Made by a program: the position numbers and the translations under genes
Notes under the pieces: model-generated
Seen by the model: the letters and a program-made list of their open reading frames with translations, nothing else
The model's database searches: none
What the model was told of the DNA's origin: nothing
Part shown: piece after piece, positions 1-38,792 of the stretch
Position numbering within the stretch: the first letter of the stretch is position 1
How the letters are laid out: each line of letters starts with the position of its first letter
Origin: an uncultured Atribacterota bacterium
GTDB lineage: Bacteria; Atribacterota; Atribacteria; Atribacterales; Atribacteraceae
Direction: 5' to 3'
NCBI GenBank assembly: GCA_964434845.1
Contig: CAYSWT010000006.1
Location: 1 to 38,792 of the forward strand
Length of the DNA: 38,792 nt

Positions 1-97
1 CTTTACAACTCAACACCTCAACCTCTCAACAACTCAACATTTTGGTGTTTTCATCCTCATATGGTGCCACAACGTGGCATGGCGGTCTATTATCCAG
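1..97 (-). repeat. Copy 1 (truncated by the window edge, reverse orientation) of the intergenic structured repeat family. Tandem CTCAACnn octamers at 6..37, core complement ggcatggcggtctattatcc at 76..95.
   Basis: Reverse complement of 8..96 aligns almost base-for-base with 38566..38652 (GGATA.TAGACCgCCATGCC ACGTTGTGGC ACCATaTGAGgATGaAAACACCAAAATGTTGAG...). Lies just 3' of the nrdJ stop. Confidence 0.8.
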
Positions 98-166
98 ATA
101 TGGAGGTTTATTCATTTATTTTTTTTCTCTTTTCATTATTCCAGTCTTTCCCCGTAGATTGAGTTT

Positions 167-2218
167 TCAACAATTCTCACATTCTTTCTCGCCAGTTCCT
201 AAATAAAGAACCTGGGATTCCCGGCTATGATACCGAAAGACCGTAATCCCTTTGCAGCGAAGTGCATGGGCGAGGAGATAAACCTGAGCGACCGTTTCTG
301 GTGTTGCCTCTTCAGGAAGATTAATTGTTTTGGATACGGCATTATCAACATATTTTTGAAATGAAGACTGCATGCGTACCTGAAATTCTGGAGGAATCTC
401 CGACGCCGTCAAGAAAAGAGCATGAAGGAGGGGAGGTATTCCTGGTATATCCCGTAGTGATCCCTGTTCCCAAATCATTTTTCGCACATTTTCCGGAATG
501 TGATATGTTTTCAGACTCTCTTCTAACCAAGGATTGATTTCCAGCAATTCGGTATTTTCCAACACATACCGCCTGAAGACGAGAGCAAAATAGGGTTCAA
601 TGCCACTCGAACACCCGGCTATAAGACTGATGGAACCAGTGGGAGCGATCGAGGTTACAGTTGCATTCCGTAATCGGTTATTCTCTTGAGAATAGATGCT
701 CTGCGAATAATTGGGGAAAACCCCTCTTCTCTTGGCTAATTCCTGAGATGCGGCTCGTGCTTGTAAGCAAATGAATGACATCAGTTCTTCTGCCACGACT
801 AAAGCGTGATCGGAAAAATAGGATACTCCAATGGCGCTCAGTAGATCGGAAAATCCCATCACCCCCAACCCGATCTTTCGATTTCCCCGTACCATTTGTT
901 CGATAACTGGCAAAGGATAACGATTGATGTCGATCACGTTATCTAAAAAATGAACTGCAGCAAAAACCACGTGTTTTAACTTAGGATAATCGATTTTTCC
1001 GTCACGGACCATCCGCGCCAGATTTATCGATCCGAGATTGCATGATTCATAAGCAAGGAGCGGTACTTCACCACATGGGTTGGTTGCTTCAATTCGTCCT
1101 AAAGCCGGAGTGGGATTGGTCCGGTTTATTTCGTCCAAAAATATCAAACCTGGTTCCCCGGATTTCCAGGCGCTTTCGACAATCTGTTGGAAAAGTTCCC
1201 GAGCATTCATGCGTAAAACGTTTTTTCCAGTATGGGGATTCATTAAATCGATCATTTGTTCTTGACGAACTTTTTCCATTTCTTCGTCGGTAATTGCCAC
1301 TGATAAATTAAAATTCTCCAAAAGACTGGATTTTTCTTTCACTTGAATAAATTCACGAATATCAGGATGATTGAAACGCAGGATTCCCATGTTGGCACCC
1401 CGCCGACGCCCACCCTGCTTGACTACATCGGTCGTCACATCAAAAATCCGCATAAATGAAACCGGCCCTGACGCTCTGCCTCCGGTTGAAGCCACCCGGT
1501 CACCTTTGGGACGAAGCTGGGAAAAATTGAAACCGGTTCCACCTCCTGATTTATGAATAAAAGCCATATCTCGTAACGTGTTGAAGATATCCTCAATCGA
1601 ATCCCCAATAGGGAGAACGAAACACGCGGACAGCTGACCCAAAGGAGTACCGGCATTCATCAGAGTGGGCGAATTGGGGAGAAATTCGAGTTTGGTGAGC
1701 ATTTGGTAAAAAACTTCAGCACTCCGATCAGCCTCCTCATGGTAGAGGCGATCCGCTTCAGAGACCGTCCGGGCGACTCGCTCCATCATCTGTTTGGGAG
1801 TCTCCTGAACTTCTCCTTCCTCATTTTTGATAAGGTAGCGCTCTTTCAAAACCTTTATTGCATTGAGAGTGAGCTTTAAATCATCATGAACCCCAAACAC
1901 ATTCCACTTGGCTTCGCGTATCTCTCTCCGCTTTTCCCGATAAAGAATATAGGCCTTGGCCACTTCGGGAAGCGAATGAGACATAAGGGTCTTTTCGACT
2001 GCATCTTGAATTTCTTCGACAGTCGGTACCGGTCCGATACCATCAATGATGAGTCTGGAAATTACCTCTTGTGCCAGATCTTCAGCCCGACCCACTTGAT
2101 ATTGATCCGTCGCTCGAAGTGCTTGTTCGATGGCATGCACGATTTTCACAGTAGAAAAGGGCTCAACCTCGCCATTTCTTTTTTTCACCTGGGCAAAGAA
2201 AGTATCAGCCAATCTCAT
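167..2218 (-). CDS. nrdJ: Class II (adenosylcobalamin-dependent) ribonucleotide reductase
   Basis: 683-aa ORF. Active-site block ATNPCGEVPLLAYESCNLGSINL and the overall length and pattern match class II RNRs. Good RBS context and translational coupling to the upstream small ORF. Confidence 0.85.
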   Translation of the reverse strand: MRLADTFFAQVKKRNGEVEPFSTVKIVHAIEQALRATDQYQVGRAEDLAQEVISRLIIDGIGPVPTVEEIQDAVEKTLMSHSLPEVAKAYILYREKRREIREAKWNVFGVHDDLKLTLNAIKVLKERYLIKNEEGEVQETPKQMMERVARTVSEADRLYHEEADRSAEVFYQMLTKLEFLPNSPTLMNAGTPLGQLSACFVLPIGDSIEDIFNTLRDMAFIHKSGGGTGFNFSQLRPKGDRVASTGGRASGPVSFMRIFDVTTDVVKQGGRRRGANMGILRFNHPDIREFIQVKEKSSLLENFNLSVAITDEEMEKVRQEQMIDLMNPHTGKNVLRMNARELFQQIVESAWKSGEPGLIFLDEINRTNPTPALGRIEATNPCGEVPLLAYESCNLGSINLARMVRDGKIDYPKLKHVVFAAVHFLDNVIDINRYPLPVIEQMVRGNRKIGLGVMGFSDLLSAIGVSYFSDHALVVAEELMSFICLQARAASQELAKRRGVFPNYSQSIYSQENNRLRNATVTSIAPTGSISLIAGCSSGIEPYFALVFRRYVLENTELLEINPWLEESLKTYHIPENVRKMIWEQGSLRDIPGIPPLLHALFLTASEIPPEFQVRMQSSFQKYVDNAVSKTINLPEEATPETVAQVYLLAHALRCKGITVFRYHSRESQVLYLGTGEKECENC

Positions 2219-2343
2219 ACCTCCTTTTCATCTTCAGCCTCCTTCTTCACAAAGCTCCCTTTGGCTCCACAGCTCGGGCATTTCTGAGGTTTACACCGAC
2301 TTTCTTTTTCTGAACCGCACGCTTCACACTTCCAAATTGTCAT
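2215..2343 (-). CDS. 42-aa zinc-ribbon protein (CxxC-x7-C-x4-CxxC), translationally coupled to nrdJ
   Basis: ATG at complement 2343 is preceded by AAGGTGGG. Sequence is MTIWKCEACGSEKESRCKPQKCPSCGAKGSFVKKEAEDEKEV. The stop TGA overlaps the nrdJ ATG (ATGA). Absent from the supplied ORF track because it is below the length cut-off. Confidence 0.6.
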   Translation of the reverse strand: MTIWKCEACGSEKESRCKPQKCPSCGAKGSFVKKEAEDEKEV

Positions 2344-2385
2344 GGGCTATTCCCACCTTTCGCCGACATCCTGGCCGATTTGATA

Positions 2386-3048
2386 TTAATTATTCATAAA
2401 AAAGTTTTTATCGATCCAGCATTCTAAATCATCCCAGGTTGAAAAAATAAAATCGGGCGCATCATCGAGGAATACATCCTGATGAATTGAATCCCATTTA
2501 ACGAGGGCGCCCTGAACTCCAGCACGATGAGCTGATTGAATATCTAATGGAGAATCACCAAAATAAATCACTTCTTCGGGTTTAATCGAAAACAAGTCCA
2601 AAATCTTTTGAACTCCATCTGGAAACGGCTTGGGACGTGGAATCTCATCACCACAGACAATGGCATCAAATAAATCGATAACTTTCAACTTTTTTATGGT
2701 AATCTCAGCACTTCTTCGACCTTTGGAGGTAAACAGGGCTTGTTTTATTCCTTTTAACCGGAGAGTGCGTATACAATCAAATACTCTGGGAAATGTTTTG
2801 ACCAAAAGGTCATGATTGTCCTGATAATAAGTATAAAAATCATGTAAAGCCTGGGCTTTTCTTTCAGGACCGACAATTTTTTCAATCACATCGCCTTCAG
2901 GAGGCCCATACAAACGAACGATCTCCGCCGGGGTCATTTTCAACCCAGTATACTTTTCCGAAACCATATTAAAAGCATTCCAGAGGAGTTTCGAACTCCC
3001 GATCAGTGTATTATCCAAATCCCAAATCATAAGCTTAAACATGGCCAC
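2386..3048 (-). CDS. HAD-superfamily phosphatase/hydrolase
   Basis: N-terminal DxD motif (LMIWDLDNTLIGSS). HAD motif III KP.PD, and C-terminal GDS..D motif IV (YFGDSPLDIQSA). Confidence 0.8.
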   Translation of the reverse strand: MAMFKLMIWDLDNTLIGSSKLLWNAFNMVSEKYTGLKMTPAEIVRLYGPPEGDVIEKIVGPERKAQALHDFYTYYQDNHDLLVKTFPRVFDCIRTLRLKGIKQALFTSKGRRSAEITIKKLKVIDLFDAIVCGDEIPRPKPFPDGVQKILDLFSIKPEEVIYFGDSPLDIQSAHRAGVQGALVKWDSIHQDVFLDDAPDFIFSTWDDLECWIDKNFFMNN

Positions 3049-4093
3049 CGGTTTCCTTTTCGATTTCTCTCAGATTTCCGATCACAGTTTCCATATTCGC
3101 ATCAGTCCCCATCGATATTCGAAGAGAATCGGGCCATTCGGAAAAATATCGGACTAAAATCTTTCTTTGCTTGAGTTGAAGATACACTCGTTCTAAATTT
3201 TTACCCGGTCGTTTCACCATAACAAAGTTGGCTTCTGAGGGAAGAACCACATAGCCCAGCTCCAACATCGCCTCCGAAAATACGCTTCGAGTATGTTTGA
3301 TCTTCTCTGCGTTCTGCTTCATATGTTGGATATCCTGCAGAGCTGCCCAGGCGGCTTTTTGGGAAAACCAGCTGACGTTATAGGAATCCTTTAATTTTAA
3401 AAAACCATCAACCAGATTGGGATGAGCGAAAAGAACACCAATGCGCATACCCGCCAGAGAAAAAGACTTGGAGAGGGTTCGCAATATGATGAGTTGGTCA
3501 AATTGACCAAGAAGCGGAAGCGCGTTTTCCCGGGCAAAGTCAACATAGGCTTCATCCACCACCACTGGGCACGATGAAGACTTTAAAAGCTTCTCGATGT
3601 GGCTGGAAGGTAAAAAAGTTCCAGTAGGTGAATTTGGGTTACAAATCACTTTCATACACGCTGATTTAGTAAATATGCTTTCCGGGAGAGTGTAGTCAGG
3701 ATTAAACGGAATTTCGTGATAATCAGCTTCCTGAAAAAGAGCGAGGGTTCGATATAAAGTGTAGGTGGGAAAAGGATAAACAACCCGATCGTTCTTCCCC
3801 AAAAAAGCCCGAAAAACGATATTCAGAAGTTCATCGGAACCGTTTCCGATTAAAATCCAATCGGGAGGATACCCATAAACCTCAGATACTTTTTCTCTCA
3901 GTTCATCACAGAGTGGTGGGGGATAGAGCCCCAAATAACGTGGATTAAGACTTTGTTTCAAAGATTCTATCACCAACGGTGAAGGAGGATAGGGATTTTC
4001 ATTGGTATTCAGTTTAATAAATTCACCGTCATGAGGTTGCTCACCCGGAACATACCCTTTCATCGTTTCCAGGTGAGGACGAAAATAGCTCAT
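3035..4093 (-). CDS. hisC: Histidinol-phosphate aminotransferase family (class II PLP aminotransferase; HisC-like, possibly a CobD-like paralog)
   Basis: NPNSPTG motif. PLP-lysine block LSKSFSLAGMRIGV. 352 aa is a typical size. Confidence 0.7.
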   Translation of the reverse strand: MSYFRPHLETMKGYVPGEQPHDGEFIKLNTNENPYPPSPLVIESLKQSLNPRYLGLYPPPLCDELREKVSEVYGYPPDWILIGNGSDELLNIVFRAFLGKNDRVVYPFPTYTLYRTLALFQEADYHEIPFNPDYTLPESIFTKSACMKVICNPNSPTGTFLPSSHIEKLLKSSSCPVVVDEAYVDFARENALPLLGQFDQLIILRTLSKSFSLAGMRIGVLFAHPNLVDGFLKLKDSYNVSWFSQKAAWAALQDIQHMKQNAEKIKHTRSVFSEAMLELGYVVLPSEANFVMVKRPGKNLERVYLQLKQRKILVRYFSEWPDSLRISMGTDANMETVIGNLREIEKETGGHV

Positions 4094-4662
4094 CTCGGAC
4101 CTCCTTTGCCCATGTGCTTTAATATTTGAGTACTCCTCCCACTCGTGTCATGCAAAGTATACACTTCCAATAAATTCCGATAATCACCTCGAAAGTCAAG
4201 ACCATAACCAACAACATATATATCGGGAATTTCAAAGCAGGAATAATGCACTGGTACTTCGATAAATCGCCGGTCAGGACAATCTAAAAAAGTACAGGCA
4301 ACGATGCTGGCGGGGAATCGCTTTTCCATGATGTGCATTAAAAAATTCAAAGTCATGCCGGTATCGATAATATCTTCAACGATGATGACATCTCGATCAG
4401 CGACTTCTTCAGTAATGTCTTTTTCGATTTCAACCTTTTTAAAACCGGTTTTAAAGCTCGAGATCGACATAAAATCAAGATCAAATGGAATAGCGAGAGA
4501 CCGGGTCAGATCAACCGTAAAAAAAATCGCCCCTCTTAAAATGGAGATGATCAGCGGTCTTTTCCCCACATAATCTTGACTGATCGCTGTCGAAATCTGT
4601 TTGACACGGGTTTCTATTTCCACTCTTGTAAATACACATTCTCCCAGCTTGGATTCAATCAT
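4090..4662 (-). CDS. hpt: Hypoxanthine-guanine phosphoribosyltransferase
   Basis: PRPP-binding motif VIIVEDIIDTGMTL. GYGLDF block. 190 aa. Confidence 0.85.
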   Translation of the reverse strand: MIESKLGECVFTRVEIETRVKQISTAISQDYVGKRPLIISILRGAIFFTVDLTRSLAIPFDLDFMSISSFKTGFKKVEIEKDITEEVADRDVIIVEDIIDTGMTLNFLMHIMEKRFPASIVACTFLDCPDRRFIEVPVHYSCFEIPDIYVVGYGLDFRGDYRNLLEVYTLHDTSGRSTQILKHMGKGGPR

Positions 4663-5594
4663 TGATTATCCTCCACTCCAAACTTGCGTAAAAGATGCAT
4701 ATAATCTCGAGAATATATTACCTTGATTTTTATCTGAGGGTAAAGTTCCCGAAGTCTTCTCACTTTTCGGTTTTTTTTCCTGACTAATTTTTGTCTCTGG
4801 GTGGTGAGTTCGATAAACAGATCAAAATCGGGAAGATAGAAATCTGGGGAGAAGGCTTCAATAACATTCCCCTCATTATCCCATTCCAAAGGAAAAGTGC
4901 GGGGCTCATAAAGCCATTTTATACGGTAAAAATCAAGAATGCGAGCAAATTCTTCCTCAGAAGGATGAACAAAATCCACCCGGTTCCCTCCAAAATCAAG
5001 ATTGGGAAAAAGTGGTTGTTGTTCTCCCTTTCCGAGCGATGGCACTCCAATATTTGCCATTGCTTCCAGAATAATGTGACAAGCCCGATCAACCGAATAA
5101 TAAGCGGTATTCAAAACCAGGTTGTACATCATGGGGTTTTTCCAATCAGCTCCTAATGTTTCTAACAGGAACTTTTCCCTTTTCCGATCCAGTTCGGATA
5201 ATATATGAGAAGCCGTCACTTCATCCTGATGGTATTTTTCCATGATTCTTTTCAACCGGACTTCCGGCGAAGAGACGATTAACAAGTGAAAAGTACGGAC
5301 ATCATTTTGAAAGATGGTTTGGCCACCCCGACCAAGAAAGATGATAGGTCGCTTTTTTATCTGTTTGTAAACGATCTCACGAACCGCTTTCGCCCAGATG
5401 AGAAATTTAACTCGATCAATATTTTCATCCAGATCGTCATGCCCTGATTCATGGAGGAATTGTGCTAATTGGTCACGATCAATGAGTTGATAATTTAAAA
5501 GTTGAGAGAGTTTTTCCGCAATCTCATCACCGAGGCTTTCGGTTTCGCGGGAAAGAGTAATAATTGATACCTTTTCCACTGAACGCTCCACCAA
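4659..5594 (-). CDS. Cytidylate-kinase-like family protein (AAA/NMP-kinase fold) with an uncharacterised ~110-aa C-terminal extension
   Basis: N-terminal VSIITLSRETESLGDEIAEKLSQLLNYQLIDRD resembles the cytidylate kinase-like family. The C-terminal part (…FSPDFYLPDFDLFIELTTQRQK…) is unrecognised. Confidence 0.5.
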   Translation of the reverse strand: MVERSVEKVSIITLSRETESLGDEIAEKLSQLLNYQLIDRDQLAQFLHESGHDDLDENIDRVKFLIWAKAVREIVYKQIKKRPIIFLGRGGQTIFQNDVRTFHLLIVSSPEVRLKRIMEKYHQDEVTASHILSELDRKREKFLLETLGADWKNPMMYNLVLNTAYYSVDRACHIILEAMANIGVPSLGKGEQQPLFPNLDFGGNRVDFVHPSEEEFARILDFYRIKWLYEPRTFPLEWDNEGNVIEAFSPDFYLPDFDLFIELTTQRQKLVRKKNRKVRRLRELYPQIKIKVIYSRDYMHLLRKFGVEDNQ

Positions 5595-5680
5595 CCTGTT
5601 TTCCCATATTATATACGAATTCCCTGTTTCTTTCTCATCGGGAATTTACGGAATGAATAAATTCGGTTAAAATAATAATC

Positions 5681-6244
5681 ATGAGAAAAATGAATTGGGA
5701 ATTCGAGCTTATGATTCTTCTGGTCATCATTGTAGGAACGATGATTCTCGGCACCGCTTCTCCAATAGCAGCCTCGGCTTGGCGAGATGCTCCTTCCTTT
5801 TATTTATACGACCTCTCCGGACAGGAAATACAATTTACCGTTTCCGATAATATGGTGGTTCTTTTATTCATGTCTCCCGATTGTTTTGCCTGTGATCGGG
5901 AATTGTTTATGGCGAATATCCTTCAAAAAAATCTCTCTTTCCAGCTCATACCGGTTTGTATTGGGTGTAACTGGAAAGAGGTGAAACGTATCCAAGAATC
6001 ACTCAATCTGGAGCTCCCAATCTATATGGGAAAAGTGAATCTCAAGGCGAGCTGGGGAATTTGGGAGTTCCCGACTGCCTTTTTAGTTGATAAAAATATG
6101 AAAATCCTTGAAAAATGGCAAGGGAAAATTGCCGTTCAGTCTTTAGAGAAACAGTTAGCCAACAGAGAAATGGTTCAATCGAAAAGAAAAAAAGCGGATG
6201 GGGATTCATCCCCATCCGCTTGCAGCGATGTTGTGTGTTATTAG
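5681..6244 (+). CDS. Membrane-anchored thioredoxin-fold thiol:disulfide oxidoreductase (TlpA/ResA-like)
   Basis: N-terminal TM helix. CFAC (CxxC) active-site motif in a redoxin-like context. Confidence 0.6.
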   Translation: MRKMNWEFELMILLVIIVGTMILGTASPIAASAWRDAPSFYLYDLSGQEIQFTVSDNMVVLLFMSPDCFACDRELFMANILQKNLSFQLIPVCIGCNWKEVKRIQESLNLELPIYMGKVNLKASWGIWEFPTAFLVDKNMKILEKWQGKIAVQSLEKQLANREMVQSKRKKADGDSSPSACSDVVCY

Positions 6245-6879
6245 TTCATTTCCCATTCCTGAAGTTCCAGGTACAACGATTTCTGACCTTCCTCAAGTGT
6301 ATCCGTATCCCTGATTTCAACCACAAAGGGAAGCGGCGACGCTTTGGATAACAGCATCCGAACAATAATCTGATCATTTTTAAGGATCTCAATCCAGTTG
6401 GCTTTGGCTCCAAAACGTTCTTCAGAAGAGGTGACTTGAATGGTCATCTTCTCCCCCTCTTCTTTGGTACTCCATTTGAAACCCTCTTTCAATTCTCCCC
6501 CCATCAAGGTGACGGGGAGAAGCATGAATTGGACCGCCATAACCGGAGCAATAACCGCCATTGTCATCGGGTTGGCAAAGAAGAGATTATTAAAAACGTT
6601 TTGGGAATCATCCTTGGTTGCAGTAAAAGTATTGGAAAACTCATTGTCACCCAATTGAAAATCAACCACTACCTGAAAAACCCCTGCATCCTGAGGAGTC
6701 ACATCGACAGCGAGATGGCCTTCGATCGTCGCTCCGTCTTTTTCTTCTCGAATCAAGTATTTTTGATGTTTCAGTTTCTCAAATTGAATCACATTCGGTA
6801 ACTCATCTTGAGCGAATGCAATTACCGATATTGATAGTATTAAAAGTAGTGATAGCCATCCCAACCATTTCCGCATCAT
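6241..6879 (-). CDS. Secreted hypothetical protein
   Basis: Start refined to MMRKWLGWLSLLLILSISVIAFAQ, preceded by GGAGGAG 6 nt upstream. Signal peptide with AFA-Q cleavage-like site. No recognisable domain. Confidence 0.55.
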   Translation of the reverse strand: MMRKWLGWLSLLLILSISVIAFAQDELPNVIQFEKLKHQKYLIREEKDGATIEGHLAVDVTPQDAGVFQVVVDFQLGDNEFSNTFTATKDDSQNVFNNLFFANPMTMAVIAPVMAVQFMLLPVTLMGGELKEGFKWSTKEEGEKMTIQVTSSEERFGAKANWIEILKNDQIIVRMLLSKASPLPFVVEIRDTDTLEEGQKSLYLELQEWEMN

Positions 6880-6962
6880 GTTTATCTCCTCCATTTTTTT
6901 CTGGTATTTTATCATGTCCCCCTGGTATTTACCCACTTTTTGGAGTCATCTATCAAAATATT

Positions 6963-6992
6963 TTGAAACTCGCCATTAGGCGATGCTATAAT
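6963..6992 (+). promoter_or_regulatory. Putative sigma70-type promoter for larBC (TTGAAA -18 bp- TATAAT)
   Basis: ttgaaa at 6963-6968 and tataat at 6987-6992, ~27 nt upstream of the larB start. Confidence 0.35.
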
Positions 6993-7018
6993 AGCATGCA
7001 ATTCAACAATAAAAGAAG

Positions 7019-7780
7019 GTGGTTTGTATATCAATTTTTCAACAAACCCTACAGGACCTTTGGGACCGAAAAATTAATCCGGAGGAAGCCGAAAAACGAC
7101 TCCGACAATTTCCCTATGAAGATATCGGTTTCGCCAAAATCGATCACCATCGTGCCCTCCGCAAGGGTTTCCCTGAAGTTGTTTTTTGTCAAGGAAAAAC
7201 CAATGAACAAATCGTAGATATCCTTAAGAAAATCAGCCGGGAGCATCCGAATTGCCTCGCCACGCGGGTTCAACCGGATACCTATGACTCGGTAAAAAAA
7301 GAATTTCCCGACATCCGTTTTCATCCCAATGCCCGCCTTCTGGTTCTGGAAAGAGAGCCGGTTTCAAAAAAAGGGTCAGTTGCCATCGTCAGCGCCGGTA
7401 CTGCTGATCTTCCGGTCGCCGAAGAGGCTGCTATCACAGCTGATGTTGCCGGGAGTACGGTGAGCAGAATCTACGACGTGGGAATTGCCGGTCTCCACCG
7501 ACTTATCTCGCATTTGAACCAACTCTGGCAAGCCAACGTCATTGTGGCAGTGGCTGGTATGGAAGGAGCTCTTCCCGGCGTTATTTCGGGCATGGTTGGA
7601 CGACCGGTGATCGCCGTCCCAACCAGCATCGGGTATGGTGCCCATTTTCAAGGGTTATCAGCACTCCTAACCATGTTGAATACCTGTTCTCCGGGTATAG
7701 GAGTAGTGAATATTGATAACGGCTTTGGCGCCGGATATCTTGCCCACCTTATCAATCGTTTAGCTGAAGGGGATAAATAA
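7019..7780 (+). CDS. larB: Nickel-pincer cofactor biosynthesis protein LarB (PurE-like P2CMN synthase)
   Basis: GFAKIDHHRALRKGFPEVVFCQGKT N-domain. PurE-like C-domain VAIVSAGTADLPVAEEA…VIVAVAGMEGALPGV…PVIAVPTSIGYG. Start (GTG 7019) is uncertain because the RBS overlaps it. Confidence 0.8.
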   Translation: MVCISIFQQTLQDLWDRKINPEEAEKRLRQFPYEDIGFAKIDHHRALRKGFPEVVFCQGKTNEQIVDILKKISREHPNCLATRVQPDTYDSVKKEFPDIRFHPNARLLVLEREPVSKKGSVAIVSAGTADLPVAEEAAITADVAGSTVSRIYDVGIAGLHRLISHLNQLWQANVIVAVAGMEGALPGVISGMVGRPVIAVPTSIGYGAHFQGLSALLTMLNTCSPGIGVVNIDNGFGAGYLAHLINRLAEGDK

Positions 7781-7784
7781 AACC

Positions 7785-8984
7785 ATGATTCTCTATTGTG
7801 ACTGCTTTTCTGGAATCAGTGGGGACATGTTTCTTGGGGGTTTGATTGATTTAGGGTTACCGGTGGATTATTTGAAATCGGAAATCGCCAAAATGAAAAT
7901 TCCTTTTCAGTTCCATGCCATTACGACCAAAAAGGGATCGATTCAAGCGGTTCAGATTGAAATAGCCGACCCGGAAGAAAGTGAAAGCCATCATGTTGAT
8001 CATCATCACCGCCCCGTAGCTGAGCTGATACGGATTATTCAGGAGAGTAAGCTCTCTCATTCAATAAGGGAAAAGTCAACCACCATCCTCTGGAAAATTG
8101 CACAGGCAGAAGGGAAAATTCACGGACAAAACCCGGAGAATGTCTATCTCCATGAGGTCGGAGGAGTTGATACTTTGATTGATATCACCGGCGTTCTCAT
8201 CGGTGTTGATTATTTGGCAATCAATAAAATCATGGCCTCAATTATCCCCACCGGGTATGGTTTCATCTCCACCAGTCATGGAACCCTCCCCATTCCCGCA
8301 CCGGCAACTGCGGAACTCCTCAAAGGGATTCCGGTGACAGCTGGTCATGTTCCAGGAGAACTAACGACTCCAACCGGTGCTGCCCTCATCGGTACCATGG
8401 CCGAGCAATTTGGTTCTATTCCCCCAATGATCATTGAACGCATCGGCTATGGTGCCGGCCATCGCGACTATGAATCACCAAATGTATTGCGTCTCTTATT
8501 AGGGCGAGATCTCCCCACCTCTCAGCACGAAGAAAATATTCTGATCGAAACCAATATCGATGACATGAGTCCGCAAATCGTCGATTATGTCAGTGAAAAA
8601 CTCTTTGAGGCTGGAGCATTGGACGTTTATACCACGCCCATCTACATGAAAAAACAACGTCCAGCCTTCATGCTGTCTGTTATTGTCCCGCCCAGCCGCC
8701 TTCAGGAATTTAGAGATCTTCTTTTTAAAGAAACCACCACCCTCGGAATCCGAGAAATTTCATTCAAAAAAGTGTCTCTTCCCCGTGAAGATATGGAATT
8801 GGAAACTACTTGGGGAAAAACAAAGGTCAAAATATCTCGTTACCGTGATGGAATAAAACTAACGCCCGAATATGAAGAATGCAAAAGTATCGCCCGACAA
8901 TTTCACCTCCCACTGATTGAAGTTATCCATGCTGTTCGAAACGCAGCGGAAAATAAACTCCGTACCGGTGGAAGGTTCGAATGA
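7785..8984 (+). CDS. larC: Nickel insertion protein LarC (DUF111 family, CTP-dependent nickel chelatase)
   Basis: N-terminal MILYCDCFSGISGDMFLGGLIDLG (hallmark of the LarC/DUF111 family). His-rich patch ESESHHVDHHHRP. 399 aa. Confidence 0.8.
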   Translation: MILYCDCFSGISGDMFLGGLIDLGLPVDYLKSEIAKMKIPFQFHAITTKKGSIQAVQIEIADPEESESHHVDHHHRPVAELIRIIQESKLSHSIREKSTTILWKIAQAEGKIHGQNPENVYLHEVGGVDTLIDITGVLIGVDYLAINKIMASIIPTGYGFISTSHGTLPIPAPATAELLKGIPVTAGHVPGELTTPTGAALIGTMAEQFGSIPPMIIERIGYGAGHRDYESPNVLRLLLGRDLPTSQHEENILIETNIDDMSPQIVDYVSEKLFEAGALDVYTTPIYMKKQRPAFMLSVIVPPSRLQEFRDLLFKETTTLGIREISFKKVSLPREDMELETTWGKTKVKISRYRDGIKLTPEYEECKSIARQFHLPLIEVIHAVRNAAENKLRTGGRFE

Positions 8985-8997
8985 AAGGCGATAATCC

Positions 8998-9183
8998 CTA
9001 AGTCTTTTCACATTGACCACCGCATTTTTTTCCACATCTTAAACACGTTAATCCCTGAAGAAGAGTCTCACGTTCTTGGGGAGTGAAAAAGCGGTTAATA
9101 ATTCGTTTATCAAGCAACCATATCTCCATGGGAATATCATTCAGAATGGTGCCTTTTTTGTCATGGTCATCTCTGTTTTTCAT
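8998..9183 (-). CDS. 61-aa cysteine-rich small protein (C-x2-C-x3-C-x3-C at the C-terminus)
   Basis: Start refined to the internal ATG at complement 9183, preceded by GAGGAGG (7-nt spacer). Sequence MKNRDDHDKKGT…LTCLRCGKKCGGQCEKT. Immediately downstream of livF. Confidence 0.5.
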   Translation of the reverse strand: MKNRDDHDKKGTILNDIPMEIWLLDKRIINRFFTPQERETLLQGLTCLRCGKKCGGQCEKT

Positions 9184-9290
9184 GTTATAACCTCCTCTCA
9201 CTATGAAACCAATGAAACCCAGTTCAAAAAAGGTTAAACCATTTATAAATGAAGAATGGATTGAAAAAGGGAAGCGGAGGGGGGACAAAC

Positions 9291-10016
9291 CTAATCTTCA
9301 CCTAAATACGCTTTTCGAACTTTTTCATCAAACAGTAACGCTTTCCCTTCGCCACTCGTAGAGATTCTCCCTGTTTCCATTACATAGGCAAAGTCAGAGA
9401 TTTCTAAAGCACCCCGAGCGTTTTGCTCGATGAGAAGAATAGTTGTTCCTTCTTGATTGATTTTCTCAATAATATGGAAAATTTCTCGAACCAGTAGCGG
9501 TGCTAAACCCAACGAAGGTTCATCCATCATCAACAATTGGGGACGTGACATAAGGGCACGACCCACTGCCAGCATTTGTTGCTCTCCACCACTGAGTGTT
9601 CCCCCTTTTTGCCAGGTTCTTTCTTTCAGTCGCGGAAATATGGTGAAAACCCAATCCATATCTTTTTTAATTTGATCAAAGTCTTTTCGAATATAGCACC
9701 CAAGAATAAGATTTTCCATAACAGTTAAATTAGGAAAAATTCTTCGTCCTTCTGGGACCATGGCAATCCCCATGCCCACAATGAGGTGGGCGGGAAGACC
9801 TGCAATAGGATGCCCATTAAATGTAATTGCCCCCTGTCGGGGATGAATAAGCCCGGAAACAGTTCTCAAAGTGGTACTTTTCCCTGCTCCATTGGCACCA
9901 ATCAGTGATACAATTTTTTTCTTTTCGACATTCAAACTGATTCCCTTCAGGGCATGTATTCCTCCATAATAAACATGAAGATTCTCTATTTTCAGTACGA
10001 TGTGGTCGTTGTTCAT
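9291..10016 (-). CDS. livF: Branched-chain amino acid ABC transporter ATP-binding protein LivF
   Basis: Walker A GANGAGKST. LSGGEQQML signature. 241 aa. Confidence 0.9.
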   Translation of the reverse strand: MNNDHIVLKIENLHVYYGGIHALKGISLNVEKKKIVSLIGANGAGKSTTLRTVSGLIHPRQGAITFNGHPIAGLPAHLIVGMGIAMVPEGRRIFPNLTVMENLILGCYIRKDFDQIKKDMDWVFTIFPRLKERTWQKGGTLSGGEQQMLAVGRALMSRPQLLMMDEPSLGLAPLLVREIFHIIEKINQEGTTILLIEQNARGALEISDFAYVMETGRISTSGEGKALLFDEKVRKAYLGED

Positions 10017-10796
10017 TTAACTTTCCACTCCCAGATAAGCCTCAATAACTTTTGGGTTTTTTCGTATATTACTTGGTGTGCCTTCGGCAATTTTTATCCC
10101 GAAATCCATCACCGCCACATTTTCACAGATCCCCATAACCACCTTCATGTCGTGTTCGATAAGAAAAATGGTCAAGTTGAACTCTTCTCGAATCTTTTGA
10201 ATAAAATTCATAAGATCCATGGTTTCGTGGGGGTTCATCCCTGCTGCTGGTTCATCTAACAACAAAAGTTTTGGATGAATTGCCAAGGCACGGGCAATTT
10301 CTAATCTTCTCTGTTGACCATAGGGAAGACTCTTGGCTTCCTCTCGAGAAAGTTCTGCCAATCCCACAGCTTCGAGCAATCGATATCCCTCTTCTCTCAT
10401 GGCTTTTTCCGCTGAAACATAGGCAGGACTTCTCCACATAGCACCGAGAAAAGAATTTTTTAAACCCATATGAAACGAAACCATGACATTGTCCAATACC
10501 GAAAGGTTTCCAAACAGACGAATATTTTGAAAGGTTCGGGATATACCGAGCGATGTGATCTCATGGGGAGGAAGACCATTGAGAATGTGGTTCAAAAAAA
10601 CGACCTTCCCTTTAGATGGAATATATTGCCCGGTAATCATATTAAAAATGGTGGTTTTTCCAGCGCCATTCGGTCCAATCAAACCCGCCAAATCACCGGA
10701 CTGTAGGGAAAAATTAAAATCATTCACCGCGATCAACCCTCCAAAAATCATGGTAAGTCCGTTTATAGAAAGGAGGGTTTGTGTCTGCTCATTCAT
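10017..10796 (-). CDS. livG: Branched-chain amino acid ABC transporter ATP-binding protein LivG
   Basis: Walker A GPNGAGKTT. LPYGQQRRLEIARAL signature. LivG-type C-terminal extension. Confidence 0.9.
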   Translation of the reverse strand: MNEQTQTLLSINGLTMIFGGLIAVNDFNFSLQSGDLAGLIGPNGAGKTTIFNMITGQYIPSKGKVVFLNHILNGLPPHEITSLGISRTFQNIRLFGNLSVLDNVMVSFHMGLKNSFLGAMWRSPAYVSAEKAMREEGYRLLEAVGLAELSREEAKSLPYGQQRRLEIARALAIHPKLLLLDEPAAGMNPHETMDLMNFIQKIREEFNLTIFLIEHDMKVVMGICENVAVMDFGIKIAEGTPSNIRKNPKVIEAYLGVES

Positions 10797-11841
10797 TTTG
10801 GGGTTTACCTCTTTTGAACAAATTCATAATCAAGTCCCAGGATAATTCTTTCGTACCAAATAGTCCACGACGATAGAATATCATCATTATCACCAACAAA
10901 GCTGAAAAAGCCACCATTCTCATTCCGGGAATACCAGGTATGGTAAAGGAACCAATGGTATGAGGAGCTTCGACTTCGCGAAGAATTTCCTGTAAAAAGG
11001 CAAAAATAAAAGCCGTGACGACTGAGCCGGTGATGCTCCCCAGACCACCTAAGACAACAATGATCAACAGGTTAAAGGTCATGGAAAAGGTAAATAATGT
11101 CGGTGACACGGTACTGATCAGGGTAACAAACAACCCACCAGCAACTCCGGCAAAGAAACCGCTTAAAGTAAAAGCCATCAGTTTCATCCGAAACGGATTG
11201 ACTCCCATGGCTTGAGCGGCGATCTCGTCTTCACGAATCGCTTTGAGTGCCCGTCCAAAGCTGGAATTCACCAGACTGCAAATAAGGTAGACCGTTAGAA
11301 AGGCCAATCCTCCTGTCCACCAGAGATTGGTGTATTCCGGAATCCCCTTAATGCCCAGGGCGCCATTGGTGAGAGGAATGAAATTATTCGCTAAAACGAA
11401 GATGATTTCACTGAATCCAAAAGACGCGATTGCCAGATAATCTCCTCGCAATCTGAGGGTGGGTACACCGATGAGAAGAGCACCTCCAGCGGCGATCAAG
11501 CCCCCCAGGATTAAGCTCACGATAAACAGGTAGGAAGGAAAAGTAATGACGCTAAAAGGCCAAATAAGCGGGGTTAAGAAATAGACTTGTTGTTTTTGAA
11601 CCACCGGCAGCATCAACAGTGCCACGGTATATCCGCCCAGAGCCATAAAACCATTGGGACCAAGGGAGAATTGACCGGCAATACCATTTATTAAATTGTA
11701 GGCAACAGCGGCGATGACATAAATAAACGCAGTGTTTAAAATTCGAATAATATACGCATTTAAATAATTTTGGGCAATCCACAGTCCAAAAAGCAAAATA
11801 ACGAAGAGAATGGCAGTCAGTAGGTAATCTCTTTTCCCCAT
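10789..11841 (-). CDS. livM: Branched-chain amino acid ABC transporter permease LivM
   Basis: Polytopic permease. Position and size (350 aa) within the liv operon. Confidence 0.85.
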   Translation of the reverse strand: MGKRDYLLTAILFVILLFGLWIAQNYLNAYIIRILNTAFIYVIAAVAYNLINGIAGQFSLGPNGFMALGGYTVALLMLPVVQKQQVYFLTPLIWPFSVITFPSYLFIVSLILGGLIAAGGALLIGVPTLRLRGDYLAIASFGFSEIIFVLANNFIPLTNGALGIKGIPEYTNLWWTGGLAFLTVYLICSLVNSSFGRALKAIREDEIAAQAMGVNPFRMKLMAFTLSGFFAGVAGGLFVTLISTVSPTLFTFSMTFNLLIIVVLGGLGSITGSVVTAFIFAFLQEILREVEAPHTIGSFTIPGIPGMRMVAFSALLVIMMIFYRRGLFGTKELSWDLIMNLFKRGKPQNE

Positions 11842-11854
11842 TTTTTTTTATGAC

Positions 11855-12748
11855 TTACACCTTTTCCTTTAGAGTTTCTCCCATTATGCCGTTCGGTTTG
11901 ATGATAAGAAAGAGAATGAGAAGCCCAAAAACAAATGCATCTCTATAACCGGTAAGTCCGGGAAAGAAAGCAGCAATGAGAATTTCTGCCAGGCCAATAA
12001 TGAAGCCTCCGATCATCGCACCCACCACATTGCCAATGCCACCGACCACTGCGGCGGTAAATGCTTTCCACCCCGGGAAAATACCCATTAAGGGGTTGAT
12101 TTGCGGAAATTTAGCAGCCCACATCACCCCTCCCGCGGCAGCCAATGCCGAACCCAGCGCAAAGGTATACAGGATGATTTGATCGATATTGACTCCCATC
12201 AAGCGGGTGGTTTCCATATCTCGTGCAACTGCACGCATTGCTATTCCAACTTTGGTTTTATAAACGATATAAAGCAAAACCATTAAAATACATATACTGA
12301 TGATAGGAACCCAAAAAGTGACCCCCTGTATTTTAGCACCAGCGATGATATAGACATTTTTCATCAAATCTGGTCGGGGAAAACCCTTTGGTCTCGCCCC
12401 TAAAACCACCAGACCCAGGTTTTCAATAAAGTAAGAGACTCCAACGGCGGTAATCAATGCCGAAATACGAGGAGCGTTTCGTAGTGGTCGATAGGCGACC
12501 CGTTCAATCGTCATCCCCACAATGGCACATAAAACAATACTGATGAGAACCGAAAGCCACCAGGGAAGCATAAAAATCACGATCATAAAAAAGGCAAAAT
12601 AGGTGCCCAGCATAAATACATCGCTATGAGCAAAATTAATCAAACTGAGAATGCCATAGACCAAAGTATAACCGATGGCGAGCAAAGCATAAAGACTCCC
12701 CAGCGAAAATCCATTCATGAGCTGTTGGAAAAACTGAGCAAAACTCAT
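11855..12748 (-). CDS. livH: Branched-chain amino acid ABC transporter permease LivH
   Basis: Polytopic permease, 297 aa. Position in the operon. Confidence 0.85.
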   Translation of the reverse strand: MSFAQFFQQLMNGFSLGSLYALLAIGYTLVYGILSLINFAHSDVFMLGTYFAFFMIVIFMLPWWLSVLISIVLCAIVGMTIERVAYRPLRNAPRISALITAVGVSYFIENLGLVVLGARPKGFPRPDLMKNVYIIAGAKIQGVTFWVPIISICILMVLLYIVYKTKVGIAMRAVARDMETTRLMGVNIDQIILYTFALGSALAAAGGVMWAAKFPQINPLMGIFPGWKAFTAAVVGGIGNVVGAMIGGFIIGLAEILIAAFFPGLTGYRDAFVFGLLILFLIIKPNGIMGETLKEKV

Positions 12749-12842
12749 TATTCAACCCTCTTTGTCCAAGATACTGATTCCTACTTTTTCGTTCTATTGT
12801 ACTCAATAGGTTCAATAAAAAAAAGTGATAAAACAAAAAAGA

Positions 12843-12867
12843 GGGGACGGGTTAATCCCCCGTCCCC
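12843..12867 (-). terminator. Intrinsic terminator/attenuator between livK and livHMGF
   Basis: On the minus strand: GGGGACGGG-attaa-CCCGTCCCC stem followed by UCUUUUUUGUUUUAU, directly after the livK stop. Confidence 0.75.
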
Positions 12868-12876
12868 ATTTTCATC

Positions 12877-14019
12877 TTACTTAACAACAACCGTTCCTAA
12901 GAGTTTCACTACACCACCCTCGACTTGTTTGACGACGACGGGTTTCTGGGCATCTCCGTTTTCAATGGTGACTTTCCCAGTGGTTACTTCAAGGTCTTTG
13001 GTATCTTCTATAGCAGCAGCGATTTTTTCTGGTTCAAAGGAATTCGCGCGTTTAATAGCGTCCATAATAATTAAATAGCAATCGGCGGCTAAGGCTCCAA
13101 ATACACCAGGTTCCTTATTATACTTCTTTCGGTAGGCATCAAAGTACTTCTGCCCGATTTCAGTCAACGCTTTTTGGGTATCACCATGGGCGGTGAAGTA
13201 GAATCCTTCCACTGCATCGCCACCGATAGCAATTAGTTCCGGAGCATCAGAACCATCTCCACCCAGGATCTTTCCTTCAAAACCAAGGTCACGAGCCTGA
13301 CGGCAAATCAATGCGATTTCGGTATAGTAGTTCGGGAGATACAAAATGTCCGGATTCAAATTTAGAATGGTAGTTAATTGAGCGGAGAAATCCTGGTCAC
13401 CGGATTTACAATTTTGAACGGTCAGTACTTTCCCTCCCTTTTTCTCATAGGCATCTTTGAAGAAATTTCCCAATGCAACACAATAGTCCTGGGCGATATC
13501 AGAAAGAATGGCCACGGTTTTCCCCTGAAGATCTTCATAGGCAAATTGAGCTGCAGCCACCGCTTGGTAGGAATCGATAAACGTCGCTCGGAATGAGTAC
13601 TTCTTCCCCTGGGTTACCAACGGGTTGGTGGCAGTCGCTGATATCTGCGGAACCTTTCTCTCCTCGCAGATCGGACCGGCGGCCAACATGTTTCCGCTGG
13701 TGGCTGAACCGATGATAGCGATTACTTTCTCTTTGTCGATAAGACGGGTAGCCGCATTGGCAGCTTCCACCTTATCGCTCTTGTTGTCAACTACGACATA
13801 TTCGACTTGCTTTCCTAATACTTCGGTGCCGACTATTTCCCTAATGAGTTCAACACCTTCATTCTCCATTTGACCGTAAGCGGCTACTCCTCCGGTCATT
13901 TCCAGGTTGGCTCCGATTTTAACCGTATCTTGTGCATAAACCGGTAAAGACAAAACAAGAAACATCATAAATAAAATTCCCAAACAATAAAATTTCTTCA
14001 AAGCCATTTCCCCCTTCAT
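12877..14019 (-). CDS. livK: Branched-chain amino acid ABC transporter substrate-binding protein (LivK/LivJ family)
   Basis: Signal peptide. Periplasmic-binding-protein type I features. 380 aa. First gene of the liv operon. Confidence 0.85.
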   Translation of the reverse strand: MKGEMALKKFYCLGILFMMFLVLSLPVYAQDTVKIGANLEMTGGVAAYGQMENEGVELIREIVGTEVLGKQVEYVVVDNKSDKVEAANAATRLIDKEKVIAIIGSATSGNMLAAGPICEERKVPQISATATNPLVTQGKKYSFRATFIDSYQAVAAAQFAYEDLQGKTVAILSDIAQDYCVALGNFFKDAYEKKGGKVLTVQNCKSGDQDFSAQLTTILNLNPDILYLPNYYTEIALICRQARDLGFEGKILGGDGSDAPELIAIGGDAVEGFYFTAHGDTQKALTEIGQKYFDAYRKKYNKEPGVFGALAADCYLIIMDAIKRANSFEPEKIAAAIEDTKDLEVTTGKVTIENGDAQKPVVVKQVEGGVVKLLGTVVVK

Positions 14020-14197
14020 TTCAAAATTTGTATAAAAGTATCACCTCAATGAGATTCTTGTCAAGGATAATGTGTTTAAAAAGAGGCAAGAACCAATAAT
14101 TTTTCCGTCAACTGAGGATCGACCAATAAACCCTCTCTTGTTTCCCCTGCTGATGAATTGACAGAGTATTCACACAGATTCATAATATGCAAATAAA

Positions 14198-14293
14198 TAG
14201 ACATTCATGCCCATGGTTATTGCTCCTTGAAAGTAGGTTGAGTTTTCATCTTTCAGATGGTGCCAAGGTGTTTTCCTGGCATGAATGTCTATA
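14198..14293 (-). repeat. Copy 2 of the structured repeat family (MITE-like, 15-bp perfect terminal inverted repeats ATAGACATTCATGCC / GGCATGAATGTCTAT)
   Basis: TIRs at 14198-14212 and 14279-14293. Core ACCATCTGAAAGATGAAAACTCAACC present in reverse orientation. Sits in the divergent livK / flavodoxin promoter region. Confidence 0.8.
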
Positions 14294-14336
14294 AAGTGGT
14301 TGAGAAAAGGATAAATTTCATGGAGGATAAAGAATC

Positions 14337-14786
14337 ATGAATTCACTTATCATCTGCATATCTCCTCATCATGGGAATACTGAAAAAATAGCCCGCGCTA
14401 TGGCCGAAGTTTTGCAATCACCAGTGGTTACTCCCGAGCAGTTCAATATTCAATCTCTCGATCGGTATGATCTGATCGGTTTGGGATCCGGAATTTACTA
14501 TGGAAAACATCATGATCAACTTTTCTCTTTACTGGAACGCATCCCTCAACTCAACAAAAAAGTCTTCATCTTTTCGACCAGCGGTACCGGTTCTATTCGC
14601 AGTCATGACGCCCTTAAAAAGATATTAAAAGAAAAAGGGGGTGAAATTGTAGCCGATTTTGCCTGTAAGGGGTTTGACACCTTTGGGCCTTTCAAGCTTG
14701 CAGGTGGGATAAACAAAGGGTGTCCTGATCAAAACGATCTCAACCAGGCACGCTCTTTCGCCCAATCCTTGTTCGGAAAAACATAG
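14337..14786 (+). CDS. Flavodoxin-like protein
   Basis: N-terminal IICISPHHGNTEKIA (flavodoxin phosphate-binding-loop-like). 149 aa. Confidence 0.6.
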   Translation: MNSLIICISPHHGNTEKIARAMAEVLQSPVVTPEQFNIQSLDRYDLIGLGSGIYYGKHHDQLFSLLERIPQLNKKVFIFSTSGTGSIRSHDALKKILKEKGGEIVADFACKGFDTFGPFKLAGGINKGCPDQNDLNQARSFAQSLFGKT

Positions 14787-14797
14787 GAGAAGGATAT

Positions 14798-15661
14798 ATG
14801 AACCGCAGGGAAATATTCTCTCTCTTATTCCTGATCTTTCTCGCTTTCTTCGCATCGATTGTTTTTGCCGGCGAGGAAAAAATGAATACCCCGAATACAA
14901 TTGATCTCGAAAAAGCCCTCAACCAAGCATCGGTTCGTTTCCATGAAGTCCAGAAACTCCTCTCCCTGATGAAAAACATGGAAAATCAACTCTCCCAAAC
15001 CACCCGATTCCTTTCCAACACCAAGAGTTATTTAAATCAGATAGAAAATACCTTGTGGAATTATCGCCAACATATACTTGACCTGCAAGGAAACGTAACC
15101 CAGCTCATCATTTTTTGCAAAGATTCTCCCTCAGAACAAAAATGGTCTTCACTTTCCAATGAAGAGAAAAAGGAACTGCTTGAGGCAATACAAAGAGTGT
15201 TTGACACATCCTACGTAACGCTTCAAGAAGGCGATACCCTCCTCTCTCATCTCCCTGATCTCAGTCTGGAAAGGGAGAAAATGCTCATCGATGATATGGG
15301 TCCCTCCCAAAAAAACTACCAAAGTCTTTCGAACCGGTCTGTTAATCGGCTTACAGAAATTCAGATACTCCTTTCTCCTTTCTCTTCCTTTTCAGAAACC
15401 CACACTTTGTTAAAAAAGAGTCAGGTTCTTCTCCAAGAAATCAAACATTCCACTACCATTTGGAATAATACCTGCTCGAAAAACCAAGATCGGTTCCGGG
15501 ATATCAAAAAGATGGTGAAAAATATTCGCGACACCATCCAGTATATCCAATTGATGATGACCGATACCGAAAAGAAACTCGATCGACTCAATAATGACTA
15601 TGGCTCTTGTCTTGAATTCTTATTCAACGATATACATTCAGGGTCTCAAACAAAGTCATGA
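14798..15661 (+). CDS. Secreted alpha-helical/coiled-coil hypothetical protein
   Basis: Signal peptide MNRREIFSLLFLIFLAFFASIVFA. Heptad-rich Q/L/N composition. Good RBS AGGAGAAGG. Confidence 0.5.
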   Translation: MNRREIFSLLFLIFLAFFASIVFAGEEKMNTPNTIDLEKALNQASVRFHEVQKLLSLMKNMENQLSQTTRFLSNTKSYLNQIENTLWNYRQHILDLQGNVTQLIIFCKDSPSEQKWSSLSNEEKKELLEAIQRVFDTSYVTLQEGDTLLSHLPDLSLEREKMLIDDMGPSQKNYQSLSNRSVNRLTEIQILLSPFSSFSETHTLLKKSQVLLQEIKHSTTIWNNTCSKNQDRFRDIKKMVKNIRDTIQYIQLMMTDTEKKLDRLNNDYGSCLEFLFNDIHSGSQTKS

Positions 15662-16886
15662 GATTCGCTATCGGTATATTGGCCTGAATGTTATGAACCG
15701 CATTCCACACATAACCGCTCCCCGCACCAAATATACCGATGAACCGTTTCACCTCTTCCCTGATTTCATCGGGTGATCCGAAGGGAAGAGTATGTTGGGT
15801 GTTAATACCACCTCCCCAAAAAGTAAACCATTTCCCATACTGTTCTTTCAGCTGAACCGGATCCATATCGAATGCTGATATCTGCACTGGATTGAGAATA
15901 TCGAATTCTGCTTCATGGAGATCAGGGACCAGACCACGGATCGATCCGCAGGTATGGATAAACGTCTTCCAGGTGGTATGTTCGTGGACCCAGCGATTGA
16001 CCATGGTATGATAGGGCTTGAAAAGTTCGCGATATAGGTCCTGAGAAATGAAAAGGCCGTGTTGAGACCCGAAATCGGCTGCCGAAATAACTATGATCTG
16101 TATCTTTTCGCCGACTGCTTGGTGAAACAGTCGTAAATTTTCCAGCGCGATGTCGGTCATTCGAGCAAATACCTCTTTTAAAAATTCCTTTCGAGTCATC
16201 AAAGAGATATACCATTCCTCTACATCTCGAATGCCTTTGGGATCAGGAAGTGCACACCCTGGAATATGAGCAATATCACCCAAGTTGGTTCCGGACACTC
16301 CCCGTGAAATGATTCCATAATCAGTTTCTTGATAGAGCCGATTTACTTCCGATTCATAATAAACAAGATGCTCTTCTTTCATAATCGTGTATTCTTCGGT
16401 TTGATTGGCAACGGTGAGTTCATCGTCAACAACCTCTTTTTTTCTAATAATGGCATCATGGTAAAAACCGCCGTGCGGCATTCTCGCTGAGGGCTGGAAC
16501 CGCCGATCTCCCCGTGGATATTGAACAATGTCTCCCCGATCATCTGGTTCCGTATTAAATTTTTGCGGGACCATAACTGGCGTTCCATCAAAAAGTCGCC
16601 ATGGTTTCCAGTTGGCATTTTCGAAACCAAAAGAATTTCCAGGTGATGACAACGGGATGGTATCAATCTGTAATTTCCGGCGGAGTTGGTTATCCACTTC
16701 TCCTAACATCAAAAAAGGGTTGCTTACCTTCACCGGTTTATGGGGGGAGAGAAGACCCAGGGCGACCTTCAAGGCATGAAGGCTGCTCACATGAATTCCG
16801 GTTACACTGGTACCGCCCAGATCGAATGGAATTCGATCGACGGGTTTGTGGTTCAATGCCGCTATTAATCGTTCACGCGATGTCAT
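15624..16886 (-). CDS. Uroporphyrinogen decarboxylase (URO-D) family protein (MtaA/CmuA-like methyltransferase or decarboxylase)
   Basis: N-terminal RERLIAALNHKPVDRIPFDLGG typical of the URO-D family. 420 aa. Confidence 0.55.
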   Translation of the reverse strand: MTSRERLIAALNHKPVDRIPFDLGGTSVTGIHVSSLHALKVALGLLSPHKPVKVSNPFLMLGEVDNQLRRKLQIDTIPLSSPGNSFGFENANWKPWRLFDGTPVMVPQKFNTEPDDRGDIVQYPRGDRRFQPSARMPHGGFYHDAIIRKKEVVDDELTVANQTEEYTIMKEEHLVYYESEVNRLYQETDYGIISRGVSGTNLGDIAHIPGCALPDPKGIRDVEEWYISLMTRKEFLKEVFARMTDIALENLRLFHQAVGEKIQIIVISAADFGSQHGLFISQDLYRELFKPYHTMVNRWVHEHTTWKTFIHTCGSIRGLVPDLHEAEFDILNPVQISAFDMDPVQLKEQYGKWFTFWGGGINTQHTLPFGSPDEIREEVKRFIGIFGAGSGYVWNAVHNIQANIPIANLMTLFETLNVYR

Positions 16887-17061
16887 ACAGTATTCACCTC
16901 ATTTATATCATACTGTCTAAAAAGAATGCTAACATGACTCTTTATGCCGCAATCAATATACCATTTCCCGATCCTTTTTTGAAAATTCAACCCCATTTCC
17001 TCTTTTTCAAGTATAATAATAAATGAATAATGAGTGCTTTTGAAAGGATATCGATATACTA

Positions 17062-17919
17062 ATGAAACTCAGCTTTATGGTTCTCATATGTTCTATGGGT
17101 GTTATGCTCTCTTCCACTCCCTCTTTGGGAATCACTCTGTTATATACTCGCGAGATACCGGATGAGCTTCATTTGGTCGTCCCGGCGTTGATTTCCGTTT
17201 GGCAGGATCCCGATACTGGGAATATTATTTCCAATCGACTGGGAGAAACCAGGATTCTTATTACCAAAAATGTACCCCAAGGCTCTGAAAAAACCGAAGA
17301 AACCGTTCCCGAAGAAAATACCCCCTCTCCCCCTGTCCCAGCTGAAATCACCCCGGAATCCCCATCTCCTCCCAAACTGAATCAACCAATCCCAGAAGAG
17401 AAAAAACCAAAGGGGTGGGTCACCTTGGGAAAGGGTTTGGTAAGTGGAATCGATGGAGAGTATTCCATCAATGAGCAAAGCATTCGTCCCCTGAACATTA
17501 CCGATAATCAATATATTTATTATCGTTCTCAATACCTGATCAACGAGACTGATACATATCGAGTCAACCGGATTATCCAAACGGTGATCCGTTTCATAAT
17601 CGATCAGGGTGAGACCATACCGAATACCACCCCTTTCAACGTCAACGGAACCCTATGGATCGTCCCCCTCACTGAAAACGACCGGAATTGGTCGGTGGAA
17701 AGTATCCAGGAAGACATTCTCGCCGATCCCACCAACTCTCGTTGCTTGATCCAAAAAAGATATTACTACGCAACCAATCAAAAACTCATAGCGGTTGCCA
17801 TTCTCAGCGATACCCCACGCCAACAGGATGAAATCGAATCAAAACCTTGGACAACTATTTCCATGAATACTCCATTGTATCGCATGCTTGAATATGCACA
17901 AAAATTTCTCTCTCCTTAA
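17062..17919 (+). CDS. Secreted proline-rich hypothetical protein
   Basis: Signal peptide. PEENTPSPPVPAEITPESPSPPKLNQPIPEEKKPK linker. Confidence 0.45.
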   Translation: MKLSFMVLICSMGVMLSSTPSLGITLLYTREIPDELHLVVPALISVWQDPDTGNIISNRLGETRILITKNVPQGSEKTEETVPEENTPSPPVPAEITPESPSPPKLNQPIPEEKKPKGWVTLGKGLVSGIDGEYSINEQSIRPLNITDNQYIYYRSQYLINETDTYRVNRIIQTVIRFIIDQGETIPNTTPFNVNGTLWIVPLTENDRNWSVESIQEDILADPTNSRCLIQKRYYYATNQKLIAVAILSDTPRQQDEIESKPWTTISMNTPLYRMLEYAQKFLSP

Positions 17920-18005
17920 CCGGTTTTTTTCGTCTTGATAATCAATACTTACTAAATTGATTTTTTTATAAAAGGAAAGATTATAAGGGAGATTAAAAAA
18001 AAGCG

Positions 18006-19334
18006 ATGGAGATTGAAACCAATTCACTTTATTTCAAGGAAATTCCGTTAGGTCTTTTCGCCATACATCCAGAAGGGCAGATTATCGAAACCAACTCATT
18101 TTTCGTTGAAGTTTTAGAATTTAACCCCAACCAAAAAAACTTTTATCACCTCTTTGCCTCTCCTGCTGATAGTTTAACTTGGCATACCTTATTAGAAACC
18201 AAGGGAGTACTAACCGGATTTGAAACCCAGTTGGTCAATGCACATTCTCAACCGATATGGGTTGAAATCAACGCCCGGGAAGTAAAAAATACGTTCGATC
18301 ACACTCTTTTCTATGTGGGAAGTATTCAAAACATCTCCAATCGAAAACAACTGGAGAATGAGACCGACAGAAAAAAAAATGAATTCTTGACCATATTGAA
18401 TCACATTCCCCATCCCTTGTATATTTCCGATCCCGACACCCACGCGCTCTTGTTTATCAATCAAGCTCTCCATCAAAAATTGGGAAATGTTGTAGAACAA
18501 AAATGTTATCGAGTTTTGCATGGTTATCAATCTCCGTGTATTTTTTGTACCAATCAGACCATCTTCGAAGACCGGAAAAATGAAACTCTTATATGGGATT
18601 TTTTTAATCAGAATGAAAAACGCTGGTATCGTTGCATCGACAAGGCTATTCCCTGGCCTGACGGACGTACCGTGCGGTATGAAATGGCCATTGATATTAC
18701 CAAAGAAAAAAGAATCGAAATCCAGTTTAAAATGACTTTAGAAAATCTCCAAAAGACGTTTGAAGGAACGGTGCAGGCCATTTCCGATATGGTCGAAATG
18801 AGAGACCCCTATATTACTGGCCATCAGAAGCGGGTGGCTCAACTGGCCTGTGCCATAGCCAAAGAGATGGGTTATTCTCCAGAAAGAATCAACGGGATCC
18901 GTATCGCCGGGCTTCTTCATGATATCGGAAAAATTTATCTCCCTCGTGAAATTCTCTGGAAACCACATCATCTCACCGATATTGAATTCAACATGATAAA
19001 AAACCATCCCGAAGTTGGTTATCAGATATTAAAAAACATCCATTTCCCCTGGCCAGTGAATAAAATTATTCTTCAACACCATGAGAAACTGGACGGTTCC
19101 GGATATCCAAAGGGACTCACTCAGGAAAGCATCCTTCCCGAAGCCAAGATATTGATGGTTGCCGACACCATCGAAGCCATGATATCCAATCGCCCCTACC
19201 GGAGTTCTCTTCATCTGGAAGAAGCGCTCCAGGAAATTCTCCGCTATAAAAACACCCGTTACGATGCTGACGTGGTTGATACCTGTCTCTTGCTCTTTAC
19301 CAAAAAGGAATTTCAATTCGAACCAGGAAATTAA
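18006..19334 (+). CDS. PAS-domain-containing HD-GYP c-di-GMP phosphodiesterase
   Basis: HD motif LHDIGKIYLP. HHEKLDGSGYPKG (GYP) motif. N-terminal PAS-like repeats. Confidence 0.8.
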   Translation: MEIETNSLYFKEIPLGLFAIHPEGQIIETNSFFVEVLEFNPNQKNFYHLFASPADSLTWHTLLETKGVLTGFETQLVNAHSQPIWVEINAREVKNTFDHTLFYVGSIQNISNRKQLENETDRKKNEFLTILNHIPHPLYISDPDTHALLFINQALHQKLGNVVEQKCYRVLHGYQSPCIFCTNQTIFEDRKNETLIWDFFNQNEKRWYRCIDKAIPWPDGRTVRYEMAIDITKEKRIEIQFKMTLENLQKTFEGTVQAISDMVEMRDPYITGHQKRVAQLACAIAKEMGYSPERINGIRIAGLLHDIGKIYLPREILWKPHHLTDIEFNMIKNHPEVGYQILKNIHFPWPVNKIILQHHEKLDGSGYPKGLTQESILPEAKILMVADTIEAMISNRPYRSSLHLEEALQEILRYKNTRYDADVVDTCLLLFTKKEFQFEPGN

Positions 19335-21217
19335 TCGGTCTTGTTTTGTTTACGTGCTCGCTCGGAAACGGATAGGATCACAATGTCTTGGTTGTGATAA
19401 AAAATCGGAAAATACTTTAAAAAAAATTTTCCATCAATTTTATACTTCGCTTTTTCACGAGAACTCAAATAAATATAATCAATTTGGTATTGGGCTGCTA
19501 AGCCTGAAAAGTTATCCGTCCCCGAAAAGAGGACTTGTACATCGGTCGCCCGTTCTTCGTAATTGATTCCATGAGACCACAACCAACCTTCATATCCCAT
19601 TACGATGTTTCGACCGGCCAAAGCTGATACCGGGTTGTTGTGAAAATCTGAAGAAAGAAAAACCGCGTCACGCGGAGTATGGACACGAATATATTCGGCT
19701 GTTTCCACATCGGTGTTCGAAAAGAGCAAAAAAGAAGAAAACGCCTCTCGAATGAGACTGAACGTTCCGGATAGAATACATATCCCGACAATAATTCCTA
19801 AGAATCCCCTTCTGAGTGATTTCTTGGTAATTTTTCCAATCACCCCATCAAGATAATCAGCTACCAGGATAACACTAAACAAATACCAGACGAAAAAAAT
19901 TTTAATATTATCCCAAGCCCAGGGCTGGAAAACGATGAGTTCCGCCATGATGAATAAAACAATCGCCGGTAAATAAAAAGAGCGGAGTCGATTCCGTCGG
20001 GAAAAAAGAGCGAAAAGCACCAAAACAAAAAATAAGCCGGTATTTTTTAGCCAGAAGAGTGGCCAAATATCCCCTTGGTTGGCCCATCCGGGCATCACTC
20101 TCAAATATCCGCCCGAAACTGATTGAGGAACTGTCCAATAGAGAACCTGTGGAATTGAGAGGATGAGCCCAGGAAATGCCAAAGCGAACCAGTTTATGAA
20201 GTAATTTTTTTTATCGTCGGACTTTCGATAATATACCAGAAGCCAGACCAGCGCCACTACCACATAGGCCAAAAAAGAATGGGTATGAATCATGGGGAGT
20301 AACCCGGCAACCAATCCACTGAGAAAGAAATATTTCTTTTGAGAGGTTTCAATGGCGCGATGGAGACCCCACAATGCGAGAAGAAGAAAAGCCCACCCTC
20401 CCAGTGTGGTTCGCTGAGGGATGAGAAGGTCACAAACCAGGTTTGACCAGATAATATTGTCATCGAATAGATGAGTGGGAGAATTAACAATTTCAGACAA
20501 TATCTGCGAAAATTTCCCAGGGAGGTAATAAAAAAATCCCAAACCCCCATTGATAAAAAAAAGCAGGGTAGCAATTATGGTAGGAGTTCTTTTTCGCAAT
20601 ACCGCATGGGCAAAGATCATGAAACCTGAAACGAGCAATACCATCAAGGCTGTACTGGGAAGCACGATAGACCAGCGCAGGGACGTCCCGCATAAATAGA
20701 GGCTTGAAGAGAGTGAATCGACTAAAAAAGGATACCCTAAACGGATACCAGGGAAGATTGAATATTGGGGAGGAAAGTGCCCCTGCTCTTTCAGACTAGT
20801 GATGATTCCAAGATGGAAAGGCAAGTCCCCGTATGCGTTGCCGCCACAATAGAGTCCTTCCTTGCCAGGAAGGAGATAATGAGTATAAAAAAGAAAGAAA
20901 AAGAAACAGGATAAGGGAATAACGGTCCATAATATCCTGGTATCAAAGTCATCAGCAACAATGAATCCCCTTTTTTTTCGCAGCGTAAAAATAAACACCA
21001 AACCACAGATAAGCCCCATGAGCCCTAGTGCAATCAAATGAGATGCAATTGAAAATTCAGCATAAAAAGCAATCGGAATCACTAACCACATTAATCCTAA
21101 AAGTCCAAACAACCCACCGATCCAGAGTCGGATGACCCTTTTAAATTCGGGAAAGATTCGGAATGATATCAGCATACCCAATGCAATAAAACTGAAAAAA
21201 TAGAAATAACCTCCCAT
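19331..21217 (-). CDS. Large polytopic membrane protein, possible GT-C-type glycosyltransferase (PMT/ArnT-like)
   Basis: About 13 predicted TM helices in the first ~480 aa, then a soluble C-terminal domain. 628 aa. Family assignment is speculative. Confidence 0.4.
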   Translation of the reverse strand: MGGYFYFFSFIALGMLISFRIFPEFKRVIRLWIGGLFGLLGLMWLVIPIAFYAEFSIASHLIALGLMGLICGLVFIFTLRKKRGFIVADDFDTRILWTVIPLSCFFFFLFYTHYLLPGKEGLYCGGNAYGDLPFHLGIITSLKEQGHFPPQYSIFPGIRLGYPFLVDSLSSSLYLCGTSLRWSIVLPSTALMVLLVSGFMIFAHAVLRKRTPTIIATLLFFINGGLGFFYYLPGKFSQILSEIVNSPTHLFDDNIIWSNLVCDLLIPQRTTLGGWAFLLLALWGLHRAIETSQKKYFFLSGLVAGLLPMIHTHSFLAYVVVALVWLLVYYRKSDDKKNYFINWFALAFPGLILSIPQVLYWTVPQSVSGGYLRVMPGWANQGDIWPLFWLKNTGLFFVLVLFALFSRRNRLRSFYLPAIVLFIMAELIVFQPWAWDNIKIFFVWYLFSVILVADYLDGVIGKITKKSLRRGFLGIIVGICILSGTFSLIREAFSSFLLFSNTDVETAEYIRVHTPRDAVFLSSDFHNNPVSALAGRNIVMGYEGWLWSHGINYEERATDVQVLFSGTDNFSGLAAQYQIDYIYLSSREKAKYKIDGKFFLKYFPIFYHNQDIVILSVSERARKQNKTD

Positions 21218-21308
21218 AGGTGGGCAACCACATCCTTCATAAAACGTATAATTTCAGCTATGAACCATAGTCTCAGATGGTCAAGGTGAATGATCAATCA
21301 AAAAAATG

Positions 21309-23468
21309 CTATTGATACTCTTTATACGTCCCCGGAATAATTTGGTCTTTCTGACATTCAAACTCTGCCCAGAGTCGACCGTCTTCATACCATTTTTTCC
21401 ACTTTCCATCTCTCTGATTGTCTCGGTAATATCCTTCTGATTCCTTATTTCCATTGCGGTAGTATTTCGTCCATAGGCCTTCTTTTTTATCGTTCTGATA
21501 GGTTCCCTTTTGACCGATAACACCGTTTTCATACCAGGATATCCAGGTTCCTACTTTTTTTCCATTTTGATATTCACCTTCGGTCTTTTTCTTGCCATTT
21601 TCAAACCAGGTGGTTTCAATGCCATTTTTCAACCAGGTGCCATCGAGACGAATGATATAGGTATATTGAATTTTGAGCTTTCCATTCGCATACTTTTCCC
21701 GGTAGGTCTGCACCGCCTGATCAGAAGAAACCGGGTTTATTTCAGGAGATGGCATGATGGATGTTTTGATTGTAACCATCATTTTTTGCATAGCAATCAT
21801 TTCCCCCGAACTTATATCAAAAACTTTAACGGTTAATTCAAATTTTCCCGGCTTGCTATATATGTGCTTCATTTCCCCTTCGCTGCTGTCGGTGACCTTC
21901 GATCCGTCTCCGAAATTCCACAGATATTTAATCGCTTTCACCGTATCCGGAAAATTTCCCAGTGACGCTTTAAAGATATATTCTTCTTCGGTTTTTCCAT
22001 TATCGAGCGCTGAAGGTTCAAGAGACAACGCTGGAGTCTCGATTGCCGGGGAAGAAGAGACCGTATCGGTTCCTAAAAGATTGAACATTCCGCTCATAAC
22101 CTCACCCTGAAGCAATCTTTCCTTGTTATCAAACAGTTGGAGTTGTTCGAGGTCGAGATCAGATTGGGTGATCCCTTTCGGTTCTTTCAAAACTTGAAAT
22201 TTGACTACAGCAATGGTGCCACTTTCTTTGGTTAACATTTGATGATTCGCCTGGATAATGGCTATGCTGACTCGGCCGGGTTCAAGAATTTTAGCGCTGG
22301 TGAGCCACTCGGCATTGATTTCACCATGGACTATGCCTAAATATTCCAGGAGATTGGGATCAAAGGAAAACACCATTTCCGCCCGTATCATTTTTTGGTA
22401 TCCGTTAAAATGGATTGGAATATCAATGATATCTTGAGGTTTACCCCCCACAAACGGCAGTGAGAACATCGACACCGGTAGTGGGACGATAGTTGTAAAG
22501 GAAAAAACCAGGGTTTCCATGAGAGGGTTGCCGGTTGAGTCTTTCAATGATCCAAGAGGAAGGACCACTTGATAAATCGTGTCCGGGTTGAGATCATTCT
22601 TCGGTTTGAGAGTCAATTCTTTATTCTGAATTCCTTTCTCAATTGCAATCAGTTTTTGATTGGCATCCTGTACTGTTATAAAATCGTAAGCATTCCCGGG
22701 ATAAATGGTTTCATTGAATTGTATGCGAATGGTCGTGTTCAGTGGTATTTCGATCGCTCCGGAACTGGGTTCGGTGGTCACTACCATAGGAGGTTCAGTA
22801 TCGACCGGTTCAAGGGAAGGCAGCGGAGTAAGGATTGGTAATTGATCGATGATTGGAGTCTGGAGGGGAACGATGAGGATATCAGACAGGGTTGGAATCA
22901 ACGTAGGGCTGGGAGATGGAAGCGCAGTGACCACTTGACCCATACCCGGCAGAGTTGGGGCAACCGGTTCGGTTTCCGGGAAAGATGGCAGGATATCAAT
23001 CGTTGTTGATGACAAAGGGATGGGGCTCTCCTGGGATTGGATGGAAGGTGTCAGTGAGGCTTTCACCAATATTGGTTCGCTCACTGCCACTTCCGGATAA
23101 GTGTCGTCATCACTCGGGAAAAGACGAAATTCGTAGAATCCAGGAACTTCAGGCATGAGAAAAGTCATATTCCCAGCAGGAGAACGGTTTAAATATTGAT
23201 AATCGATGTCTTTTTTATCAGCAATCTTTTGATCACCTCGGGGAGTATCGGCTGGAATCAAACCGATCCAGGCGTCTGAACTCCATTCTGGAGAAGCAAT
23301 ATAGGAAACGACGACTTCTTGACCAGGCGCAGTTTCAGAGGTCGATGCAGTAATCGTGTACGGCGCTGCAGCATGATTCTGGGCGTAAACGACACCAACA
23401 CTGAAAAGCATCCAGAGAATCAACCAGAATAAGAACCATTTAATACCACTGAGATGATATTTTCCCAT
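21309..23468 (-). CDS. Secreted multidomain surface protein (Ig-like domains, PKD domain, C-terminal MORN-variant/YwqK-like repeats)
   Basis: Signal peptide. PKD-like WNFGDGS…KPGKFELTVKVFD. Repeated GxW/Y…YxNGKK…G motifs at the C-terminus typical of MORN-variant repeats. Confidence 0.65.
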   Translation of the reverse strand: MGKYHLSGIKWFLFWLILWMLFSVGVVYAQNHAAAPYTITASTSETAPGQEVVVSYIASPEWSSDAWIGLIPADTPRGDQKIADKKDIDYQYLNRSPAGNMTFLMPEVPGFYEFRLFPSDDDTYPEVAVSEPILVKASLTPSIQSQESPIPLSSTTIDILPSFPETEPVAPTLPGMGQVVTALPSPSPTLIPTLSDILIVPLQTPIIDQLPILTPLPSLEPVDTEPPMVVTTEPSSGAIEIPLNTTIRIQFNETIYPGNAYDFITVQDANQKLIAIEKGIQNKELTLKPKNDLNPDTIYQVVLPLGSLKDSTGNPLMETLVFSFTTIVPLPVSMFSLPFVGGKPQDIIDIPIHFNGYQKMIRAEMVFSFDPNLLEYLGIVHGEINAEWLTSAKILEPGRVSIAIIQANHQMLTKESGTIAVVKFQVLKEPKGITQSDLDLEQLQLFDNKERLLQGEVMSGMFNLLGTDTVSSSPAIETPALSLEPSALDNGKTEEEYIFKASLGNFPDTVKAIKYLWNFGDGSKVTDSSEGEMKHIYSKPGKFELTVKVFDISSGEMIAMQKMMVTIKTSIMPSPEINPVSSDQAVQTYREKYANGKLKIQYTYIIRLDGTWLKNGIETTWFENGKKKTEGEYQNGKKVGTWISWYENGVIGQKGTYQNDKKEGLWTKYYRNGNKESEGYYRDNQRDGKWKKWYEDGRLWAEFECQKDQIIPGTYKEYQ

Positions 23469-23530
23469 CGTTTTTTTCCTTCCTTTTTAATATATATACC
23501 ATTTGGTAAACTGTGAACGGTTAATCTCAT

Positions 23531-23627
23531 CTTTTCATCCATTCCAACTCAACATCTCAACATTCTTACAATAAATATTTTTCATCCTCTGCTGGTGCAA
23601 GGGTATTCATCTGGCATGAATGTCTAT
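23531..23627 (-). repeat. Copy 3 of the structured repeat family (reverse orientation)
   Basis: GGCATGAATGTCTAT (23614-23627) is identical to an arm of copy 2. CTCAAC repeats at 23545-23562. GGATGAAAA complement at 23531-23540 and 23581-23590. Confidence 0.7.
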
Positions 23628-23727
23628 TTTCCATTTATTGCATACAAATATAATACCAATGAATAGATTGAGCAAACAGTATATAATACGATATGATGAG
23701 AAAAATAAATAAAGGAGGTGCAAAGGT

Positions 23728-24096
23728 GTGCCAAACTATATTGAGCCCGTTGAAGAACTCTCCAGTCACGATCGTGACATTCACCGAACTCTCAATAGTC
23801 TAAAAGAAGAGATTGATGCCGTTGAATGGTATCACCAACGAGCTGTGACCACCACCGACATCGATATGAAAGCCATTTTAGTACACAACTTAGAAGAAGA
23901 AATCGAACACGCTTGTATGCTTTTAGAATGGCTCCGTCGGAATATGCCCGGCTGGGATGAACGCTTAAAGATATATTTATTTACCGCCCAATCCATAACT
24001 GCTATTGAAGATCACGCTCCAACCGATTCATCAGAACCAAAAGAACGTTCTTTGGATGATTTGGGAATCGGGAATCTAAAAAATATTTCTCTCTAA
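23728..24096 (+). CDS. Encapsulated ferritin-like protein (EncFtn) cargo with C-terminal encapsulin targeting peptide
   Basis: GTG start with AAAGGAGG RBS. Close match to EncFtn: …AVEWYHQRA…ILVHNLEEEIEHACMLLEWLRRN…YLFT…ITAIE. C-terminal SLDDLGIGNLK matches the GSLxIGxLK cargo-loading peptide. Confidence 0.85.
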   Translation: MPNYIEPVEELSSHDRDIHRTLNSLKEEIDAVEWYHQRAVTTTDIDMKAILVHNLEEEIEHACMLLEWLRRNMPGWDERLKIYLFTAQSITAIEDHAPTDSSEPKERSLDDLGIGNLKNISL

Positions 24097-24163
24097 TACC
24101 AGCATAATCAAATGTCTATCCGTTTGTTGATCGATTCAGTGTTGAATCGGAAAGGGGGATTGT

Positions 24164-24967
24164 ATGAATATTTTAAAACGGGAGTTATCTCCGATAACCA
24201 ACCAAGCCTGGCAGGAGATTGATCGTCAGGCCAAAAGAATATTCCTCACTCAACTCACCGGACGGCGCTTTGTTGAAGTGATTGGACCAAAAGGGTGGGA
24301 TTTTGCCGCTGTGGGATTAGGGCGAATAAATGTTCCGGAAAACCAACGGGATGGAGACGTTCGTTTTGGAATCCATATGGTTCAACCATTAGTCGAAATT
24401 CGAACCTCTTTTCAACTTGATCTGTGGGAATTGGATAATATTACCCGGGGAGCAACCGATATCGATTTTACTCCTCTGATTGACGCTGCCAAACAAACAG
24501 CTCTATTCGAAGAAAAAGCCATTTATCATGGGTTCGAACCGGGAGATATCGATGGGCTTCTTCCGGTGCTTGAATATGAACCCCTTCCCTTCTCCCATGA
24601 CCCGGGGGAGTTTTTCGGTAGCGTGTTAGAAGCGGTTGCCGTTTTAAACGACGCCTCGGTTACCGGTCCTTATGCTTTGGTGATAAACCCACTTCTCTGG
24701 GCTGATCTAGCGGCAACAAAAAGTGGCTATCCATTAAAGAAACTCATCGAAAGCACGATCGAAGGTCAAATCATTCCGGCATCAGTACTGGAAGATGCAT
24801 TAATCGTGTCAACCCGGGGCGGCGATTTTGAATTGATACTCGGTCATGATCTATCGATCGGATACGAAAGCCATGACGATAAATACGTTAACCTTTATTT
24901 TACAGAATCCTTCACTTTTCGCATCCTCGATCCTTCAGTGTTTGTCCGTTTGAGTGTAAGTGATTAG
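24164..24967 (+). CDS. Family 1 encapsulin nanocompartment shell protein (linocin M18-like, HK97 fold)
   Basis: 267 aa. MNILKRELSPITNQAWQEIDRQAK…TQLTGRRFVEV.GPKGWDFAA…TSFQLDLWELDN…GPYALVINP…GGDFELILGHDLSIGYE is collinear with Thermotoga-type encapsulin. Confidence 0.9.
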   Translation: MNILKRELSPITNQAWQEIDRQAKRIFLTQLTGRRFVEVIGPKGWDFAAVGLGRINVPENQRDGDVRFGIHMVQPLVEIRTSFQLDLWELDNITRGATDIDFTPLIDAAKQTALFEEKAIYHGFEPGDIDGLLPVLEYEPLPFSHDPGEFFGSVLEAVAVLNDASVTGPYALVINPLLWADLAATKSGYPLKKLIESTIEGQIIPASVLEDALIVSTRGGDFELILGHDLSIGYESHDDKYVNLYFTESFTFRILDPSVFVRLSVSD

Positions 24968-24980
24968 GTCAACTGACAAT

Positions 24981-25021
24981 GATCTTCACCTTTCTGGTTT
25001 TGATCCAGAAGGGTGAAGATC
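24981..25021. terminator. Bidirectional intrinsic terminator between convergent encapsulin and dipeptidase genes
   Basis: 10-bp perfect stem gatcttcacc/ggtgaagatc with a structured loop, flanked by T-rich sequence on both strands. Confidence 0.65.
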
Positions 25022-25037
25022 ATTCATGGTTTTCCTC

Positions 25038-26120
25038 TCAGCGAATGGCGTCAAAAGTGAGGTTTAAAATCGGATATTTGTTCCAATCTTTATAATCAAA
25101 ATGCCACCATTCATCCTGGTAAACTTCGAATCCTTCGGCTTCCATAGCCTGACGAAGTATTTCTCGAAACCACCTTTCCCGGGTGGTTCCACCGGGGAAT
25201 GATACATACGAACGTTCGGAAAATTCATCGTAATCGCCACCAAAAAGGATCGGTTCTTTGGTATTCACTTCATACAATGCAACATCCACCGCACATCCTC
25301 GATTATGGCGAGATCCTTTTTGGGAGTCGGCGACAAAGTTTTTCATTTCAGGAGGTGTGGCATCCCAAAACATCTTGGTCACGTACCAGGGGCGATATGC
25401 ATCATGGATGATCAATCCATAACCTATCCGTCTTAATTTCGAATTGACTCGTACCAGAGCTTCGGCGGCTGGACGTTGCAAGAAAGCGCGGTGCTCAGCA
25501 TAGAGAGGCACTCCTATAAAATTATTGTCAGTAGCATAACGGATATCGAGCTGAATGGTAGTATCAAGCCGAATGACTTCTACCAGATCCGGTTCAAGAA
25601 AGGTCCCCTTTTCCACGGGCGGAGTCGCTTGAAGAGCTTCGGGAAGCAATTCGTTAATGGTCTTCAAGGGTTGAATCCGAAAGGTTTCCCCCTTTTCTGG
25701 CCCATAAAAATACCGTCTATATTGAATTTGACCCGCGTTGATTGATATACCAAAATTATCCTTATCTCGGGTAAAACGCATTTTTCTTGCGTTCAATCCA
25801 CTCATAGCGGGTAACAAAAAAGTATCCGACTCCGCTTCTTTCAGCGGAATAATCTCATAAATCACCTCATTGAATAGCACACTTTCTTTATGCTGTCCTT
25901 TATCCACGCAGGGAAACAGCATTTCCAGTCGCCCTTGATTTTCACGTATATAAAATCGGCTTTCATCCTGAAGAATATAAGCCCCGATCAACTTCGTCCA
26001 TTGTGGCGGTTCCGGCGGTGGCGGTTGGAGGTGTTGAGCAACACTGACTTGAAGAGAAAAGAGAACACTCAGAATACAAATGAAGAGAACAATCCGTTGT
26101 TTCAACCTCATGGTATGCAC
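25038..26120 (-). CDS. Secreted D-Ala-D-Ala dipeptidase (peptidase M15D, VanX/DdpX-like) with an unknown ~170-aa N-terminal domain
   Basis: Signal peptide. SRHNRGCAVDV and EWWHFDY zinc-ligand blocks typical of VanX-type dipeptidases. Confidence 0.75.
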   Translation of the reverse strand: MHTMRLKQRIVLFICILSVLFSLQVSVAQHLQPPPPEPPQWTKLIGAYILQDESRFYIRENQGRLEMLFPCVDKGQHKESVLFNEVIYEIIPLKEAESDTFLLPAMSGLNARKMRFTRDKDNFGISINAGQIQYRRYFYGPEKGETFRIQPLKTINELLPEALQATPPVEKGTFLEPDLVEVIRLDTTIQLDIRYATDNNFIGVPLYAEHRAFLQRPAAEALVRVNSKLRRIGYGLIIHDAYRPWYVTKMFWDATPPEMKNFVADSQKGSRHNRGCAVDVALYEVNTKEPILFGGDYDEFSERSYVSFPGGTTRERWFREILRQAMEAEGFEVYQDEWWHFDYKDWNKYPILNLTFDAIR

Positions 26121-26213
26121 CCTTTCAAGTTATTTTCTATGCTGCATTGGCATGTCATCATCACCCTTATTTTAAATCGAATTCCTGATATTGTGCGCAA
26201 CCTGGAATTTAAT

Positions 26214-27269
26214 TTAGAAAACAAACCCAGACGTTAAGTTTTTTCCCTGTACTTCTAAAACAACTTCGCTTTTTTGCTGGGGCTGCAATTCCAAAGTAAA
26301 AATGAGTCGATTCGACTCTATTCGATCCAATGATACCGAATGTGAGATCATTTCAAAACTTGGTTGAAGAGGTACAAAAACTTCGATTTTTTTAACTTCT
26401 GATCCCCGGTTGGCAACAATGTAAAGCTTTTTTTCCTGAGTATCATAAAGAACCACTTGGCCTTTATTATTGTAGACCTGGTTGATCTTATCCTGTTTCA
26501 GTATTTTTTCCTCGACGGTCAGATCGTTACTTTTCCCAATTTCCATTTCCAGATCGGGTGATGTGCCCGAAATGAAGTTTTCGCCTAAAAAAACCACACC
26601 TGAAGTGGATTTTTCAAAATATTCCGATTTGGCAGGAAAGAGGATATAGGTCGGAACGGCGAGTTTCCAGAAAAAATGGACATCAGTATCGCCATAATTG
26701 AATGAAGCGTAACGCGATACTTTCTCAGCGGTGATCACCTGAAATTCCTGAATTTTCAAGCGCTTCGTTTCATAGGGCTCAAGCTGGAGCGTGAATTCCT
26801 TTCCAGCAATCACAAAATTGGCATTGCGAATGACTTCTTGCCCCTGATTGGTAATATCGGCAAAGAGAAAACCTGATGGTGCAGCTTTCTCTTTTTCCCA
26901 GTAGTATTGGTAGAGATAATTCAAAGTGAGTGATGATAAAGGGTAAGTGAAATGAATTCGCCCTTCAGTCGGTGAATCGGCAAGAATGGTCACTGTACTC
27001 CCTCGATCTGAGGAAGGAGTTAAAATGCTATTCAAAACCCCACCTTCGACCTGAATAAATATTTCATCATCGCTTAAGGCGTTCGGTTTTTCCCAGGAAT
27101 AAACATTCTCTCCGGATTGGAGTTGAACCATCCAGGTTTCTCGAAGATAGAATTGGGAATCTCCGGCAAATATCAAAATTTCTTCCGGATTCTTTTCGAG
27201 AATCACTTCTTGGGCGGATGCCCATCTCCAGCAAAAAAAGATCAAGAATATCACCAGGAGTTTTTTCAT
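26214..27269 (-). CDS. Secreted hypothetical protein, DUF4139-like (paralog of the next gene)
   Basis: Start refined to MKKLLVIF (GGGAGGA 6 nt upstream). ATGA overlap with the upstream gene's stop. Signal peptide. Confidence 0.5.
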   Translation of the reverse strand: MKKLLVIFLIFFCWRWASAQEVILEKNPEEILIFAGDSQFYLRETWMVQLQSGENVYSWEKPNALSDDEIFIQVEGGVLNSILTPSSDRGSTVTILADSPTEGRIHFTYPLSSLTLNYLYQYYWEKEKAAPSGFLFADITNQGQEVIRNANFVIAGKEFTLQLEPYETKRLKIQEFQVITAEKVSRYASFNYGDTDVHFFWKLAVPTYILFPAKSEYFEKSTSGVVFLGENFISGTSPDLEMEIGKSNDLTVEEKILKQDKINQVYNNKGQVVLYDTQEKKLYIVANRGSEVKKIEVFVPLQPSFEMISHSVSLDRIESNRLIFTLELQPQQKSEVVLEVQGKNLTSGFVF

Positions 27270-28453
27270 GACCATTCCTCCCGAAATTCATAATTTAATA
27301 AAATAGTTTCCTTTTTCCCCGGGTTGATAGTCATTTTCAAGTGAGCTCGGCCATTTTCCCATTGCCACTGCTCTCCTCCTCCGGTTATTTTCGCCCCCGG
27401 GGGCAATAATTCGATGAAGTCTAATTGTTTATCGGTTTCTCCCCAGTTCTTAATATCAAACTGAATCACCTTCTCCGACCAAAATCCAGCTATATCCCGA
27501 TCTTCATTGAAGTCGACTTTCTTTCGAAGATAACCAGATTCGATTCGATCCACCTGCAGGGTACGAATTGATCCGATGGGAATTTCAAATTCTTCCTGGC
27601 TTCGCACGAGAGGGAATTCAAATGTCCCCACCACCGAATTTTCAGTTCCAAAGATGGTAATCAATCCCTGGGGGAGAGGATCACCCTCGCTTTTCATTTT
27701 CAATATCCGATTGATTGACCCTTCTTCAATGCGGATCAGTTCCTTCACTGGAAACTTTCGTAAACCGGGAAAGACCTGCAGGACGCTCGGACCAGGCAAG
27801 TCTATAACATAAGGTAAATGAAAAACTTGATATTCTGACACTCTTTCCATGATCATCGGTTTTACCTTTTCGACCGCTATTTGGGATTGAACCCGATCGG
27901 AAGCAAGTGGAGCTTCTTCGGTCATCATTCCTCCTTTGTCACCTTCGAAATGAAAAGTAGGCTTCCCTAATAACCAGCTTAAATGGAGATTTTTCCAGGT
28001 AAAATTATGTTGGTTCGAGAGAAAAACTGAGGGATAGAGGTAAAAAAGCTGTTCCTTTTCATCCCAAACCCCCTGATATCTTTCTCTCCAGTCAAAACCA
28101 CTCACGAAAAAGGATATAAGAAAGGGAAACGAACCCGCTTTTTGTGATTCGAGCACCATCAGGTATCCTGAGAAATCGGTGGTGCTGATGGTTTTTAATG
28201 AAGTCGATGGATCGAAAGGATGCAGGTAAAATCTCTCGCGAAGAAGATTCTGTCCGGATAGAAAGAAACGATTTTCCCCATGATTGAGAAGCAGCGCTAC
28301 CTTCTCTACTGCCCAGGCCCGGTCAATATTCTGATAAACCGTGAGCCACACCTCATCGGGCATTATGGTTTGGGAGAGGAGAGCCTGAACCGATCCCGAA
28401 TATCCCAGTGCAATCACCAGGATTATTCCGAAAAAAAGAACAATCCTTCTCAT
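27266..28453 (-). CDS. Secreted hypothetical protein, DUF4139-like
   Basis: Start refined to MRRIVLFF (AAGGAGGTGG 5 nt upstream). Signal peptide. C-terminal G.ITIFGTENSVVGTFEFPLV…IPIGSIRTLQVDRIE pattern. Confidence 0.5.
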   Translation of the reverse strand: MRRIVLFFGIILVIALGYSGSVQALLSQTIMPDEVWLTVYQNIDRAWAVEKVALLLNHGENRFFLSGQNLLRERFYLHPFDPSTSLKTISTTDFSGYLMVLESQKAGSFPFLISFFVSGFDWRERYQGVWDEKEQLFYLYPSVFLSNQHNFTWKNLHLSWLLGKPTFHFEGDKGGMMTEEAPLASDRVQSQIAVEKVKPMIMERVSEYQVFHLPYVIDLPGPSVLQVFPGLRKFPVKELIRIEEGSINRILKMKSEGDPLPQGLITIFGTENSVVGTFEFPLVRSQEEFEIPIGSIRTLQVDRIESGYLRKKVDFNEDRDIAGFWSEKVIQFDIKNWGETDKQLDFIELLPPGAKITGGGEQWQWENGRAHLKMTINPGKKETILLNYEFREEWS

Positions 28454-28509
28454 TTTTCCACCTCCTTGCTGAAACATTAATTCTCCACCATTAAGATGAT
28501 CCTCAATAT

Positions 28510-28585
28510 GGATCGACCGCCATGCTGCTTGGCAGCACCATGTGAGGAATGAAAATCAAATGAGCCACATGCCATGGCATGTGGC
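28510..28585 (+). repeat. Copy 4 of the structured repeat family, plus a 22-nt perfect palindrome
   Basis: GGATCGACCGCCATGC-TGCTTGGCAGC-ACCATGTGAGGAATGAAAATC, then GCCACATGCCATGGCATGTGGC (28564-28585). Confidence 0.75.
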
Positions 28586-28804
28586 CCGTTACTTGTTACT
28601 GTAATTAATAATAGTGTGAAACTTTGAAGCTAAAAATTCAAGTCCTATTCCCCCTCCTTATTGGTGATTGATAACTATTTTACCCGAATATGATCGTTCC
28701 TACCATCCCCTGGTGAATGGAACAGTGATACGGGTAAATCCTTTTTAGCGATTTTCAAGATAAACACTCCTTATTTTTAGTATTTTCAGTGGGAAATGAA
28801 TATA

Positions 28805-29335
28805 CTACTTGGCCACCACTGGTTGTGTGACTTTCATGATTTTCCCGCCATCAGTTGATTCAACGGCAGTACCAACCAAATTTTCTCCAGAAGTGGGAAC
28901 TTTTTTGCTTATTCCCGCTGGTTGCACTTTGGGGTCAAACCAAACTTCAGCAATTAAATTTTGAGTTTCGGGGAATGAAGAAACCGAAAGCGTCGCTGTG
29001 AAACAGGCATTGCTGATTTCAACGGTTTTCTCTTTTATGATTGCCTGTTCGGCATTGTCACCTCCATTGGTAACCAATACCTTCAATTTGCCCCCAGCAG
29101 GCAGATCGGTTTCACCCATCACCATAACCTTGCCGTTTTCTATAAAGGCTTTGGTGATCAGTAATTTCTGATATATTTCCAGGTCTTTTGAGGAGTCACT
29201 CTTTTTTTTGGCCGAATCTTGATCCTGACAACAGGGTGGAAGCTTGGTCTGCTTTTCCAAACCGAACAGACTGGTGGTTGCAACCAGAACAACGAGCATG
29301 AATACCAAAATGAATAGAAATGGTAATTTTTTCAT
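28805..29335 (-). CDS. Secreted or membrane-anchored hypothetical protein with Cys-Cys motif
   Basis: N-terminal hydrophobic segment. PPCCQDQD shortly after it. No recognised domain. Part of the copper locus. Confidence 0.45.
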   Translation of the reverse strand: MKKLPFLFILVFMLVVLVATTSLFGLEKQTKLPPCCQDQDSAKKKSDSSKDLEIYQKLLITKAFIENGKVMVMGETDLPAGGKLKVLVTNGGDNAEQAIIKEKTVEISNACFTATLSVSSFPETQNLIAEVWFDPKVQPAGISKKVPTSGENLVGTAVESTDGGKIMKVTQPVVAK

Positions 29336-29375
29336 AATGTGTTTCCTTCCCCCGGCGATTTTAATTAAGCCGGAT

Positions 29376-30767
29376 TTAATTTACGACTTCGATCGAGCCG
29401 GTAATCATTCCCATCCAGCAGCTAAATTTAAATTTACCGGCTACCTGTGGGGTAAACTCCATTACACTGGTTTTTCCATGAGAAAGTCCGATTTGTTTTG
29501 GAAAAAAATCTTTAGCAATAATGGCATTGGTGCAGCCACTGGTTCCGACATCTGTGACTTCCCAACGGACCGGAATCCCCTTTTTGACTGTAAATGAATT
29601 GGGTATATATCCACGCGCCGATGCTTCCATTTTTATTAATTGCGTTCCTTCGATCATAGGTTCAACGGTCATGGCCAGATTCGCGTTCGATTTTCCCGAT
29701 ACAGCTGTGGGATTCAAAACAAGATCGTCCAAACTTGGCAGACCCATAACATTCAATTGTGAATTGACGTTAAATAAGACAAAAAATATTACCACCATAC
29801 CGGCTATTTTTAAAAAAGTGTTTGCGTAACGAGGCTTTTCCAAAAATCGGAGACTGGAAATGCCAATGCTCAACAGTGGGGGAAGAGTACCCAGAGCAAA
29901 ACAGAAGAGAAGCAGTGAACCCTGAAGAAAACTCCCGGAAAGGAGAGCCAAACCCTGGACGGTTATGGTAAAACCACAGGGAAGAAAAAAGGTCAGTGCT
30001 CCCATCACCAGCGGCATATAACGACCCCGGAAGCGACTTTCATCCACCAGATAACGTGTCATAAAACGGGGTAAGGTAACCCGGAAACCTTGTAAACGCT
30101 TTACTCCTAACATTTGAAGACCCAACATCGCCATGAGGACTGAAACCATGATGACCAAAATCGAGGAAAAACGCAATGAAAGTGAAAACTGCCTTCCTAT
30201 CAATCCCAGTACACCTCCGCCCCCGGCAAAGGCAAGTAATCGTCCAACATTAAAAAGAAAGTGGGGTTCCATTTTTTTGAGAGGAGTATCCCGGTGAGAG
30301 TACAAATCATTCCATTGTTTGGCGAGGGAAAGGACCAATCCCCCAACCAGCGCCGCGCAGCTGGATACGCCGGCTATGAGACCAAATAGAAAAAAAGTGA
30401 TCAGTGAGGATGTGGAATCAACCGAGACAAATTGAGTAAAGCCGGTTCTTTCGAGGAGGAGGAAAGCAACAATCACCATGATGGCAAAACCCAAAGTCAG
30501 TAACCGGTTTTTTTTCTCGTTCTCGAAAGACCGCTCGGAAAAACGATACCCATCATCCTGAAAGAGATTGTTTAGCTGTTCAAGGTCGGGGTAAGTGTCT
30601 TCACTTTTGAGCACAACCTTCCCATCCTTTACTGAAGCATCGGCATAAACGATTCCTTGGCATTGTAGTAATTTTTTCTCGATAAAAATTTCACAGGCCG
30701 GACAATGCATCCCCTGGACATAATACGCCTTTGACTTCGCTGAAAACGTGGGTTTTTTCACTGACAA
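29376..30767 (-). CDS. Fusion protein: N-terminal HMA metal-binding domain, polytopic Cys-containing membrane domain (DsbD_2/CcdA-like), C-terminal cupredoxin-like domain
   Basis: GMHCPAC HMA motif. About 6 TM helices with SSCAAL and LPCGF cysteines. C-terminal …PVRWEVTDVGTSGCTNAI…GKFKFSCWMGMITGSIEV resembles cupredoxin_1-type domains. Confidence 0.6.
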   Translation of the reverse strand: MSVKKPTFSAKSKAYYVQGMHCPACEIFIEKKLLQCQGIVYADASVKDGKVVLKSEDTYPDLEQLNNLFQDDGYRFSERSFENEKKNRLLTLGFAIMVIVAFLLLERTGFTQFVSVDSTSSLITFFLFGLIAGVSSCAALVGGLVLSLAKQWNDLYSHRDTPLKKMEPHFLFNVGRLLAFAGGGGVLGLIGRQFSLSLRFSSILVIMVSVLMAMLGLQMLGVKRLQGFRVTLPRFMTRYLVDESRFRGRYMPLVMGALTFFLPCGFTITVQGLALLSGSFLQGSLLLFCFALGTLPPLLSIGISSLRFLEKPRYANTFLKIAGMVVIFFVLFNVNSQLNVMGLPSLDDLVLNPTAVSGKSNANLAMTVEPMIEGTQLIKMEASARGYIPNSFTVKKGIPVRWEVTDVGTSGCTNAIIAKDFFPKQIGLSHGKTSVMEFTPQVAGKFKFSCWMGMITGSIEVVN

Positions 30768-30776
30768 ACCACCCCA

Positions 30777-31262
30777 TTATTGATCGGCTTTAAAAAAGAG
30801 CATGAGGTTTTCCAGATCGTTTTGAAAAAGAATGATCTTCCCGTCTCTGACTTCAAGCTGTTCGCTGATGGGCACCGGATTACAATTCCCTTTTCCAGTC
30901 GCAATTTTATTTAGCGGATAAGAATTGCCACAAACATTACAAATGATCAGATCCTTTTCTTGATGAAAACCTTCTTGGGCTGGATAACACAGTTGGCAGG
31001 CATTGGCTGCAGCCCGGAAATTCCCTTTTTGATCCTTCACTATAAAAAAATAGATTGTCAATCCCGAGTATAAAGTGGCATGAAAAAAATGTATTGTATC
31101 ATCTACAAAGATCTCTGTGGAAAGTGTAATTTCACCATTCATAATCGATACATTTTGCCCCTTCTGTCCAAGGAACAATTCGTCCGATTCCGCTGATACA
31201 AATGGAATCATGATCAATAGCACTACTAAAGTCCATCCTATATACCTGGTTGGGAGCTGCAC
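30777..31262 (-). CDS. Membrane-anchored protein with CxxC-x16-CxxC motif (DUF2318-like)
   Basis: Signal/anchor segment. ACQLCYPA…CNVCGNSY. Family assignment is tentative. Confidence 0.4.
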   Translation of the reverse strand: MQLPTRYIGWTLVVLLIMIPFVSAESDELFLGQKGQNVSIMNGEITLSTEIFVDDTIHFFHATLYSGLTIYFFIVKDQKGNFRAAANACQLCYPAQEGFHQEKDLIICNVCGNSYPLNKIATGKGNCNPVPISEQLEVRDGKIILFQNDLENLMLFFKADQ

Positions 31263-31438
31263 CGAATATTCCTCCTCTAATCCTTTTTGAATTTTTGACT
31301 CTCTTGGGTATTATACGTGAAAATAATTGTATAGTATACTGATATAGTAAGTATTTATTAACCTTCAGTTTATCTCCACTATTTCTGTTTTCTTGACTTA
31401 TTCTTTATATACTATTAATATTAGTATCATAGTAATCT
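31263..31438. promoter_or_regulatory. AT-rich divergent promoter region of the copper locus with candidate operator palindromes
   Basis: 8-bp palindrome AGTATACT (~31331-31338). ATACTA-n7-TAGTAT (~31411-31429) just upstream of the copA RBS. Confidence 0.3.
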
Positions 31439-34400
31439 TTGAAGGGTGGGATTCCGATGAAGAAAAAAATTATACTTCAAATAGATGGTATGACCTGTCC
31501 CAGTTGTGAAAAGATCGTCACTCAAACCCTCCAGGAGCTTCCGGGAACAGCTGAAATCACCATCAGTAAAGATGAAAGTCGAGGAATTTTAAAGATCGAT
31601 CCGGCTCAAGTATCTCTATCAAAAATCATTACTGCTATCGAGGAAGTCGGATATCATGCCCATCTCATAAACGAAACCGACCTGACCGAAGATTACCAAG
31701 GAAACCAAGCCCCTTCTCTACCGATTTGCCCTTTTGTTTCCGCCAAAGATGGAAAAAAGACCATGAAAAGTGAAACTGAATCAAACCAAAATCAGCGGGT
31801 CACATTTTCTCTCTCAGGTATGCATTGCGCTTCCTGTGCGGCTCTCATCGAGCGGTCACTCACCAAAACCCCGGGGGTGGTGCGGGCAACAGTGAACTTT
31901 GCCGCTGAGAAAGCAACCGTATTTTTTGACGGAGCGTCGACCAGCCCGGCAGAGCTCATCGAAGCCGTCCAAAAAGCAGGTTATAATGCCCAGGTTATCA
32001 CCTCTGCTGATCGGGAAAAAGAAAATCGCCGCAAGCAGGCAGACATCGCTGCCCAATGGCGAACCTTCCTTATCAGCCTCTTTTTGAGTCTTCCCATGAT
32101 GTACTTTATGCTCTTGGACTTCTTCAAATGGCTCCCTGGCGCCTATAGTTTTCCTCCCTATTTCGGAATTCTGTCTTTCATTTTGGCTACCCCGGTTCAA
32201 TTCGTCATCGGGTTTCGCTTCTACCAGGGAATGTGGTCAAGCTTACGGATGAAAACATTTAACATGGATAGCCTCATCGCCATCGGTACCACTGTTGCCT
32301 ACGGTTATAGCCTCATTCACTATATCAGCCATATACTGGCCAACAGCAGCGTATTAGGGTTATTTGGCCGTAAGGTCCCCGAGCTGTACTTTGAAACCTC
32401 GGCTTTTCTGATCACTTTTGTCATATTAGGAAAATACTTGGAAGCCCATGCCAAAGGGCGAACCTCGGATGCCATTCAGAAATTGTTAAAACTCAAGGCT
32501 AAAACTGCCCGGGTACGACGAAACGGTGCGATTATTGATATTCCGGTTGAAAAAGTCGAAAAAGGAGATATGATCATCGTCCGTCCCGGAGAGAAAATTC
32601 CGGTCGATGGTGAGATCATTACTGGAAACTCATCGGTCGATGAATCGATGATCACCGGGGAAAGCATCCCGGTAGAAAAGGGACCGGGCGATACTGTCAT
32701 CGGAGCTACTATGAATATTGTAGGAAGTTTCGAGTTTATTGCCACCCGGGTGGGATCGGAAACTATGCTCGCCCAGATCGTTCAGCTCATCGAGGACGCT
32801 CAGAGTTCCAAAGCACCAATTCAAGCTTTCGCCGATCGGATCGCTGCCTGGTTTGTACCCTCAGTGCTGGCCATTGCTGGTGGAACTTTCATCGTCTGGT
32901 ATTTTATCCTTGGCTCGACCCTCACCTATTCATTAATGGCTATGACGTCAGTTATCGTCATCGCTTGTCCCTGCGCACTCGGGTTGGCAACTCCAACCGC
33001 GATTATGGTCGGTACCGGTAAGGGGGCTGAACACGGTATCCTGGTTAAAGGAGGAGAACCACTGGAAGCAGCCCGCACTATCAACACTGTCGTCTTCGAT
33101 AAAACTGGAACAGTGACCAACGGGAAACCGGTGGTGACCGATGTTGTCTCGTTTGGAAATCTCTCATCGGATATGATATTACAGATTGCCGGAAGTCTGG
33201 AAAAGTTATCCGAACACCCCCTCGCTCAATCTATCTATCAAAATGCTCAAGAAAAAAATCTATCTTTAAACGAGGTAGATCATTTCCATGCCCTCCCGGG
33301 ACGGGGAGTCGAAGGCAAAATCAATGGCCAGCATTATACGATTGGTAACCGAAAGCTTTTATCTGAACACCAACTTCCGGTTTCTGAATTCGTCGAACAA
33401 AACATCTCCAACTTAGAAGAACAGGGGAAAACAGTAATGATTCTTGCTGACCCCAATTCACTTCTCGGAGCAGTTGCCGTTGCCGACACTCCCAAGGAAA
33501 CATCCAAAAAAGCAATTGATCAATTAAAAAAGCTGGGTATGACCTTGTTTATGATAACCGGCGACAATCAGCGTACTGCCCGTGCTGTCGCCCGCGAAGT
33601 CGGTATTTCAGAGGTCCTGGCTGAAGTACTCCCCGAAGAGAAGTCGAAGGAAATAAAAAAACTCCAACAAAGCGGGAAAAAAGTTGCTATGGTTGGTGAC
33701 GGCATCAACGATGCACCGGCGATCGCTCAAGCCGATCTTGGAATCGCCATGGGATCGGGAACCGACGTGGCCATGGAAACTGGAGACATCATTCTGGTTA
33801 AAAACAACCTCGGTGACGTAGCAACCGCGTTGGAACTCTCTCGAGAAACCATGGGGAAAATAAAACAAAATCTCTTTTTTGCGCTTTTTTATAACTTGAT
33901 CGGTATTCCCATTGCCGCCCGAGCCTTTGCTACTTTCGGACTGCTGCTCAACCCCGAATTAGCCGGTCTGGCCATGGCTTTGAGCTCAATTTCGGTGGTT
34001 TCCAATTCTCTCCTGCTGCGCACTTTTCGTCCCCGTCGAAAAAACTATCTCTCCATGGCAGCTCCTCTCATCATGATCCTTTTGTTTACCTGGATGTTCG
34101 TCGGTTTTGCCCGCTTCAGTTCCATTATGGGGACGGTGATGACACAGCTTCCTCCAGAGATAAATCAGGCGTTTGAAAAATTCCTGAACAACGGACAGGC
34201 GATGGTGACTTTTTCATCTACCGGAATACCAAAACTATTCTTTACCTCCGATTCGTTGAAAAGCCCAATGCTATTGGTTCAAAAGGGCTTATTTCCACCC
34301 GAAAAAGATGAAATGCTTCTTGGAGCTTCCGAAGCTACCATGATGATTCAGGAAAAACTGTTTCAAAACCCGGGTGACTCTATTCCAAATTTTTTTGGCA

Positions 34401-34825
34401 TTCCCTTGATGAGAGTGGTTGGCATCTTGAAACCGACTGGGACTATTCTGGATATGTTTCACTTTATCACTCCGGAAACATCCAAGAGCATTTCCGGATC
34501 GTCTAAGTTGACCATCGGTTTCGCCAAAGGAACTCCAAAATTGTTCTATACCCTTGAAAAGAACACCATTCCCGCCTTGCTCCAACCTTTTATCTCAAAG
34601 GATGCGCTCCAATCGGTAATTCTAAATGGGAAAACCCATCTTCCACTCATACTTGGATACAATGAGGGTCAGATGATGATTTCTGAAAAGCTTTTAAAAA
34701 ACGCTGGAGATATCCTTCCTGACTTCTTTGGTCAAGACGTGGTTGTTGCCAAAATTCTTCCCAAAACCAACACTTTGTTCGATGAATTTCATTTTGTAAC
34801 CAAGGAGTTTGTGGTGAAAAAATAA
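31439..34825 (+). CDS. copA: Cu(I)-translocating P1B-type ATPase (CopA-like) with two N-terminal HMA domains, an extra C-terminal TM helix and a novel tandem-duplicated ~110-aa C-terminal domain
   Basis: GMTCPSCE and GMHCASCA motifs. CPC ([12 protein letters not shown]). [13 protein letters not shown]. After the canonical end (…[12 protein letters not shown]) an additional helix [21 protein letters not shown]. Then two homologous units (…GIPKLFFT…[20 protein letters not shown]…DMFHFITPE and …GTPKLFYT…[20 protein letters not shown]…DEFHFVTKE). Confidence 0.85.
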
Positions 34826-35114
34826 TGTGGTATTGTTTATTTCCCTGAGGGAGGAGAATTGCTATTGTGTAGAGATGTGATATATCGAACCGGTAAAGAT
34901 GAGCGACTCTGTAACTATTCATCCAAAGTACAGGCGTGAGTTTCTAAGACTTCTAATGATTTTTATCTTCCCAATTCTTGAGGAATGAAATCTTTACAAA
35001 TCCGTTCCACCTTTAAAGCGACATTCCGGTTATGGGTCACTCCGATCAATGCCATTGTTTTGAAGGAATTTATCGAAAAAGAAGGATAAATTGAAGCGGA
35101 ACAGCCAATTTTCA

Positions 35115-36245
35115 TCAATGTATTTTCTTCCGGAAAATTCTTCTTCGCTTATGTTGACGAGGCTCGAAGTGTTTCCATTCGTTCTGGATTTTCTTATTGG
35201 TTTCTAATTCCGGATTGGATTCACTATACGAAAATCCAAATTTCATGGCGGTTTTAGTGATTTCATACACCATGAGAATATCCACTCCTTTATTCCGGTA
35301 CTCTTTTTTTACCCCTGCCAGGTAGAAATCAAGAATGTGATAGGTTTTCAAAGCTTTCAATAGATACCAAAAACCAAAAGGAAAGAGTTTCCCTCGGGCT
35401 TTTTGCAAGGCTTGAGAAAAACTGGGCATGGTTATCATAAAACCTATCATTTCATTGTTTTCGTTGGCCACTGCTTTAATAAAATCGGTTTGAATATAGG
35501 GGAGATATTTTTTTATATAGTAGTTTTTTTGCTTTTCAGTGAGGGGAACTGTCCCATAAAGATCTGCATAGGATTCATCGATGAGGTTAATTAATTCCAT
35601 CCCTCTTTTAAGAACTTCTTTTTTGGTTTTGAATTCTATAAGGTGAAATCTATACCGTTTTTTAACCCATTCCGCCGATTTTTCTAGATTCTCAGGAATC
35701 CCCTTTTCATAGGGAACCAACGTTTGGAATTCTAAGGAATCGATAAATTTTTCATAACCGCACTTTTCAACTAAATCTGGGTAATAGGGATAATTATAGA
35801 TGGTGGCCATAGTTCCTAACTCGTTGAACCCCTCAATCAACATGCCAGCTGGATCCAGGTCGGTAAATCCCTGAGGACCAGTACAGGTCGTCATCCCTTG
35901 CTGTCTCCCCCACTCCTCAACCGCCGAAAAAAGCAATTGAGCACTTTTGAGATCATTTACGGTATCAAACCATCCGAATCGAATATTCTTTTCCTGATAC
36001 TTTTCATTGGCGATATGACTGATAATTCCCGCAATTCGTCCCACACACCTCCCTTGGTGGAAAACCAGAAACAACTTCGTTTCACAGTTTTCGTAGGCTG
36101 GGTTTTTGGCATGAGAAAAAATGGCGATTTCATCCCGAATCAGAGGAGGAATGTAATAAGGATGGTCCCGATAAAGACGGTGAGGATACGTCACAAATTC
36201 TTTCAGTTGATTCGTGGTTTTTACTTCTTTAATTTCCCAATTCAA
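35115..36245 (-). CDS. Two-domain GNAT-fold acyltransferase-like protein (FemAB/acyl-CoA N-acyltransferase-like)
   Basis: 376 aa. Weak resemblance to the duplicated GNAT fold. Low-confidence family call. Confidence 0.35.
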   Translation of the reverse strand: MNWEIKEVKTTNQLKEFVTYPHRLYRDHPYYIPPLIRDEIAIFSHAKNPAYENCETKLFLVFHQGRCVGRIAGIISHIANEKYQEKNIRFGWFDTVNDLKSAQLLFSAVEEWGRQQGMTTCTGPQGFTDLDPAGMLIEGFNELGTMATIYNYPYYPDLVEKCGYEKFIDSLEFQTLVPYEKGIPENLEKSAEWVKKRYRFHLIEFKTKKEVLKRGMELINLIDESYADLYGTVPLTEKQKNYYIKKYLPYIQTDFIKAVANENNEMIGFMITMPSFSQALQKARGKLFPFGFWYLLKALKTYHILDFYLAGVKKEYRNKGVDILMVYEITKTAMKFGFSYSESNPELETNKKIQNEWKHFEPRQHKRRRIFRKKIH

Positions 36246-36304
36246 TGAATTAGAGTCCTTTTATTTGATTATAGGTTTTTTCATGGGCATATTCCATGTT
36301 GCGT

Positions 36305-36844
36305 TTATTCAATAAACACCGCTGAATACCAATTTTGTGGTTCGTCTTCGTTTTTCAAGGTTTCGAGCGGGAGACCGAATTTTCTGACGGTTTTATAAAC
36401 ATCTATGCCTACACTATGGAACGCCGGACGGGCTTGTTTGGGATTGACACATTCCTTACCTTTGAACCCAGCACACTCCTTACAGAGAGCGCAATCACTT
36501 AATGAAAAAGCAAAATAATAGCCATCCAGGAATGCCTGCCGCTCAATAGCAAAGGAAATTTTTTGAGATTGTACTTTATCGGTGGAATGAATAATAATTC
36601 CCCAGGAATATTGTCTAAAAATTTTTTTATATTCCCAGGGTTTCAGTGACCCCGACCGTGAGGGACAGGTGTTCCCTTTCCCCCAATCGTTACATCCAAA
36701 CATGCATTTCAAAATGGTGCGTGGATCAAATTTGATATCTTTCACCTGGAAGAGGACAGCGTGATCAGCGCCCATATTCAATGCTAAATCGAGATAGGTT
36801 TTATTAAAATTATTTATCAAAGAATTTTCCATTGTGTATTTCAA
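36305..36844 (-). CDS. DUF2284-family predicted metal-binding protein
   Basis: CMFGCNDWGKGNTCP and CALCKECAG cysteine clusters characteristic of the family. 179 aa. Confidence 0.55.
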   Translation of the reverse strand: MKYTMENSLINNFNKTYLDLALNMGADHAVLFQVKDIKFDPRTILKCMFGCNDWGKGNTCPSRSGSLKPWEYKKIFRQYSWGIIIHSTDKVQSQKISFAIERQAFLDGYYFAFSLSDCALCKECAGFKGKECVNPKQARPAFHSVGIDVYKTVRKFGLPLETLKNEDEPQNWYSAVFIE

Positions 36845-36965
36845 ACACTCGGTATCAGTTTTAATAAATTAAATACTATAACAGATTAATGAATATTATC
36901 AATATCTTAAAACTGGAAACAAACCCTCAACCGTTCGTTTGAACACAAAATAAGGGGGTTGATAT

Positions 36966-37340
36966 TTGATAGGATTCACTTACAATGAAATAAAAAAAGA
37001 ATCATTGGATAATCACATGGTAAAAAATTTAACCCATCACCCGGTAGTTATTTATAAAAACGGATCGGTTTTTCTGATTATAGAGCCAGAAGGTCCTGTC
37101 CCCCGTTGCAAGGAGGAACGCGTTCAAATCGGAGAAATTGATGGAATACCATTCACGAACACCCGCTTCGGAATAGTCCAAGATCTTCCAGAAAAAAAAG
37201 AAGGAGTGTTTTTAATTGTCTCACCAATCGTTGCCAACGCACTTCCTAAAAGAGATGATCTGCTGGTGCCTGATGATCTGGTGAGAGACGACCAAGGGAA
37301 TATCATCGGTTGTCGGGCACTAGCTCGAGTAAGCTGGTAG
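36966..37340 (+). CDS. Hypothetical protein
   Basis: ORF of 124 aa (may start at the internal MVKNL). No recognised motif. Confidence 0.35.
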   Translation: MIGFTYNEIKKESLDNHMVKNLTHHPVVIYKNGSVFLIIEPEGPVPRCKEERVQIGEIDGIPFTNTRFGIVQDLPEKKEGVFLIVSPIVANALPKRDDLLVPDDLVRDDQGNIIGCRALARVSW

Positions 37341-37369
37341 GGATGTGAAAAGTTCTCTTGGTAAAAAAA

Positions 37370-38323
37370 TCAATCCAGTTGTTTTTTTAAATATCGTAAT
37401 GATTCACGCATCATCCTCTCGAGCAGATTGTCAGTATAATCTCTCCCCAACTTAGGTCCGGGAAGCTCCAAATAACCAATCACCGGAGAAACCGGGATGA
37501 TATCCTGATTGTCCAAAAGCAGTGTGTGGATTTTTTTCACATCGACAATACCTCGGTCAAGGTTTTCCGATTCAAATCCAAAAGTGTCATTATAGATCTT
37601 ATCAGTATTTTTAAAATGAAATTCATACATATAAGGGAAAGAAGCAGTGAAGTAGTGCATATTATTCTCAATGATCTCTTTCTTTTCATTCACCCATCCA
37701 TGGGAAACATCCGAACAATACCCGAATTGAGTTGTACTTTCTGGATGGGAATGGTGATGTTCTACCAATTCGTCGGCGATCATTTTTAATTCTGTTGTGT
37801 TGCAAGGAGGTTCGGCATAACACGACATCGGCTCCATGGTAAGCCAGGATAAACCATGCTCTTTCGCATAATACATCATCTCTTTCATGCCTTCAATATA
37901 GGCTTGTATCCCCTGACTCCGAAACTCGAGACGATCGCGTAAAACACCACCCATCGATGAACCGGCAGCCGGACATCTCAATATCTGAGCAATTTCTATC
38001 AAACGCCGGTAATTCTTAATCGTGATTTGGGAAAATTCAGGATCTTCAGTCATAAAACCACCAAGTTCTCGATGAGAAGTAAAAATACTGGATATTTGAA
38101 TACTCCTGGAATCTGCCGCTTCTTTCAAGCGTAAAAAATAGGAATCGGATAGAAAATAAAACTCGACAAAAGTTCCTAATTGGAGATAATGAATGCGTTC
38201 TTCCGCCATGAGGTCGAACAACCATTCAAATGAATACCGGTAATGAATGGGATCGCTTTTTACTCCTAACTCAACAATTAGATTTTTATTGGATCGTGAA
38301 CGGCTATTATTCATCGGTATCAT
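37370..38323 (-). CDS. Xylose isomerase-like TIM-barrel protein (sugar phosphate isomerase/epimerase family)
   Basis: 317 aa. Conserved His/Glu/Asp pattern (…WLTMEP…, …HHHSHPE…, …SDVSHGW…) consistent with the AP-endonuclease-2/xylose-isomerase-like fold. Confidence 0.55.
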   Translation of the reverse strand: MIPMNNSRSRSNKNLIVELGVKSDPIHYRYSFEWLFDLMAEERIHYLQLGTFVEFYFLSDSYFLRLKEAADSRSIQISSIFTSHRELGGFMTEDPEFSQITIKNYRRLIEIAQILRCPAAGSSMGGVLRDRLEFRSQGIQAYIEGMKEMMYYAKEHGLSWLTMEPMSCYAEPPCNTTELKMIADELVEHHHSHPESTTQFGYCSDVSHGWVNEKKEIIENNMHYFTASFPYMYEFHFKNTDKIYNDTFGFESENLDRGIVDVKKIHTLLLDNQDIIPVSPVIGYLELPGPKLGRDYTDNLLERMMRESLRYLKKQLD

Positions 38324-38563
38324 CCATTTCCTAATCTATAGTAAAAACACATCCGATAGCATAAACATCATTCAATTTTTAGTGATCAGATGTTTTTTGT
38401 CAACCTCGGTTCAAATGTTTTATTGAAAGAAAAATTCCCAACCAGAGCATTCCATGTGAATTATTTCTTGTAACAAAAGCATAAAAATTCATATTGGATG
38501 GAAAAAGAATGTGGAAGGTTGCTAAATAGTAAACTTTTTACATTTTACTTTTCACTGTATTTT

Positions 38564-38652
38564 CAGGATAGACCCTCATGCCACGTTGTGACACCATGTG
38601 AGTATGGAAACACCAAAATGTTGAGGTGTTGAGAGGTTGAGGTGTTGAGTTG
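38564..38652 (+). repeat. Copy 5 of the structured repeat family, with four tandem GTTGAGnn octamers (38620-38651)
   Basis: caGGATAGACCCTCATGCC-ACGTTGTGAC-ACCATGTGAGTATGGAAACACCAAAATGTTGAGGTGTTGAGAGGTTGAGGTGTTGAGTTGG. Near-identical to copy 1 (reverse complement) at the other end of the window. Confidence 0.85.
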
Positions 38653-38712
38653 GAAAAAAGCTAATGGAGAAAATTTTTTTACGACTCACTCCTCATGACT
38701 CACGGAATTTCC

Positions 38713-38775
38713 AGGATAGACCCTCATGCCGCATAGCGGCACTAGATGAGAATGAAAACTTTGAGGGTCTATCCT
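38713..38775 (+). repeat. Copy 6 of the structured repeat family: compact 63-bp version with 14-bp perfect terminal inverted repeats AGGATAGACCCTCA / TGAGGGTCTATCCT
   Basis: aGGATAGACCCTCATGCC-GCATAGCGGC-ACTAGATGAGAATGAAAACTT-TGAGGGTCTATCCt. Confidence 0.85.
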
Positions 38776-38792
38776 TTCAGTTTTAGTCTTTT

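Follow-up and report, generated by a model that had tools for sequence, protein, structure and literature searches.

A conserved RCKP-type rubredoxin-like mini-protein gene translationally coupled to nrdJ in an Atribacterota nucleotide-metabolism operon

Class Ib ribonucleotide reductase (RNR) operons of the nrdHIEF type carry, before the catalytic genes, a gene for a small redox protein, NrdH-redoxin, whose thioredoxin fold carries a redox-active CxxC dithiol. Canonical rubredoxins are also small (about 45-54 aa), and approximately 29 residues separate their two CxxCG knuckles. The rubrerythrins contain a C-terminal Fe(Cys)4 domain (PF21349; structures 1b71, 1ryt and 9fj2), which is fused to a diiron four-helix bundle. 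In Desulfovibrio vulgaris, the perR-rbr-rdl operon encodes a rubredoxin-like protein, Rdl, that has been proposed as an intermediary electron donor (PMC545781). With respect to the class II enzymes, a cysteine-rich domain (CRD) is present in about 70% of the non-monomeric NrdJs and never in the monomeric NrdJm (Loderer et al. 2017, PMC5704485). This domain comprises 150-220 aa, with six invariant cysteines at its end (CxxC-x9-CxxCxxC-x5-C), and it can be encoded separately, as occurs with NrdJb in the split class II enzyme of Pseudomonas (PMC5704485). The native reductant of many NrdJs has not been established, and with a CRD-type enzyme neither thioredoxins nor glutaredoxins worked in vitro (PMC5704485).

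In the 38.8-kb window, that is, the whole stretch of DNA that was analysed, the gene nrdJ, encoding an adenosylcobalamin-dependent RNR, occupies positions 167 to 2218 of the minus strand and is identified by Pfam and NCBIfam matches covering the ATP cone and the all-alpha and barrel domains. It is preceded on the same strand by a small ORF (2215 to 2343, stop included), with its ATG at 2343 and its TGA at 2217-2215, whose translation gives a stand-alone product of 42 aa, MTIWKCEACGSEKESRCKPQKCPSCGAKGSFVKKEAEDEKEV, of about 4.7 kDa. The sequence AAGGTGGG, located at 2352-2359 of the minus strand and 8 nt before the ATG, can be read as its Shine-Dalgarno, and the alignment of upstream regions reveals that orthologs keep an equivalent one, AAAGGTGGAG. 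The 42-aa ORF with a good ribosome-binding site that had been reported in the first-pass annotation is therefore real, with an exact translation and a properly placed Shine-Dalgarno. It was also described there as unannotated, which holds for the ORF track used at that time but not in general, since JGI calls the exact 42-aa product on six metagenome contigs and NCBI names a member of its family.

The product contains five cysteines, four of them arranged in two knuckles, C6/C9 and C22/C25 (CxxC-x12-CxxC), and the fifth, C17, located between them in the stretch S15-R16-C17-K18-P19, leading to the overall pattern CxxC-x7-C-x4-CxxC; the tail is rich in K and E and is predicted to be disordered. 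The small ORF matches NCBIfam NF045720, the RCKP-type rubredoxin-like domain, with 65.1 bits (E=3.1e-18, well outside chance expectation; curated cutoff, 45 bits), residues 1-34 lying on profile positions 1-34 of 34, so that the score extends over the full profile and the R-C-K-P motif falls between the two CxxC knuckles. In two alignments (A2 and A4) the five cysteines and the EKE-RCKP core are invariant; residue by residue, this holds in both for C17, P19 and the knuckle cysteines, and K18 is invariant in A2 and almost invariant in A4. The same five-Cys/RCKP pattern is visible in 78 of 80 metagenome loci. As regards the collection of homologs, a word-indexed search with the single short query returned two matches, and the use of an alignment as query found more.

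Comparison of the orthologs of the small ORF gave dN/dS values of 0.03-0.18, with saturated synonymous sites and differences falling mostly at third codon positions. Synonymous-site variation had been proposed at the outset as a check that could disprove a coding role, and values at or below 0.18 answer it in favour of the ORF, which is a protein-coding gene under purifying selection. It belongs to a family already named by NCBI, from whose other members it shows no structural difference: the match extends over the full profile, the two CxxCG knuckles and the R-C-K-P motif are present and the size is within the usual 34-50 aa of stand-alone members, whereas the placement directly upstream of nrdJ is unusual for the family. 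A literature search found no paper on RCKP proteins, and membership in NF045720 gives the small ORF a name rather than a tested function. The best Pfam match was PF21349 (RUBY_RBDX), whose 23.8 bits are below the gathering threshold of 26.5; no rubredoxin family appeared among the Pfam matches at E <=1, and no thioredoxin-fold family was matched in Pfam or NCBIfam. The identification of the product as a canonical rubredoxin was rejected, taking into account that its knuckle spacing is 12 residues and that only the N-terminal knuckle aligns with rubredoxins from the PDB.

The AF2 model of the product (mean pLDDT 82.7) is a three-stranded knuckle domain. It superposes on the C-terminal domains of the rubrerythrins 1b71 and 9fj2 with 0.8 Å over 31 residues (32-35% identity, or 32-39% when 1ryt is included), with Foldseek E-values above 0.1 due to the tiny size of the domain; it also fits, with 1.0 Å, the rubredoxin domain found in a ferredoxin:disulfide reductase (4tpu). 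The closest sequences in the PDB are likewise those of rubredoxin and rubrerythrin, and the PDB contains no solved structure of an RCKP family member. The spacing CxxC-x12-CxxC and the predicted fold are the same as those of the rubrerythrin domain; however, the latter is part of a fusion while the small-ORF product is free-standing, and its x-x-P-P loop is replaced here by R-C-K-P, with the extra cysteine. The protein would bind a single metal ion and, if this were iron, would be a one-electron carrier, zinc being also possible. Taken as a whole, the small ORF is a genuine and conserved gene for a Cys4-knuckle mini-protein translationally coupled to nrdJ, and to this extent the initial proposal is supported.

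The junction between the two genes, ATGAGATTG (2210 to 2218, minus strand), was defined from the sequence and from its layout in orthologs. The TGA of the small ORF overlaps the first ATG (2218-2216) of the 683-aa NrdJ ORF as ATGA (2218-2215), and an in-frame TTG is found at 2212-2210, 2 nt past the stop. A Shine-Dalgarno for nrdJ, AAGGAGG (2220 to 2226, minus strand), lies inside the codons for K-E-V at the end of the small ORF, at only 1 nt from the ATG versus 7 nt from the TTG. This AAGGAGG is embedded in the tail codons in every ortholog, all of which also have a TTG placed 2 nt after the stop, and the N-termini of the ortholog NrdJs align with a TTG start. Because of this Shine-Dalgarno spacing, the ortholog layout and the N-terminal alignment, nrdJ probably starts at the TTG rather than at the overlapping ATG. 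Thus, the overlap described in the first-pass annotation is present in the sequence, but the likelier start lies 2 nt beyond the stop. Under either start, the small ORF and nrdJ are tightly coupled.

Upstream of the small ORF, on the minus strand, Pfam and NCBIfam assignments delineate an operon formed by a cytidylate-kinase-like gene (5594 to 4659), a phosphoribosyltransferase gene (4662 to 4090), hisC (4093 to 3035) and, as the immediate neighbour of the small ORF, a HAD-family phosphatase gene (PpaX/PGP-like; 2386 to 3048), also supported by synteny. Adjacent genes overlap at their ends in the part comprised between 3035 and 5594, and this gene order is common across Atribacterota. Orthologous loci whose NrdJ is 72-74% identical keep the order HAD-RCKP-nrdJ. 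In the Atribacterota whose NrdJ identity is 61-68%, among them a Ca. Caldatribacterium with a complete genome, HAD directly abuts nrdJ, and a profile search found no RCKP gene there. A six-frame scan of 80 diverse GTDB nrdJ loci, one of them from Atribacteria, revealed no RCKP within 4 kb; the closer Atribacterota relatives were fetched one by one beside these 80. Because other Atribacterota have the same operon, with HAD abutting nrdJ and without the small ORF, the RCKP gene before nrdJ is, as far as comparison of sequences goes, a lineage-specific insertion. Conservation of a small CxxC ORF upstream of nrdJ, which had been suggested as a test of the initial idea, is therefore found in the nearest relatives, but not in sister Atribacterota or in the 80 diverse loci. 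In one locus (L096) the RCKP ORF is intact beside an nrdJ with an apparent internal deletion.

The initial proposal also held that monomeric class II RNRs often need a Cys-rich tail, and that a separately encoded zinc ribbon could supply it to an NrdJ ending in a single CENC pair. The ending is as described (...GEKECENC, without CRD), but the premise is reversed, the CRD being exclusive to non-monomeric NrdJs (PMC5704485). Moreover, the NrdJ of the window is classified by its sequence as not monomeric, because it has an ATP cone and scores 685 bits on TIGR02504 (NrdJ_Z), whereas its score with the RTPR model is only 90 bits. Comparison of the C-termini of relatives indicates that a bare Cys pair is normal for its whole NrdJ clade, and tails of the same CxxC type are found in the Atribacterota groups with and without RCKP.

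Elsewhere, RCKP genes are linked less often to RNR than to rubrerythrin, PerR or superoxide reductase, and have unrelated neighbours too. Among 65 distinct RCKP loci, rubrerythrin is adjacent in 12, a Fur-family gene is nearby in seven (directly adjacent in six) and genes for superoxide reductase and flavodiiron proteins occur in three; one locus (L183) is a FUR-RCKP-rubrerythrin-desulfoferrodoxin operon. For the Fur-family neighbours, the highest scores were obtained with PerR models and the lowest with Zur, and a 15-bp palindrome of the Fur/PerR type lies between the promoter and the ribosome-binding site of RCKP-perR operons. These arrangements are of the same kind as perR-rbr-rdl of D. vulgaris, a likeness in gene content of the operons; the copy in the window, unlike rdl, is next to none of those genes. 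A link to nrdJ is observed in 10 of the 65 loci, including those of a second lineage in which RCKP is found within about 0.8 kb of nrdJ. In that lineage, NrdJ carries its own CRD, and nrdJ is located after a terminator, with its own NrdR-box-like sites, as a separate transcription unit. Direct placement of RCKP before nrdJ is seen only in the close relatives of the window.

Regulatory signals around the small ORF were also searched for. No rubrerythrin, Fur, superoxide reductase or flavodiiron gene is present in the window, and Rfam gave no match at gathering thresholds anywhere in it. NrdR boxes were not found upstream of the small ORF or of the operon at up to 3-4 mismatches, and the same search, as a positive control, did detect them upstream of nrdJ in RCKP-perR-nrdJ loci. 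A candidate PerR/Fur box at 2384-2398 (3 mismatches) was rejected, taking into account that the window contains four matches of this quality versus 1.5 expected by chance, which is not significant. Promoter and terminator scans gave counts not above those of shuffled controls, and the alignment upstream of the small ORF shows little conservation beyond the ribosome-binding site.

Considering these data, it seems reasonably probable that the small ORF encodes a generic redox module that is co-expressed with NrdJ after its insertion in a nucleotide-metabolism operon, and that it does not supply a CRD. According to this proposal, the RCKP protein would be a small general redox module such as those in the PerR-controlled operons for defence against O2 and peroxide of anaerobes, which hold rubrerythrin, superoxide reductase and flavodiiron proteins. 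Once its gene had been inserted, nrdJ would have become translationally coupled to the new gene, in the way that sister lineages couple it to HAD, and, because of this coupling, the oxygen-insensitive B12 reductase would be made together with the mini-rubredoxin; the linkage would reflect co-expression and not the replacement of a missing NrdJ domain. Some observations fit this proposal poorly. The adjacency and the stop/start coupling have been kept despite the saturation of synonymous sites, as would be expected if the two proteins were functional partners; RCKP is near nrdJ in a second lineage as well; and the window lacks the genes of such operons and shows no convincing PerR or NrdR operator upstream. 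Alternatively, the protein could be a dedicated redox partner of NrdJ, playing for this class II enzyme the part of NrdH in class Ib; it would take electrons from ferredoxin or from an NROR-type reductase and pass them to the C-terminal C680/C683 pair, perhaps via the exposed thiol of C17, or would re-reduce cob(II)alamin. The coupling maintained in the lineage, the second and independent RCKP-nrdJ neighbourhood, the conserved fifth cysteine with its basic flanks, the existence of a rubredoxin domain in ferredoxin:disulfide reductase (4tpu) and the failure of thioredoxins and glutaredoxins with a CRD-type enzyme (PMC5704485) all point in this direction. Such a partnership is nevertheless unlikely: sister Atribacterota, whose operon and NrdJ tail are the same, lack the gene at this locus, and it is also absent from the 80 diverse nrdJ loci; rubrerythrin, PerR or unrelated genes are the neighbours of most family members; nrdJ of the second lineage forms a unit of its own, separated by a terminator and with NrdR-box-like sites; the ORF persists intact beside the deleted nrdJ of L096; and, in an exhaustive profile search against 1.84 billion representatives, the best 150 of 196 matches included no NrdJ fusion. 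The more ambitious version, in which RCKP would be the physiological donor of the class II RNR of this lineage, and perhaps of NrdJs widely, delivering ferredoxin-type electrons to the C-terminal cysteines or to cobalamin with the R-C-K-P cysteine as contact thiol, is less probable still. If the partnership did exist, NrdH would be the closest functional analogy, both being small redox proteins encoded immediately before RNR catalytic genes, although they differ in that NrdH relies on its thioredoxin fold and CxxC dithiol and the small-ORF product on a metal-knuckle domain of about 35 residues.

The supply of a CRD in trans, in the manner of NrdJb, which was the original suggestion, is highly improbable. 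The window's NrdJ does lack the domain, separate CRDs exist in nature, and both are Cys-rich knuckle modules linked to class II RNR in which the four metal-ligand cysteines have the same CxxC-x12-CxxC spacing; hhalign aligned RCKP with the CRD end (38 CRD ends, from the 38 of 80 nrdJ loci in which the CRD signature was confirmed) with a probability of 74.7% over 27 columns. However, only the four knuckle cysteines and glycines match, the extra cysteine is offset by two positions, the sixth CRD cysteine is absent, and a domain of 150-220 aa with six cysteines contrasts with an upstream-encoded protein of 42 aa and five. RCKP genes do not co-occur consistently with CRD-less nrdJ: the whole CRD-less clade has the bare CxxC tail, mostly without RCKP nearby, RCKP is also found near a CRD-containing NrdJ, and most of the family has no relation to RNR loci, its main link being with oxidative-stress genes. 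Size, cysteine count and distribution thus disagree with a stand-in for the tail, and the distribution data largely refute it. It is also quite unlikely, if less so, that the product is a structural, non-redox zinc ribbon, acting as a metal buffer or chaperone, as a nucleic-acid or ribosome binder, or as a translation device for nrdJ. Sequence and fold give no distinction between Zn and Fe, many Foldseek/PDB matches are Zn ribbons (MCM, Rpo12, ribosomal proteins), the Fur-family neighbours could mean metal homeostasis, and the nrdJ Shine-Dalgarno lies inside the ORF. Against this, the cross-phylum conservation of the protein exceeds the needs of a coupling device, a function that the HAD gene already provides in sister lineages; among the specific matches the best ones, rubrerythrin and rubredoxin, are iron proteins; and the neighbours resemble PerR the most and Zur the least.

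If the linkage is only one of co-expression, its value is modest: it permits the correct annotation of a small gene that is often missed or called in the wrong frame, corrects the nrdJ start codon to the likely TTG, and illustrates cleanly how a small gene can enter a phylum-wide operon with translational coupling preserved. If RCKP did feed electrons to NrdJ, it would be a candidate answer to the question of which reductant serves the class II RNRs not attended by thioredoxins or glutaredoxins. The family itself, widespread in anaerobes, with a conserved fifth cysteine and recurrent in PerR/rubrerythrin/superoxide-reductase operons, constitutes an inexpensive and tractable target for the study of O2 defence in strict anaerobes. 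Among the matches listed in the profile search, one fusion of a Fur-like protein to RCKP (P0240) was found, together with rubredoxin-like proteins that have multiple repeats but no RCKP motif.

The 42-codon small ORF (window 2343..2215, minus strand; translation MTIWKCEACGSEKESRCKPQKCPSCGAKGSFVKKEAEDEKEV) has a Shine-Dalgarno (SD) sequence, AAGGTGGG, 8 nt 5' of its ATG, and the gap separating it from the HAD gene is only 42 nt, so that it is likely transcribed together with the upstream operon. Its TGA stop overlaps the first ATG of the 683-aa ORF of nrdJ (2218..167), whose own SD, AAGGAGG, lies within the final codons of the small ORF on the same strand. Taking into account that this SD stands 1 nt from the ATG (2218) versus 7 nt from an in-frame TTG (2212-2210), that a 'stop, 2 nt, TTG' layout is found in all orthologs, and that their NrdJ N-termini align on the TTG, this codon, rather than the ATG, is probably the nrdJ start. 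Whichever is used, the two genes are tightly coupled, as the first-pass annotation had proposed, the TGA either overlapping the ATG or ending 2 nt before the TTG.

That annotation also described the ORF as unannotated. This does not hold for JGI, which calls the exact 42-aa product on six metagenome contigs (the order always being HAD gene, 42-aa ORF, nrdJ), but public gene calls do miss or misframe its orthologs. Thus, a 37-40-aa ORF in the wrong frame replaces the small gene in the calls for three homologous loci (L088:3895-4008, L089:3886-4008 and L090:2823-2945), the gene is left uncalled in L091-L093, and a homologous NrdJ (P0005) carries a spurious 23-residue N-terminal extension that reads across the small-gene region. 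The closest relatives, syntenic and with NrdJ 72-74% identical, have an ORF of 36-44 codons in the equivalent position, with all five cysteines kept. In ortholog pairs synonymous sites are saturated, with dN of 0.06-0.25; dN/dS, where measurable, is 0.03-0.18, and third codon positions carry about three-fold more of the differences. This synonymous-site check agrees with protein coding, and the small ORF is a real gene.

Its product matches the full profile of NCBIfam NF045720 (RCKP-type rubredoxin-like, here RCKP) with a score of 65.1 bits, the cutoff being 45 (E=3e-18); in Pfam, rubrerythrin's rubredoxin-like domain is the best match, slightly under threshold. Searching with an alignment and scanning metagenomes gave 80 RCKP loci, with ORFs of 34-52 aa and the consensus MAxWKCxxCGxEKEGRCKPxKCPxCxxxxxFxKK, and an exhaustive profile search gave 196 cluster representatives; among 157 family sequences inspected (P0123-P0279), 89 have the RCKP motif (median length 50 aa). 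No solved structure of any family member was found. The AF2 model (pLDDT 82.7, K/E tail disordered) superposes at 0.8 Å on the C-terminal Fe(Cys)4 domains of rubrerythrins (1b71, 9fj2) and at 1.0 Å on the rubredoxin domain of ferredoxin:disulfide reductase (4tpu), Foldseek E-values being weak because the domain is tiny. Profile match, consensus and superpositions together point to a predicted metal site of two knuckles (CxxC-x12-CxxC), in whose loop one more conserved Cys stands between Arg and Lys. The small ORF belongs to a named but uncharacterised family, whose name a literature search did not find in published papers, and its position is unusual and lineage-specific. A sub-group of 49-aa RCKP ORFs (L103, L107, L122, L126, L159, L164) has an extra Cys-rich C-terminal tail, ...GCGCSCSSK, and always a ferritin-like or rubrerythrin-domain gene next on its 3' side.

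Conservation upstream of nrdJ, proposed as a check of the small ORF, is present in the closest relatives and absent from the other Atribacterota examined (NrdJ 61-68% identical), which include a complete Ca. Caldatribacterium genome. In these, the operon order is identical (cytidylate-kinase-like, phosphoribosyltransferase, hisC, HAD, nrdJ), 2-34 nt separate the HAD stop from the nrdJ start, and a profile search found no RCKP ORF at the operon; likewise, no RCKP was found within 4 kb of nrdJ among the 80 diverse GTDB nrdJ loci listed. These sister operons and diverse loci indicate that the small gene is a lineage-specific insertion, which would have taken over the nrdJ translational coupling supplied by the HAD gene in sister lineages. 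NrdJ C-termini are of the bare CxxC type both with and without the insertion. In the closest relative's fully syntenic locus (L096:4001-4470) the small ORF is intact and nrdJ is down to two fragments (aa 12-85 and 623-683) and shows Cys-to-Gly substitutions, a stop codon and a frameshift; since the fragments have diverged no more than intact orthologs, this weak evidence reflects either a recent deletion (pseudogene) or an assembly artefact.

Of the RCKP loci, only the orthologs of the window locus, 5 distinct ones, have nrdJ directly 3' of RCKP; one other lineage, also with 5 distinct loci, has the order RCKP, perR-like, nrdJ. There, a 15-bp palindrome, TAGTAATnATTAyTA, a candidate PerR/Fur-type operator, stands 3' of a TTGACA/TATACT promoter and 5' of the RCKP RBS, conserved ~30-45 nt 5' of the RCKP start (~4001; 1238 in L142) in L110, L136, L142 and L143; the perR-like gene closes with a hairpin terminator, after which nrdJ has its own NrdR-box-like pairs 5'. 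These signals indicate that RCKP and nrdJ are separate transcription units in this lineage, which weakens the link between them there.

The first-pass annotation took NrdJ to be a monomeric enzyme with only a single CENC pair in place of a Cys-rich tail, whose function the small protein could supply, or else the protein could be a regulatory or assembly factor. This premise fails: the cysteine-rich domain (CRD) is found in ~70% of non-monomeric NrdJs and never in monomeric ones (Loderer et al. 2017, PMC5704485), and the 683-aa NrdJ (ATP cone, RNR all-alpha domain, RNR barrel) scores 685 bits with the NrdJ_Z model versus only 90 with the monomeric RTPR model. A separately encoded CRD does exist in Pseudomonas, where it is split off as NrdJb (PMC5704485). 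However, a CRD has 150-220 aa and six invariant Cys (PMC5704485), its six-Cys end being confirmed in 38 of the 80 nrdJ loci, whereas the small protein has 42 aa and five Cys, and in a profile-profile comparison with the CRD only the four knuckle Cys align (probability 75%). Distribution also disagrees, as sister operons lack RCKP, and NrdJ of the RCKP-perR-like-nrdJ loci (790 aa, C-terminus ACPECG-x8-CxxCxxCGYSKCG) already has a full CRD, so that RCKP is not replacing a missing domain in that lineage. Size, Cys pattern, knuckle-only alignment and distribution thus rule against a CRD surrogate, to which we give hardly any probability.

We consider it probable that the small protein would be co-expressed with NrdJ and act as a generic redox module of the mini-rubredoxin type. 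In the set of 65 distinct RCKP loci, a rubrerythrin gene directly adjoins RCKP in 12, a Fur-family regulator is near it in 7 (immediately adjoining in 6), and superoxide reductase (SOR) and flavodiiron (FDP) genes are present in 3; the regulators score highest against PerR models, yet under curated cutoffs. Loci with Fur and rubrerythrin genes mirror the perR-rbr-rdl operon of D. vulgaris, where an intermediary role in electron donation is ascribed to rubredoxin-like proteins (PMC545781). A redox partner dedicated to NrdJ, an electron donor analogous to NrdH, would be in line with the native reductant being unknown for many NrdJs (PMC5704485) and with rubredoxin domains joining disulfide reduction chains (4tpu comparison), but none of the present evidence requires this reading, and we regard it as unlikely; a non-redox zinc-ribbon role seems slightly less likely still. 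In one locus (L183) the order is FUR-RCKP-rubrerythrin-desulfoferrodoxin, and a 155-aa protein (P0240) ties the family to PerR/Fur, with a Fur-family regulator-like N-terminal part and a C-terminal RCKP domain (genuine fusion or missed stop codon). Unrelated neighbours are also seen (phosphate acyltransferase, M50 peptidase and TPR genes); in L102:4001-5028 and L150:6-1036 the RCKP ORF runs 4 nt into the 5' end of a phosphate acetyl/butyryl-transferase gene, apparently another translational coupling of an RCKP mini-gene, to an unrelated enzyme.

In the 38.8-kb window no Fur, rubrerythrin, SOR or FDP genes were found, and an Rfam scan gave no matches at gathering thresholds. No NrdR box was found in the small-ORF/operon upstream region, the sole Fur/PerR box match 5' of the small ORF (2384-2398, 3 mismatches) was not significant, and promoter and terminator matches were no more frequent than in shuffled controls. 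The cytidylate-kinase-like/phosphoribosyltransferase/hisC/HAD phosphatase/nrdJ operon (window 167-5594, minus strand) is conserved across Atribacterota (also L176-L179 and L024), with overlapping gene ends and a histidine-pathway aminotransferase oddly mixed with nucleotide-metabolism genes. Divergent from it (5681-6244, plus strand) is a thioredoxin-fold (AhpC/TSA-like) gene, whose 187-aa product carries a CFAC motif and a hydrophobic stretch at the N-terminus; to judge by its appearance it is a thiol:disulfide oxidoreductase of TlpA/ResA type, anchored in the membrane, rather than an RNR reductant of the cytoplasm. Further on (7019-8984, plus strand), a nickel-insertion (LarC-type) gene comes after an AIR-carboxylase-like gene (253 aa), the two resembling a pair for lactate-racemase nickel-pincer cofactor biosynthesis.

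Follow-up and report, generated by a model that had tools for sequence, protein, structure and literature searches.

Positions 23728-24967 of the 38,792-nt stretch of DNA analysed here (the window) very probably make up an operon of two genes that encodes an iron nanocompartment of the family 1 encapsulin type: a gene for an encapsulated ferritin-like cargo (EncFtn) is followed by a gene for the encapsulin shell. The original prediction had proposed such an EncFtn-encapsulin operon, and it is borne out: both proteins score above curated cut-offs and match solved structures, and the cargo has its metal ligands and its targeting peptide. The profile check that it had named matched the linocin M18, encapsulin and EncFtn families. 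It had also described the locus as a known system type; of 80 related genome loci, 76 have an EncFtn gene immediately before the shell gene and in the same orientation, and of the remaining four, two have no upstream sequence. The locus is a genuine but ordinary example of that type, one more EncFtn-encapsulin member, and its host belongs to an uncultured anaerobic Atribacterota-like lineage.

The cargo gene (23728..24096, + strand) encodes 122 aa from a GTG start and was identified by profiles, structure matches and alignments. In profile searches its product scored 126.1 bits against the Pfam EncFtn-like family PF22277 (cut-off 27; E 4.5e-37) and 141.8 bits against TIGR04535 ferrit_encaps (cut-off 125), the latter with residues 4-118 covering model positions 1-114 of 114. 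We rejected an EncB-type identity because the score against NF058679, the EncB family model, was 57 bits and thus below its cut-off of 90. The protein matches the solved EncFtn structures 3k6c, 33bf, 7oe2 and 5da5 with E-values of about 1e-26 to 1e-23; for example, the match to 7oe2 from H. ochraceum has an E-value of 9.4e-24, and that to 5da5 from R. rubrum one of 3.5e-23. The GTG start is supported by two orthologous loci, one in a Candidatus Atribacter alterifermentans MAG (JAAYUP010000126.1; L007/L009) and one in a Ca. Atribacteria MAG (DNGA01000302.1; L008), because their EncFtn genes begin at the equal codon position, with ATG in L007 and TTG in L008, behind a shared AAGGAGGTG. In the orthologue comparison, pN for EncFtn was 0.15-0.18 versus a pS of 0.76-0.80.

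The metal-ligand blocks claimed for the cargo can be traced to individual residues. In R. rubrum EncFtn, Glu32, Glu62, His65 and Tyr39 make up the ferroxidase centre, and Glu31 and Glu34 the entry site (PMC5012862). When the window protein is aligned to 33bf and 5da5 with HMMER, the full set of ferroxidase-centre ligands is kept, with E28, E58, H61 and Y35 at the positions of R. rubrum E32, E62, H65 and Y39. Its W34, which corresponds to R. rubrum W38, is also conserved. At the entry site, a secondary metal site, E27 and D30 take the places of E31 and E34; the acidic character is retained, with one residue being Asp (D30) instead of Glu.

The C-terminal cargo-loading (targeting) peptide SLDDLGIGNLK was correctly called as well. 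Alignments and the tails of related loci place it at EncFtn residues 108-118 (24049..24081, + strand), so that the protein, which ends in ...ERSLDDLGIGNLKNISL, continues for four residues (NISL) beyond it. The peptide is the sole conserved part of the C-terminal tail in the three orthologues: the linker before it, at residues ~92-107, is poorly conserved, and DLGIGNLK is identical in L007 and L008 despite the diverged linker. It aligns with the localisation sequence of H. ochraceum EncFtn, ...SLGIGSLR (7oe2). Across the related loci, 63 of the 74 strong EncFtn ORFs carry an LGI-type motif at the tail, and the family-wide tail motif is [DS]LGIG[KSN][IL]K. We also took every stop-to-stop ORF in the window with 60 aa or more and scanned its C-terminus for sequences resembling a cargo-loading peptide (CLP), and EncFtn was the only credible one. 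Two other matches to the CLP regular expression in the window lie in short, non-genic ORFs and were dismissed.

The scan bears on whether EncFtn is the main cargo at all. Some other enzyme encoded elsewhere might fill that place, with EncFtn as a minor or secondary cargo; a DyP peroxidase, a rubrerythrin-like protein or a further protein with a CLP are examples. Some family 1 systems are known to have secondary cargo whose genes lie apart from the shell gene, and our view takes in 38.8 kb of the genome. We nevertheless consider such an arrangement improbable: no other ORF in the window has a CLP-type C-terminus, the EncFtn gene directly adjoins the shell gene just as in the great majority of the related loci, and the clade keeps a Trp that is limited to encapsulins with ferritin-like cargo (PMC8610991).

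Less probable still is that the two genes are independent of each other, EncFtn being a free ferroxidase of the CLP-less NE0167 type and the shell being empty or a secreted protein of the bacteriocin/linocin type. Relatives of the shell are still annotated as 'bacteriocin family protein', and the best PDB match of the cargo is 3k6c, that is, NE0167 itself, a 95-residue chain without a tail. However, 'bacteriocin' is merely a historical label of PF04454 and not a tested function. The window EncFtn, unlike the tail-less chain, has the full linker and the peptide, and the peptide is conserved despite the divergence of the linker. Moreover, EncFtn in isolation stores no iron (PMC5012862).

The shell gene (24164..24967, + strand) starts with ATG and encodes the 267-aa family 1 shell that had been predicted downstream of the cargo, an assignment that profiles, solved shells and dN/dS agree on. 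It scored 278.9 bits against the equivalog model NF041155 encap_f1 (cut-off 100), the alignment running from residue 4 to 263 and covering model positions 1-261 of 261, and 287.2 bits against Linocin_M18 PF04454 (cut-off 24.3; E 1.2e-85), covering the model from 1 to 253 of 253. There is no Pfam domain besides Linocin_M18 in the protein, and the family 2 features, an N-terminal extension and a cNMP-binding insertion, are absent from it. The folds of shell and cargo are settled by full-length matches to solved structures (E 1e-67 and 1e-26, respectively), and by this comparison the shell is assigned an HK97-type fold. The T=1 shells 3dkt and 7k5w of T. maritima match residues 1-263 at E ~1e-67 with small indels only, and the T=1 shell 7odw of H. 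ochraceum matches the same residues at E 1.4e-63. The T=3/T=4 shells match weakly (4pt2, E 2e-8; 6nj8, E 5e-14), at least 50 orders of magnitude below. Since T=1 shells are the nearest matches by a wide margin, a T=1 shell of 60 subunits and ~24 nm is the best inference, although the T number is not certain from sequence. Identity to the nearest solved shells is ~45-48%, as read by eye from an alignment that prints no figure. A dN/dS of 0.07-0.12 shows that purifying selection on the shell gene is strong.

A reading of the 267-aa gene as a remnant or component of a prophage HK97-fold major capsid, with an unrelated small gene upstream, could appeal to the HK97 fold, which is common to encapsulins, and to the few shell homologues that also have a precomputed match to PF05065 (phage capsid), but we rejected it as having next to no probability on the strength of the equivalog score and of the neighbours, among which there are no terminase, portal, protease or tail genes, and against it stand also the Pfam match to Linocin_M18 only, the bona fide EncFtn with a targeting peptide upstream, and an EncFtn-shell pairing that is conserved across many phyla.

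The genes that do surround the encapsulin operon in the window code for a surface protein with Big_5, cohesin and PKD domains, a Peptidase_M15 dipeptidase and proteins without assigned function. A relaxed Pfam search with the conserved neighbours of 353, 403 and 176 aa and with the C-terminal 329 aa of the ATPase gave nothing significant. The nearest relatives are Candidatus Atribacter MAGs, with 79-81% identity and a shared gene order.

The shell carries a further feature that points to a ferritin-like cargo. Its residue W88, in the motif LDLWELDN, aligns with the flavin-stacking residue of the T. maritima shell, Trp87 (PMC8086157), and 113 of the 120 nearest homologues, in a clade rich in anaerobes, have Trp at this position. 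That Trp, W90 in the numbering of PMC8610991, is found only in encapsulins with ferritin-like cargo (PMC8610991); we infer that W90 and Trp87 are the same residue because position 90 of the chain is not a Trp. By analogy, W88 is probably a flavin-binding site in the window shell, as Trp87 is in that of T. maritima. It is a speculative and rather unlikely extension of this idea that in the anaerobes the shell-bound flavin rather than O2 serves physiologically as electron acceptor or donor when iron is deposited or released. If it were true, the clade with the flavin-site Trp would have an O2-independent, redox-gated iron store.

The two genes lie on the same strand, 67 nt apart. Upstream of them, alignment with the Ca. 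Atribacter loci picks out a promoter-like block at 23647..23690 (+ strand), TAT-ATACCAAT-AAT ... AGTATATAATA, which is the predicted promoter of the operon. It includes a -10-like TATAAT at 23682-23687 and has runs that are invariant across three genomes, with the synonymous sites of these genomes close to saturated (pS 0.69-0.80). A consensus scan also yielded a weaker alternative promoter, TTGAGC-18-TATGAT, at 23668-23697. The ribosome-binding sites that had been claimed for both genes are there: AAAGGAGGTG at 23711..23720 (+ strand), 8 nt before the GTG of EncFtn, with AAGGAGGTG invariant in the three orthologous loci, and AAAGGGGGA at 24151-24159, 4-5 nt before the ATG of the shell gene. 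In the 67-nt spacer between cargo and shell (24097..24163, + strand), a terminator scan found no terminator, and the spacer folds no better than its shuffles (z = 0.17), so we claim no attenuator or stoichiometry-setting hairpin.

Downstream of the shell gene, between it and the convergent Peptidase_M15 gene, is a terminator hairpin whose 20-bp stem carries a 7-nt loop (24978..25024, + strand). Its folding energy is -38.2 kcal/mol (z = -6.66), which none of 200 shuffled sequences matched. The original prediction had described a strong bidirectional terminator here. A strong hairpin between convergent genes is what we find, but 'bidirectional' is only partly right, because the T-run after the stem (CATGGTTTTC) is on the + strand only; the terminator scan likewise reports the + strand only.

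Iron- or peroxide-dependent regulation of the operon found no support. Scoring of 23469-23727 for Fur (19-mer, 7-1-7) and PerR boxes gave best values of 10-11 matches, which were equalled at 51-366 other positions of the window, so the scores give no sign of an iron or peroxide operator. When the entire window was compared with Rfam at gathering thresholds, no family matched, so that the operon has no known riboswitch or sRNA nearby; no tRNA genes were found in the window.

A copy of a dispersed intergenic repeat (23542..23630, - strand; a core ATAGAC-NNN-CATGCC, a small hairpin and a GTTGAG-type tail) is located between the divergent genes, and its core, ATAGACATTCATGCC, occupies 23613-23627 of the - strand. 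The core has 6 matches in the window versus 0.09 expected. This copy had been placed in the promoter region of the operon; its location in the upstream intergenic region holds, but it is not inside the core promoter, since the conserved block starts only at 23647. The repeat is present in the conspecific strains L089-L092 and absent from the orthologous spacers of L007 and L008, which measure 165-166 nt versus 259 nt here. By this comparison of sequences the copy is a lineage-specific insertion, and it is context, no part of the encapsulin system. When the repeat copies were folded, only the one at 38708-38775 was strongly stable (z = -6.1); the others were near the shuffle mean, and we therefore make no claim of a structured RNA.

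By homology with the characterised systems of T. maritima, R. rubrum and H. ochraceum, the system probably works as follows. Cargo and shell would be co-transcribed from a promoter near 23650-23690. EncFtn would assemble, in a metal-dependent way, into an annular decamer with ferroxidase centres at the dimer interfaces, and its C-terminal peptide would dock in an inner-face pocket of the shell protein. Sixty shell subunits would then close around the cargo to give a T=1 icosahedron of ~24 nm. Fe(II) would enter through the shell pores, be oxidised by EncFtn and be laid down as a ferric mineral in the lumen, with mineralisation confined to the shell interior. The physiological role would be iron storage and detoxification together with protection from oxidative stress in an anaerobic, Atribacterota-like bacterium. 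Throughout the analysis, nothing was found that contradicts the iron-nanocompartment reading.

Atribacterota are strict anaerobes and are already known for other unusual compartments. A literature search combining encapsulin with words beginning in Atribacter found no paper, and the operon would be the first encapsulin system noted in an Atribacterota lineage. It leaves our knowledge of the EncFtn-encapsulin system itself unchanged. This Atribacterota-like lineage has kept the targeting peptide and the flavin-site Trp as well as the pairing of cargo and shell, and the locus is useful for annotation and for picking candidates for work on iron oxidation and storage in the encapsulins of anaerobes.

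Among related systems, the closest in layout are the orthologous loci L007 and L008. They have the same order as the window, namely the Big_5/cohesin/PKD gene (-), EncFtn, the shell, Peptidase_M15 (-), a 353-aa gene (-) and a ~394-aa gene (-), and they share the RBS and the promoter-like block; their shell proteins have 79-80% identity to that of the window. They differ in having no upstream repeat insertion, in their shorter EncFtn linkers (a total of 114-117 aa versus 122 aa here) and in the sequence downstream of the shell gene, which is unlike that of the window.

Of the characterised systems, the T. maritima encapsulin (Maritimacin, PDB 3DKT/7K5W/7KQ5) is the best solved match of the shell, with three small indels. 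As in the window, its cargo is ferritin-like, adjoins the shell gene and has a C-terminal targeting peptide; the host is likewise anaerobic, and Trp87 and W88 sit in an equivalent LDLWELDN motif. The host phylum differs from that of the Atribacterota-like MAG. The H. ochraceum encapsulin:EncFtn (PDB 7ODW/7OE2/7OEU) likewise pairs one EncFtn gene with one shell gene; its shell is T=1, and its EncFtn aligns with ours through the localisation sequence, SLGIGSLR there versus DLGIGNLK in the window. The window linker is shorter than that of H. ochraceum, the NISL residues after the peptide are extra, and H. ochraceum is an aerobic myxobacterium. In R. rubrum EncFtn (Rru_A0973, PDB 5DA5), finally, E32, E62, H65, Y39 and W38 are all conserved in the window protein, whereas the entry-site E34 is replaced by Asp; the R. 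rubrum shell (9ry4) matches ours at E 7e-56, being longer (280 aa) and more distant.

The ORF list and the raw sequence both contain, exactly where the original prediction had placed them, two co-oriented genes on the + strand: an encapsulated ferritin (EncFtn) ORF of 122 aa with a GTG start (23728-24096) and a 267-aa encapsulin shell ORF with an ATG start (24164-24967). Each is preceded by the expected purine-rich ribosome-binding site, AAAGGAGGTG at 23711-23720 (+), 8 nt 5' of the GTG, and AAAGGGGGA at 24151-24159 (+), 4-5 nt 5' of the ATG. Support for the GTG start comes from alignment with two orthologous loci, from a Candidatus Atribacter alterifermentans MAG (L007, JAAYUP010000126.1) and a Ca. 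Atribacteria MAG (L008, DNGA01000302.1); EncFtn begins at the same codon position in both, with ATG in L007 and TTG in L008, and an invariant AAGGAGGTG lies 5' of each start.

Profile searches identified the upstream gene product as EncFtn, matching Pfam EncFtn-like PF22277 (E 4.5e-37, 126 bits) and NCBIfam TIGR04535 'encapsulin-associated ferritin-like protein' (141.8 bits, cut-off 125), the latter along the full model, C-terminal end included; against the EncB model the protein scored under that model's cut-off. Its matches in the PDB are NE0167 (3k6c, 4.9e-26), the EncFtn proteins of R. rubrum (33bf, 5da5; about 1e-23 to 1e-25) and H. ochraceum (7oe2, 9.4e-24), and 5n5f, deposited as 'encapsulated ferritin' (8.5e-22). 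In R. rubrum, the ferroxidase centre is formed by Glu32, Glu62 and His65 with Tyr39, from two chains, and Glu31/Glu34 form a secondary site (He et al. 2016, PMC5012862). We mapped these residues by HMMER alignment and direct indexing. The predicted metal-ligand blocks are all kept, as E28, E58, H61 and Y35; R. rubrum W38 corresponds to W34, and the entry-site residues Glu31 and Glu34 to E27 and D30. Judged from the alignment, the catalytic set is complete and the entry site carries one conservative Glu-to-Asp change.

The predicted cargo-loading peptide also stands: DLGIGNLK lines up with SLGIGSLR, the H. ochraceum localisation sequence that 7oe2 resolves in its shell-bound state, and is identical in all three orthologues (the window, L007 and L008), while the EncFtn linker varies among them in sequence and length. 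Because the protein ends in ...PKERSLDDLGIGNLKNISL, the quoted SLDDLGIGNLK is residues 108-118 (nt 24049-24081), not the extreme C-terminus; four further residues follow it.

The shell protein matches PF04454 Linocin_M18 (E 1.2e-85) and the NCBIfam equivalog NF041155 'family 1 encapsulin nanocompartment shell protein' (278.9 bits, cut-off 100), so that both families named in the original prediction were recovered. Residues 1-263 align with the solved shells of both T. maritima (3dkt, 7k5w; E ~1e-67) and H. ochraceum (7odw; E 1.4e-63); T=3 and T=4 shells are far more remote (M. xanthus EncA 4pt2, 2e-8; 6nj8, 5e-14). W88, inside the motif LDLWELDN, aligns with T. maritima Trp87, which stacks on bound flavin (PMC8086157). 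The flavin-stacking Trp is named W90 elsewhere (PMC8610991); because position 90 of the T. maritima chain is not a Trp, we can only infer that the two names denote one residue. Of the 120 nearest shell homologues, 113 have Trp in this column, and W88 predicts a shell-bound flavin by analogy.

The shell protein is identical to a public entry (P0001), and other metagenome contigs carry it too. The closest relatives, at 79-81% identity, are labelled Candidatus Atribacteria; among GTDB species representatives, Candidatus Atribacter alterifermentans comes closest (79%). L007 and L008 share the gene order of the window: Big_5/cohesin/PKD protein (-), EncFtn (+), shell (+), Peptidase_M15 (-), 353-aa protein (-) and ~394-aa protein (-). 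Orthologue comparison gave a dN/dS of 0.07-0.12 for the shell gene and, for EncFtn, a pN of 0.15-0.18 against a pS of 0.76-0.80, so purifying selection acts on both. More widely, we searched the flanks of 80 genome loci carrying shell relatives (45-79% identity; the loci span many phyla and come chiefly from MAGs of anoxic habitats) with an EncFtn HMM built for this analysis. A same-strand EncFtn ORF lies immediately 5' of the shell gene in 76 of the 80; two of the other four have no upstream sequence. An LGI-type motif ends 63 of the 74 strong EncFtn ORFs, with DSLGIGKIK and [GS]DLGIGSLK as modal forms. In these respects the window pair is typical of its clade, which is large and coherent.

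That the shell's main cargo is instead a different protein encoded elsewhere in the genome is improbable, EncFtn being the sole ORF in the window with a cargo-loading peptide. Independent function of the two genes is harder still to credit, since it is contradicted by conservation of the targeting peptide, both in the three orthologues and in those 63 related ORFs. A prophage capsid is excluded by the NF041155 score, the EncFtn cargo gene and the non-phage neighbours.

Within the 67-nt spacer between EncFtn and shell we found no terminator-like site and no folding above that of shuffles (z = 0.17). At 24113-24124 the spacer holds AAATGTCTATCC, a match to the terminal ~11 nt of a dispersed repeat (GGATAGACATT on the other strand), which may be chance, a repeat remnant or a candidate binding site. 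Ten nt past the shell stop codon is a hairpin with a 20-bp perfect stem (24978-25024; -38.2 kcal/mol, z = -6.7; none of 200 shuffles folds as well), between the convergent shell and Peptidase_M15 genes. The predicted strong bidirectional terminator holds as to strength; the post-stem T-run is on the + strand only, so that 'bidirectional' is plausible from the convergent position, while just one strand has the canonical form.

Alignment of the three orthologous upstream spacers revealed a conserved block at 23647-23690, TAT-ATACCAAT-AAT ... AGTATATAATA, containing a -10-like TATAAT (23682-23687). Because synonymous sites between the three genomes are near saturation and yet this block is conserved, it is the best candidate for a core promoter or operator. 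No Fur- or PerR-like box stands out in the upstream spacer. The spacer measures 259 nt in the window and 165-166 nt in the orthologues, and the extra ~94 nt take in a repeat copy (23542-23630), marking this copy as a lineage-specific insertion 5' of the block; the copy had been assigned to the promoter region, and it does lie in the upstream spacer but outside the promoter block. Comparison with loci L001-L005 and L089-L092 over 23645-23689 showed that conspecific strains differ from the window at just four positions of the 259-nt spacer (23645, 23665, 23672 and 23673), all in the promoter-like block, and that five metagenome contigs with the identical shell gene start at 23681 or 23689, which suggests that strain micro-heterogeneity here breaks assemblies.

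The repeat family is intergenic, with copies at 2-90 (-), 14197-14211 (+), 14253-14292 (-), 23542-23630 (-), 28510-28554 (+), 38552-38656 (+) and 38700-38770 (+), in no constant orientation to neighbouring genes. Its core, (GG)ATAGAC-NNN-CATGCC (6 matches in the window, 0.09 expected), precedes a short hairpin and CACCAT-TGAG-ATGAAAAC, often with GTTGAG(G/T)T octamer runs 3' of it. Hairpin stems differ between copies in a compensatory manner (GCCAC/GTGGC, GCTGC/GCAGC, GCCGC/GCGGC), and at 38708-38775 the outer arms GGATAGACCCTCA/TGAGGGTCTATCC pair (-32.4 kcal/mol, z = -6.1). Rfam gave no match, and the Ca. Atribacter alterifermentans loci that were compared lack the repeat. In character it resembles a REP/MITE-type element, but it might also be a protein-binding site or a small RNA.

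The divergent neighbour (21309-23468, -) encodes a 719-aa secreted or surface protein with Big_5, cohesin, PKD and MORN-variant repeats; L007 and L008 both keep it at the corresponding place. On the other side, the Peptidase_M15, 353-aa and 403-aa genes (25038-28477, -) adjoin the operon in all Atribacter-like loci. The first encodes a VanX-like D-Ala-D-Ala dipeptidase that has a signal-like start and is extended by ~175 aa at its N-terminus; the other two have no Pfam match. All three lie on the strand opposite the operon, and a link to the encapsulin is not evident. A metal-handling cluster follows 4-10 kb downstream (29376-34825 and 36305-36844): a membrane protein with HMA, DsbD_2 and cupredoxin-like domains (29376-30767, -), an FtrD-like protein (30777-31262, -), an unusually long P1B-type ATPase (31439-34825, +; 1128 aa, two HMA domains) whose ~330-aa C-terminal extension has no Pfam match, and a DUF2284 'predicted metal-binding protein' (36305-36844, -). 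L007, too, has a P-type ATPase close to the encapsulin operon. The region may be a metal-homeostasis neighbourhood.

At the level of sequence, the locus shows a complete EncFtn with its targeting peptide and a T. maritima-type family 1 shell in an operon-like arrangement. By analogy with characterized systems, EncFtn would assemble into a metal-dependent decamer whose dimer interfaces hold the di-iron centres, the C-terminal peptides of EncFtn would dock on the shell interior, and sixty shell subunits would make up a closed T=1 cage of ~24 nm; Fe(II) coming in by the shell pores would be oxidized and build up as a ferric mineral in the lumen. Atribacterota are an anaerobic lineage, in which the system would probably serve to detoxify and store iron and to give protection during oxidant exposure. 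A literature search for encapsulins together with Atribacter* found no paper. Profiles, residues and gene pairing all support the predicted classical, known type: this is a textbook EncFtn-encapsulin system whose relatives are already auto-annotated as such, and at most it adds a new lineage to the record of such systems.

What the first reader, a model, noticed from the sequence alone, without database searches (positions are those of the whole stretch)
28805..31262. Divergent partner operon of copA: HMA / Cys-containing membrane domain / cupredoxin fusion plus two small secreted Cys-motif proteins
The protein at 29376-30767 fuses three modules normally found separately. These are a CopZ-like HMA domain (GMHCPAC), a polytopic domain with membrane-embedded cysteines (SSCAAL, LPCGF; DsbD_2/CcdA-like), and a C-terminal cupredoxin-like beta-sandwich (FKFSCWMGM). 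This looks like an electron- or copper-relay across the membrane (a possible Cu(II)-to-Cu(I) reductase or copper-delivery machine). Next to it, 30777-31262 has a zinc-ribbon-like CxxC-x16-CxxC after a membrane anchor. Downstream, 28805-29335 has a PPCC motif after a signal anchor. Together with the unusual CopA, this is a coherent but unconventional copper homeostasis island. No CsoR/CopY/CueR regulator or CopZ is visible.
Basis: partly seen in the sequence, partly recalled or inferred. Interest (0 to 1): 0.7.

Follow-up and report, generated by a model that had tools for sequence, protein, structure and literature searches.

The report
Conserved CopA-partner copper-handling membrane operon
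This is a real three-gene operon next to a copper-export pump; its main protein joins an inside copper-binding domain, a cysteine-bearing membrane domain and an outside copper-binding domain, and belongs to a widespread, copper-regulated family that nobody appears to have tested experimentally.

Summary
The 463-aa protein (29376-30767, minus strand) has three domains. An HMA domain (GMHCPAC) is predicted cytoplasmic. A 7-helix DsbD_2/DsbD-superfamily core carries two invariant membrane cysteines. The C-terminal cupredoxin is predicted to face outwards.

The fusion is not exotic: at least 3,941 database proteins and at least 548 species genomes carry it, mostly Patescibacteria. In 67 of 80 related loci it sits beside a CopA-type ATPase, and in 43 of 80 behind a Cu(I)-type csoR. 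The window has no regulator gene. It does have two CsoR-box-like ATACT-N9-AGTAT sites, found only in the divergent promoter region.

Best reading: a CopA accessory combining a tethered CopZ-like donor inside, a CcdA-like thiol conduit, and a CupA-like Cu(I) acceptor outside. The main rival is a Cys-to-Cys Cu(I) relay through the membrane. No experimental characterisation was found. Interest is moderate.

The parts
30777..31262 (-). Gene 1: secreted or anchored FtrD-like/DUF2318 five-cysteine protein (161 aa). It has a signal peptide ending ...VSA|E and the motif C89xxC92-x15-C108xxC111-x15-C127.
   Evidence: Pfam PF10080 scores 77.4 bits against a cut-off of 26.3. The Cys pattern fits the published DUF2318 motif. 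There is one N-terminal hydrophobic segment. C92, C108, C111 and C127 are invariant and C89 nearly invariant (>=90%) across 16 relatives.
29376..30767 (-). Gene 2: HMA / 7-TM DsbD_2 / CupA-like cupredoxin fusion (463 aa; 461 aa in public gene calls).
   Evidence: Supported.
30537..30737 (-). HMA domain (residues ~11-77), GMHC22PAC25, predicted cytoplasmic.
   Evidence: Pfam HMA scores 29.2 bits. It hits CopZ, ATP7B and MerP structures. The AF2 model shows a beta-alpha-beta-beta-alpha-beta pattern. C22 and C25 are present in all 77 non-truncated orthologs.
29748..30506 (-). Membrane core (residues ~88-340): one extra TM helix plus a six-helix DsbD_2 core. C137 (SSCAAL) and C264 (LPCGF) are invariant.
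   Evidence: DsbD_2 scores 101.5 bits and DsbD_TM 32.2 bits. hhalign to E. coli DsbD gives probability 73% and E 3e-5, and C264 aligns with the DsbD TM4 catalytic Cys. Both Cys are conserved in 81 of 81 orthologs. Positive-inside count is 12.1 K+R inside against 1.9 outside, in 81 of 81.
29379..29654 (-). CupA-type cupredoxin domain (residues ~372-463) with C412 ... C450-W-M452-G-M454, predicted extracytoplasmic.
28805..29335 (-). Gene 3: secreted or anchored 176-aa protein of a rare family. An LPPCCQ motif follows the signal anchor, then a beta-rich domain with GxTDLPxG.
   Evidence: No Pfam or NCBIfam family matches. Only 23 cluster representatives among 1.84 billion score E<=1e-3. Motif conservation is shown. 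It holds the same position in L085, L087 and L031.
28562..28587 (-). Terminator-like hairpin (11-bp stem, 7 GC pairs, T-rich tail) that closes the operon.
   Evidence: Found by the consensus scan. This is a consensus match only.
31336..31354 (.). Candidate operator 1, ATACTGATATAGTAAGTAT (ATACT-N9-AGTAT), overlapping the promoter core of the minus-strand operon. The conserved AGTATACT palindrome and the ACGTATAAT -10 block lie beside it.
   Evidence: The pattern occurs only twice in the 38.8-kb window, both times in this intergenic region, against 0.03 expected. It has the same 5-9-5 geometry as the ATACC-N9-GGTAT CsoR boxes upstream of csoR in related loci. Two relatives keep it with one mismatch.
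31409..31427 (.). Candidate operator 2, ATACTATTAATATTAGTAT, overlapping the -10 of the copA promoter (TTGACT-17-TAATAT, 31393-31421).
   Evidence: Supported. Its arms are less well conserved in relatives.
31439..34825 (+). Divergent Cu(I)-type P1B ATPase CopA with two N-terminal HMA domains and the CPC, YN and MALSS selectivity motifs. It also has an unusual C-terminal extension (~34040-34822): a ninth TM helix followed by a tandem ~110-aa repeat predicted to lie outside the cell.
   Evidence: Pfam and NCBIfam assignments are, and the motifs can be read in the translation. For the extension: a TM segment at residues 873-891, an internal repeat with E 1e-15, and homologous extensions in 8 other fusion-linked CopAs. 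No Pfam family matches it.

Best explanation
The operon encodes the outer-face and chaperone accessories of the neighbouring Cu(I) pump CopA.

The central protein has seven membrane helices. Its N-terminal HMA domain sits in the cytoplasm and acts as a membrane-tethered, CopZ-like Cu(I) donor or docking module for CopA. Its C-terminal CupA-type cupredoxin sits outside the membrane and binds Cu(I) through Cys412, Cys450, Met452 and Met454, capturing copper as it leaves CopA. The DsbD/CcdA-superfamily core between them uses its two buried cysteines (C137 and C264) to pass reducing equivalents from cytoplasmic thioredoxin to the outside. This keeps, or re-makes, the thiolate ligands of the outer copper sites under copper and oxidative stress. 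The outer sites are the CupA-like domain, the secreted five-Cys FtrD-like protein, and the LPPCC protein.

Expression is probably copper-induced through a CsoR-type repressor encoded elsewhere, acting on two ATACT-N9-AGTAT boxes.

Shown in silico: domain identities, ligand conservation, topology, linkage to CopA and CsoR in relatives, and the operator-like sites. Inferred: the direction and nature of what crosses the membrane (electrons versus Cu(I)), Cu(I) hand-over from CopA, and the roles of genes 1 and 3.
For: - Domain identities are confirmed.
- All six cysteines and both methionines are conserved in 81 of 81 orthologs, apart from truncated contigs.
- Topology is N-in, C-out. There are seven helices in the AF2 secondary structure, and positive-inside counts are 12.1 against 1.9 K+R in 81 of 81 orthologs.
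- The membrane core is homologous to DsbD. C264 lies on the TM4 catalytic Cys, and C137 lies in the equivalent first core helix.
- A CopA-type ATPase lies within 7 kb in 67 of 80 related loci, 26 of them within 100 bp downstream.
- A Cu(I)-type CsoR lies upstream in 43 of 80 loci; 42 of 43 have the C..HxxxC fingerprint and many have ATACC-N9-GGTAT boxes.
- Anchored extracytoplasmic thioredoxin-like CxxC modules occur in the same operons in 8-12 of 80 loci. They are often fused to the FtrD-like or CupA-like domain, and they need a CcdA/DsbD-type reductant supply. The fusion's core is the only DsbD/CcdA-type gene family that recurred among the clustered neighbours.
- HMA-1TM-FtrD-like proteins exist (P0252, P0264). 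This shows the HMA can pair with an outward Cys domain without any conduit, so it behaves as a chaperone or docking module.
- CupA's Cys pair reduces Cu(II) and then needs an unidentified re-reductant (PMC5646241).
- COG2836-type HMA/DsbD_2/DUF2318 proteins were computationally placed in the CsoR regulon of gut Firmicutes (PMC4938975).
- From general knowledge, not tested here: DsbD-like ScsB/ScsC systems protect against copper stress.
Against: - No experiment exists for any member of this family.
- The first membrane Cys lacks the 'PC' context of CcdA/DsbD and falls outside the hhalign block, about four residues offset.
- No solved structure resembles the modelled core, and both AF2 models are only of moderate confidence (pLDDT 68-71).
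- The window itself has no Trx-like partner.
- The near-universal fusion of an HMA domain to the core is explained more simply if Cu(I) itself is relayed.
- Sources name some family members 'UreH domain-containing', and UreH is a family of nickel permeases. The domain could therefore carry metal ions and not electrons.
- The operator assignment rests on geometry and rarity only, and no csoR gene is in the window.
Confidence: 0.45

Rival explanations
1. The protein is a Cu(I) ligand-exchange relay, or secondary transporter. Cu(I) itself moves from HMA CxxC to the membrane Cys pair (C137/C264) and on to the outer CupA-like site, or in the reverse direction. The logic resembles the mercury path MerP to MerT to NmerA. 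On this reading a DsbD-type fold has been repurposed from electrons to a thiophilic metal.
For: - All three Cys stations are invariant and are always fused in this order.
- The HMA hits MerP and MerTP models.
- Conserved polar residues in the core are soft or neutral (Cys, Met219, Gln, Asn, Ser/Thr), with no His, Asp or Glu.
- The source name 'UreH domain-containing protein' links the family to nickel permeases.
- 42 of 80 orthologs add an outer Cys-cluster tail that looks like a Cu(I) sink.
Against: - Passive or pmf-driven Cu(I) export would duplicate the ATP-driven CopA encoded next door. Import would be harmful under the CsoR-derepressed conditions implied.
- HMA-1TM-FtrD-like proteins show the HMA-in, Cys-out pairing without a conduit.
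- Trx-like outer partners point to thiol redox traffic.
- The MerTP model is matched only over the HMA, at 28.6 bits against a cut-off of 180.
Confidence: 0.3
2. The system is an extracytoplasmic iron-handling module of the Ftr/Fet type. The cupredoxin would act like FtrB, the FtrD-like protein would be the electron partner, and the membrane core would be the permease, with copper only as a cofactor.
For: - PF10080 is otherwise known from the C. jejuni fetMP-fetABCDEF iron-uptake cluster.
- An encapsulated-ferritin pair lies 4 kb away.
Against: - There is no Ftr1/FetM or P19 gene in the neighbourhood.
- The ligand set Cys...CxMxM is the CupA Cu(I) site.
- The conserved partners are CopA and Cu(I)-type CsoR, not Fur-regulated or iron genes.
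- The encapsulin genes lie beyond a terminator and three other genes.
Confidence: 0.07
3. The module detoxifies or imports another thiophilic metal (Hg, Ag or Cd), not copper.
For: HMA domains and Cys relays also serve Hg(II), as shown by the MerP and MerTP hits. CopA-type pumps also move Ag(I).
Against: - The partner pump has the Cu(I)/Ag(I) P1B-1 motifs CPC, YN and MxxSS and scores as a Cu ATPase in TIGR01511.
- The regulators in relatives carry the Cu(I) C-H-C fingerprint.
- No merA, merR or merT-like genes were seen.
Confidence: 0.05
4. The membrane domain is only an anchor that joins two independent chaperone domains, and its cysteines are structural.
For: Membrane tethering alone is known to matter for CupA. 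HMA-1TM-FtrD-like proteins use a plain single-helix anchor.
Against: A single helix would be enough for anchoring. Instead, about 60 core positions are invariant across 15-23 sequences at roughly 50% overall identity, including both Cys, Pro263, Gln218, Met219, Asn333 and Asn335.
Confidence: 0.05

Closest known systems
CupA / CopA N-terminal cupredoxin domain of Streptococcus pneumoniae (PDB 4F2E, 4F2F)
   Different: CupA is held by one helix on the cytoplasmic face and feeds a cupredoxin domain on CopA. Here the domain follows a seventh TM helix and is predicted to be outside. It is fused to HMA and a DsbD-like core. The partner CopA has HMA N-terminal domains, not cupredoxin ones.
CcdA / DsbD / ScsB transmembrane thiol-disulfide electron conduits
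   Same: The core matches Pfam DsbD_2 and DsbD_TM. It is a six-helix core with one conserved Cys in the first and one in the fourth core helix, and C264 aligns with the DsbD TM4 catalytic Cys. Extracytoplasmic Trx-like partners occur in related operons. From general knowledge, ScsB/ScsC is linked to copper stress.
   Different: The first Cys is in an SSC context, not PC, and is offset. The N-terminal extension is an HMA metal-binding domain. The fused outer domain is a cupredoxin, not a thioredoxin fold. No redox activity has been shown.
MerP-MerT-NmerA mercury relay and MerTP fusions
   Same: An HMA CxxC domain combined with membrane cysteines forms a chain of thiol pairs across the membrane for a thiophilic metal. 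The HMA region hits MerP and MerTP models.
   Different: The membrane domains are unrelated. The MerTP model is matched only over the HMA and far below its cut-off. The HMA is inside, not outside. The context is CopA and CsoR, not MerR and MerA.
FetA (Cj1660 / 1651) DUF2318 domain of the Campylobacter jejuni fetMP-fetABCDEF iron-uptake cluster
   Same: It has the same PF10080 domain with the CxxC...CxxC...C signature. It faces outwards and is accompanied by membrane thioredoxins in its own system.
   Different: FetA is an 8-TM protein with a YHS domain in an iron-uptake cluster. Here the domain is a small secreted protein in a CopA-linked operon. This context contradicts the statement that DUF2318 'almost always' maps to Fet-type clusters.
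CopZ-type metallochaperones and csoR-copZ-copA operons
   Same: It has a GMxCxxC HMA domain. In relatives the operon is csoR-X-copA, with canonical CsoR boxes.
   Different: X is a 7-TM fusion, not a soluble CopZ. About 15 of 80 loci also carry a separate CopZ.

Membership tests
HMA (PF00403) Cu(I) metallochaperone domain | Profile match above the curated cut-off, and a GMxCxxC loop on a beta-alpha-beta-beta-alpha-beta fold | tested here: met
   It scores 29.2 bits against 24.8. The GMHC22PAC25 motif is present. The AF2 secondary structure is E-H-E-E-H-E for residues 11-77. It hits CopZ and ATP7B structures.
HMA (PF00403) Cu(I) metallochaperone domain | Binds Cu(I) and exchanges it with a P1B ATPase | not testable with these tools
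   This needs metal titration and transfer assays.
DsbD/CcdA superfamily (PF13386 DsbD_2, PF02683 DsbD_TM) | Profile match above the cut-off | tested here: met
   DsbD_2 scores 101.5 bits against 24.9, and DsbD_TM 32.2 against 27.1. hhalign to E. coli DsbD gives probability 73% and E 3e-5.
DsbD/CcdA superfamily (PF13386 DsbD_2, PF02683 DsbD_TM) | One conserved Cys in core TM1 and one in core TM4 | tested here: met
   C137 and C264 are conserved in 81 of 81 orthologs. C264 aligns with DsbD C285 (mature numbering). C137 is in the equivalent helix but lies outside the aligned block.
DsbD/CcdA superfamily (PF13386 DsbD_2, PF02683 DsbD_TM) | Both Cys in a Pro-Cys context, as in CcdA and DsbD | tested here: not met
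   The second is LPC264, but the first is SSC137.
DsbD/CcdA superfamily (PF13386 DsbD_2, PF02683 DsbD_TM) | Six-helix core with both ends outside | tested here: met
   There is one extra N-terminal helix plus six core helices. Positive-inside counts fit N-in, C-out for the whole protein in 81 of 81 orthologs. This is an in-silico result only.
DsbD/CcdA superfamily (PF13386 DsbD_2, PF02683 DsbD_TM) | Thioredoxin-dependent electron transfer to an outer thiol partner | not testable with these tools
   Only context is available: Trx-like outer modules occur in related operons.
CupA-type Cu(I) cupredoxin chaperone | Cupredoxin fold with Cys ... Cys-x-Met-x-Met binuclear Cu(I) ligands | tested here: met
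CupA-type Cu(I) cupredoxin chaperone | Cytoplasm-facing, delivering Cu(I) to a cupredoxin domain at the N-terminus of CopA | tested here: not met
   The domain is predicted to be extracytoplasmic. The partner CopA has two HMA domains and no cupredoxin.
FtrD-like / DUF2318 (PF10080) | Profile match and the CxxC-x(13-15)-CxxC-x(14-15)-C signature | tested here: met
   It scores 77.4 bits against 26.3. The cysteines are C89, C92, C108, C111 and C127. The published motif is quoted.
FtrD-like / DUF2318 (PF10080) | Encoded within a FetMP/P19-Ftr1 iron-uptake cluster | tested here: not met
   The neighbours are copA, the fusion and unknown genes. No Ftr1 or P19 gene was seen. In relatives the gene abuts copA.
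TauE/SafE sulfite exporter (the name given by public sources) | Match to the TauE/SafE profile | tested here: not met
   No TauE family appears among Pfam hits at E<=0.1, and no NCBIfam model reaches its cut-off. The database name looks like a carry-over.
MerT/MerP or MerTP mercury transport | Full-length match to MerTP, or a MerT membrane domain | tested here: not met
   NF033556 scores 28.6 bits against a cut-off of 180, and matches over the HMA only.
CsoR regulon member | A csoR gene in the locus, or a canonical ATACC-N9-GGTAT box | tested here: inconclusive
   There is no csoR anywhere in the window. Two ATACT-N9-AGTAT sites with the same geometry occur only in the divergent promoter region, against 0.03 expected. 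In relatives, 43 of 80 loci have csoR and many have canonical boxes.

The most novel reading that the evidence does not exclude
The DsbD-type fold has been repurposed as an ATP-independent, cysteine-to-cysteine Cu(I) translocation pathway, running from HMA CxxC to the buried Cys pair to the outer CupA-like site. It would work alongside CopA and form a previously unrecognised class of copper transporter. It would be the main copper-handling device of Patescibacteria and several other phyla.
Probability: 0.3. Interest if true: 0.8.

Novelty: new variant of a known kind. Interest (0 to 1): 0.55.

Why it matters
Two questions in bacterial copper biology remain poorly answered: what receives Cu(I) on the outer face of CopA in bacteria that lack Cus or CueO-type systems, and how outward-facing copper-binding thiols are kept reduced. 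This family is a conserved partner of CopA in at least hundreds of species, and it is the middle gene of csoR-X-copA in much of the Candidate Phyla Radiation. Databases label it 'sulfite exporter', which hides its role. It offers a concrete, testable candidate for an outer Cu(I) acceptor fused to its own reductant or metal conduit. It also gives DUF2318/FtrD-like domains a second genomic context, copper, beside iron uptake.

Tried and rejected
- **Single-sequence search with the FtrD-like protein.** It gave only 8 hits because of the word index. A profile search was needed.
- **Family assignment for the 176-aa protein and the CopA C-terminal extension.** Pfam and NCBIfam found nothing.
- **Source organism.** Cluster look-ups returned no organism names, and the species is not among the GTDB representatives. 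The taxon, and whether it is monoderm or diderm, stay unknown.
- **Literature.** Searches for COG2836, DsbD_2, Cupredoxin_1/PF13473, PF13386/IPR039447 and TauE+copper+cupredoxin+CopZ found no experimental study of this architecture.
- **Readings considered and rejected.** A blue-copper electron-transfer role fails because the ligands are the CupA Cu(I) set and not His/Cys/His/Met. A sulfite-exporter role fails because there is no TauE match. A mer system fails. A CopY/BlaI operator fails because the intergenic region has no TACAnnTGTA box and the window has no BlaI-family gene.
Full report
**1. Observation**

The three minus-strand ORFs are 30777-31262 (161 aa), 29376-30767 (463 aa) and 28805-29335 (176 aa). 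The divergent 1128-aa copA (31439-34825) is also present as described. The gene gaps are 9 and 40 bp. A terminator-like hairpin at 28587-28562 follows the third gene, so the three genes form one unit. An identical protein with the same neighbours occurs on at least 11 public metagenome contigs.

**2. Domain identities**

The 463-aa protein passes the curated cut-offs for four Pfam models:

| Domain | Residues | Bits | Cut-off |
|---|---|---|---|
| HMA | 15-69 | 29.2 | 24.8 |
| DsbD_2 | 124-330 | 101.5 | 24.9 |
| DsbD_TM | 121-321 | 32.2 | 27.1 |
| Cupredoxin_1 | 372-458 | 29.2 | 27 |

No NCBIfam model reaches its cut-off. No TauE/SafE profile is matched, although sources name the family 'sulfite exporter TauE/SafE'.

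The C-terminal domain is specifically the CupA type.
- phmmer hits S. pneumoniae CupA (2MRY/4F2E) at E 1.3e-8, and the CopA N-terminal cupredoxin (4F2F).
- 'SGC412TNA' aligns with CupA's first Cys, and 'FSC450WM452GM454' with its CxMxM.
- In CupA these residues form the high- and low-affinity Cu(I) sites, and the Cys pair can also reduce Cu(II) (PMC5646241).

So this is a Cu(I) thiolate/thioether site, not a type-1 electron-transfer centre.

The 161-aa protein is PF10080 FtrD-like/DUF2318 (77 bits). It has a cleavable-looking signal peptide and the cysteines C89xxC92-x15-C108xxC111-x15-C127. This matches the motif described for the periplasmic DUF2318 domain of C. jejuni FetA.

The 176-aa protein has no family. 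Only 23 of 1.84 billion cluster representatives match at E<=1e-3. Its LPPCCQ motif is conserved only among the closest relatives. A GxTDLPxG beta-rich domain is shared more widely.

**3. Topology**

The AF2 secondary structure gives an HMA fold, one helix (88-107), six further helices with a break at P263-C264, and then a beta sandwich. Across 81 orthologs the loops predicted to be inside carry 12.1 K+R on average, against 1.9 outside. Inside exceeds outside in 81 of 81. The HMA is therefore cytoplasmic and the CupA-like domain extracytoplasmic. From general knowledge, this fits a six-helix DsbD/CcdA core whose ends both face outwards, plus one extra N-terminal helix.

**4. The membrane cysteines**

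C137 (SSCAAL) and C264 (LPCGF) are invariant in 81 of 81 orthologs. So are C22, C25, C412, C450, M452 and M454 wherever the contig is complete.

A profile comparison with E. coli DsbD gives probability 73% and E 3e-5. It aligns LPC264 with the SPC catalytic cysteine of TM4. C137 lies in the helix equivalent to the one carrying DsbD's first catalytic Cys, but about four residues offset and outside the aligned block.

Structure searches with a core-only model were uninformative.

**5. How common it is, and what it travels with**

The fusion is widespread.
- At least 3,941 proteins match at E<=1e-5 with the same three Pfam domains. They come mostly from Patescibacteria, with some from Actinomycetota and other phyla.
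- The window's own species is not among them; the best identity is about 54%.

The 80 best loci show the following:

| Neighbour of the fusion | Loci (of 80) | Notes |
|---|---|---|
| CopA-type ATPase within 7 kb | 67 | 69 loci have >=3 kb of downstream sequence; 26 have copA within 100 bp downstream on the same strand; L068 is divergent, like the window |
| CsoR-family gene (PF02583) | 43 | Always upstream on the same strand; 28 within 50 bp |
| BlaI/CopY-family repressor | 10 | Plus M56-like partners in 10 loci |
| FtrD-like gene | 16 | Usually abutting copA |
| Standalone CopZ-like gene | about 15 | |

Of the 43 CsoR proteins, 42 have the Cu(I) C...HxxxC fingerprint. At least 17 of 42 upstream regions carry ATACC-N9-GGTAT boxes.

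Two closer relatives (65-70% identity; L085 and L087) keep the window's exact layout: a divergent long copA, then FtrD-like, the fusion, and the 176-aa homolog. An Atribacteria MAG (L031) keeps the FtrD-like, fusion, 176-aa order.

PMC4938975 had already inferred computationally that HMA/DsbD_2/DUF2318 membrane proteins (COG2836) and DUF2318 proteins belong to the CsoR regulon of gut Firmicutes. No experimental study of this architecture was found.

**6. Regulation in the window**

No CsoR or BlaI homolog is encoded anywhere in the 38.8 kb, and the nearby genes are not regulators.

The 176-bp divergent intergenic region does contain two 19-bp sites, ATACT-N9-AGTAT, at 31336-31354 and 31409-31427. 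These are the only two occurrences in the window, against 0.03 expected, and none of 100 shuffles reached two. They have the same 5-9-5 geometry and the same outer ATAC/GTAT arms as the CsoR boxes of relatives.
- One site overlaps the promoter core of the minus-strand operon, next to an ACGTATAAT block conserved in three genomes.
- The other overlaps the copA -10 (TTGACT-17-TAATAT).

A CsoR-type repressor encoded elsewhere is the likeliest reader of these sites. This is an inference.

**7. Clues to mechanism from relatives**

- In related operons the FtrD-like domain is often preceded, after a signal anchor, by a thioredoxin/glutaredoxin-like CxxC module (L009, L023, L026, L032) or by a CuA/COX2-like cupredoxin (L014, L047).
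- L039 has an anchor, a Trx-like module and a CupA-like cupredoxin. Standalone anchored Trx-like proteins also occur. In total 8-12 of 80 loci carry such a module.
- From established knowledge of CcdA/DsbD systems, outward-facing thioredoxin-like proteins need a CcdA/DsbD-type reductant conduit. The fusion's core is the only DsbD/CcdA-type gene family that recurred among the clustered neighbours in these loci.
- Some FtrD-like proteins have the layout HMA, one TM helix, FtrD-like (P0252, P0264). The 'HMA inside, Cys domain outside' pairing therefore exists without any possible conduit. This suggests the HMA is a CopZ-like or CopA-docking module and not an obligatory first station of a relay.
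- 42 of 80 orthologs add an outer Cys-cluster tail (GCGCGG-like), and some Actinomycetota versions add a second cupredoxin.

**8. Best explanation and rivals**

With high confidence (about 0.85), this is a copper (Cu(I)) homeostasis accessory operon of CopA.

For the mechanism I favour the following, at about 0.45:
- a tethered CopZ-like HMA inside;
- a CcdA-like thiol conduit;
- an outer CupA-like Cu(I) acceptor whose Cys ligands are kept reduced, together with those of the FtrD-like and LPPCC proteins.

The main rival, at about 0.3, is that Cu(I) itself is relayed Cys-to-Cys through the core, in a Mer-like manner. It explains the universal HMA fusion more simply. It is also compatible with the 'UreH domain' naming of some members, since UreH is a family of nickel permeases.

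Iron (Ftr-like), other-metal and passive-anchor readings are unlikely, for the reasons given under the rival explanations.

**9. The 'unusual CopA'**

The pump has Cu(I)-type CPC, YN and MALSS motifs and two HMA domains. After TM8 it carries a ninth hydrophobic helix (residues 873-891) and about 235 further residues. These form a tandem repeat of roughly 110 aa (E 1e-15) with no Pfam match. Homologous extensions occur on CopAs next to the fusion in eight other loci. If the ninth helix spans the membrane, this domain lies outside and could be a docking platform for the outer partners. That is speculation.

**10. Verdict**

The window's copy is an ordinary member of a widespread, database-visible family whose copper regulation is inferred computationally. 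That family is, as far as I could find, experimentally uncharacterised. I rate it a new variant of known copper-homeostasis and DsbD-type systems, of moderate interest.

Noticed in passing
window 34040-34822 (CopA residues ~868-1128): CopA carries an extra predicted TM helix (873-891) followed by a tandem ~110-aa repeat (E 1e-15) with no Pfam family. Homologous extensions occur on CopAs adjacent to the fusion gene in L055, L056, L057, L065, L067, L078, L080 and L082. It may be an extracytoplasmic docking domain.
   Followed up: partly
window 26214-28477 (two minus-strand ORFs, 353 and 403 aa): Two proteins with an N-terminal hydrophobic segment and no Pfam family lie just downstream of the operon's terminator. 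They are syntenic in the relative L085 (395 and 353 aa). Their function is unknown, and any link to the copper operon is untested.
   Followed up: partly
window 23728-24967: An encapsulated-ferritin (EncFtn-like) and encapsulin (Linocin_M18) gene pair. It is also syntenic in L085.
   Followed up: no
L009 2300-3085, L023 9956-10744, L026 11567-12478, L032 9054-9833, L014 9732-10637, L047 4091-4975, L039 9165-10037: In Patescibacteria copper operons the FtrD-like domain is fused, after a signal anchor, to a thioredoxin-like CxxC module or to a CuA/COX2-like cupredoxin. L039 instead fuses the Trx-like module to a CupA-like cupredoxin. This gives DUF2318 a copper and thiol-redox context beside the published iron-uptake one.
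   Followed up: partly
proteins P0223, P0252, P0264: Their architecture is HMA, a single TM helix, then an FtrD-like domain. A cytoplasmic copper-binding domain is tethered to an outward five-Cys domain with no conduit between them.
   Followed up: partly
orthologs in L005-L084 and P0006-P0116: 42 of 80 orthologs end in an extracytoplasmic Cys-cluster tail (GCGCGG-like). Actinomycetota versions (~620-640 aa) add a second CupA-like cupredoxin and a C-terminal CPCC/CC motif. Some have an extra, degenerate N-terminal HMA-like domain.
   Followed up: partly
database names: Public sources call the family 'sulfite exporter TauE/SafE family protein' or 'UreH domain-containing protein'. No TauE profile is matched here, so the sulfite-exporter name looks like an annotation carry-over.
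   Followed up: yes
L085 10984-11346: The 65%-identity relative has an additional 120-aa lipoprotein-like cupredoxin with an NNCCTGC motif right after the 176-aa homolog. The window lacks it.
   Followed up: no
L065 6002-6952, L082 12961-13338 and 8 other loci: Ten related loci use a BlaI/CopY-family repressor (PF03965), and ten carry an M56/M48-like membrane protease. These recur alongside the CsoR-bearing loci, which suggests two alternative regulatory solutions for the same module.
   Followed up: partly
window 36305-36844 and 7785-8984: A DUF2284 'predicted metal-binding protein' lies 1.5 kb beyond copA. A LarC-type nickel-insertion protein (PF01969) is encoded elsewhere in the window.
   Followed up: no
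window 21309-23468: A large surface protein with Big_5, Cohesin, PKD and MORN_2 domains, also syntenic in L085.
   Followed up: no

What the first reader, a model, noticed from the sequence alone, without database searches (positions are those of the whole stretch)
34050..34825. CopA-like ATPase carries an extra TM helix and a novel tandem-duplicated ~110-aa C-terminal domain
The ORF is 1128 aa, whereas a two-HMA CopA is normally ~800-850 aa. All ATPase motifs are complete by ~residue 860 (…[12 protein letters not shown]). Then comes one additional strongly hydrophobic helix ([21 protein letters not shown]) and ~260 aa made of two homologous units. The units share the blocks G(I/T)PKLF(F/Y)T, then (T/Q)MMI(Q/S)EKL(F/L)(Q/K)N(P/A)GD(S/I)(I/L)P(N/D)FFG, then (I/V)(G/A)K?ILP(K)T(G/N)T(I/L)(L/F)D(M/E)FHF(I/V)T(P/K)E. 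A ninth helix would place this domain on the opposite (extracytoplasmic) side from the canonical cytoplasmic C-terminus. That suggests a built-in periplasmic/extracellular Cu acceptor or gating domain. I do not recognise the repeat as any named domain.
Basis: seen in the sequence. Interest (0 to 1): 0.8.

Follow-up and report, generated by a model that had tools for sequence, protein, structure and literature searches.

The report
Copper pump with MacB-like outer domain
A copper-exporting membrane pump carries an extra membrane helix and an outward-facing, twice-repeated domain related to part of MacB/LolC transporters. This module always travels with copper pumps, fused or as a neighbouring gene, and may be their first known outside-facing accessory part.

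Summary
The gene at 31457..34825 (+) encodes a complete Cu(I)-type P1B ATPase whose canonical core ends at about residue 866. Then come a ninth hydrophobic helix (aa 871-891) and two homologous units of about 100 aa (z = 23 against shuffles).

It is not an artefact. The identical 1122-aa protein lies on 17 independently assembled contigs, and 38 related loci carry the same fusion.

The family is rare: 195 clusters among 1.84 billion representatives. In about half of the loci it is a stand-alone single-pass protein encoded directly beside a P1B ATPase. All 77 assessable loci were fused or adjacent. Cupredoxin-like genes accompany it in 40 of 45 loci.

Each unit keeps E-A-x-M-M and D-x-x-H at 85-99% conservation, and the family has no cysteine. 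The likely role is an exit-side Cu(I) acceptor or hand-off module. That role is inferred, not shown. I found no description of it in the literature.

The parts
31457..34825 (+). Whole gene. It encodes a Cu(I)-type P1B ATPase with a C-terminal TM9 and tandem extracytoplasmic domain. It is 1122 aa from ATG 31457; the mechanical ORF from TTG 31439 is 1128 aa.
   Evidence: Identical protein on 17 contigs. All 6 members of the 90% cluster are 1122 aa.
31469..31984 (+). Two cytoplasmic N-terminal HMA metal-binding domains (aa about 11-73 and 122-182), each with CxxC.
   Evidence: Pfam HMA, 2 stretches, E = 5e-31. CopZ-type NCBIfam hits at 11-73 and 122-187.
32036..34036 (+). Canonical 8-TM P1B-1 pump core (aa about 200-866). 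In 1122-aa numbering the motifs are TGES 400, [10 protein letters not shown] 504, DKTGTVT 548, SEHP 585, GDGIND 747, [14 protein letters not shown] 805 and [12 protein letters not shown] 840.
   Evidence: Motif scan. Alignment to the CopA structures 3j09, 3rfu and 7si3. TIGR01511, E = 1e-189.
34028..34048 (+). Very short basic cytoplasmic linker (RPRRKNY) between M6 of the pump and the extra helix.
   Evidence: Sequence. In 44 fused relatives the 12 aa before the helix hold a mean of 3.36 K/R, against 1.09 after it.
34049..34111 (+). Ninth transmembrane helix (aa 871-891), predicted to run from inside to outside.
   Evidence: Kyte-Doolittle 2.13. AlphaFold gives one long helix over aa 871-898. 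The helix is present in all fused relatives.
34112..34189 (+). Low-confidence stalk or linker with one short helix (aa 892-917).
   Evidence: pLDDT 44-70 and helix 906-917 in the model. This stretch is poorly conserved.
34190..34477 (+). Unit 1 of the tandem Sabre-like domain (aa 918-1013). Conserved residues are G962, E965, A966, M968, M969, E972, G979, D980, F986, G987, G995, L997, T1000, D1005 and H1008.
34493..34807 (+). Unit 2 of the tandem Sabre-like domain (aa 1019-1123). Conserved residues are G1073, E1076, M1079, M1080, G1090, D1091, F1097, G1098, T1110, D1115 and H1118. Family-conserved A1077 is Gly in this protein.
29376..31262 (-). Divergently transcribed partner genes: an FtrD-like membrane protein (30777..31262) and an HMA-DsbD_2-Cupredoxin_1 protein (29376..30767).
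   Evidence: Pfam. The same neighbours appear on independent contigs. Cupredoxin_1-like ORFs lie near the module in 40 of 45 non-redundant loci, and the DsbD_2 part in 25 of 45.
31409..31427 (.). Palindrome ATACTATTA-A-TATTAGTAT in the divergent promoter region. It is a candidate operator and its membership in this system is uncertain.
   Evidence: the repeat finder I4. A promoter-like TTGACT lies at 31393. Not tested further.

Best explanation
**What is shown**
- The gene encodes a complete Cu(I)/Ag(I)-type P1B-1 ATPase.
- An 8-10-residue basic linker joins it to a ninth transmembrane helix.
- After the helix comes an extracytoplasmic domain of two tandem units. Each unit is a remote homologue of the Sabre-type subdomain of the periplasmic domain of MacB/LolC (type VII ABC) permeases.
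- This 'anchor helix plus two units' module is a distinct, rare protein family.
- It occurs in only two arrangements. Either it is fused to the C-terminus of a P1B ATPase, or it is a separate single-pass protein encoded directly before or after one, often with overlapping stop and start codons.
- It is therefore a dedicated accessory part of these copper pumps.

**What is inferred**
- The short linker forces the anchor helix to pack beside M6. From my own knowledge of the LpCopA structures, the Cu(I) release pathway is lined by MA, M2 and M6. The domain should therefore sit over the pump's outer exit.
- Each unit carries a near-invariant E-A-x-M-M-x-x-E helix and a D-x-x-H element, and the family has no cysteine.
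- I propose that these residues form Met/His (and possibly carboxylate) Cu(I) sites. The sites would take Cu(I) as the pump releases it and pass it to the co-encoded extracytoplasmic cupredoxin-like domains, or let it go in a controlled way.
- This would be a built-in equivalent of the CopA-to-CusF hand-off.

**My confidence by part**
- Identity and architecture: about 0.9.
- Accessory role to the pump: about 0.8.
- Direct Cu(I) binding and hand-off: about 0.4.
For: **The pump**
- All P1B-1 signature motifs are present.
- The core aligns end to end with solved CopA structures and stops at residue 866.

**The fusion is real**
- The identical protein is on 17 contigs from different samples.
- 38 fused ORFs occur among the 93 family loci recovered by the genome and metagenome scans, the genome-derived ones from Patescibacteria, Gracilibacteria (genetic code 25) and an Atribacteria MAG.

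**Fold**
- Foldseek gives the same proteins.

**Sequence link to MacB_PCD**
- MacB_PCD is the commonest Pfam hit among stand-alone members, in 12 of 54, with best E = 7e-6.
- The family consensus hits profile positions 119-193.

**Association with the pump**
- All 77 loci where adjacency could be judged are fused or adjacent to a P1B ATPase on the same strand. The other 16 are cut at the contig end.
- In L014 and L022 the module gene and the ATPase gene overlap by 4 nt.

**Topology**
- The positive-inside pattern holds in 44 fused and 42 stand-alone sequences.

**Candidate ligands**
- Conservation in 151 unique sequences: E965 95%, M968 85%, M969 96%, D1005 99%, H1008 93%, E1076 93%, M1080 95%, D1115 98%, H1118 89%, Cys 0.0%.

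**Copper context**
- Cupredoxin_1-like ORFs lie nearby in 40 of 45 loci. Three follow the module gene in a row in L022.
- CopA is reported to hand Cu(I) to CusF, whose site is one His plus two Met (PMC7558416, read).
Against: - No tool gave coordinates. I could not check that the conserved Met, His, Asp and Glu cluster in space.
- The helix with E-A-x-M-M corresponds to the generic 'lA..L' helix of MacB_PCD. Some of its conservation may therefore be structural.
- Known periplasmic Cu chaperone folds (CusF, CopC) were not among the structural matches.
- The MacB-type relatives are not metal binders.
- One relative (L010) works with a single unit. The closest genome hit (L002) has two in-frame stops in unit 2. 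The second unit can therefore be lost.
- The sequence link to MacB_PCD is below Pfam's threshold. A profile search of PDB sequences found nothing.
Confidence: 0.5

Rival explanations
1. The module is a beta-subunit-like structural or regulatory partner and does not itself bind metal. Like the Na,K-ATPase beta subunit, KdpC or Cdc50, it would stabilise, fold or conformationally tune the pump. For example, it could cap or gate the exit.
For: - The topology is the same as a P2C beta subunit: type II single-pass with an outside domain.
- It is strictly fused or adjacent to the pump.
- Its structural relatives are not metalloproteins.
- Accessory subunits with outside domains are known for P1A, P2C and P4A pumps (PMC10654040).
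Against: - Near-invariant Met-Met, His and Asp in both units, together with total absence of Cys, is unusual for a purely structural domain.
- The constant cupredoxin neighbours point to a metal pathway outside the membrane.
Confidence: 0.28
2. The module acts by mechanotransmission. The E1/E2 movements of M6 would be passed through the ninth helix to the MacB-derived domain. The domain would then do mechanical work outside the membrane, such as expelling Cu or activating a partner, as MacB, LolCDE and FtsEX do with ABC motors.
For: - The module descends from the TM1-plus-periplasmic-domain part of MacB-type permeases. Even the N-terminus of stand-alone forms aligns with the TM1 region of a LolC-like permease.
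- The linker to M6 is very short.
Against: - No Porter subdomain is evident. The MacB review calls the Porter the intrinsic mechanotransmission element (PMC5985334). Each unit here has a single main helix and matches one contiguous subdomain.
- The stand-alone forms are not covalently coupled to M6.
- No adaptor or exit-duct genes are nearby.
Confidence: 0.1
3. The module is a docking site for something other than copper, such as a cell-wall enzyme, a lipoprotein or a host-cell surface. This would follow the way the Sabre or ECD parts of LolC and FtsX bind LolA and EnvC/PcsB.
For: - The MacB review suggests that Sabre subdomains are adapted to different tasks in different proteins (PMC5985334).
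- Many carriers are episymbiotic Patescibacteria.
Against: - The module is only ever found with P1B copper pumps and copper-related neighbours: HMA, DsbD_2, Cupredoxin_1 and an ArsR-type regulator.
- No cell-wall or lipoprotein-trafficking genes are consistently linked.
Confidence: 0.1
4. The fusion is an artefact: a frameshift, an assembly chimera, or a decaying remnant of a downstream gene.
For: One relative (L002) has in-frame stops in unit 2.
Against: - The identical 1122-aa ORF is on 17 independently assembled contigs.
- All 6 members of the 90% cluster are full length.
- There are 38 fused ORFs at 26-62% identity across phyla, with strongly conserved motifs.
Confidence: 0.01

Closest known systems
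CopA-type Cu(I) P1B-1 ATPases (E. coli CopA, A. fulgidus CopA 3j09, L. pneumophila CopA 3rfu)
   Same: - Two HMA domains, the 8-TM core and all signature motifs (CPC, YN, MxxSS, DKTGT, TGES, GDGxND).
- End-to-end alignment with E values from 1e-165 to 1e-188.
   Different: - Known CopAs end a few residues after M6, in the cytoplasm, and have only short outer loops (PMC7558416).
- This one adds a ninth TM helix and an outside domain of about 235 aa (aa 892-1128).
Sabre subdomain of the periplasmic domain of MacB/LolC/LolE/YknZ/YbbP/HrtB (type VII ABC permeases; Pfam MacB_PCD PF12704)
   Same: - The motif pattern G..(l)A..L...GD.i..f.G....V.Gil..t....D.
- The arrangement of a TM helix followed by an outside domain.
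- A sub-threshold MacB_PCD match.
   Different: - No FtsX four-helix bundle, no TM2 after the domain, no evident Porter subdomain and no ABC ATPase partner.
- The Sabre-like unit is duplicated in tandem.
- It has family-specific invariant M-M and D-x-x-H.
- It partners a P-type pump, not an ABC pump.
CopA-to-CusF hand-off, and Met/His periplasmic Cu(I) chaperones (CusF, CopC, the N-terminus of CusB)
   Same: - Proposed job: accept Cu(I) at the pump's outer face.
- Ligand chemistry: Met and His, no Cys (PMC7558416).
   Different: - The fold is unrelated. CusF is an OB-like barrel, and none of these chaperones appeared in the fold searches.
- The module is membrane-tethered or fused rather than soluble.
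- Metal binding is not demonstrated.
Outside-facing accessory subunits of other P-type ATPases (Na,K-ATPase beta, KdpC, Cdc50)
   Same: A single-pass protein with an extracytoplasmic domain that is dedicated to one pump. It is sometimes encoded as a separate gene (PMC10654040).
   Different: - No homology.
- No accessory subunit is listed for P1B pumps in the 2023 review.
- In the window's protein the module is fused to the catalytic subunit.

Membership tests
P1B-1 Cu(I)/Ag(I) P-type ATPase (CopA-like) | P-type catalytic motifs: DKTGT phosphorylation site, TGES in the A domain, GDGxND hinge | tested here: met
   DKTGTVT 548, TGES 400 and GDGIND 747 in 1122-aa numbering. Pfam E1-E2_ATPase and Hydrolase.
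P1B-1 Cu(I)/Ag(I) P-type ATPase (CopA-like) | Cu(I) selectivity signature in the membrane: CPC in M4, N..YN..P in M5, M..SS in M6 | tested here: met
   [10 protein letters not shown] 504, [14 protein letters not shown] 805 and [12 protein letters not shown] 840. TIGR01511 (copper-translocating) scores 632 bits against a cut-off of 397.
P1B-1 Cu(I)/Ag(I) P-type ATPase (CopA-like) | Eight-helix topology that ends in the cytoplasm after M6 | tested here: not met
   The core aligns up to residue 866, as in 3j09 and 3rfu. A ninth helix and an outside domain follow. It is a member with an added module, not a canonical one.
P1B-1 Cu(I)/Ag(I) P-type ATPase (CopA-like) | ATP-driven Cu(I) export | not testable with these tools
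   Needs transport or complementation assays.
MacB/FtsX (type VII ABC) permease | FtsX four-TM architecture, with the extracytoplasmic domain inserted between TM1 and TM2 | tested here: not met
   There is no FtsX or other Pfam hit in the tail. The protein ends about 5 residues after unit 2. Stand-alone relatives have a single TM helix.
MacB/FtsX (type VII ABC) permease | Pfam MacB_PCD (PF12704) at or above the gathering score | tested here: not met
   The window tail gives no hit at E <= 1. The family consensus scores 23.9 bits against a cut-off of 27. Twelve of 54 stand-alone members hit below threshold.
MacB/FtsX (type VII ABC) permease | Sabre-type alpha/beta subdomain fold | tested here: met
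   [not shown]
MacB/FtsX (type VII ABC) permease | Porter subdomain (two beta-alpha-beta motifs tied to the stalk helices), the mechanotransmission element | tested here: inconclusive
   The secondary structure shows no pair of beta-alpha-beta motifs flanking the units. Without coordinates this cannot be excluded.
MacB/FtsX (type VII ABC) permease | A partner ABC ATPase encoded alongside | tested here: not met
   Pfam scans of the ten ORFs flanking the gene (window 24164-30767 and 35115-38323) found no ABC ATPase. The constant neighbour is a P-type ATPase.
Periplasmic Met/His Cu(I) chaperones (CusF, CopC type) | The CusF or CopC fold | tested here: not met
   [not shown]
Periplasmic Met/His Cu(I) chaperones (CusF, CopC type) | A conserved Met/His site that binds Cu(I) | tested here: inconclusive
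   Conserved M968, M969, H1008, M1080 and H1118 and 0% Cys fit this. Their spatial clustering and actual binding could not be tested.

The most novel reading that the evidence does not exclude
This is the first dedicated, outside-facing accessory module of P1B copper pumps. It is a 'beta subunit' that can be either fused or separate. It was recruited from the TM1-plus-Sabre part of a MacB-type ABC permease. It captures Cu(I) at the pump's exit on Met/His sites and relays it to co-encoded cupredoxin-like proteins. A P-type pump and a MacB-derived domain would then form one export-and-delivery machine.
Probability: 0.35. Interest if true: 0.75.

Novelty: new variant of a known kind. Interest (0 to 1): 0.6.

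Why it matters
**For P-type pump biology.** P1B copper pumps are thought of as eight-helix enzymes with almost nothing exposed outside the membrane. Reviews list no accessory subunits for them (PMC10654040; PMC7558416). How Cu(I) leaves the pump and reaches its next carrier is still only partly understood.

**As an experimental system.** This module is genetically tied to the pump, either fused or as a translationally coupled neighbour. It offers a natural system in which the exit-side partner is fixed in place, which suits structural work on Cu release.

**For protein evolution.** A piece of the MacB/LolC periplasmic domain has been reused outside ABC transporters. This is an unexpected evolutionary link between two pump superfamilies.

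**For annotation.** About 195 clusters of 'hypothetical proteins' and over-long 'CopA' genes can now be named. The genome-derived examples come mainly from Patescibacteria; the hosts of the metagenomic ones are unknown.

Tried and rejected
- **Family scans of the tail alone.** Pfam and NCBIfam gave nothing usable.
- **Self-BLAST of the tail.** It returned only the identity hit. The repeat was shown instead by Smith-Waterman with shuffles.
- **Profile search of PDB sequences with the stand-alone family.** The only hit was a chance capsid match at E = 0.79.
- **hhalign of the family against one LolC-like permease from L002.** Only the N-terminal TM region aligned, with negligible probability.
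- **Collecting FtsX-type permeases from the fetched loci for a profile-profile test.** Only two were present, too few to use.
- **AlphaFold-database fold search (afdb50).** The library was not available.
- **Locus search with the full 54-sequence alignment.** A closer 11-sequence subset worked.
- **Literature searches.** I searched for a P1B ATPase with a ninth helix, a periplasmic domain, a MacB-like domain or an accessory subunit. No description was found.
- **Frameshift or chimera explanation.** Rejected.
- **TGA-interrupted ORFs in six loci.** I first read these as separate genes. They turned out to be code-25 organisms with intact fusions.
- **Other architectures among the longer family hits.** The longer hits were mostly ATPase fragments. 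Only P0114, with an extra C-terminal domain, and P0090, with a low-complexity tail, differ.
- **Organism of the window.** It could not be established. There are no tRNAs and no names in the clusters. The nearest labelled relative is an Atribacteria MAG.
Full report

Yes. The window holds an uninterrupted ORF at 31439..34825 (+), 1128 aa from the first TTG. Public gene calls start it at ATG 31457, giving 1122 aa. That start has a purine-rich ribosome-binding-like stretch just upstream.

Pfam finds two HMA domains, E1-E2_ATPase (352-532) and the HAD hydrolase domain (548-766). The NCBIfam CopA model aligns to residues 7-866, and the copper-specific subfamily TIGR01511 scores 632 bits against a cut-off of 397. 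Solved CopA structures align end to end and stop at residue 861-866 of this protein. These are 3j09 (residues 5-717 of 723) and 3rfu (115-732 of 736). All P1B-1 signature motifs are present: TGES, CPC, DKTGT, SEHP, GDGIND, N..YN..P and M..SS.

After [12 protein letters not shown] (858-869) comes [21 protein letters not shown] (871-891). Its Kyte-Doolittle 19-mer score is 2.13.

The remaining residues contain two homologous units, 918-1013 and 1019-1123. They align with a Smith-Waterman score of 147. In 2000 shuffles the mean was 28.7, the sd 5.1 and the maximum 56, so z = 23. About 37% of positions are identical.

**2. Is the fusion an artefact?**

No.
- The identical 1122-aa protein is encoded on 17 contigs assembled independently from different samples, with the same neighbours.
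- All six members of its 90%-identity cluster are 1122 aa.
- Fragments P0001-P0003, at 38-62% identity, carry the last pump helix, the extra helix and the tandem domain in one frame.
- Genome contigs L003-L009 hold complete pumps (CPC, DKTGT, GDGxND) continuous with the tail, in open frames of 984-1236 codons.
- Six loci that looked split are from code-25 organisms. They are intact fusions of 1006-1021 aa when TGA is read as sense.
- Over 93 loci the count is 38 fused, 40 stand-alone and 15 cut by a contig end.

**3. What is the domain?**

The tail alone has no Pfam or NCBIfam match.

Foldseek ranks the same proteins first, at E about 0.01 and probability up to 0.98.

The MacB periplasmic domain consists of two subdomains (PMC5985334):
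- a Porter subdomain, made of two separated beta-alpha-beta motifs;
- a contiguous Sabre subdomain of about 119 residues.

Each unit here is one contiguous segment with a single main helix. Porter-only FtsX domains are absent from the hits. I therefore read each unit as Sabre-like. This assignment is an inference, because no residue-level superposition was available.

There is also a weak but consistent sequence link. MacB_PCD (PF12704) is the Pfam family hit by the most stand-alone relatives, 12 of 54, with best E = 7e-6. The family consensus matches profile positions 119-193 of 207 at E = 5.7e-5 and 23.9 bits, below the 27-bit cut-off. Unit 2 of P0054 matches the same profile region, positions 123-175. 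Both units are thus copies of the same MacB_PCD segment. A weak tblastn match to an Isosphaeraceae FtsX-type permease (L012) points the same way.

**4. How widespread is it, and what does it travel with?**

A profile of the ectodomain, searched against 1.84 billion cluster representatives, finds only 195 proteins at E <= 0.001. Of these, 173 have E <= 1e-10. Two architectures account for nearly all of them:
- C-terminal fusions to P1B ATPases, for example P0029 (1125 aa), P0030 (1013 aa) and P0064 (988 aa). The longer 'odd' hits are mostly ATPase fragments.
- Stand-alone proteins of 245-280 aa, with a short K-rich N-terminus, one TM helix and the two units. Databases call these 'hypothetical protein'.

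A tblastn survey of 93 loci used the window's pump core and tail as queries. In every locus where the flanks could be judged (77 of 77), the module is fused to a P1B ATPase gene or directly adjacent to it on the same strand. There were 32 fused (38 after the code-25 correction), 28 just downstream and 17 just upstream. The remaining 16 have the module ORF cut at the contig end.

Two example loci:
- L014: HMA protein / HMA-DsbD_2 protein / ArsR-type regulator / module / ATPase, with a 4-nt overlap between module and ATPase.
- L022: HMA membrane protein / ATPase (5812-7989) / module (7986-8783, 4-nt overlap) / three small Cupredoxin_1 proteins.

Cupredoxin_1-like ORFs lie within 8 kb in 40 of 45 non-redundant loci of at least 8 kb. 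A DsbD_2 membrane part is present in 25 of them. In the window, the divergent neighbours are an FtrD-like protein and an HMA-DsbD_2-Cupredoxin_1 protein. These neighbours are conserved on the independent contigs.

Labelled genomes that carry the fusion are mostly Patescibacteria: Woesebacteria, Falkowbacteria and Gracilibacteria. One is an Atribacteria MAG, the closest at 61% identity. Which taxa carry the stand-alone form is not known.

**5. Topology**

Three lines agree that the domain is outside the cytoplasm.
- The pump's M6 ends in the cytoplasm, and a single strongly hydrophobic helix follows after a basic linker of eight to ten residues.
- The 12 residues before the anchor helix hold 3.36 K/R on average in 44 fused proteins and 2.43 in 42 stand-alone proteins. 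The 12 residues after it hold about 1.0.
- Every structural relative is an extracytoplasmic domain.

This is a prediction, not a measurement.

**6. How it most likely works**

What is shown: the module is a dedicated companion of Cu(I) pumps, by the fusion and gene-neighbour evidence in section 4.

What is inferred: the very short M6-TM9 linker must put the anchor helix beside M6. From my own knowledge of the L. pneumophila CopA structures, M6 lines the Cu(I) release pathway together with MA and M2. The ectodomain would then sit over the exit.

Conservation in 151 unique ectodomains singles out the same residues in both units:

| Element | Unit 1 | Unit 2 |
|---|---|---|
| Helix | E965 95%, A966 87%, M968 85%, M969 96%, E972 87% | E1076 93%, M1079 73%, M1080 95% |
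| D-x-x-H | D1005 99%, H1008 93% | D1115 98%, H1118 89% |

In stand-alone forms the unit-2 D-x-x-H element often reads D-M-M-H. Glycines and hydrophobic positions are also conserved. The family contains essentially no cysteine (0.0%).

Met/His ligation without Cys is the chemistry of periplasmic Cu(I) carriers. CusF uses one His and two Met, and CopA is reported to pass Cu(I) directly to CusF rather than releasing it free (PMC7558416). Together with the near-constant cupredoxin-like neighbours, the best-supported mechanism is an exit-side Cu(I) acceptor. It would relay the metal to co-encoded outer copper proteins, or release it in a controlled way. I put this at about 0.4.

Three caveats apply:
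- I could not check spatial clustering, because no coordinates are returned.
- The E-A-x-M-M helix corresponds to a generic packing helix of MacB_PCD.
- The structural relatives are not metalloproteins.

The main rival, at about 0.3, is a beta-subunit-like stabilising or gating partner that does not bind metal. Smaller rivals are true mechanotransmission and docking of a non-copper partner. No Porter subdomain is evident, which weakens the mechanotransmission reading. The exclusively copper-related gene context argues against the docking reading.

**7. Comparison with what is known**

It is a member of the P1B-1 copper pumps, with one defining feature not met: the eight-helix topology with a cytoplasmic C-terminus.

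It is not a member of the MacB/FtsX permease family. It lacks the FtsX helix bundle, has no TM2 after the domain, has no ABC partner, and falls below the Pfam threshold. Its units do share the Sabre-type fold and probably descend from that family.

It works by analogy like two known systems. One is the CopA-CusF pair. The other is the outside-facing accessory subunits of other P-type pumps: Na,K-ATPase beta, KdpC and Cdc50. A 2023 review lists such subunits for the P1A, P2A, P2C and P4A families but none for P1B (PMC10654040).

**8. Novelty and verdict**

Full-text searches found no description of a P1B pump with a ninth helix, an outside domain, a MacB-like domain or an accessory subunit. Pfam-A (2025) and NCBIfam release 20 have no model for the module.

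I rate it a new variant of a known kind: a copper pump with a new, conserved accessory module of recognisable evolutionary origin.
- The outside location and the stand-alone homologues are borne out.
- 'Novel domain' is corrected to 'remote MacB/LolC Sabre-like domain, duplicated'.
- The Cu-acceptor role remains an inference.

Interest is 0.6. It would surprise specialists moderately, and it makes the exit-side hand-off of copper pumps directly testable.

Noticed in passing
window 31409-31427 (also 31331-31338): Palindrome ATACTATTA-A-TATTAGTAT lies between a promoter-like TTGACT (31393) and the ATPase start, in the divergent promoter region shared with the FtrD-like/DsbD_2 operon. A matching half-site, ATAGTATA, sits 69 nt upstream. 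It may be a metalloregulator operator. No regulator gene was identified in the window.
   Followed up: partly
window 29376-31262 (-): Divergent two-gene unit: an FtrD-like protein (PF10080) and an HMA-DsbD_2-Cupredoxin_1 fusion protein. Homologues of the DsbD_2/cupredoxin protein recur next to the pump module in most related loci. This suggests a conserved three-part extracytoplasmic copper system whose chemistry is unknown.
   Followed up: partly
L002 843-960 (Atribacteria MAG JAGPGC010000068.1): In the closest labelled relative, unit 2 is in frame but interrupted by TAA and TAG stop codons. This is either decay of the second unit or errors in a 6x-coverage assembly. An ABC ATPase and a LolC/FtsX-type permease lie just downstream on the other strand.
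   Followed up: partly
L010 7823-10534: A fused pump of about 900 aa (903-codon open frame) carries only one unit. It is followed directly by an unrelated AAA-type gene. A single-unit version of the module therefore exists.
   Followed up: yes
P0114 (638-aa fragment): This fused form has degenerate units and a further C-terminal beta-rich extension of about 250 aa with His/Met motifs (…FGHAVIVRQDDRSTVMHTHPM…). It has no Pfam match. The extension may be an additional outer metal-binding domain.
   Followed up: no
L011, L073-L075, L089, L090; P0029: Several carriers use genetic code 25, in which TGA is a sense codon. P0029 was translated with Trp where Gly belongs, for example WDWIND in place of GDGIND. 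Such entries will look split or odd in standard annotations.
   Followed up: yes
[not shown]
   Followed up: no
L022 8790-10268: Three consecutive small Cupredoxin_1 genes (154, 139 and 149 aa) directly follow the stand-alone module gene.
   Followed up: partly
window 24164-24967 (+): An encapsulin shell protein gene (Linocin_M18, E = 1e-85) lies about 6.5 kb upstream of the copper genes. Its cargo was not looked for.
   Followed up: no
window 26214-28477 (-) and 35115-36245 (-): Three sizeable ORFs next to the copper genes (352, 402 and 375 aa) have no Pfam match at E <= 0.001.
   Followed up: no

Follow-up and report, generated by a model that had tools for sequence, protein, structure and literature searches.

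Intergenic repeats of an uncultured Atribacterota bacterium are probably miniature derivatives of IS110-family insertion sequences

The stretch of DNA analyzed here (38,792 nt, referred to as the window) carries short hairpin-containing repeats between its genes. A previous sequence-only reading took these for six copies of a free-standing, structured MITE- or REP-like element, and the question is what the repeats are and where they come from. We find that they are very probably non-autonomous, MITE-like derivatives of an insertion sequence (IS) of the bridge-RNA-guided IS110 family. The units are homologous to both ends of the IS and are bounded at a dinucleotide AG, they have lost the machinery of the parent, and they stand in arrays. 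Autonomous IS110 elements encode a recombinase with a DEDD (RuvC-like) domain and a Tnp domain (Pfam PF01548 and PF02371).

The repeat copies and their modules

A covariance model of the repeat, run without filters over the whole window, gave exactly six strong matches (E-values from 6e-15 to 2e-7), located at 38713–38759 (+), 93–47 (−), 38565–38611 (+), 28509–28556 (+), 23630–23578 (−) and 14295–14242 (−). All six reported copies are thus present where they had been placed. The next-best match was only the inverted arm within copy 6. The model was trained partly on the window copies, so the scores are not independent, while the lack of extra copies is still informative. The motif ATAGACnnnCATGCC has 9 matches in the window compared to 2.1 expected after shuffling, and CACCATnTGAGGATGAAAAC has 4 matches compared to 0. 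As claimed earlier, all six copies lie strictly between open reading frames. The units and the fragment next to them are as follows, with the left and right ends of the IS abbreviated LE and RE and the unit junction marked by a centered dot:

Copy 1, 1–93, minus strand: cut by the window start; 62.6 bits
Copy 2, 14197–14295, minus strand: degenerate unit; 36.2 bits
Copy 3, 23506–23630, minus strand: LE module AAATAG·ACATTC...; 44 bits
Copy 4, 28509–28614, plus strand: LE module with mutated junction GGATCG·ACC; 52.2 bits
RE-type fragment, 38530–38571, plus strand: AAACTTTTTACATTTTACTTTTCACTGTATTTTCAGGAT-AG, directly 5′ of copy 5
Copy 5, 38572–38719, plus strand: complete unit of 148 bp; 55.7 bits
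Copy 6, 38720–38792, plus strand: first 73 nt of a ≈128-bp LE+RE fusion unit; 66.5 bits

The module common to the six copies reads (AGG)ATAGACCnnCATGC–hairpin–GCACCA–n5-9–rATGAAAAY, and the shared part of ≈48 nt can be written as AGGAT-AG·ACCnnCA-hairpin-CCA…ATGAAAAY. What follows this module differs between the copies. Copies 1, 3, and 5 run on through a module of GTTGAG repeats. On its own strand, copy 1 has the junction TGGATA-ATAG·ACC (AG core at 88–87), the LE module with the hairpin GCCAC/GTGGC and ATGAAAAC, and then the GTTGAG-repeat module, which runs off the window edge and continues in contigs L008/L011 as ...GATAAAAAGATGAGATCCTCA. The strain contig L007 has the same core with another 3′ module than L008. 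In copy 5 the LE module ACCCTCATGCCACGTTGTGACACCATGTGAGTATGGAAAC leads through the GTTGAG repeats to an RE tail (…ACGACTCACTCCTCATGACTCACGGAATTTCCAGGAT-AG), and this copy shares 91% identity with copy 1 over 89 nt. The GTTGAG module of copy 3 is short and leads to an RE-like tail (...GATGAGATTAACCGTTCACAGTTTAC).

Copy 4 has the hairpin GCTGC/GCAGC and AATGAAAAT, followed by the previously described perfect palindrome of 22 nt (GCCACATGCCATGGCATGTGGC) and a degenerate RE-like tail (…GTTACTTGTTACTGTAATTAATAATAG). Its palindrome module (CGACATGCCATGGCATGTCG) is also found 3′ of cores in other Atribacter species. The RE-type fragment at 38530–38571 is the right end and AG core of a preceding unit without an LE, and a unit in L002 ends with this module too (…AAACTTTTTACATTTTACCTTTCAC…TTTTCCAGGATAG).

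The two remaining copies are of the LE+RE fusion type. Copy 2 starts with TATAG·ACATTCATGCC, a bulged hairpin, CACCA and GATGAAAAC; next come 30 nt of filler and the LE start in inverted form, GGCATGAATGTCTAT. Copy 6 has the LE module, GGTCTATCCT (the junction as an inverted copy) and the RE start TTTCAGTTTTAGTCTTTT…, and leaves the window into a tandem array. Fusion units hold a 10-nt inverted copy of the junction, and the perfect inverted ends noted before (15 bp in copy 2 and 14 bp in copy 6) are real. Copy 6 is, however, not a MITE of 63 bp, since these make up only half of a unit of ≈128 bp, the rest of which lies past the window end. Terminal inverted repeats do not define the family either, as they are present in one unit type only. 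They are internal to the ≈128-bp unit, and the ends of the other units are unrelated to each other. Classical MITEs are recognized by inverted repeats at both termini and by target-site duplications of fixed length, which are the work of DDE transposases. The repeat that flanks the present units is the sequence-specific AGGAT-AG, which is found on both sides of them, and not a target-site duplication.

The shared module is the start of the left end in a clade of IS110 elements

The ≈48-nt module is the first part of the LE in a large clade of IS110-family elements. Full-length copies with the module were found in Alicyclobacillus, Thermoanaerobacter, Paenibacillus, Bacillaceae and metagenomes, where it precedes the start of the transposase by 208–269 nt. 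The Ca. Carbobacillus locus L026 has the core, ≈200 nt, a frameshifted transposase of the IS110 family (Pfam DEDD_Tnp_IS110, 1e-38, and Transposase_20, 6e-12) and …ATTTTCAAGATAG, in this order. A plasmid of Alicyclobacillus dauci shows the same layout with the core 62 nt upstream of an annotated IS110 transposase, and the element ends in …CAATTATTTTCAGGATAG. Three A. dauci copies have identical LE and RE and unrelated outer flanks, so the core belongs to the IS and not to its target. Copy D of A. dauci has an internal deletion that removes exactly the bridge-RNA segment, and shows how deletions such as those of the miniature units arise.

The module was also found in five plasmid relatives (57–65% protein identity) and, among the best 80 metagenome relatives, in 36 of the 66 with enough upstream sequence (49–80% identity), always 208–269 nt before the ATG. 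The full-length elements end in …TATTTTCAGGAT-AG, which is the closing sequence of each short unit. The matches listed show a very large clade among the thermophilic and anaerobic Bacillota, with Thermoanaerobacter, Paenibacillus, Brevibacillus, and Pelotomaculum as examples. The repeats are therefore not a free-standing RNA or REP-like family, since their module is the LE terminus of IS110 and the units close with the RE terminus.

Bridge RNA, element boundary and crossover core

Recombination of IS110 elements takes place at a short core; the elements form circles, and their bridge RNA is located in the LE (PMC11208160). We aligned 28 left ends of full-length elements. Following the module at its 3′ side they have a −10-like box (TATAAT/TATACT), a first stem-loop and a second stem-loop, in this order. 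A segment in the first (target) loop repeats the left junction of each element, i.e., flank, core and first LE bases, for example AGCGGAGAT, CTCATAGAC, and CCGGCAGTC. A segment in the second (donor) loop, GCAGGATAGA, repeats the RE end, the core and an A; the donor loop repeats the right-end sequence CAGGATAGA and reads CATGGTAGA where the RE ends in CATGGTAG. The donor segment changes in step with the RE (CATGGTAG, CAGGGTAG, CACGGTAG, and CAAGATAG). Judged by sequence, the alignment reads like the published architecture of bridge RNAs (PMC11208160). The multi-copy IS cluster P0093 has the left junction GATTAAC-AG-ACATCC and the right junction TTCAGGAT-AG-GATTAA, from which the crossover core is the dinucleotide AG.

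The spacing between ATGAAA and the −10-like box in the full-length elements is variable (14–17 nt), and it is only because of this spacing that we consider ATGAAA to be probably the −35 element of the bridge-RNA promoter. A sigma-70 scan of one array gave nothing above the shuffled expectation, and the single-sequence fold of a full LE was no more stable than its shuffles (z = −0.59). Several other kinds of mobile element had been considered, namely IS200/IS605-type elements with a TTTAC target, one-ended capture of the IS91/Helitron type, and integron attC-like cassettes or Xer/dif modules. Once the boundaries were known from full-length IS110 copies, these models were dropped.

Insertion into REP-type repeats is known for IS110 members (PMC11208160, PMC12288879). 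The units might thus be a host REP-like repeat targeted by the IS110 clade, with the core and the downstream TTTTCAGGATAG as the two halves of an interrupted target. The IS in L026 indeed sits exactly where the short units hold ≈10 nt of filler, and short, empty-looking units are found in a related Carbobacillus genome (L040). This explanation is largely refuted by the three A. dauci copies, in which the core is 100% identical even at the variable nn and stem positions, next to unrelated outer flanks. Moreover, what the target loops match is the sequence upstream of the AG core rather than the core module, the donor loop corresponds to the RE end, and the module keeps a fixed distance to the ATG in relatives of 49–80% identity from many assemblies. 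We therefore regard a host repeat as very unlikely.

Distribution and context of the units

A scan with an exact pattern, using one genome per species, matched at least 73 stretches of DNA. Among the matches listed, most were MAGs of Ca. Atribacter, and the Bacillota were represented by Carbobacillus, Desulforadius, Alicyclobacillus, Anoxybacillus, a Peptococcaceae bacterium and unnamed MAGs. One Caldisericales bin was also among them; as it shares its sample with an Atribacter bin, contamination is possible. In the fragments sampled from several Atribacterota MAGs we counted more than 100 distinct units, mostly 50–250 bp long as measured with a regular expression for the 3′ junction.

The 3′ parts of the units are modular and consist of GTTGAG repeats, the palindrome, hairpins of the CCCCTCACC type, or a direct fusion to a tail of ≈75 nt. 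The commonest clean form is the ≈128-bp LE+RE fusion, whose RE part (TTTCAGTTTTAGTCTTTT…GTTTACAGGATAG) resembles the RE of the full-length elements when the sequences are compared by eye. Certain architectures are seen repeatedly, at numerous loci and in several species of Atribacter, for example the ≈128-bp fusion, the core with GTTGAG repeats and a TCACGG tail, and the core with the palindrome. Many cores are identical within one species, for example AGGATAGACCCTCATGCTGCTTTCGCAGCACCAGATGAGGATGAAAAC.

In the other genomes 3 of 116 units overlapped a long open reading frame. The description of a dispersed, intergenic, MITE-like repeat is hence borne out both by the window copies and elsewhere. 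The orientation of the units relative to the neighboring genes showed no bias (45 vs. 39 on the same strand for the upstream gene, and 38 vs. 24 for the downstream gene). The lack of a clear orientation preference, together with the avoidance of open reading frames, argues against a cis-regulatory RNA.

One TnpB gene is bracketed by two inverted units (L069), and no other such case was found by tblastn. The core was absent from a phage database, and one stricter and longer core pattern had no match in IMG/VR contigs.

Covariation of the hairpin

The stem of the hairpin has 6 bp (TGCNNC/GNNGCA) instead of the 5 bp first assigned to it. The compensatory changes seen between the window copies hold up in 93 distinct cores from many genomes, where double changes occur in four of the six pairs and 95.9% of the cells pair. 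One stem position alternates between U-A and C-G, another between G-C and A-U. The covariation score of 0.259 was reached by none of 500 shuffles, and controls with slid partners gave 0.014–0.110. In the full-length ISs, 99.3% of the hairpin cells are paired, with 29 double-change cells, and the score is 0.634 compared to 0.153 for shuffles and at most 0.053 for slid partners. A candidate closing helix CAT/ATG showed almost no covariation.

The stem exceptions in the full-length ISs are all of the G-U type and none is A-C. With its very strong covariation the hairpin is thus under selection in the parent IS, and it is probably the sense strand on which this selection acts. The miniature copies, in a manual count from the pair tables, have 11 exceptions of the G-U type and 9 of the A-C type, i.e., no strand asymmetry, as expected of inherited, drifting sequence. 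They seem simply to inherit the stem. The structural selection proposed before is thus real, but it acts on the parent IS and not on a free-standing element. It had also been anticipated that the copies could turn out to be fragments of IS ends with no independent conservation of the hairpin; the first part is essentially what we find, whereas the hairpin covaries even more strongly in full-length ISs. With transcription from a junction promoter, the hairpin could by its position be the 5′ stem-loop described for non-coding RNAs of IS110; with the internal promoter alone, it would lie upstream of the RNA.

A structured RNA with the hairpin as its functional core (sRNA, riboswitch, or small ribozyme), or a REP/RAYT element, would also explain the covariation. 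Many unpaired positions are moreover highly conserved across phyla, and G-U exceptions without A-C in the full-length elements suggest that the sense strand folds. These conserved unpaired positions can be accounted for as the donor half-site and possible −35 box of the parent IS. Neither the orientation of the units nor the exceptions in the miniature copies show the asymmetry of an RNA, and no Rfam match is relevant to the core. As to REP/RAYT elements in particular, no Y1/RAYT gene was seen beside any copy, the only transposases seen there being IS110 (at L026 and A. dauci, the full-length elements found first) and the one TnpB, and the hairpin is part of an asymmetric 48-nt module of an IS110 LE. 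A free-standing RNA or REP/RAYT element is therefore extremely improbable.

The earlier failure to recognize a named family agrees with Rfam 15, which gave no match in the whole window at the gathering threshold. At E ≤ 10, the region 38400–38792 gave seven weak, unrelated matches (E ≥ 0.1, far below gathering) that left the core unaligned. The full-length LE gave none at E ≤ 1, and no tRNA or tmRNA was found. A full-text literature search for GGATAGACC, and one for Atribacter with repeat or intergenic terms, returned only unrelated matches and subjects among those listed. Three-way junctions of the hammerhead, HDV, twister or pistol-like kind, K-turn or box C/D motifs, a tRNA-like minihelix with ACCA and a sigma-54 promoter were weighed by eye and dropped, as was a mini-ORF of 8 codons, the frame of which is not conserved.

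Tandem arrays beyond the window and comparison of strains

Metagenome contigs of the same organism were reached by an exact-protein look-up of the two terminal genes of the window. They show that copies 5 and 6 open a head-to-tail array, which comprises 4–6 units with a spacing of 127–370 nt. The two plus-strand copies at the window end had been correctly noted, yet they are actually the start of this array, which lies upstream of a gene of the AP-endonuclease family (37370–38323, minus strand). The continuation of copy 6 and 2–4 further units are found in L001–L006. All units of the array begin with AGGATAG·ACC and are preceded by …TATTTYC, the head-to-tail junction being TTTYCAGGATAG·ACC, and past the last unit there is one more AGGATAG on its own. 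AGGAT-AG also stands before solitary units, where the TTTTC indicative of a preceding unit is missing.

The content of the array and the genes past it vary across the assemblies of three samples. The genes that follow are LacI…TIG, RecG…CTP-transferase, or Lpt…AhpC depending on the assembly, and many contigs end at the array. At copy 2, which neighbors the flavodoxin gene, the gene spacing is constant in the strain contigs shown that have both flanks (1501–1950, after the upstream gene end at 1171/1183). At copy 3, which neighbors the EncFtn gene, the spacing of the flanking genes is identical in the spanning strain contigs L096–L100; five others (L101–L105) begin 40–257 nt upstream of the EncFtn gene, at or near the copy. 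The single informative orthologous site in the cross-species synteny is occupied in both of two Atribacter species. No clean case of a filled versus an empty site was found in the strain contigs or the cross-species synteny pairs.

Recombinase and bridge RNA

The units pass from ATGAAAAY straight into unrelated modules or the RE, and the window units have neither a recombinase gene nor a bridge RNA. A tblastn search with the L026 protein found no IS110 open reading frame in the window or in L001–L085 except in L026 itself. An nhmmer profile of the bridge RNA, built from the 28 LEs, gave 87 matches in all at E ≤ 1; in L001–L105 and the window these were only L026 (1.6e-31) and one weak match in L062 (E 0.3). 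No autonomous partner, i.e., no IS110 gene or bridge RNA of the clade, was found in the Atribacterota sequence examined, which comprised the window and short stretches around units from fragmented MAGs. None of the 120 protein matches listed, most of them without a name, was a named protein from Atribacterota.

Of the best 80 metagenome relatives, L125 is the only one from a sample in which the organism of the window is also present; its GC content is 62%, and it does not come from Atribacter. The organism with the abundant cluster P0093 has ≈47–51% GC. As the partner was not found in the sampled Atribacterota, present-day mobility of the units in this host is only putative.

The units could be independent decay products of separate full-length IS110 insertions that never transposed themselves. 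Copy D of A. dauci is a natural deletion of exactly the bridge RNA, and copies 2–4 are degenerate, with copies 2 and 3 in unchanged gene spacings across the strain contigs. Decay at separate sites does not readily give the same unit architectures at many loci in several Atribacter species or many identical cores in one species, and the sampled sequence contains more than 100 units compared to 0 full-length copies. We thus find it unlikely that the units are decay products. What the units do have is homology to the LE and RE and an AG core at both junctions, and as short, non-coding, multi-copy sequences with LE-like and RE-like boxes they correspond to IS110-derived MITEs.

Discussion

Of the parent LE, each unit has retained the first ≈48–54 nt. 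From the 5′ side these comprise the donor half-site ACC… after the AG core, the 6-bp hairpin with CCA, and ATGAAAAY. Complete units with a readable 3′ end have also retained the RE terminus of the parent (…TATTTYCAGGAT-AG), while the bridge RNA and recombinase gene have been cleanly deleted, as in the ≈128-bp unit, or replaced by short hairpin or repeat modules. An IS110 recombinase and a bridge RNA, both acting in trans, may excise such units as circles and re-insert them; the donor loop of this RNA would read CAGGATAGA. Insertion would take place at AGGAT-AG sites, and the RE end of every resident copy would offer the same half-site. As the units end in AGGAT-AG and solitary ones are preceded by it, new copies would be expected to insert preferentially beside residents.

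Tandem arrays in the same orientation would build up in this way, with junctions equal to the circle junction, and the array junction TTTTCAGGAT-AG-ACC does equal the predicted donor (circle) junction. The arrays might then act as recombination hot spots and assembly breakpoints. CazIS110-1 gives tandem cargo repeats in ≈3% of events (10.1101/2025.10.25.684509), and ISPpu9 has a MITE-like derivative, MITEPpu9, with LE/RE-like boxes, minicircles and tandem duplicates (PMC12288879). Both make the proposed steps plausible. Two observations fit less easily. The 3′ modules of most units (GTTGAG repeats, palindromes and CCCCTCACC-type hairpins) are unaccounted for by simple internal deletion, and solitary units need a target half-site equal to the donor half-site, whereas the left flanks of the full-length relatives differ.

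More tentatively, the units might be natural donor-only substrates of a bridge recombinase, with a target half-site identical to the half-site at their own right end (AGGAT-AG), so that they would target themselves and build cassette-like arrays, a possibility that we consider rather doubtful. The arrays may then serve as landing pads and rearrangement hot spots, and the recombinase and bridge RNA could come from a rare, unassembled or foreign IS110. The hairpin, CCA and ATGAAA may also be a previously undescribed cis-acting part, namely the 5′ stem-loop of a junction-promoted transcript together with the −35 of the bridge RNA. If true, this would explain why the module is retained in every miniature copy.

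MITEs derived from IS110 are already known, so there is a precedent. Like the present units, MITEPpu9 of ISPpu9 in Pseudomonas putida is non-autonomous, has no transposase, occurs in some tandem copies and is thought to be mobilized in trans via minicircles (PMC12288879). Unlike them, it contains the sRNA gene ssr9 and exists in 8 copies, usually beside its IS in REP targets (PMC12288879). The Atribacterota units have no recognized gene, number more than 100 in the sampled fragments, form arrays of 4–6 and have interchangeable 3′ modules, and no parent IS was found in the same genomes. The IS110 elements with bridge RNA (IS621, CazIS110-1, and the Thermoanaerobacter/Alicyclobacillus/Paenibacillus clade) share with the units a homologous LE start, AG crossover core and RE terminus. 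The units differ from them in having neither the recombinase gene nor the target and donor loops, and in being 60–250 bp instead of ≈1.4 kb.

Correia elements, RUP, BOX, NIMEs and REP/BIME are, like the units, small, intergenic, multi-copy, hairpin-containing and modular, and mosaics of classical MITEs, REPs or BOX elements are sometimes clustered and cause assembly breaks. REPs depend on Y1 (RAYT) transposases and consist of a 20–40-nt palindrome with a conserved 5′ tetranucleotide. Unlike classical MITEs and REPs, the present units have asymmetric ends (LE ≠ RE), are directional and repeat a 2-nt core within AGGAT-AG, which would be the expected product of a DEDD/serine bridge recombinase.

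An unnamed repeat of the Atribacterota can now be annotated as an IS110-derived miniature element, and the arrays explain where the contigs of these organisms break. The same ends in Bacillota and Atribacterota would fit a horizontal spread of the clade. For the field of bridge recombinases, the units provide a large number of naturally occurring, minimal donor substrates (LE start, AG core, and RE end), including tandem arrays with donor-site junctions, and the LE hairpin covaries strongly and is conserved across relatives of 49–80% protein identity. Finally, non-autonomous copies can far outnumber autonomous ones, which bears on the persistence of RNA-guided elements.

Full-length IS110 elements

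P0093 (L197-L206), a cluster of IS110 elements of the same clade as the parents of the short gene-less units, is highly multi-copy, with index entries in 213 of the collection's blocks, and its host organism has ~47–51% GC. It inserts into a repeat of its host that reads …AGGATTAAC-AG-GATTAA…, where AG is the crossover core, and the target-loop segment TTTAACAGACAG agrees with the left junction.

Copies on the Alicyclobacillus dauci plasmid NZ_CP104065 were also compared (L106:6000-7427 and L116:24468-26050). In one of them a deletion of ~146 nt (breakpoints CCTTTGT|…|ATGGTCG) has removed the sequence for both loops of the bridge RNA, while the transposase gene is intact and the left-end module and right end are retained. 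This is a natural IS110 copy without bridge RNA, and it must depend on the RNA of sister copies.

Modules and genes next to the units

Three of the units in the window carry G/T-rich GTTGAGnT repeats with an 8-nt period 3' of the conserved left-end core:

Window 1-45, minus strand: GTTGAG-repeat module, copy 1
Window 23541-23561, minus strand: GTTGAG-repeat module, copy 3
Window 38613-38655, plus strand: GTTGAG-repeat module, copy 5

The same module is found at other loci of this organism (L003, L007 and L012), and no counterpart is present in the full-length ISs examined. Copy 3 lies in a divergent promoter region, between a large Big_5/Cohesin/PKD surface protein gene and the following pair, named by the Pfam labels of matching contigs:

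Window 23728-24967, plus strand: EncFtn-like gene, then Linocin_M18 (encapsulin shell) gene

Units also bracket a gene in the Bacillota MAG DAHWFY01, in a layout resembling a composite element:

L069:2313-4323, units inverted: TnpB-like gene bracketed by two units

Here a pair of complete ~75-nt units, inverted relative to each other, encloses the gene (394 aa; Pfam Cas12f1-like_TNB match, 1.3e-8) and its downstream non-coding region. No further case was seen among the fetched loci.

Variation at unit sites

Three assemblies from different samples (L001, L002 and L003) share a gene matching window 37370-38323 and the first two units, and diverge within the third unit upstream of that gene into different arrays with different neighbouring genes. 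Either the strains truly differ by rearrangement at the array, or the assemblies are chimeric at the repeat.

Cores in Atribacter MAGs often precede other widespread hairpin repeats (CCCCCTCACC…CCTCTCCC, CCGTCATTGCGAGGAG… and GTCATTCCCGAA…TCGGGAATC), which points to several repeat families accumulating together or recombining there:

L018, L020, L038, L043-L047, L059, L068, L073 and others; L001 9400-9300: cores with other hairpin repeats 3'

Two Atribacter species have a 5'-truncated core at an orthologous site:

L047:1225-1300 and L078:2205-2260: truncated cores, …GTGGCACCAGCTGAGGATGAAAAC and …GCAGCACCAACCAGATAATGATGAAAAAAAC, respectively

The 3' modules that follow differ. Since the site is occupied in both species and the 3' modules are unlike, some unit insertions are older than the split of the two species, with 3' parts that turn over.

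Follow-up and report, generated by a model that had tools for sequence, protein, structure and literature searches.

Mosaic intergenic repeats are represented by the pneumococcal BOX elements (boxA-boxB(n)-boxC), the E. coli BIMEs, the Neisseria NIMEs and the Correia elements; BIMEs, as well as REPs, favour the 3' ends of genes. Among repeats of short period, the metboxes of MetJ are an operator array of the ribbon-helix-helix type, and replication iterons are direct repeats of about 17-22 bp, corresponding to about two helical turns, lying beside a rep gene or an origin at few loci per replicon. At the RNA level, CsrB/RsmZ, with multiple GGA motifs mostly placed in hairpin loops, and CrcZ, with its A-rich motifs, are protein-titrating small RNAs, and TRAP and HutP have triplet-repeat sites, that of TRAP containing 9-11 (G/U)AG triplets, 2-3 nt apart. 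Atribacterota, a phylum with hardly any cultured members, abound in anoxic sediments and reservoirs, and we know of no regulatory RNAs or DNA repeats described in them; a search of the literature on repeats of Atribacteria found nothing relevant.

Some systems combining short repeated units with a defined arrangement have been described in detail. BrickBuilt, a MITE of Porphyromonas gingivalis, is an intergenic element with promoter sequences inside it, in which a tandem 23-nt minisatellite stands between a leader and a tail (PMC4596501). At the OF/parH site of plasmid TP228 one ParG dimer binds each ACTC box, and the boxes are 4-bp-spaced (PMC3130281). The parS sites of pSM19035, recognized by omega/ParB-pSM, are made up of 7-bp repeats, at least four of which need to be contiguous (PMC9499535).

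In this work, we describe tandem arrays of the octamer GTTGAGnn, found in a window of 38,792 nt, i.e. the whole stretch of DNA analyzed, from an uncultured Atribacterota bacterium. These arrays are an internal module, maintained by selection, of a mosaic intergenic repeat specific to a lineage of Atribacterota; in the arrays, it is the hexamer that is almost invariant. The repeat is centered on a core of about 55 nt, of which six copies were recognized in the window by a covariance model, exactly those which an earlier, sequence-only reading had listed. That reading had also assigned four perfect-period units to copies 5 and 1, two to copy 3 and none to copies 4 and 6, and so they are found; its array coordinates were 1-2 bases out, the left-end array occupying 7-38 rather than 6-37, and that of copy 3 23546-23561. 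All features are reported in Table 1.

Table 1. Repeat modules and neighboring features in the window; Tandem Repeats Finder values are independent period-8 calls.
Feature	Position	Strand	Sequence or description	Basis
Octamer array, copy 5	38620..38651	+	four units, GTTGAGGT GTTGAGAG GTTGAGGT GTTGAGTT; GTTGAG in perfect 8-nt phase at 38620/38628/38636/38644	hexamer scan; Tandem Repeats Finder, 38619-38649 (3.9 copies)
Octamer array, copy 1	7..38	-	four units, GTTGAGTT GTTGAGAG GTTGAGGT GTTGAGTT; GTTGAG in perfect 8-nt phase at 33-38/25-30/17-22/9-14	hexamer scan; Tandem Repeats Finder, 5-39 (4.4 copies)
Octamer array, copy 3	23546..23561	-	sub-family B, two units, GTTGAGAT GTTGAGTT; GTTGAG in perfect 8-nt phase at 23556-23561/23548-23553	hexamer scan; Tandem Repeats Finder, 23548-23563 (2 copies)
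Core copy 5	38558..38611	+	…CAGGATAGACC-CTCATGC-hairpin-CACCATGTGAGTATGGAAAC	covariance model, 66.7 bits
Core copy 1	47..100	-		covariance model, 62.4 bits
Core copy 3	23578..23637	-	sub-family B, longer hairpin	covariance model, 34.7 bits
Core copy 6	38706..38759	+	array-less	covariance model, 71.4 bits
Closing stem of copy 6	38714-38726 with 38762-38774		13 bp	sequence
Core copy 4	28502..28555	+	array-less	covariance model
Palindrome behind copy 4	28564-28585		perfect, 22 nt	
Core copy 2	14242..14302	-	sub-family B, array-less	covariance model
Linker, core to array, copy 5	38612..38619	+	ACCAAAAT, conserved in sub-family A	
Tail, copy 5	38652..38705	+	GGAAAAAA…TTTTTTT, then heptamers ACGACTC/ACTCCTC/ATGACTC, leading to the next promoter-like box	
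Promoter-like X box before copy 5	38537..38571	+	TTTACA, 15 nt, TATTTT, then CAGGATAG; composed of TTTTACN heptamers	
Tail, copy 3	23469..23545	-	leads to extended -10-like TGGTATATA, RBS and start of the 719-aa gene	
Gene of 719 aa, downstream of copy 3	21309-23468	-		
B12-dependent ribonucleotide reductase (RNR) gene	167-2218	-		

The hexamer GTTGAG occurs 30 times in the window, a count reached in none of 100 shuffles (16.3 +/- 4.2), and the surplus corresponds to the 10 arrayed hexamers. In copies 1, 3 and 5 the arrays lie 8-24 nt 3' of the core; that of copy 1 starts 128 nt, and its core 66 nt, past the stop codon of the RNR gene. The two four-unit arrays are unlike in their first spacer (GT in copy 5 vs TT in copy 1). 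The window itself is bounded by an 89-nt inverted repeat, because both of its ends fall in copies of the dispersed repeat.

Two further GGTTGAG motifs, at 14237-14243 and 14298-14304, had been assigned to copy 2. Both are present, but they lie on the strand opposite the copy-2 core, reading CTCAACC in the core orientation, and fall outside the array position. Within the 60-nt flanks of 98 array-less cores CTCAAC was found once upstream and twice downstream, where the background frequency (about 0.036 per 60 nt) would give about 3.5 for each set of 98 flanks. As CTCAAC is not enriched near array-less cores, the copy-2 motifs are treated as chance occurrences: their homology to the arrays, and their being part of the same system, were rejected.

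The array is intergenic and out of phase with any ORF. Its strand contains TGA in all three frames; the opposite strand is open, and gene callers place ORFs there at two of the loci analyzed (L002 and L005). A protein-coding function is out, since indels of entire units (8, 16 and 24 nt) occur and the adjacent hairpin covaries. Provision of stop codons in the three frames, as a function of the array, was also weighed and is given hardly any credit.

A census of the arrays was drawn from contigs encoding the window proteins and from a metagenome scan, altogether 0.79 Mb, contributed by a few samples of a single habitat. The pattern scanned for consisted of the core 3' end followed by two perfect adjacent GTTGAG units, and 80 of 113 stretches were fetched; units were counted by allowing at most one mismatch per hexamer. 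The census resulted in 147 arrays, 116 of which distinct. Four units are present in 91 of the distinct copies (78%), two in 15, three in 9 and five in one, and the pitch is always exactly 8 nt. For 106 of the 116 distinct arrays a core end is no more than 40 nt away; a few are found behind other modules or none, including two loci (L173 and L204) where arrays are joined to non-core modules. With no fewer than 116 distinct copies in the population, the array is much more than a piece of a single duplicated stretch.

Arrays of two, three and five units differ by in-phase gain or loss of whole units, and such differences are observed between paralogous copies only. Orthologous sites, compared in up to 10 samples, keep the same number of units. 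The copy-5 site, with four units, is identical in 11 assemblies (10 samples and the window), and two units are found at the copy-3 site in all five assemblies holding it. At the copy-1 site two assemblies (L002 and L005) are identical and a third (L006) has four units with spacer changes, while in a fourth (L001) a different module follows the same core.

Two earlier suggestions, a slippage-prone tract varying between strains and an iteron-like binding array, must be read against these data. The arrays are tandem, of short period, and vary in number between paralogues, as would be expected both of a contingency tract and of an iteron. However, the number of units is the same at orthologous sites in every assembly examined, and the arrays are off-frame and intergenic, 109 out of 116 lying outside ORFs of at least 100 aa, while phase-variable tracts lie within an ORF or between the -35 and -10 elements of the gene they control, so that a strain-variable contingency tract is scarcely credible. 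A classical replication iteron, with its 17-22 bp unit, is equally hard to believe, because of the 8-nt period, the lack of a nearby rep gene and the many chromosomal sites, 116 distinct intergenic ones with no recurrent neighbor gene. What stands of the iteron-like suggestion is a non-random lattice with constrained hexamers and drifting spacers.

The contrast between hexamers and spacers was evaluated in 88 four-unit arrays. Cells differing from the majority base are 8 out of 2112 (0.4%) in the hexamers, a conservation somewhat inflated by the two perfect adjacent units demanded by the scan; they are 152 out of 704 in the spacers, 151 out of 880 in the 10 nt upstream and 762 out of 2640 in the 30 nt downstream, i.e. 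17-29% of the cells in spacers and flanks. An unbiased, small set of 9 distinct arrays was obtained from loci fetched by protein identity only: hexamer mismatches are 0 out of 192 and, in its 7 four-unit arrays, variable columns are 0 out of 24 in the hexamers vs 6 out of 8 in the spacers (Fisher p = 3e-5). Strong constraint acts on the hexamers while the spacers drift, a pattern expected from binding sites set in a row.

Two sub-families can be recognized. Sub-family A features a short hairpin, the linker ACCAAAAT and the tail GGAAAAGATAAAAAGATGAGATCC…; sub-family B, to which window copies 2 and 3 belong, features a long hairpin, the linker ATATTTATTGTAAAGAT and the tail GGAATGAATGAAAAGATGAGATTGCC…. 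Core, linker and tail differ between the two, and the four in-phase hexamers are the same. Unit-specific spacers are kept, such as the AG after unit 2 in sub-family A, indicating that the array is inherited as a 32-nt block, with no homogenization by slippage.

These observations bear on another explanation of the array, a neutral hitch-hiker which originated once by slippage and has spread passively with a repeat amplified not long ago, so that its uniformity would reflect the youth of the copies and not selection. The in-phase variants of two, three and five units indicate that slippage or unequal exchange does occur, many copies are very similar overall, and octamer tandem repeats of any sequence are a common background in other genomes. 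The hypothesis is nonetheless disfavoured, and we consider it quite improbable: within the same copies spacers and flanks have changed far more than the hexamers, the two sub-families have diverged outside the hexamers and not within them, and spacers have kept their identity unit by unit.

The core consensus can be written as (A)GGATAGACC-NN-CATGC-[hairpin]-GCACCA-NNTGAG-N-ATGRAAAY. Its helices were tested on an alignment of 100 diverse copies, the same from which the covariance model was built. The inner 5-bp hairpin is the sole solid helix: 93.6% of its cells are paired, double changes occur in 4 out of 5 pairs, one pair is U-A in 46 copies and C-G in 45, and covariation exceeds that of all shuffles and of all slid controls. 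No convincing covariation was found for the outer stem P1 (68.5% paired) or for P3 (67.8%), neither of which was retained. Similarly, a terminal stem, S0, between the X box sequence GGTATTTCCA and the core 3' end TGGAAACACC is complementary in 70% of the cells, with unconvincing covariation.

A scan of the window against Rfam 15 found no family at the gathering threshold, and at E up to 10 only chance-level, miRNA-like matches were found in a 1.36-kb repeat cluster. A resemblance of the core to a hammerhead (CAGAUGAG…GAAAC) was rejected, as stem II is missing between the boxes. Irregular spacing and the recurrence of the "spacers" led to the rejection of a CRISPR as well.

The full unit is composed, in this order, of a promoter-like box (…GGTATTTYCAGGATAG), the core, a short linker, four hexamers and a tail, which contains a second hairpin as well as a T-rich run. 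Behind the tail, more 7-8-nt tandem arrays are usually found, along with another promoter-like box, oriented towards the gene downstream. At least 5 different tails occur behind the array, and at least 5 alternative 3' modules behind the core. The commonest tail consists of AAGATGAGAT, CACGCC, a hairpin and a T-rich run, which begins about 6 nt past the hairpin; variants of this hairpin are related by compensatory changes (ACGCTTGG/CCAAGCGT vs AGCCTTGG/CCAAGGCT). Behind the tail lies a junction motif, CATCTTACGCCGTAGGCTG, and the tandem arrays past it are built on ACGACTC, on CAAATCAA/CAGTTCAA, which is the reverse complement of GTTGATTT/GTTGAACT, on CACAATTC or on TTTTACN. These 7-8-mer sister arrays, in either orientation, directly abut a -10-like box.

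The promoter-like box, or X box, has the sequence (T/C)GGTATTTYCAGGATAG and either abuts the next core, the 5' boundary of which is the ATAG ending the box, or precedes a gene. In 26 places it is located 16-126 nt upstream of an RBS and a start codon, and at two loci just upstream of the RNase P RNA gene and of a tRNA gene; degenerate X boxes keep TGGTAT(A/T), extended -10-like, as seen at copy 3. Only about half of the X boxes with no core behind them have a gene start within 150 nt, and a consensus scan for promoters and terminators, run on the unit strand of the repeat cluster, found no site matching X box or tail. Overall, the X box is, with moderate support, a probable promoter or promoter fragment. 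Its distance from the array, taken to the nearest promoter-like box, ranges from about 55 to 140 nt, according to the tail type.

This arrangement allows an interpretation at the RNA level. The array is always on the strand of the core, whose covarying hairpin points to a single-stranded function for the core. If the X box is a promoter, the stretch from X box to tail might be a small RNA, or a segment of a 5' or 3' UTR, in which the core would provide a structured handle and the four GUUGAG an unpaired, C-poor stretch, either titrating an RNA-binding protein, as CsrB/RsmZ and CrcZ do, or acting as a repeated seed towards CUCAAC-containing RNAs. The strong covariation of the inner hairpin is in line with this view, and so are the coincidence of the core boundary with the ATAG of the X box, the X boxes preceding the RNase P RNA and tRNA genes, the compensatory changes in the tail hairpin, with a T-rich run behind it, and the biased direction of the units relative to genes, described below. 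In addition, a consensus fold of 43 array-bearing units leaves the array without a consistent partner, predicted as unpaired, and the fold of a single unit gives the same prediction; in the copy-5 fold, array units 3-4 are predicted to pair with the downstream heptamers, which are a partial complement of the array (z = -1.95).

Several observations, however, do not fit an RNA platform. The X box is missing, with no conserved -10 upstream, in 99 out of 235 cores (42%); the T-run begins at some distance from the tail hairpin; the scan called no terminator; no match was found in Rfam; CTCAAC targets are not enriched near other members of the family; and a spacer of invariant length is more typical of lattices on duplex DNA. 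To our knowledge, no bacterial RNA-binding protein reads a 6+2 nt lattice. We regard the RNA platform as the main alternative, possible though not likely. Its most specific version looks doubtful: the units would form a large family of small RNAs, tens to hundreds per genome, independently transcribed, with a common structured 5' handle and a GUUGAG titration platform. If true, this would be a sponge similar to CsrB/RsmZ, with a new motif and a rigid lattice of 8 nt, present in very large numbers in an uncultured phylum that branches deeply.

Genomic localization highlights a bias in the direction of the units. The start of the gene downstream of the arrays is found at a median distance of about 370 nt. 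According to ORF calls made by a crude longest-ORF heuristic, this gene is co-oriented with the array-bearing unit in 44 cases and opposed in 10, the figures being 21 vs 4 within co-directional intergenic regions, and only 2 units lie between convergent genes. When all cores are considered, including array-less ones and those of other species, the same heuristic gives a weaker bias, 102 vs 52 overall and 41 vs 29 in co-directional regions.

Various features suggest that the repeat has moved or rearranged. In sister species (RNR identity 73-74%) where synteny upstream is kept, only 24-31 nt separate the RNR gene from a convergent ABC-transporter gene, and neither core nor array is found in the 8-kb loci around RNR: the copy-1 element is thus a lineage-specific insertion or a rearrangement joint. 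Modules have been swapped at one site between strains (L001 vs L002), and contigs end in repeats. In the repeat cluster at the right of the window, assemblies share the first two units and then diverge, both in units and in flanking genes (L007, L008 and L009); this divergence reflects either real structural variation or chimeric assembly.

The hexamers could perhaps be conserved because the repeat needs them to propagate, and not because they serve the host: the hexamers would be sub-terminal sites for a recombinase or transposase, and only intact copies would propagate. The empty site downstream of RNR in sister species, the module swaps, the divergence within clusters, the contigs ending in repeats, the occurrence of the core in some Bacillota and the joining of arrays to non-core modules are all compatible with such a cis-acting site. 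Against it, clustering of the 413 ORFs found within 1.2 kb of cores revealed no transposase or recombinase recurring near the 250+ copies, the only clusters being housekeeping, ABC-transporter and LacI-type families; neither terminal inverted repeats nor target-site duplications are definable; the array is internal to the unit, not at its ends; and chimeric assembly at repeats could mimic structural variation. A role of the hexamers in the spread of the repeat is therefore considered unlikely.

Core and array differ in their distribution. The best named relatives of the window RNR, 66-74% identical, are found in Candidatus Atribacteria, Caldatribacterium and Atribacterota MAGs, and a tblastn search with the window proteins found no orthologues in the fetched Atribacter loci. 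Scanning one genome per species with the exact core pattern identified at least 75 loci. The matches listed, often at contig ends, are mostly from Candidatus Atribacter hydrocarboniphilus, A. alterifermentans, A. fermentans and other Atribacteria MAGs; a few are from Bacillota (Carbobacillus, Alicyclobacillus, Desulfotomaculum), and some are obviously due to chance. In other species, among these listed matches, the core is joined to different 3' modules, never to GTTGAG arrays.

A BLAST search of plasmid and phage collections with the right-end unit produced no match. Three consecutive GTTGAGnn units were found in 44 viral contigs, vs 20, 32 and 33 for three control hexamers of the same composition, and none of the viral arrays is accompanied by a core. 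Given these control counts and the absence of the core, the motif is not special outside the lineage, and the arrays described here are no general sequence artefact.

Taken together, we tentatively prefer an interpretation in terms of duplex DNA, where the array would be a cooperative lattice of four protein-binding sites. Each GTTGAG hexamer would be a recognition site, four identical ones standing in a row; a small oligomeric, sequence-specific protein would coat them cooperatively; and, through its binding, the many copies close to promoters would be linked in a single network, regulatory or architectural. Constraint on the hexamers and their conservation across sub-families, the rigid pitch, the bias in direction and the presence of 7-8-nt arrays next to a -10-like box all speak for this lattice. 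DNA is favoured as the target by the rigid 8-nt pitch with a 6+2 read-out, which formally matches ribbon-helix-helix lattices, by the sister arrays of 7-8-mers set directly against a -10-like box, and by the large fraction of cores lacking both an X box and a conserved upstream promoter. Against the lattice, no candidate binding protein was found, no small gene recurring beside arrays among the 413 clustered ORFs, and the variable distance between array and promoter-like box is unusual for a simple operator. Protein binding, DNA rather than RNA as the target, and an effect on transcription are all three points that we infer.

The high-copy modular repeat family described here is an undescribed one, and the array is its lineage-specific, strongly constrained module. 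The family brings together a core with a covarying hairpin, found in some Bacillota as well, and a four-site lattice, restricted to one lineage and preferentially placed upstream of genes, which, judging from the pattern of substitutions, is under strong purifying selection. If a protein coats the lattices, more than 100 promoter-proximal sites would form one network, be it regulatory, architectural or related to mobility, and the motif, used as oligonucleotide bait, offers a direct handle on the putative binding protein. On the practical side, these repeats end contigs and may cause chimeric joins in metagenome assemblies of Atribacterota.

Comparison with known systems helps to define what the array may be. 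CsrB/RsmZ, CrcZ and the sites of TRAP and HutP are alike in presenting several copies of a short motif in a region otherwise devoid of structure, with a structured part on its 5' side and a hairpin on its 3' side. In contrast, the spacing rules of GGA or (G/U)AG motifs are not followed here: the motif is GUUGAG, GGA is absent inside the units, and the four GAG triplets are 5 nt apart. Moreover, many units are found here, as compared to the one or two genes of those systems.

The arrays bound by ribbon-helix-helix proteins (ParG, omega, MetJ) are closer, being contiguous direct repeats of short, non-palindromic motifs, with a pitch of 7-8 bp, a conserved core and free spacer bases. They are occupied by one dimer per repeat, cooperatively, and about four repeats are required for full activity (PMC3130281; PMC9499535). 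They also overlap promoters, and similar 7-8-nt arrays abut a -10-like box here; the GTTGAG array itself shares motif type, pitch and spacers with them, but lies about 55 to 140 nt from the nearest promoter-like box. Other differences are the motif itself, the absence of an adjacent cognate ribbon-helix-helix gene or par operon, and the copy number, since ribbon-helix-helix arrays occupy one or few plasmid sites, while tens to hundreds of chromosomal copies are found here, within a dispersed repeat. The array may thus resemble ribbon-helix-helix operator or centromere arrays in function, and is not a demonstrated member of the class, there being no cognate gene beside it.

As for the repeat as a whole, BrickBuilt is similarly restricted to a species, lies only in intergenic regions, no more than a few hundred nt from genes, and is endowed with an internal tandem sub-repeat (PMC4596501). 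Its unit is 23 nt long and devoid of spacers, its ends are inverted repeats and its copies are 19; here the unit is of 8 nt (6+2), present four times in most copies, the copies are more than 100, no inverted ends are definable, and the leader is a covarying hairpin core common to other phyla. As regards MITEs, which have terminal inverted repeats and a target-site duplication, the strands of S0 are complementary in 70% of the cells without convincing covariation, no target duplication is definable here and the sister-species site is empty. BOX, BIME, NIME and Correia elements, to which no sequence similarity was found, are alike in their modular sub-repeats, intergenic clusters and hairpin modules, with an internal module variable in number; they sometimes carry promoters, and are tied to rearrangement break-points. 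The strictly phased 7-8-nt arrays, and the bias of the units toward downstream genes, set the present family apart from these elements. With many intergenic copies assembled from a small number of recombining modules, and an internal tandem number of 2-5 in which 4 is dominant, its architecture belongs with the mosaic intergenic repeats of the BOX and BrickBuilt type, which carry an internal tandem module.

Downstream of the B12-dependent ribonucleotide reductase (RNR) gene, the window's lineage carries a copy of the core repeat and synteny is broken. In the sister species (L339-L345, at about 5047-5077) the same site is empty, only 24-31 nt separating the RNR gene from a convergent ABC-2 transporter gene, and no core was found in the 8-kb RNR loci of these species. 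In another strain, the site orthologous to copy 1 (window 1-100; L001 12129-12280) has the same core, but 3' of it, in place of the GTTGAG module, lies a palindromic module rich in G+C, CCCCTCACC…GGGGCGAGG. Modules lying 3' of the core are exchanged.

Further modules occur in this position. Nine nt 3' of copy 4 lies a perfect 22-nt palindrome, GCCACATGCCATGGCATGTGGC (window 28564-28585), and palindromic modules of this kind (GACATGCCATGGCATGTC) also come after the core in other species of Atribacter. Copies 2 and 6 repeat the core's 5' end in inverted form on the core's 3' side, so that the whole core could be enclosed by a 13-15-bp stem ("closed" type); the closing stem of copy 6 is followed by a T-rich run.

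Coordinates and repeat units of the core copies, X boxes, closing stems and phased array families (positions in the window; an empty cell, no entry)
Feature	Unit	Position	Strand
Core copy 1		47-100	-
Core copy 2		14242-14302	-
Core copy 3		23578-23637	-
Core copy 4		28502-28555	+
Core copy 5		38558-38611	+
Core copy 6		38706-38759	+
Closing stem, copy 2		14197-14211 with 14278-14292	
Closing stem, copy 6		38714-38726 with 38762-38774	
X box		38537-38571	+
X box		38706-38719	+
7-/8-nt array family	(ACGACTC)n		
7-/8-nt array family	(CAAATCAA/CAGTTCAA)n		
7-/8-nt array family	(CACAATTC/CACAGTTC)n		
7-/8-nt array family	(TTTTACN)n		
7-/8-nt array family	(TGTGGAAT)n		

The core itself, about 55 nt long, features a 5-bp hairpin with strong covariation and conserved single-stranded flanks (GGATAGACC, GCACCA and ATGRAAA); searched in the window at the gathering threshold, it has no match in Rfam. 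Among the matches listed by the exact-pattern scan of one genome per species (L017-L091), several Atribacter species contain it in many copies, and Bacillota MAGs and Alicyclobacillus fodiniaquatilis in few, sometimes as 61-nt tandem units with a ribosome binding site (RBS) directly downstream.

Open reading frames of 71-75 aa have been called across core and array on the reverse strand (L002 10011-10226 and L005 2824-3051, both minus), since CTCAAC, the complement of GTTGAG, contains no stop codon in any frame. These were rejected as genes: indels of whole units and the covariation of the hairpin speak for spurious calls. Copy 3 lies in the upstream region of a gene divergent from a pair recognized by Pfam: an encapsulated-ferritin-like gene and, after it, one for encapsulin (Linocin_M18) (window 23728-24967, plus strand).

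Besides GTTGAGnn, several more families of strictly phased 7- or 8-nt tandem arrays are found in the repeat mosaics, as seen at window 38681-38701 (plus strand) and in L146, L148, L153, L185, L192, L182 and other loci. L182, from a different sample, is composed of such arrays nearly throughout, including GTTGAGTT GGGGAGTT GTTGAGTT GTTGAGTT. GTTGAGnn arrays of 3-8 units were also found in 44 viral contigs (L092-L135), at a frequency close to that of control hexamers; they are unrelated, and some have identical flanks in several contigs.

A further element built of 7-8-nt tandem repeats, the X box, (T/C)GGTATTTYCAGGATAG, either abuts the 5' end of the core or lies 16-126 nt 5' of an RBS and start codon. 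It was also found in L009, L154, L149, L186, L071 and L158, in the last two loci directly 5' of an RNase P RNA gene and a tRNA gene, and looks like a dispersed promoter module.

Both window ends (1-100 and 38558-38792) fall inside repeats, as do contig ends in L003, L004 and many of the scanned loci L017-L091; metagenome assemblies of this lineage are evidently broken by them. At the ortholog of the window gene 37370-38323, the upstream clusters of three assemblies (L007, L008 and L009) have their first two units (window copies 5 and 6) in common, and beyond these contain different units and wholly different flanking genes. Either the repeat clusters have truly been rearranged, or the assemblies are chimeric.

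In A. fodiniaquatilis (L075 2160-2320) a single core unit sits between 41-nt direct repeats which include an X box. It is bordered by a truncated ORF resembling a sporulation sigma factor on one side and a membrane-protein gene on the other, with a large serine recombinase 1 kb away, a setting like that of a skin element.

Follow-up and report, generated by a model that had tools for sequence, protein, structure and literature searches.

In the window, the whole stretch of 38,792 nt of DNA analysed here, six intergenic copies of a repeat share the string ..GA(G/A)G(A)ATG(A/G)AAA(C), and the question is whether this string starts translation or is part of something else. The sequence-only reading had proposed a portable translation-initiation module, a leader peptide or a mini-ORF, with the remnant end of an insertion sequence (IS) as another option. 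All six strings quoted in that reading were located in the window sequence, and a covariance model recovered exactly the same six copies (E 4e-11 to 1e-8, values that are rough by the tool's own statement).

The conserved core and its ATG

The covariance-model matches lie at 45-92 (-) for copy 1 (60.5 bits, E 3.7e-11), 14240-14294 (-) for copy 2 (50.4 bits), 23576-23629 (-) for copy 3 (49.0 bits), 28510-28558 (+) for copy 4 (54.5 bits), 38566-38613 (+) for copy 5 (52.0 bits) and 38714-38761 (+) for copy 6 (58.1 bits). None of the copies overlaps a gene (6/6 intergenic). The 13-mer by itself is weakly specific, with 37 matches at up to 3 mismatches against 21 expected, and the composite pattern ATAGACNNNCATGC..CACYA..ATGRAAA gave 5 matches against 0.00 expected. 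The GAGG..ATGAAAA string is the 3' end of a conserved core of about 45 nt with the consensus (A)TAGA-C-NNN-CATGC-(covarying hairpin)-GCACCA-N2-3-A-R-A-(N)-K-R-ATGAAAA, or ATAGAC-NNN-CATGC-(hairpin)-CACCA-N5-8-ATG(A/G)AAA in composite form, in which GAGGATGAAAA is the linker after the hairpin. The interval 38598-38625 covers the 3' core of copy 5 and its mini-ORF.

The motif ATG lies at 54->52 (-) in copy 1 (mini-ORF MKTPKC and a stop), 14249->14247 (-) in copy 2 (10 codons), 23585->23583 (-) in copy 3 (16 codons), 28549-28551 (+) in copy 4 (MKIK and a stop), 38604-38606 (+) in copy 5 (METPKC, stop at 38622-38624) and 38752-38754 (+) in copy 6. The ORF lengths of 4-16 codons given earlier do not hold for copy 6, the ORF of which leaves the window and has 41 codons in the longer contig L095.

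Because the pattern behind our first sample, a genome scan described below, forces ATAGAC, CATGC, CACYA and ATGRAAA, statements on conservation rest on an independent sample of 102 metagenome loci, chosen only by a donor-loop-like pattern (ACCACARATTGTYGC..AGCACGNAGGRTAGA) further inside the left end (LE) of the elements, 140-170 nt away. The covariance model was run on 100 of these loci and found the motif upstream of this pattern in about 93, and in a strict-pattern subset of 43 loci the motif was verified on the same strand, 140-173 nt upstream. Of the 85 distinct copies in this sample, 82-84 keep the ATG, and ATGAAAA is nearly invariant.

A conserved ATG with a purine-rich tract ahead of it, in a host whose genes use strong Shine-Dalgarno sequences (SDs; e.g. 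AAGGAGGTG before 23728), is what one would expect of a motif that is translated or lends its start to downstream DNA, but the details of the motif are not. While the purine tract does start at the 4-6 nt before the ATG that had been noted for an RBS, the GAGG core ends only 0-1 nt before it, and none of 108 copies has a GGAG, GAGG or AGGA core ending 3 nt or more upstream. The five bases before the ATG (n=108) read TGAGG in 16 copies, GAAGG in 12, AGAAG in 8, AGATG in 6 and TGACA in 5, among others; AACA, AACC, AGTA, GATG and others also occur in the tract, which is variable in the independent sample too (G/A, A, -/T/A/G, G/T/C/A, G/A). The ORFs from the motif ATG have a median length of 23 codons, compared with 19.5 for random ATGs, and their peptides are unrelated, agreeing in 'MK' only, which is imposed by ATGAAA. 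The A-run after the ATG is conserved as well as the ATG itself, with AATAAAA and GTTGAAA as exceptions. An SD about 5-10 nt upstream and a conserved peptide or ORF length, the marks of a leader peptide, were both absent. None of the six window copies is fused to a gene, stands next to a gene start or shares its frame. The portable initiation module, leader peptide or mini-ORF does not survive the spacing, the unconserved GAGG, the random ORF lengths and the unrelated peptides. Taken together, translational signatures are absent and the translation reading is close to refuted, with hardly any probability left to it; a false lead is removed, and there is no new translation module here.

The module matches the left end of IS110-family elements

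Scanning one genome per species with the composite pattern returned at least 94 loci. Among the loci listed, many are in Candidatus Atribacter MAGs, with unit types that match those of the window, which makes Atribacterota the probable source of the window; Paenibacillus, Desulfotomaculum, Alicyclobacillus, Evansella and Syntrophomonas are among the others, and the loci often lie at contig ends. Bacillota and other phyla contribute the full-length relatives. In 11 of the loci listed, an ORF on the same strand starts 120-230 nt downstream of the motif, with the Pfam domains DEDD_Tnp_IS110 and Transposase_20 (E 2e-36 and 2e-20); the PF01548 and PF02371 recombinase domains are present in the relatives L093 and L070. 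The transposase of these full-length elements starts at a site and SD of its own, 120-230 nt downstream, which again argues against initiation at the motif. A single covariance model matches all six window copies and the start of the LE in the roughly 93 loci of the donor-loop sample.

The boundaries of the elements were seen by comparing three related full-length elements at different loci, with a transposase identity of 46-86% within the compared set. On the left, similarity is lost exactly between the flank and ATAGAC..motif; on the right, it is lost where ..TTTTCAGG ATAGAC meets the flank. The right end (RE) of full-length elements reads ..TTTTCAGG(A) followed by TAGA, also written ..TTTTCAGGA followed by TAGA. 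On the complete Alicyclobacillus dauci plasmid NZ_CP104065.1 (L225 19740-21325), an element annotated 'IS110 family transposase' interrupts bioB. Its left junction reads TTTACTAT, then TAGA, then CTCCCATGCC, the hairpin and GGATGAAAA.., and its right junction reads ..ATTTTCAGGA, then TAGA, then AAGAAGT. From the junctions and the boundaries it follows that the core is about TAGA and that the motif is the first ~45 nt of the LE. The plasmid annotation also lists a truncated bioB overlapping the element's right end.

Units without a transposase carry the same type of core at both junctions. ATTTCCAGG is followed by ATAGAC in copy 5, TATTTCCAGG by ATAGAA in L099 (a contig covering the copy 1 site), and ATTTTCAGG by ATAGAA in Atribacter units; copy 2 ends in CTACTTTCAAGG. 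Copies 5 and 2 show homology to the RE; copies 3 and 4 have no more than degenerate right ends. The homology of the module to IS110 left ends and the element boundaries are direct observations, and we consider it probable, at roughly 0.8, that the motif is the conserved LE module of small transposase-less IS110 relatives and not a translation start. The repeat family, abundant and unannotated, would then consist of miniature passengers of bridge-RNA (IS110) recombinases.

The remnant of an IS end suggested earlier is thus right in kind, the parent type being the IS110 family, with full-length elements found after the same core; it is wrong in that the transposase ORF does not begin at the motif ATG. 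Two further details differ from the suggestion: IS110 elements have no terminal inverted repeats, and no sigma-70-like promoter was found in the motif.

A different origin would be a host REP-like extragenic repeat, outside the mobile element, that IS110 elements target as a safe harbour. IS110-family elements do often insert into REP sequences (PMC11208160, PMC12288879), and RE-like sequence stands directly before some full-length copies, with LT ..CTTTCAGG in L046, ..TTTTCATG in L001 and ..TTTTTCAGG in L138, as it does before 39 of 101 motif copies. This explanation is nevertheless very unlikely. The element contains the hairpin part, between its left junction and the transposase, and has the TTTTCAGG part at its other end, whereas insertion into the motif would place them the other way round; the A. 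dauci copy sits in bioB, which has no such repeat, and has brought the motif along; and the motif travels with closely related transposases across loci assigned to different phyla.

The hairpin, the linker and the guide segments

The module can also be compared with the left end and bridge RNA of IS621. In the full-length relatives, the LE segment CCCG-NNNN-ATAGAC agrees in 29 of 36 positions with the 3 bases that lie to the left of the insertion site; for shuffled pairings the mean is 12.8, and 0/5000 of them reach 29. A second LE segment, GCACG-CAGG(A/G)TAGA, copies the RE-core junction. This guide-like covariation suggests that full-length LEs behave like bridge-RNA genes, with the target and donor guide logic of IS621. 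The papers on IS621 describe target-guide and donor-guide segments and a structurally conserved 5' stem-loop, deletion of which lowers recombinase binding and slightly lowers recombination (PMC11208160, PMC11208158).

The module contains such a stem-loop. Its 6-bp helix, TGCNNN/NNNGCA, is kept by compensatory changes: in the independent metagenome sample 95.5% of positions are paired and 4/6 pairs are compensatory, with a score of 0.477 against 0.134 shuffled (0/500 shuffles reach 0.477, and slid controls stay at or below 0.12). In the first sample, for which the score was not separated for this helix, 90.8% are paired and 3/6 pairs are compensatory, and a set of 19 distinct copies, drawn from the window and from eight contigs related to it, gives 97.2%, 3/6 and 0.405 against 0.182 shuffled. 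Judged by analogy, this hairpin is most likely the stem-loop at the 5' end of the bridge RNA, and the covariation together with the IS621 analogy suggests that it is transcribed. The linker behind it reads CACCA-(G/T)CAGA(N)GG-ATGAAAA, and 'GAGG ATGAAAA' is its 3' end. The linker may serve as a handle for the recombinase or the RNA, in processing, or as a site in the DNA. Its Atribacter-type form, CACCAGATGAGG, was absent from all 102 metagenome elements. A second helix between NNN-CA and the linker TG..GG (CCTCAT/ATGAGG) was rejected, as pairing reached only 51% of cells and the NNN bases change without regard to the linker. A C/D-box or k-turn reading of GAUGA was also dropped; the preprint 10.1101/2024.06.21.599552 gives no such bridge-RNA motif.

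Pattern scans found no target-binding-loop-like or donor-binding-loop-like segments in the window copies or in the fetched Atribacter-type loci. Lacking guide loops, the window copies do not qualify as bridge RNA genes. Compared with IS621-type elements (PMC11208160, PMC11208158), the full-length relatives share a core repeat at both junctions, the lack of terminal inverted repeats, a DEDD recombinase preceded by a long LE that does not code, and a 5' stem-loop conserved in structure and followed by guide segments that covary with target and donor. They differ in the core, which is about TAGA here and CT in IS621, and in the hairpin flanks and linker, which are conserved in sequence here, whereas the 5' stem-loops of the IS621 type are described as sequence-diverse. 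The window copies keep the 5' module only, minus both guide loops.

The same module might instead act as a junction or outward promoter (Pjunc-like), or as a domesticated small or cis-regulatory RNA, in which case ATGAAAA would be a -10-like box or an RNA motif. IS110 circles rebuild a promoter across the RE-LE junction (PMC11208160), copies 2 and 3 lie upstream of host genes and are co-directional with them, and copies 6 and 2 form very stable hairpins (z -6.6 and -4.9). We regard this explanation as unlikely. A simple scan of the motif strand in 38324-38792 showed nothing like a sigma-70 site, a -10 and a -35 box would have to lie in the variable hairpin, the orientation of the copies relative to genes is inconsistent, and the downstream genes are unrelated (an ABC-transporter binding protein; a Big_5/cohesin/PKD protein; none). 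Nor does any Rfam family match: with Rfam 15 at the gathering threshold there was no match on the window or on the LEs of 12 full-length relatives, and at E <= 10 the region around copies 5 and 6 gave chance-level matches only. On the motif strand of the region of copies 5 and 6, neither a sigma-70-like promoter nor an intrinsic terminator was found, and no tRNA or tmRNA was found. The idea of a riboswitch or other cis-regulator was set aside on the unrelated downstream genes. A RAGATH-18 RNA (72.9 bits) was seen at L078:1737-1798 (-) in a Paenibacillus MAG, about 600 nt from a full-length element, and is probably a coincidence.

Miniature units and their tandem arrays

As LE modules of transposase-less elements, the window copies belong to units that consist of the module, a short cargo (hairpins, GTTGAG repeats or almost nothing) and an RE, and these mini-units measure 68-250 nt. 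Copy 5 is complete. It extends over 148 nt at 38568..38715 (+), with its LE module, GTTGAG 8-mer repeats as cargo at 38620-38651 (+) and the RE ATTTCCAGG at 38707-38715, where the RE is followed directly by the ATAGAC of copy 6; the spacing of the direct repeats is likewise 148. Copy 2 is a minimal LE+RE unit of about 68 nt at 14225..14294 (-), with the LE at 14294->14240 and the RE-like CTACTTTCAAGG at 14236->14225, and agrees in size class with the 73-76-nt LE+RE units of Paenibacillus ginsengihumi. An inverted partial copy of the LE start (ATAGACATTCATGCCC, 14197..14212 (+)) adjoins copy 2 and forms a 15-bp stem with it; the RNA fold of the two has -30.5 kcal/mol (z -4.9).

The remaining copies are cut by the window ends or less well preserved on the right. 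The LE module of copy 1 (45..92 (-)) has the core TAGA, RD CCGC, the hairpin TGCCAC/GTGGCA and the linker CCATATGAGGATGAAAAC, and the unit runs on through GTTGAG 8-mer repeats (44->1) past the window start. Two other contigs, L099 and L100, cover the same site with the same LE. The left flank and the near-identical LE module precede cargo and RE that differ among the contigs: the window and L100 are alike, and L099 deviates, its mini-unit being 190 nt long with a cargo of its own that ends ..TATTTCCAGG before ATAGAA. The cargo of the copy 1 and copy 5 type is a tandem 8-nt periodic array of GTTGAG repeats (GTTGAGGT GTTGAGAG GTTGAGGT GTTGAGTT; 38620-38651 (+) and 1-32 (-)), which supplies several SD-like GAGG strings. 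An attC or integron reading of these repeats was rejected, there being no integrase and the ends not matching.

In copy 3, the LE module (23576..23629 (-)) is followed by two GTTGAG repeats (23537-23560 (-)) and by a degenerate RE-like sequence, CAGTTTACCAAATGG, near 23511->23497 (-). Copy 3 lies in the divergent promoter region of an encapsulin operon, with an EncFtn-like cargo at 23728-24096 (+) and a Linocin_M18 shell protein at 24164-24967 (+). The LE module of copy 4 (28510..28558 (+)) carries the variant ATCGAC and GAGGAATGAAAA with one extra base, and is followed by a perfect 22-nt palindrome, GCCACATGCCATGGCATGTGGC, at 28564-28585 (+) and by a possible but degenerate RE, GATTTTCAAG followed by ATAAAC, near 28752-28766 (+). 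It aligns with complete units of about 165 nt from Candidatus Atribacter MAG loci that carry cargo of its type and end ..ATTTTCAGG before ATAGAA. Related Atribacter units have GACATGCCATGGCATGTC where copy 4 has the palindrome GCCACATGCCATGGCATGTGGC.

Copy 6 (38714..38792 (+), to the window end) has its LE module at 38714-38761, followed by TGAGGGTCTATCC at 38762-38774, the reverse complement of GGATAGACCCTCA, and folds with -31.7 kcal/mol (z -6.6). Its RE (..GAGTTTACAGG) lies past the window end, the continuation being visible in L095-L098; the right ends of both copy 1 and copy 6 are visible only in longer contigs. In copies 6 and 2, a reverse-complement junction copy (GGATAGACCCTCA / ATAGACATTCATGCC) closes a long hairpin, and in relatives this copy covaries with the NNN of the LE, e.g. 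GCTCA/TGAGC in L041. Spanning RE end, core and LE start, this junction copy may act as a guide-like segment or as a structural stem, or be a further inverted copy that is truncated.

An array of 5-8 short LE...RE units in tandem begins with copies 5 and 6, as seen in contigs that share the flanking AP_endonuc_2 gene, the last gene of the window. Beyond the window end, the arrays occupy L095:9063-10001, L096:8721-10001, L097:6910-8021 and L098:611-1549, with minus corresponding to the window's + orientation. Array units start with ATAG(A/T)N and end ..TTTNCAGG. The left edge of the array is a motif-less unit of 42 nt (38526..38567 (+), ATAGTA..CTGTATTTTCAGG), made up of a core, a short body and an RE (ATAGTAAACTTTTTACATTTTACTTTTCACTGTATTTTCAGG) without the LE hairpin module, which reappears at the distal end of the L096 and L097 arrays. 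Past the third unit, the arrays and the genes beyond them differ among the four contigs with the common flanking gene; this is due either to a strain-variable hot spot or to assembly chimerism at the repeats. LE variants and cargo types are shuffled among the units, and the breakpoint lies where ATGAAAA ends. The unit types have only the module sequence in common, and exchange within it, whether homologous or site-specific, would therefore give this shuffling.

The 'tATTTTCAGG' ahead of many copies, including copies 5 and 6, is an RE, and 39 of 101 motif copies follow directly after RE-like sequence. Left-target flanks of full-length elements often end ..AGG, as the RE does. Other transposase-less units with both ends occur in Desulfotomaculum UBA7919 (about 290 nt), in Paenibacillus ginsengihumi (73-76 nt, in tandem) and in Candidatus Atribacter (about 165 nt). 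Copy 2 is present in 10 of 10 examined contigs with the neighbouring gene, with the same intergenic spacing, and the spacing at copy 3 is kept in the 7 contigs spanning the site, three others breaking there. No empty site was recovered in the examined contigs of close strains.

The window copies do not carry the DEDD and Tnp recombinase domains of an autonomous IS110 element. Pfam scans of the 18 window ORFs gave no IS110 recombinase, and tblastn with the subgroup transposase gave no match in the window or in the fetched Atribacter-type loci. A helper IS of Atribacter type was found neither in the window nor in the Atribacter MAG loci or the 102 metagenome loci, but these assemblies break at repeats and may hide one. 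We propose that a cognate IS110 recombinase, together with its bridge RNA, would act in trans to excise and insert the mini-units; no helper was found for this organism. From 5' to 3', the module would consist of the recombination core of about TAGA, the right-donor half-site C-NNN-CATGC, the hairpin and the single-stranded linker. In full-length relatives the rest of the LE follows, with guides for the left flank of the target and for the right end of the element itself, then the DEDD recombinase gene and the RE. At the RE-LE junction the bridge RNA would read only some 10-15 bp around the core, and the LE guide of a cognate helper would be predicted to match TTT(T/A/C)CAGGA joined to TAGA, and CNNNCATGC. 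A resident right end, ..CAGGA joined to TAGA, appears to resemble the preferred left-target flank. Through this likeness, new insertions would probably land beside old ones and give tandem arrays.

A more far-reaching version is possible, and we hold it only tentatively and with low confidence: the LE module and RE would be the ends of cassettes that a bridge recombinase stacks and exchanges at hot spots, giving an integron-like, strain-variable array in which hairpin and linker serve the mini-units as a required cis handle, in RNA or ssDNA. If true, this would be an integron-like tandem array built with IS110 chemistry. For IS621, a 22-bp donor is enough with the bridge RNA in trans (PMC11208160), a requirement that does not predict a hairpin-linker cis handle. 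Several points count against the IS110 mini-element reading in general. A recombinase and guide-loop-like segments were looked for in the window and the fetched Atribacter-type loci, and empty sites in close strains, and none of these turned up. The right ends of copies 3 and 4 are only degenerate, and with IS621 needing only about 22 bp around the core in cis and its 5' stem-loop being nearly dispensable, the conservation of hairpin and linker in guide-less units is not accounted for. A hairpin-plus-linker of about 45 nt kept with compensatory changes in units minus both guide loops hints at a function not revealed by the work on IS621, and the mini-units may be regarded as a natural experiment on the minimal cis requirements of bridge recombinases.

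The nearest known counterpart is MITEPpu9 (ssr9) of ISPpu9 in Pseudomonas putida, which is flanked by the A'/B' boxes of ISPpu9 and circularises with the ISPpu9 transposase (PMC12288879). Like the window units, it is transposase-less and bounded by its parent's left and right boxes, with a left box of about 43 bp containing an inverted repeat and the same core at both junctions; it is found beside the parent IS in tandem as well as by itself at other places, and has been proposed to hitch-hike on the IS110 transposase. Unlike MITEPpu9, the window units have an unrelated sequence, a cargo of short hairpins, repeats or nothing rather than a defined sRNA gene, a much higher copy number, with units lined up in long tandem arrays, and a left module conserved across loci assigned to several phyla; their own organism has yielded no parent IS. 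REP/BIME sequences and IS200/IS605-derived palindrome-associated elements are also short, intergenic, hairpin-bearing and often clustered, and also break assemblies. However, the enzyme in the 11 full-length relatives is an IS110 DEDD recombinase and not Y1 (RAYT/TnpA), the ends match IS110 LE and RE, and the window units have no 5' tetranucleotide of the GTAG type.

The mini-units lie in host-gene promoter regions and at what may be strain-variable hot spots, and metagenome assemblies break at them. In these lineages the repeat family interrupts assemblies systematically; MAG and metagenome contigs (L101, L102, L221-L224 and many of L001-L094) often end in or beside the motif.
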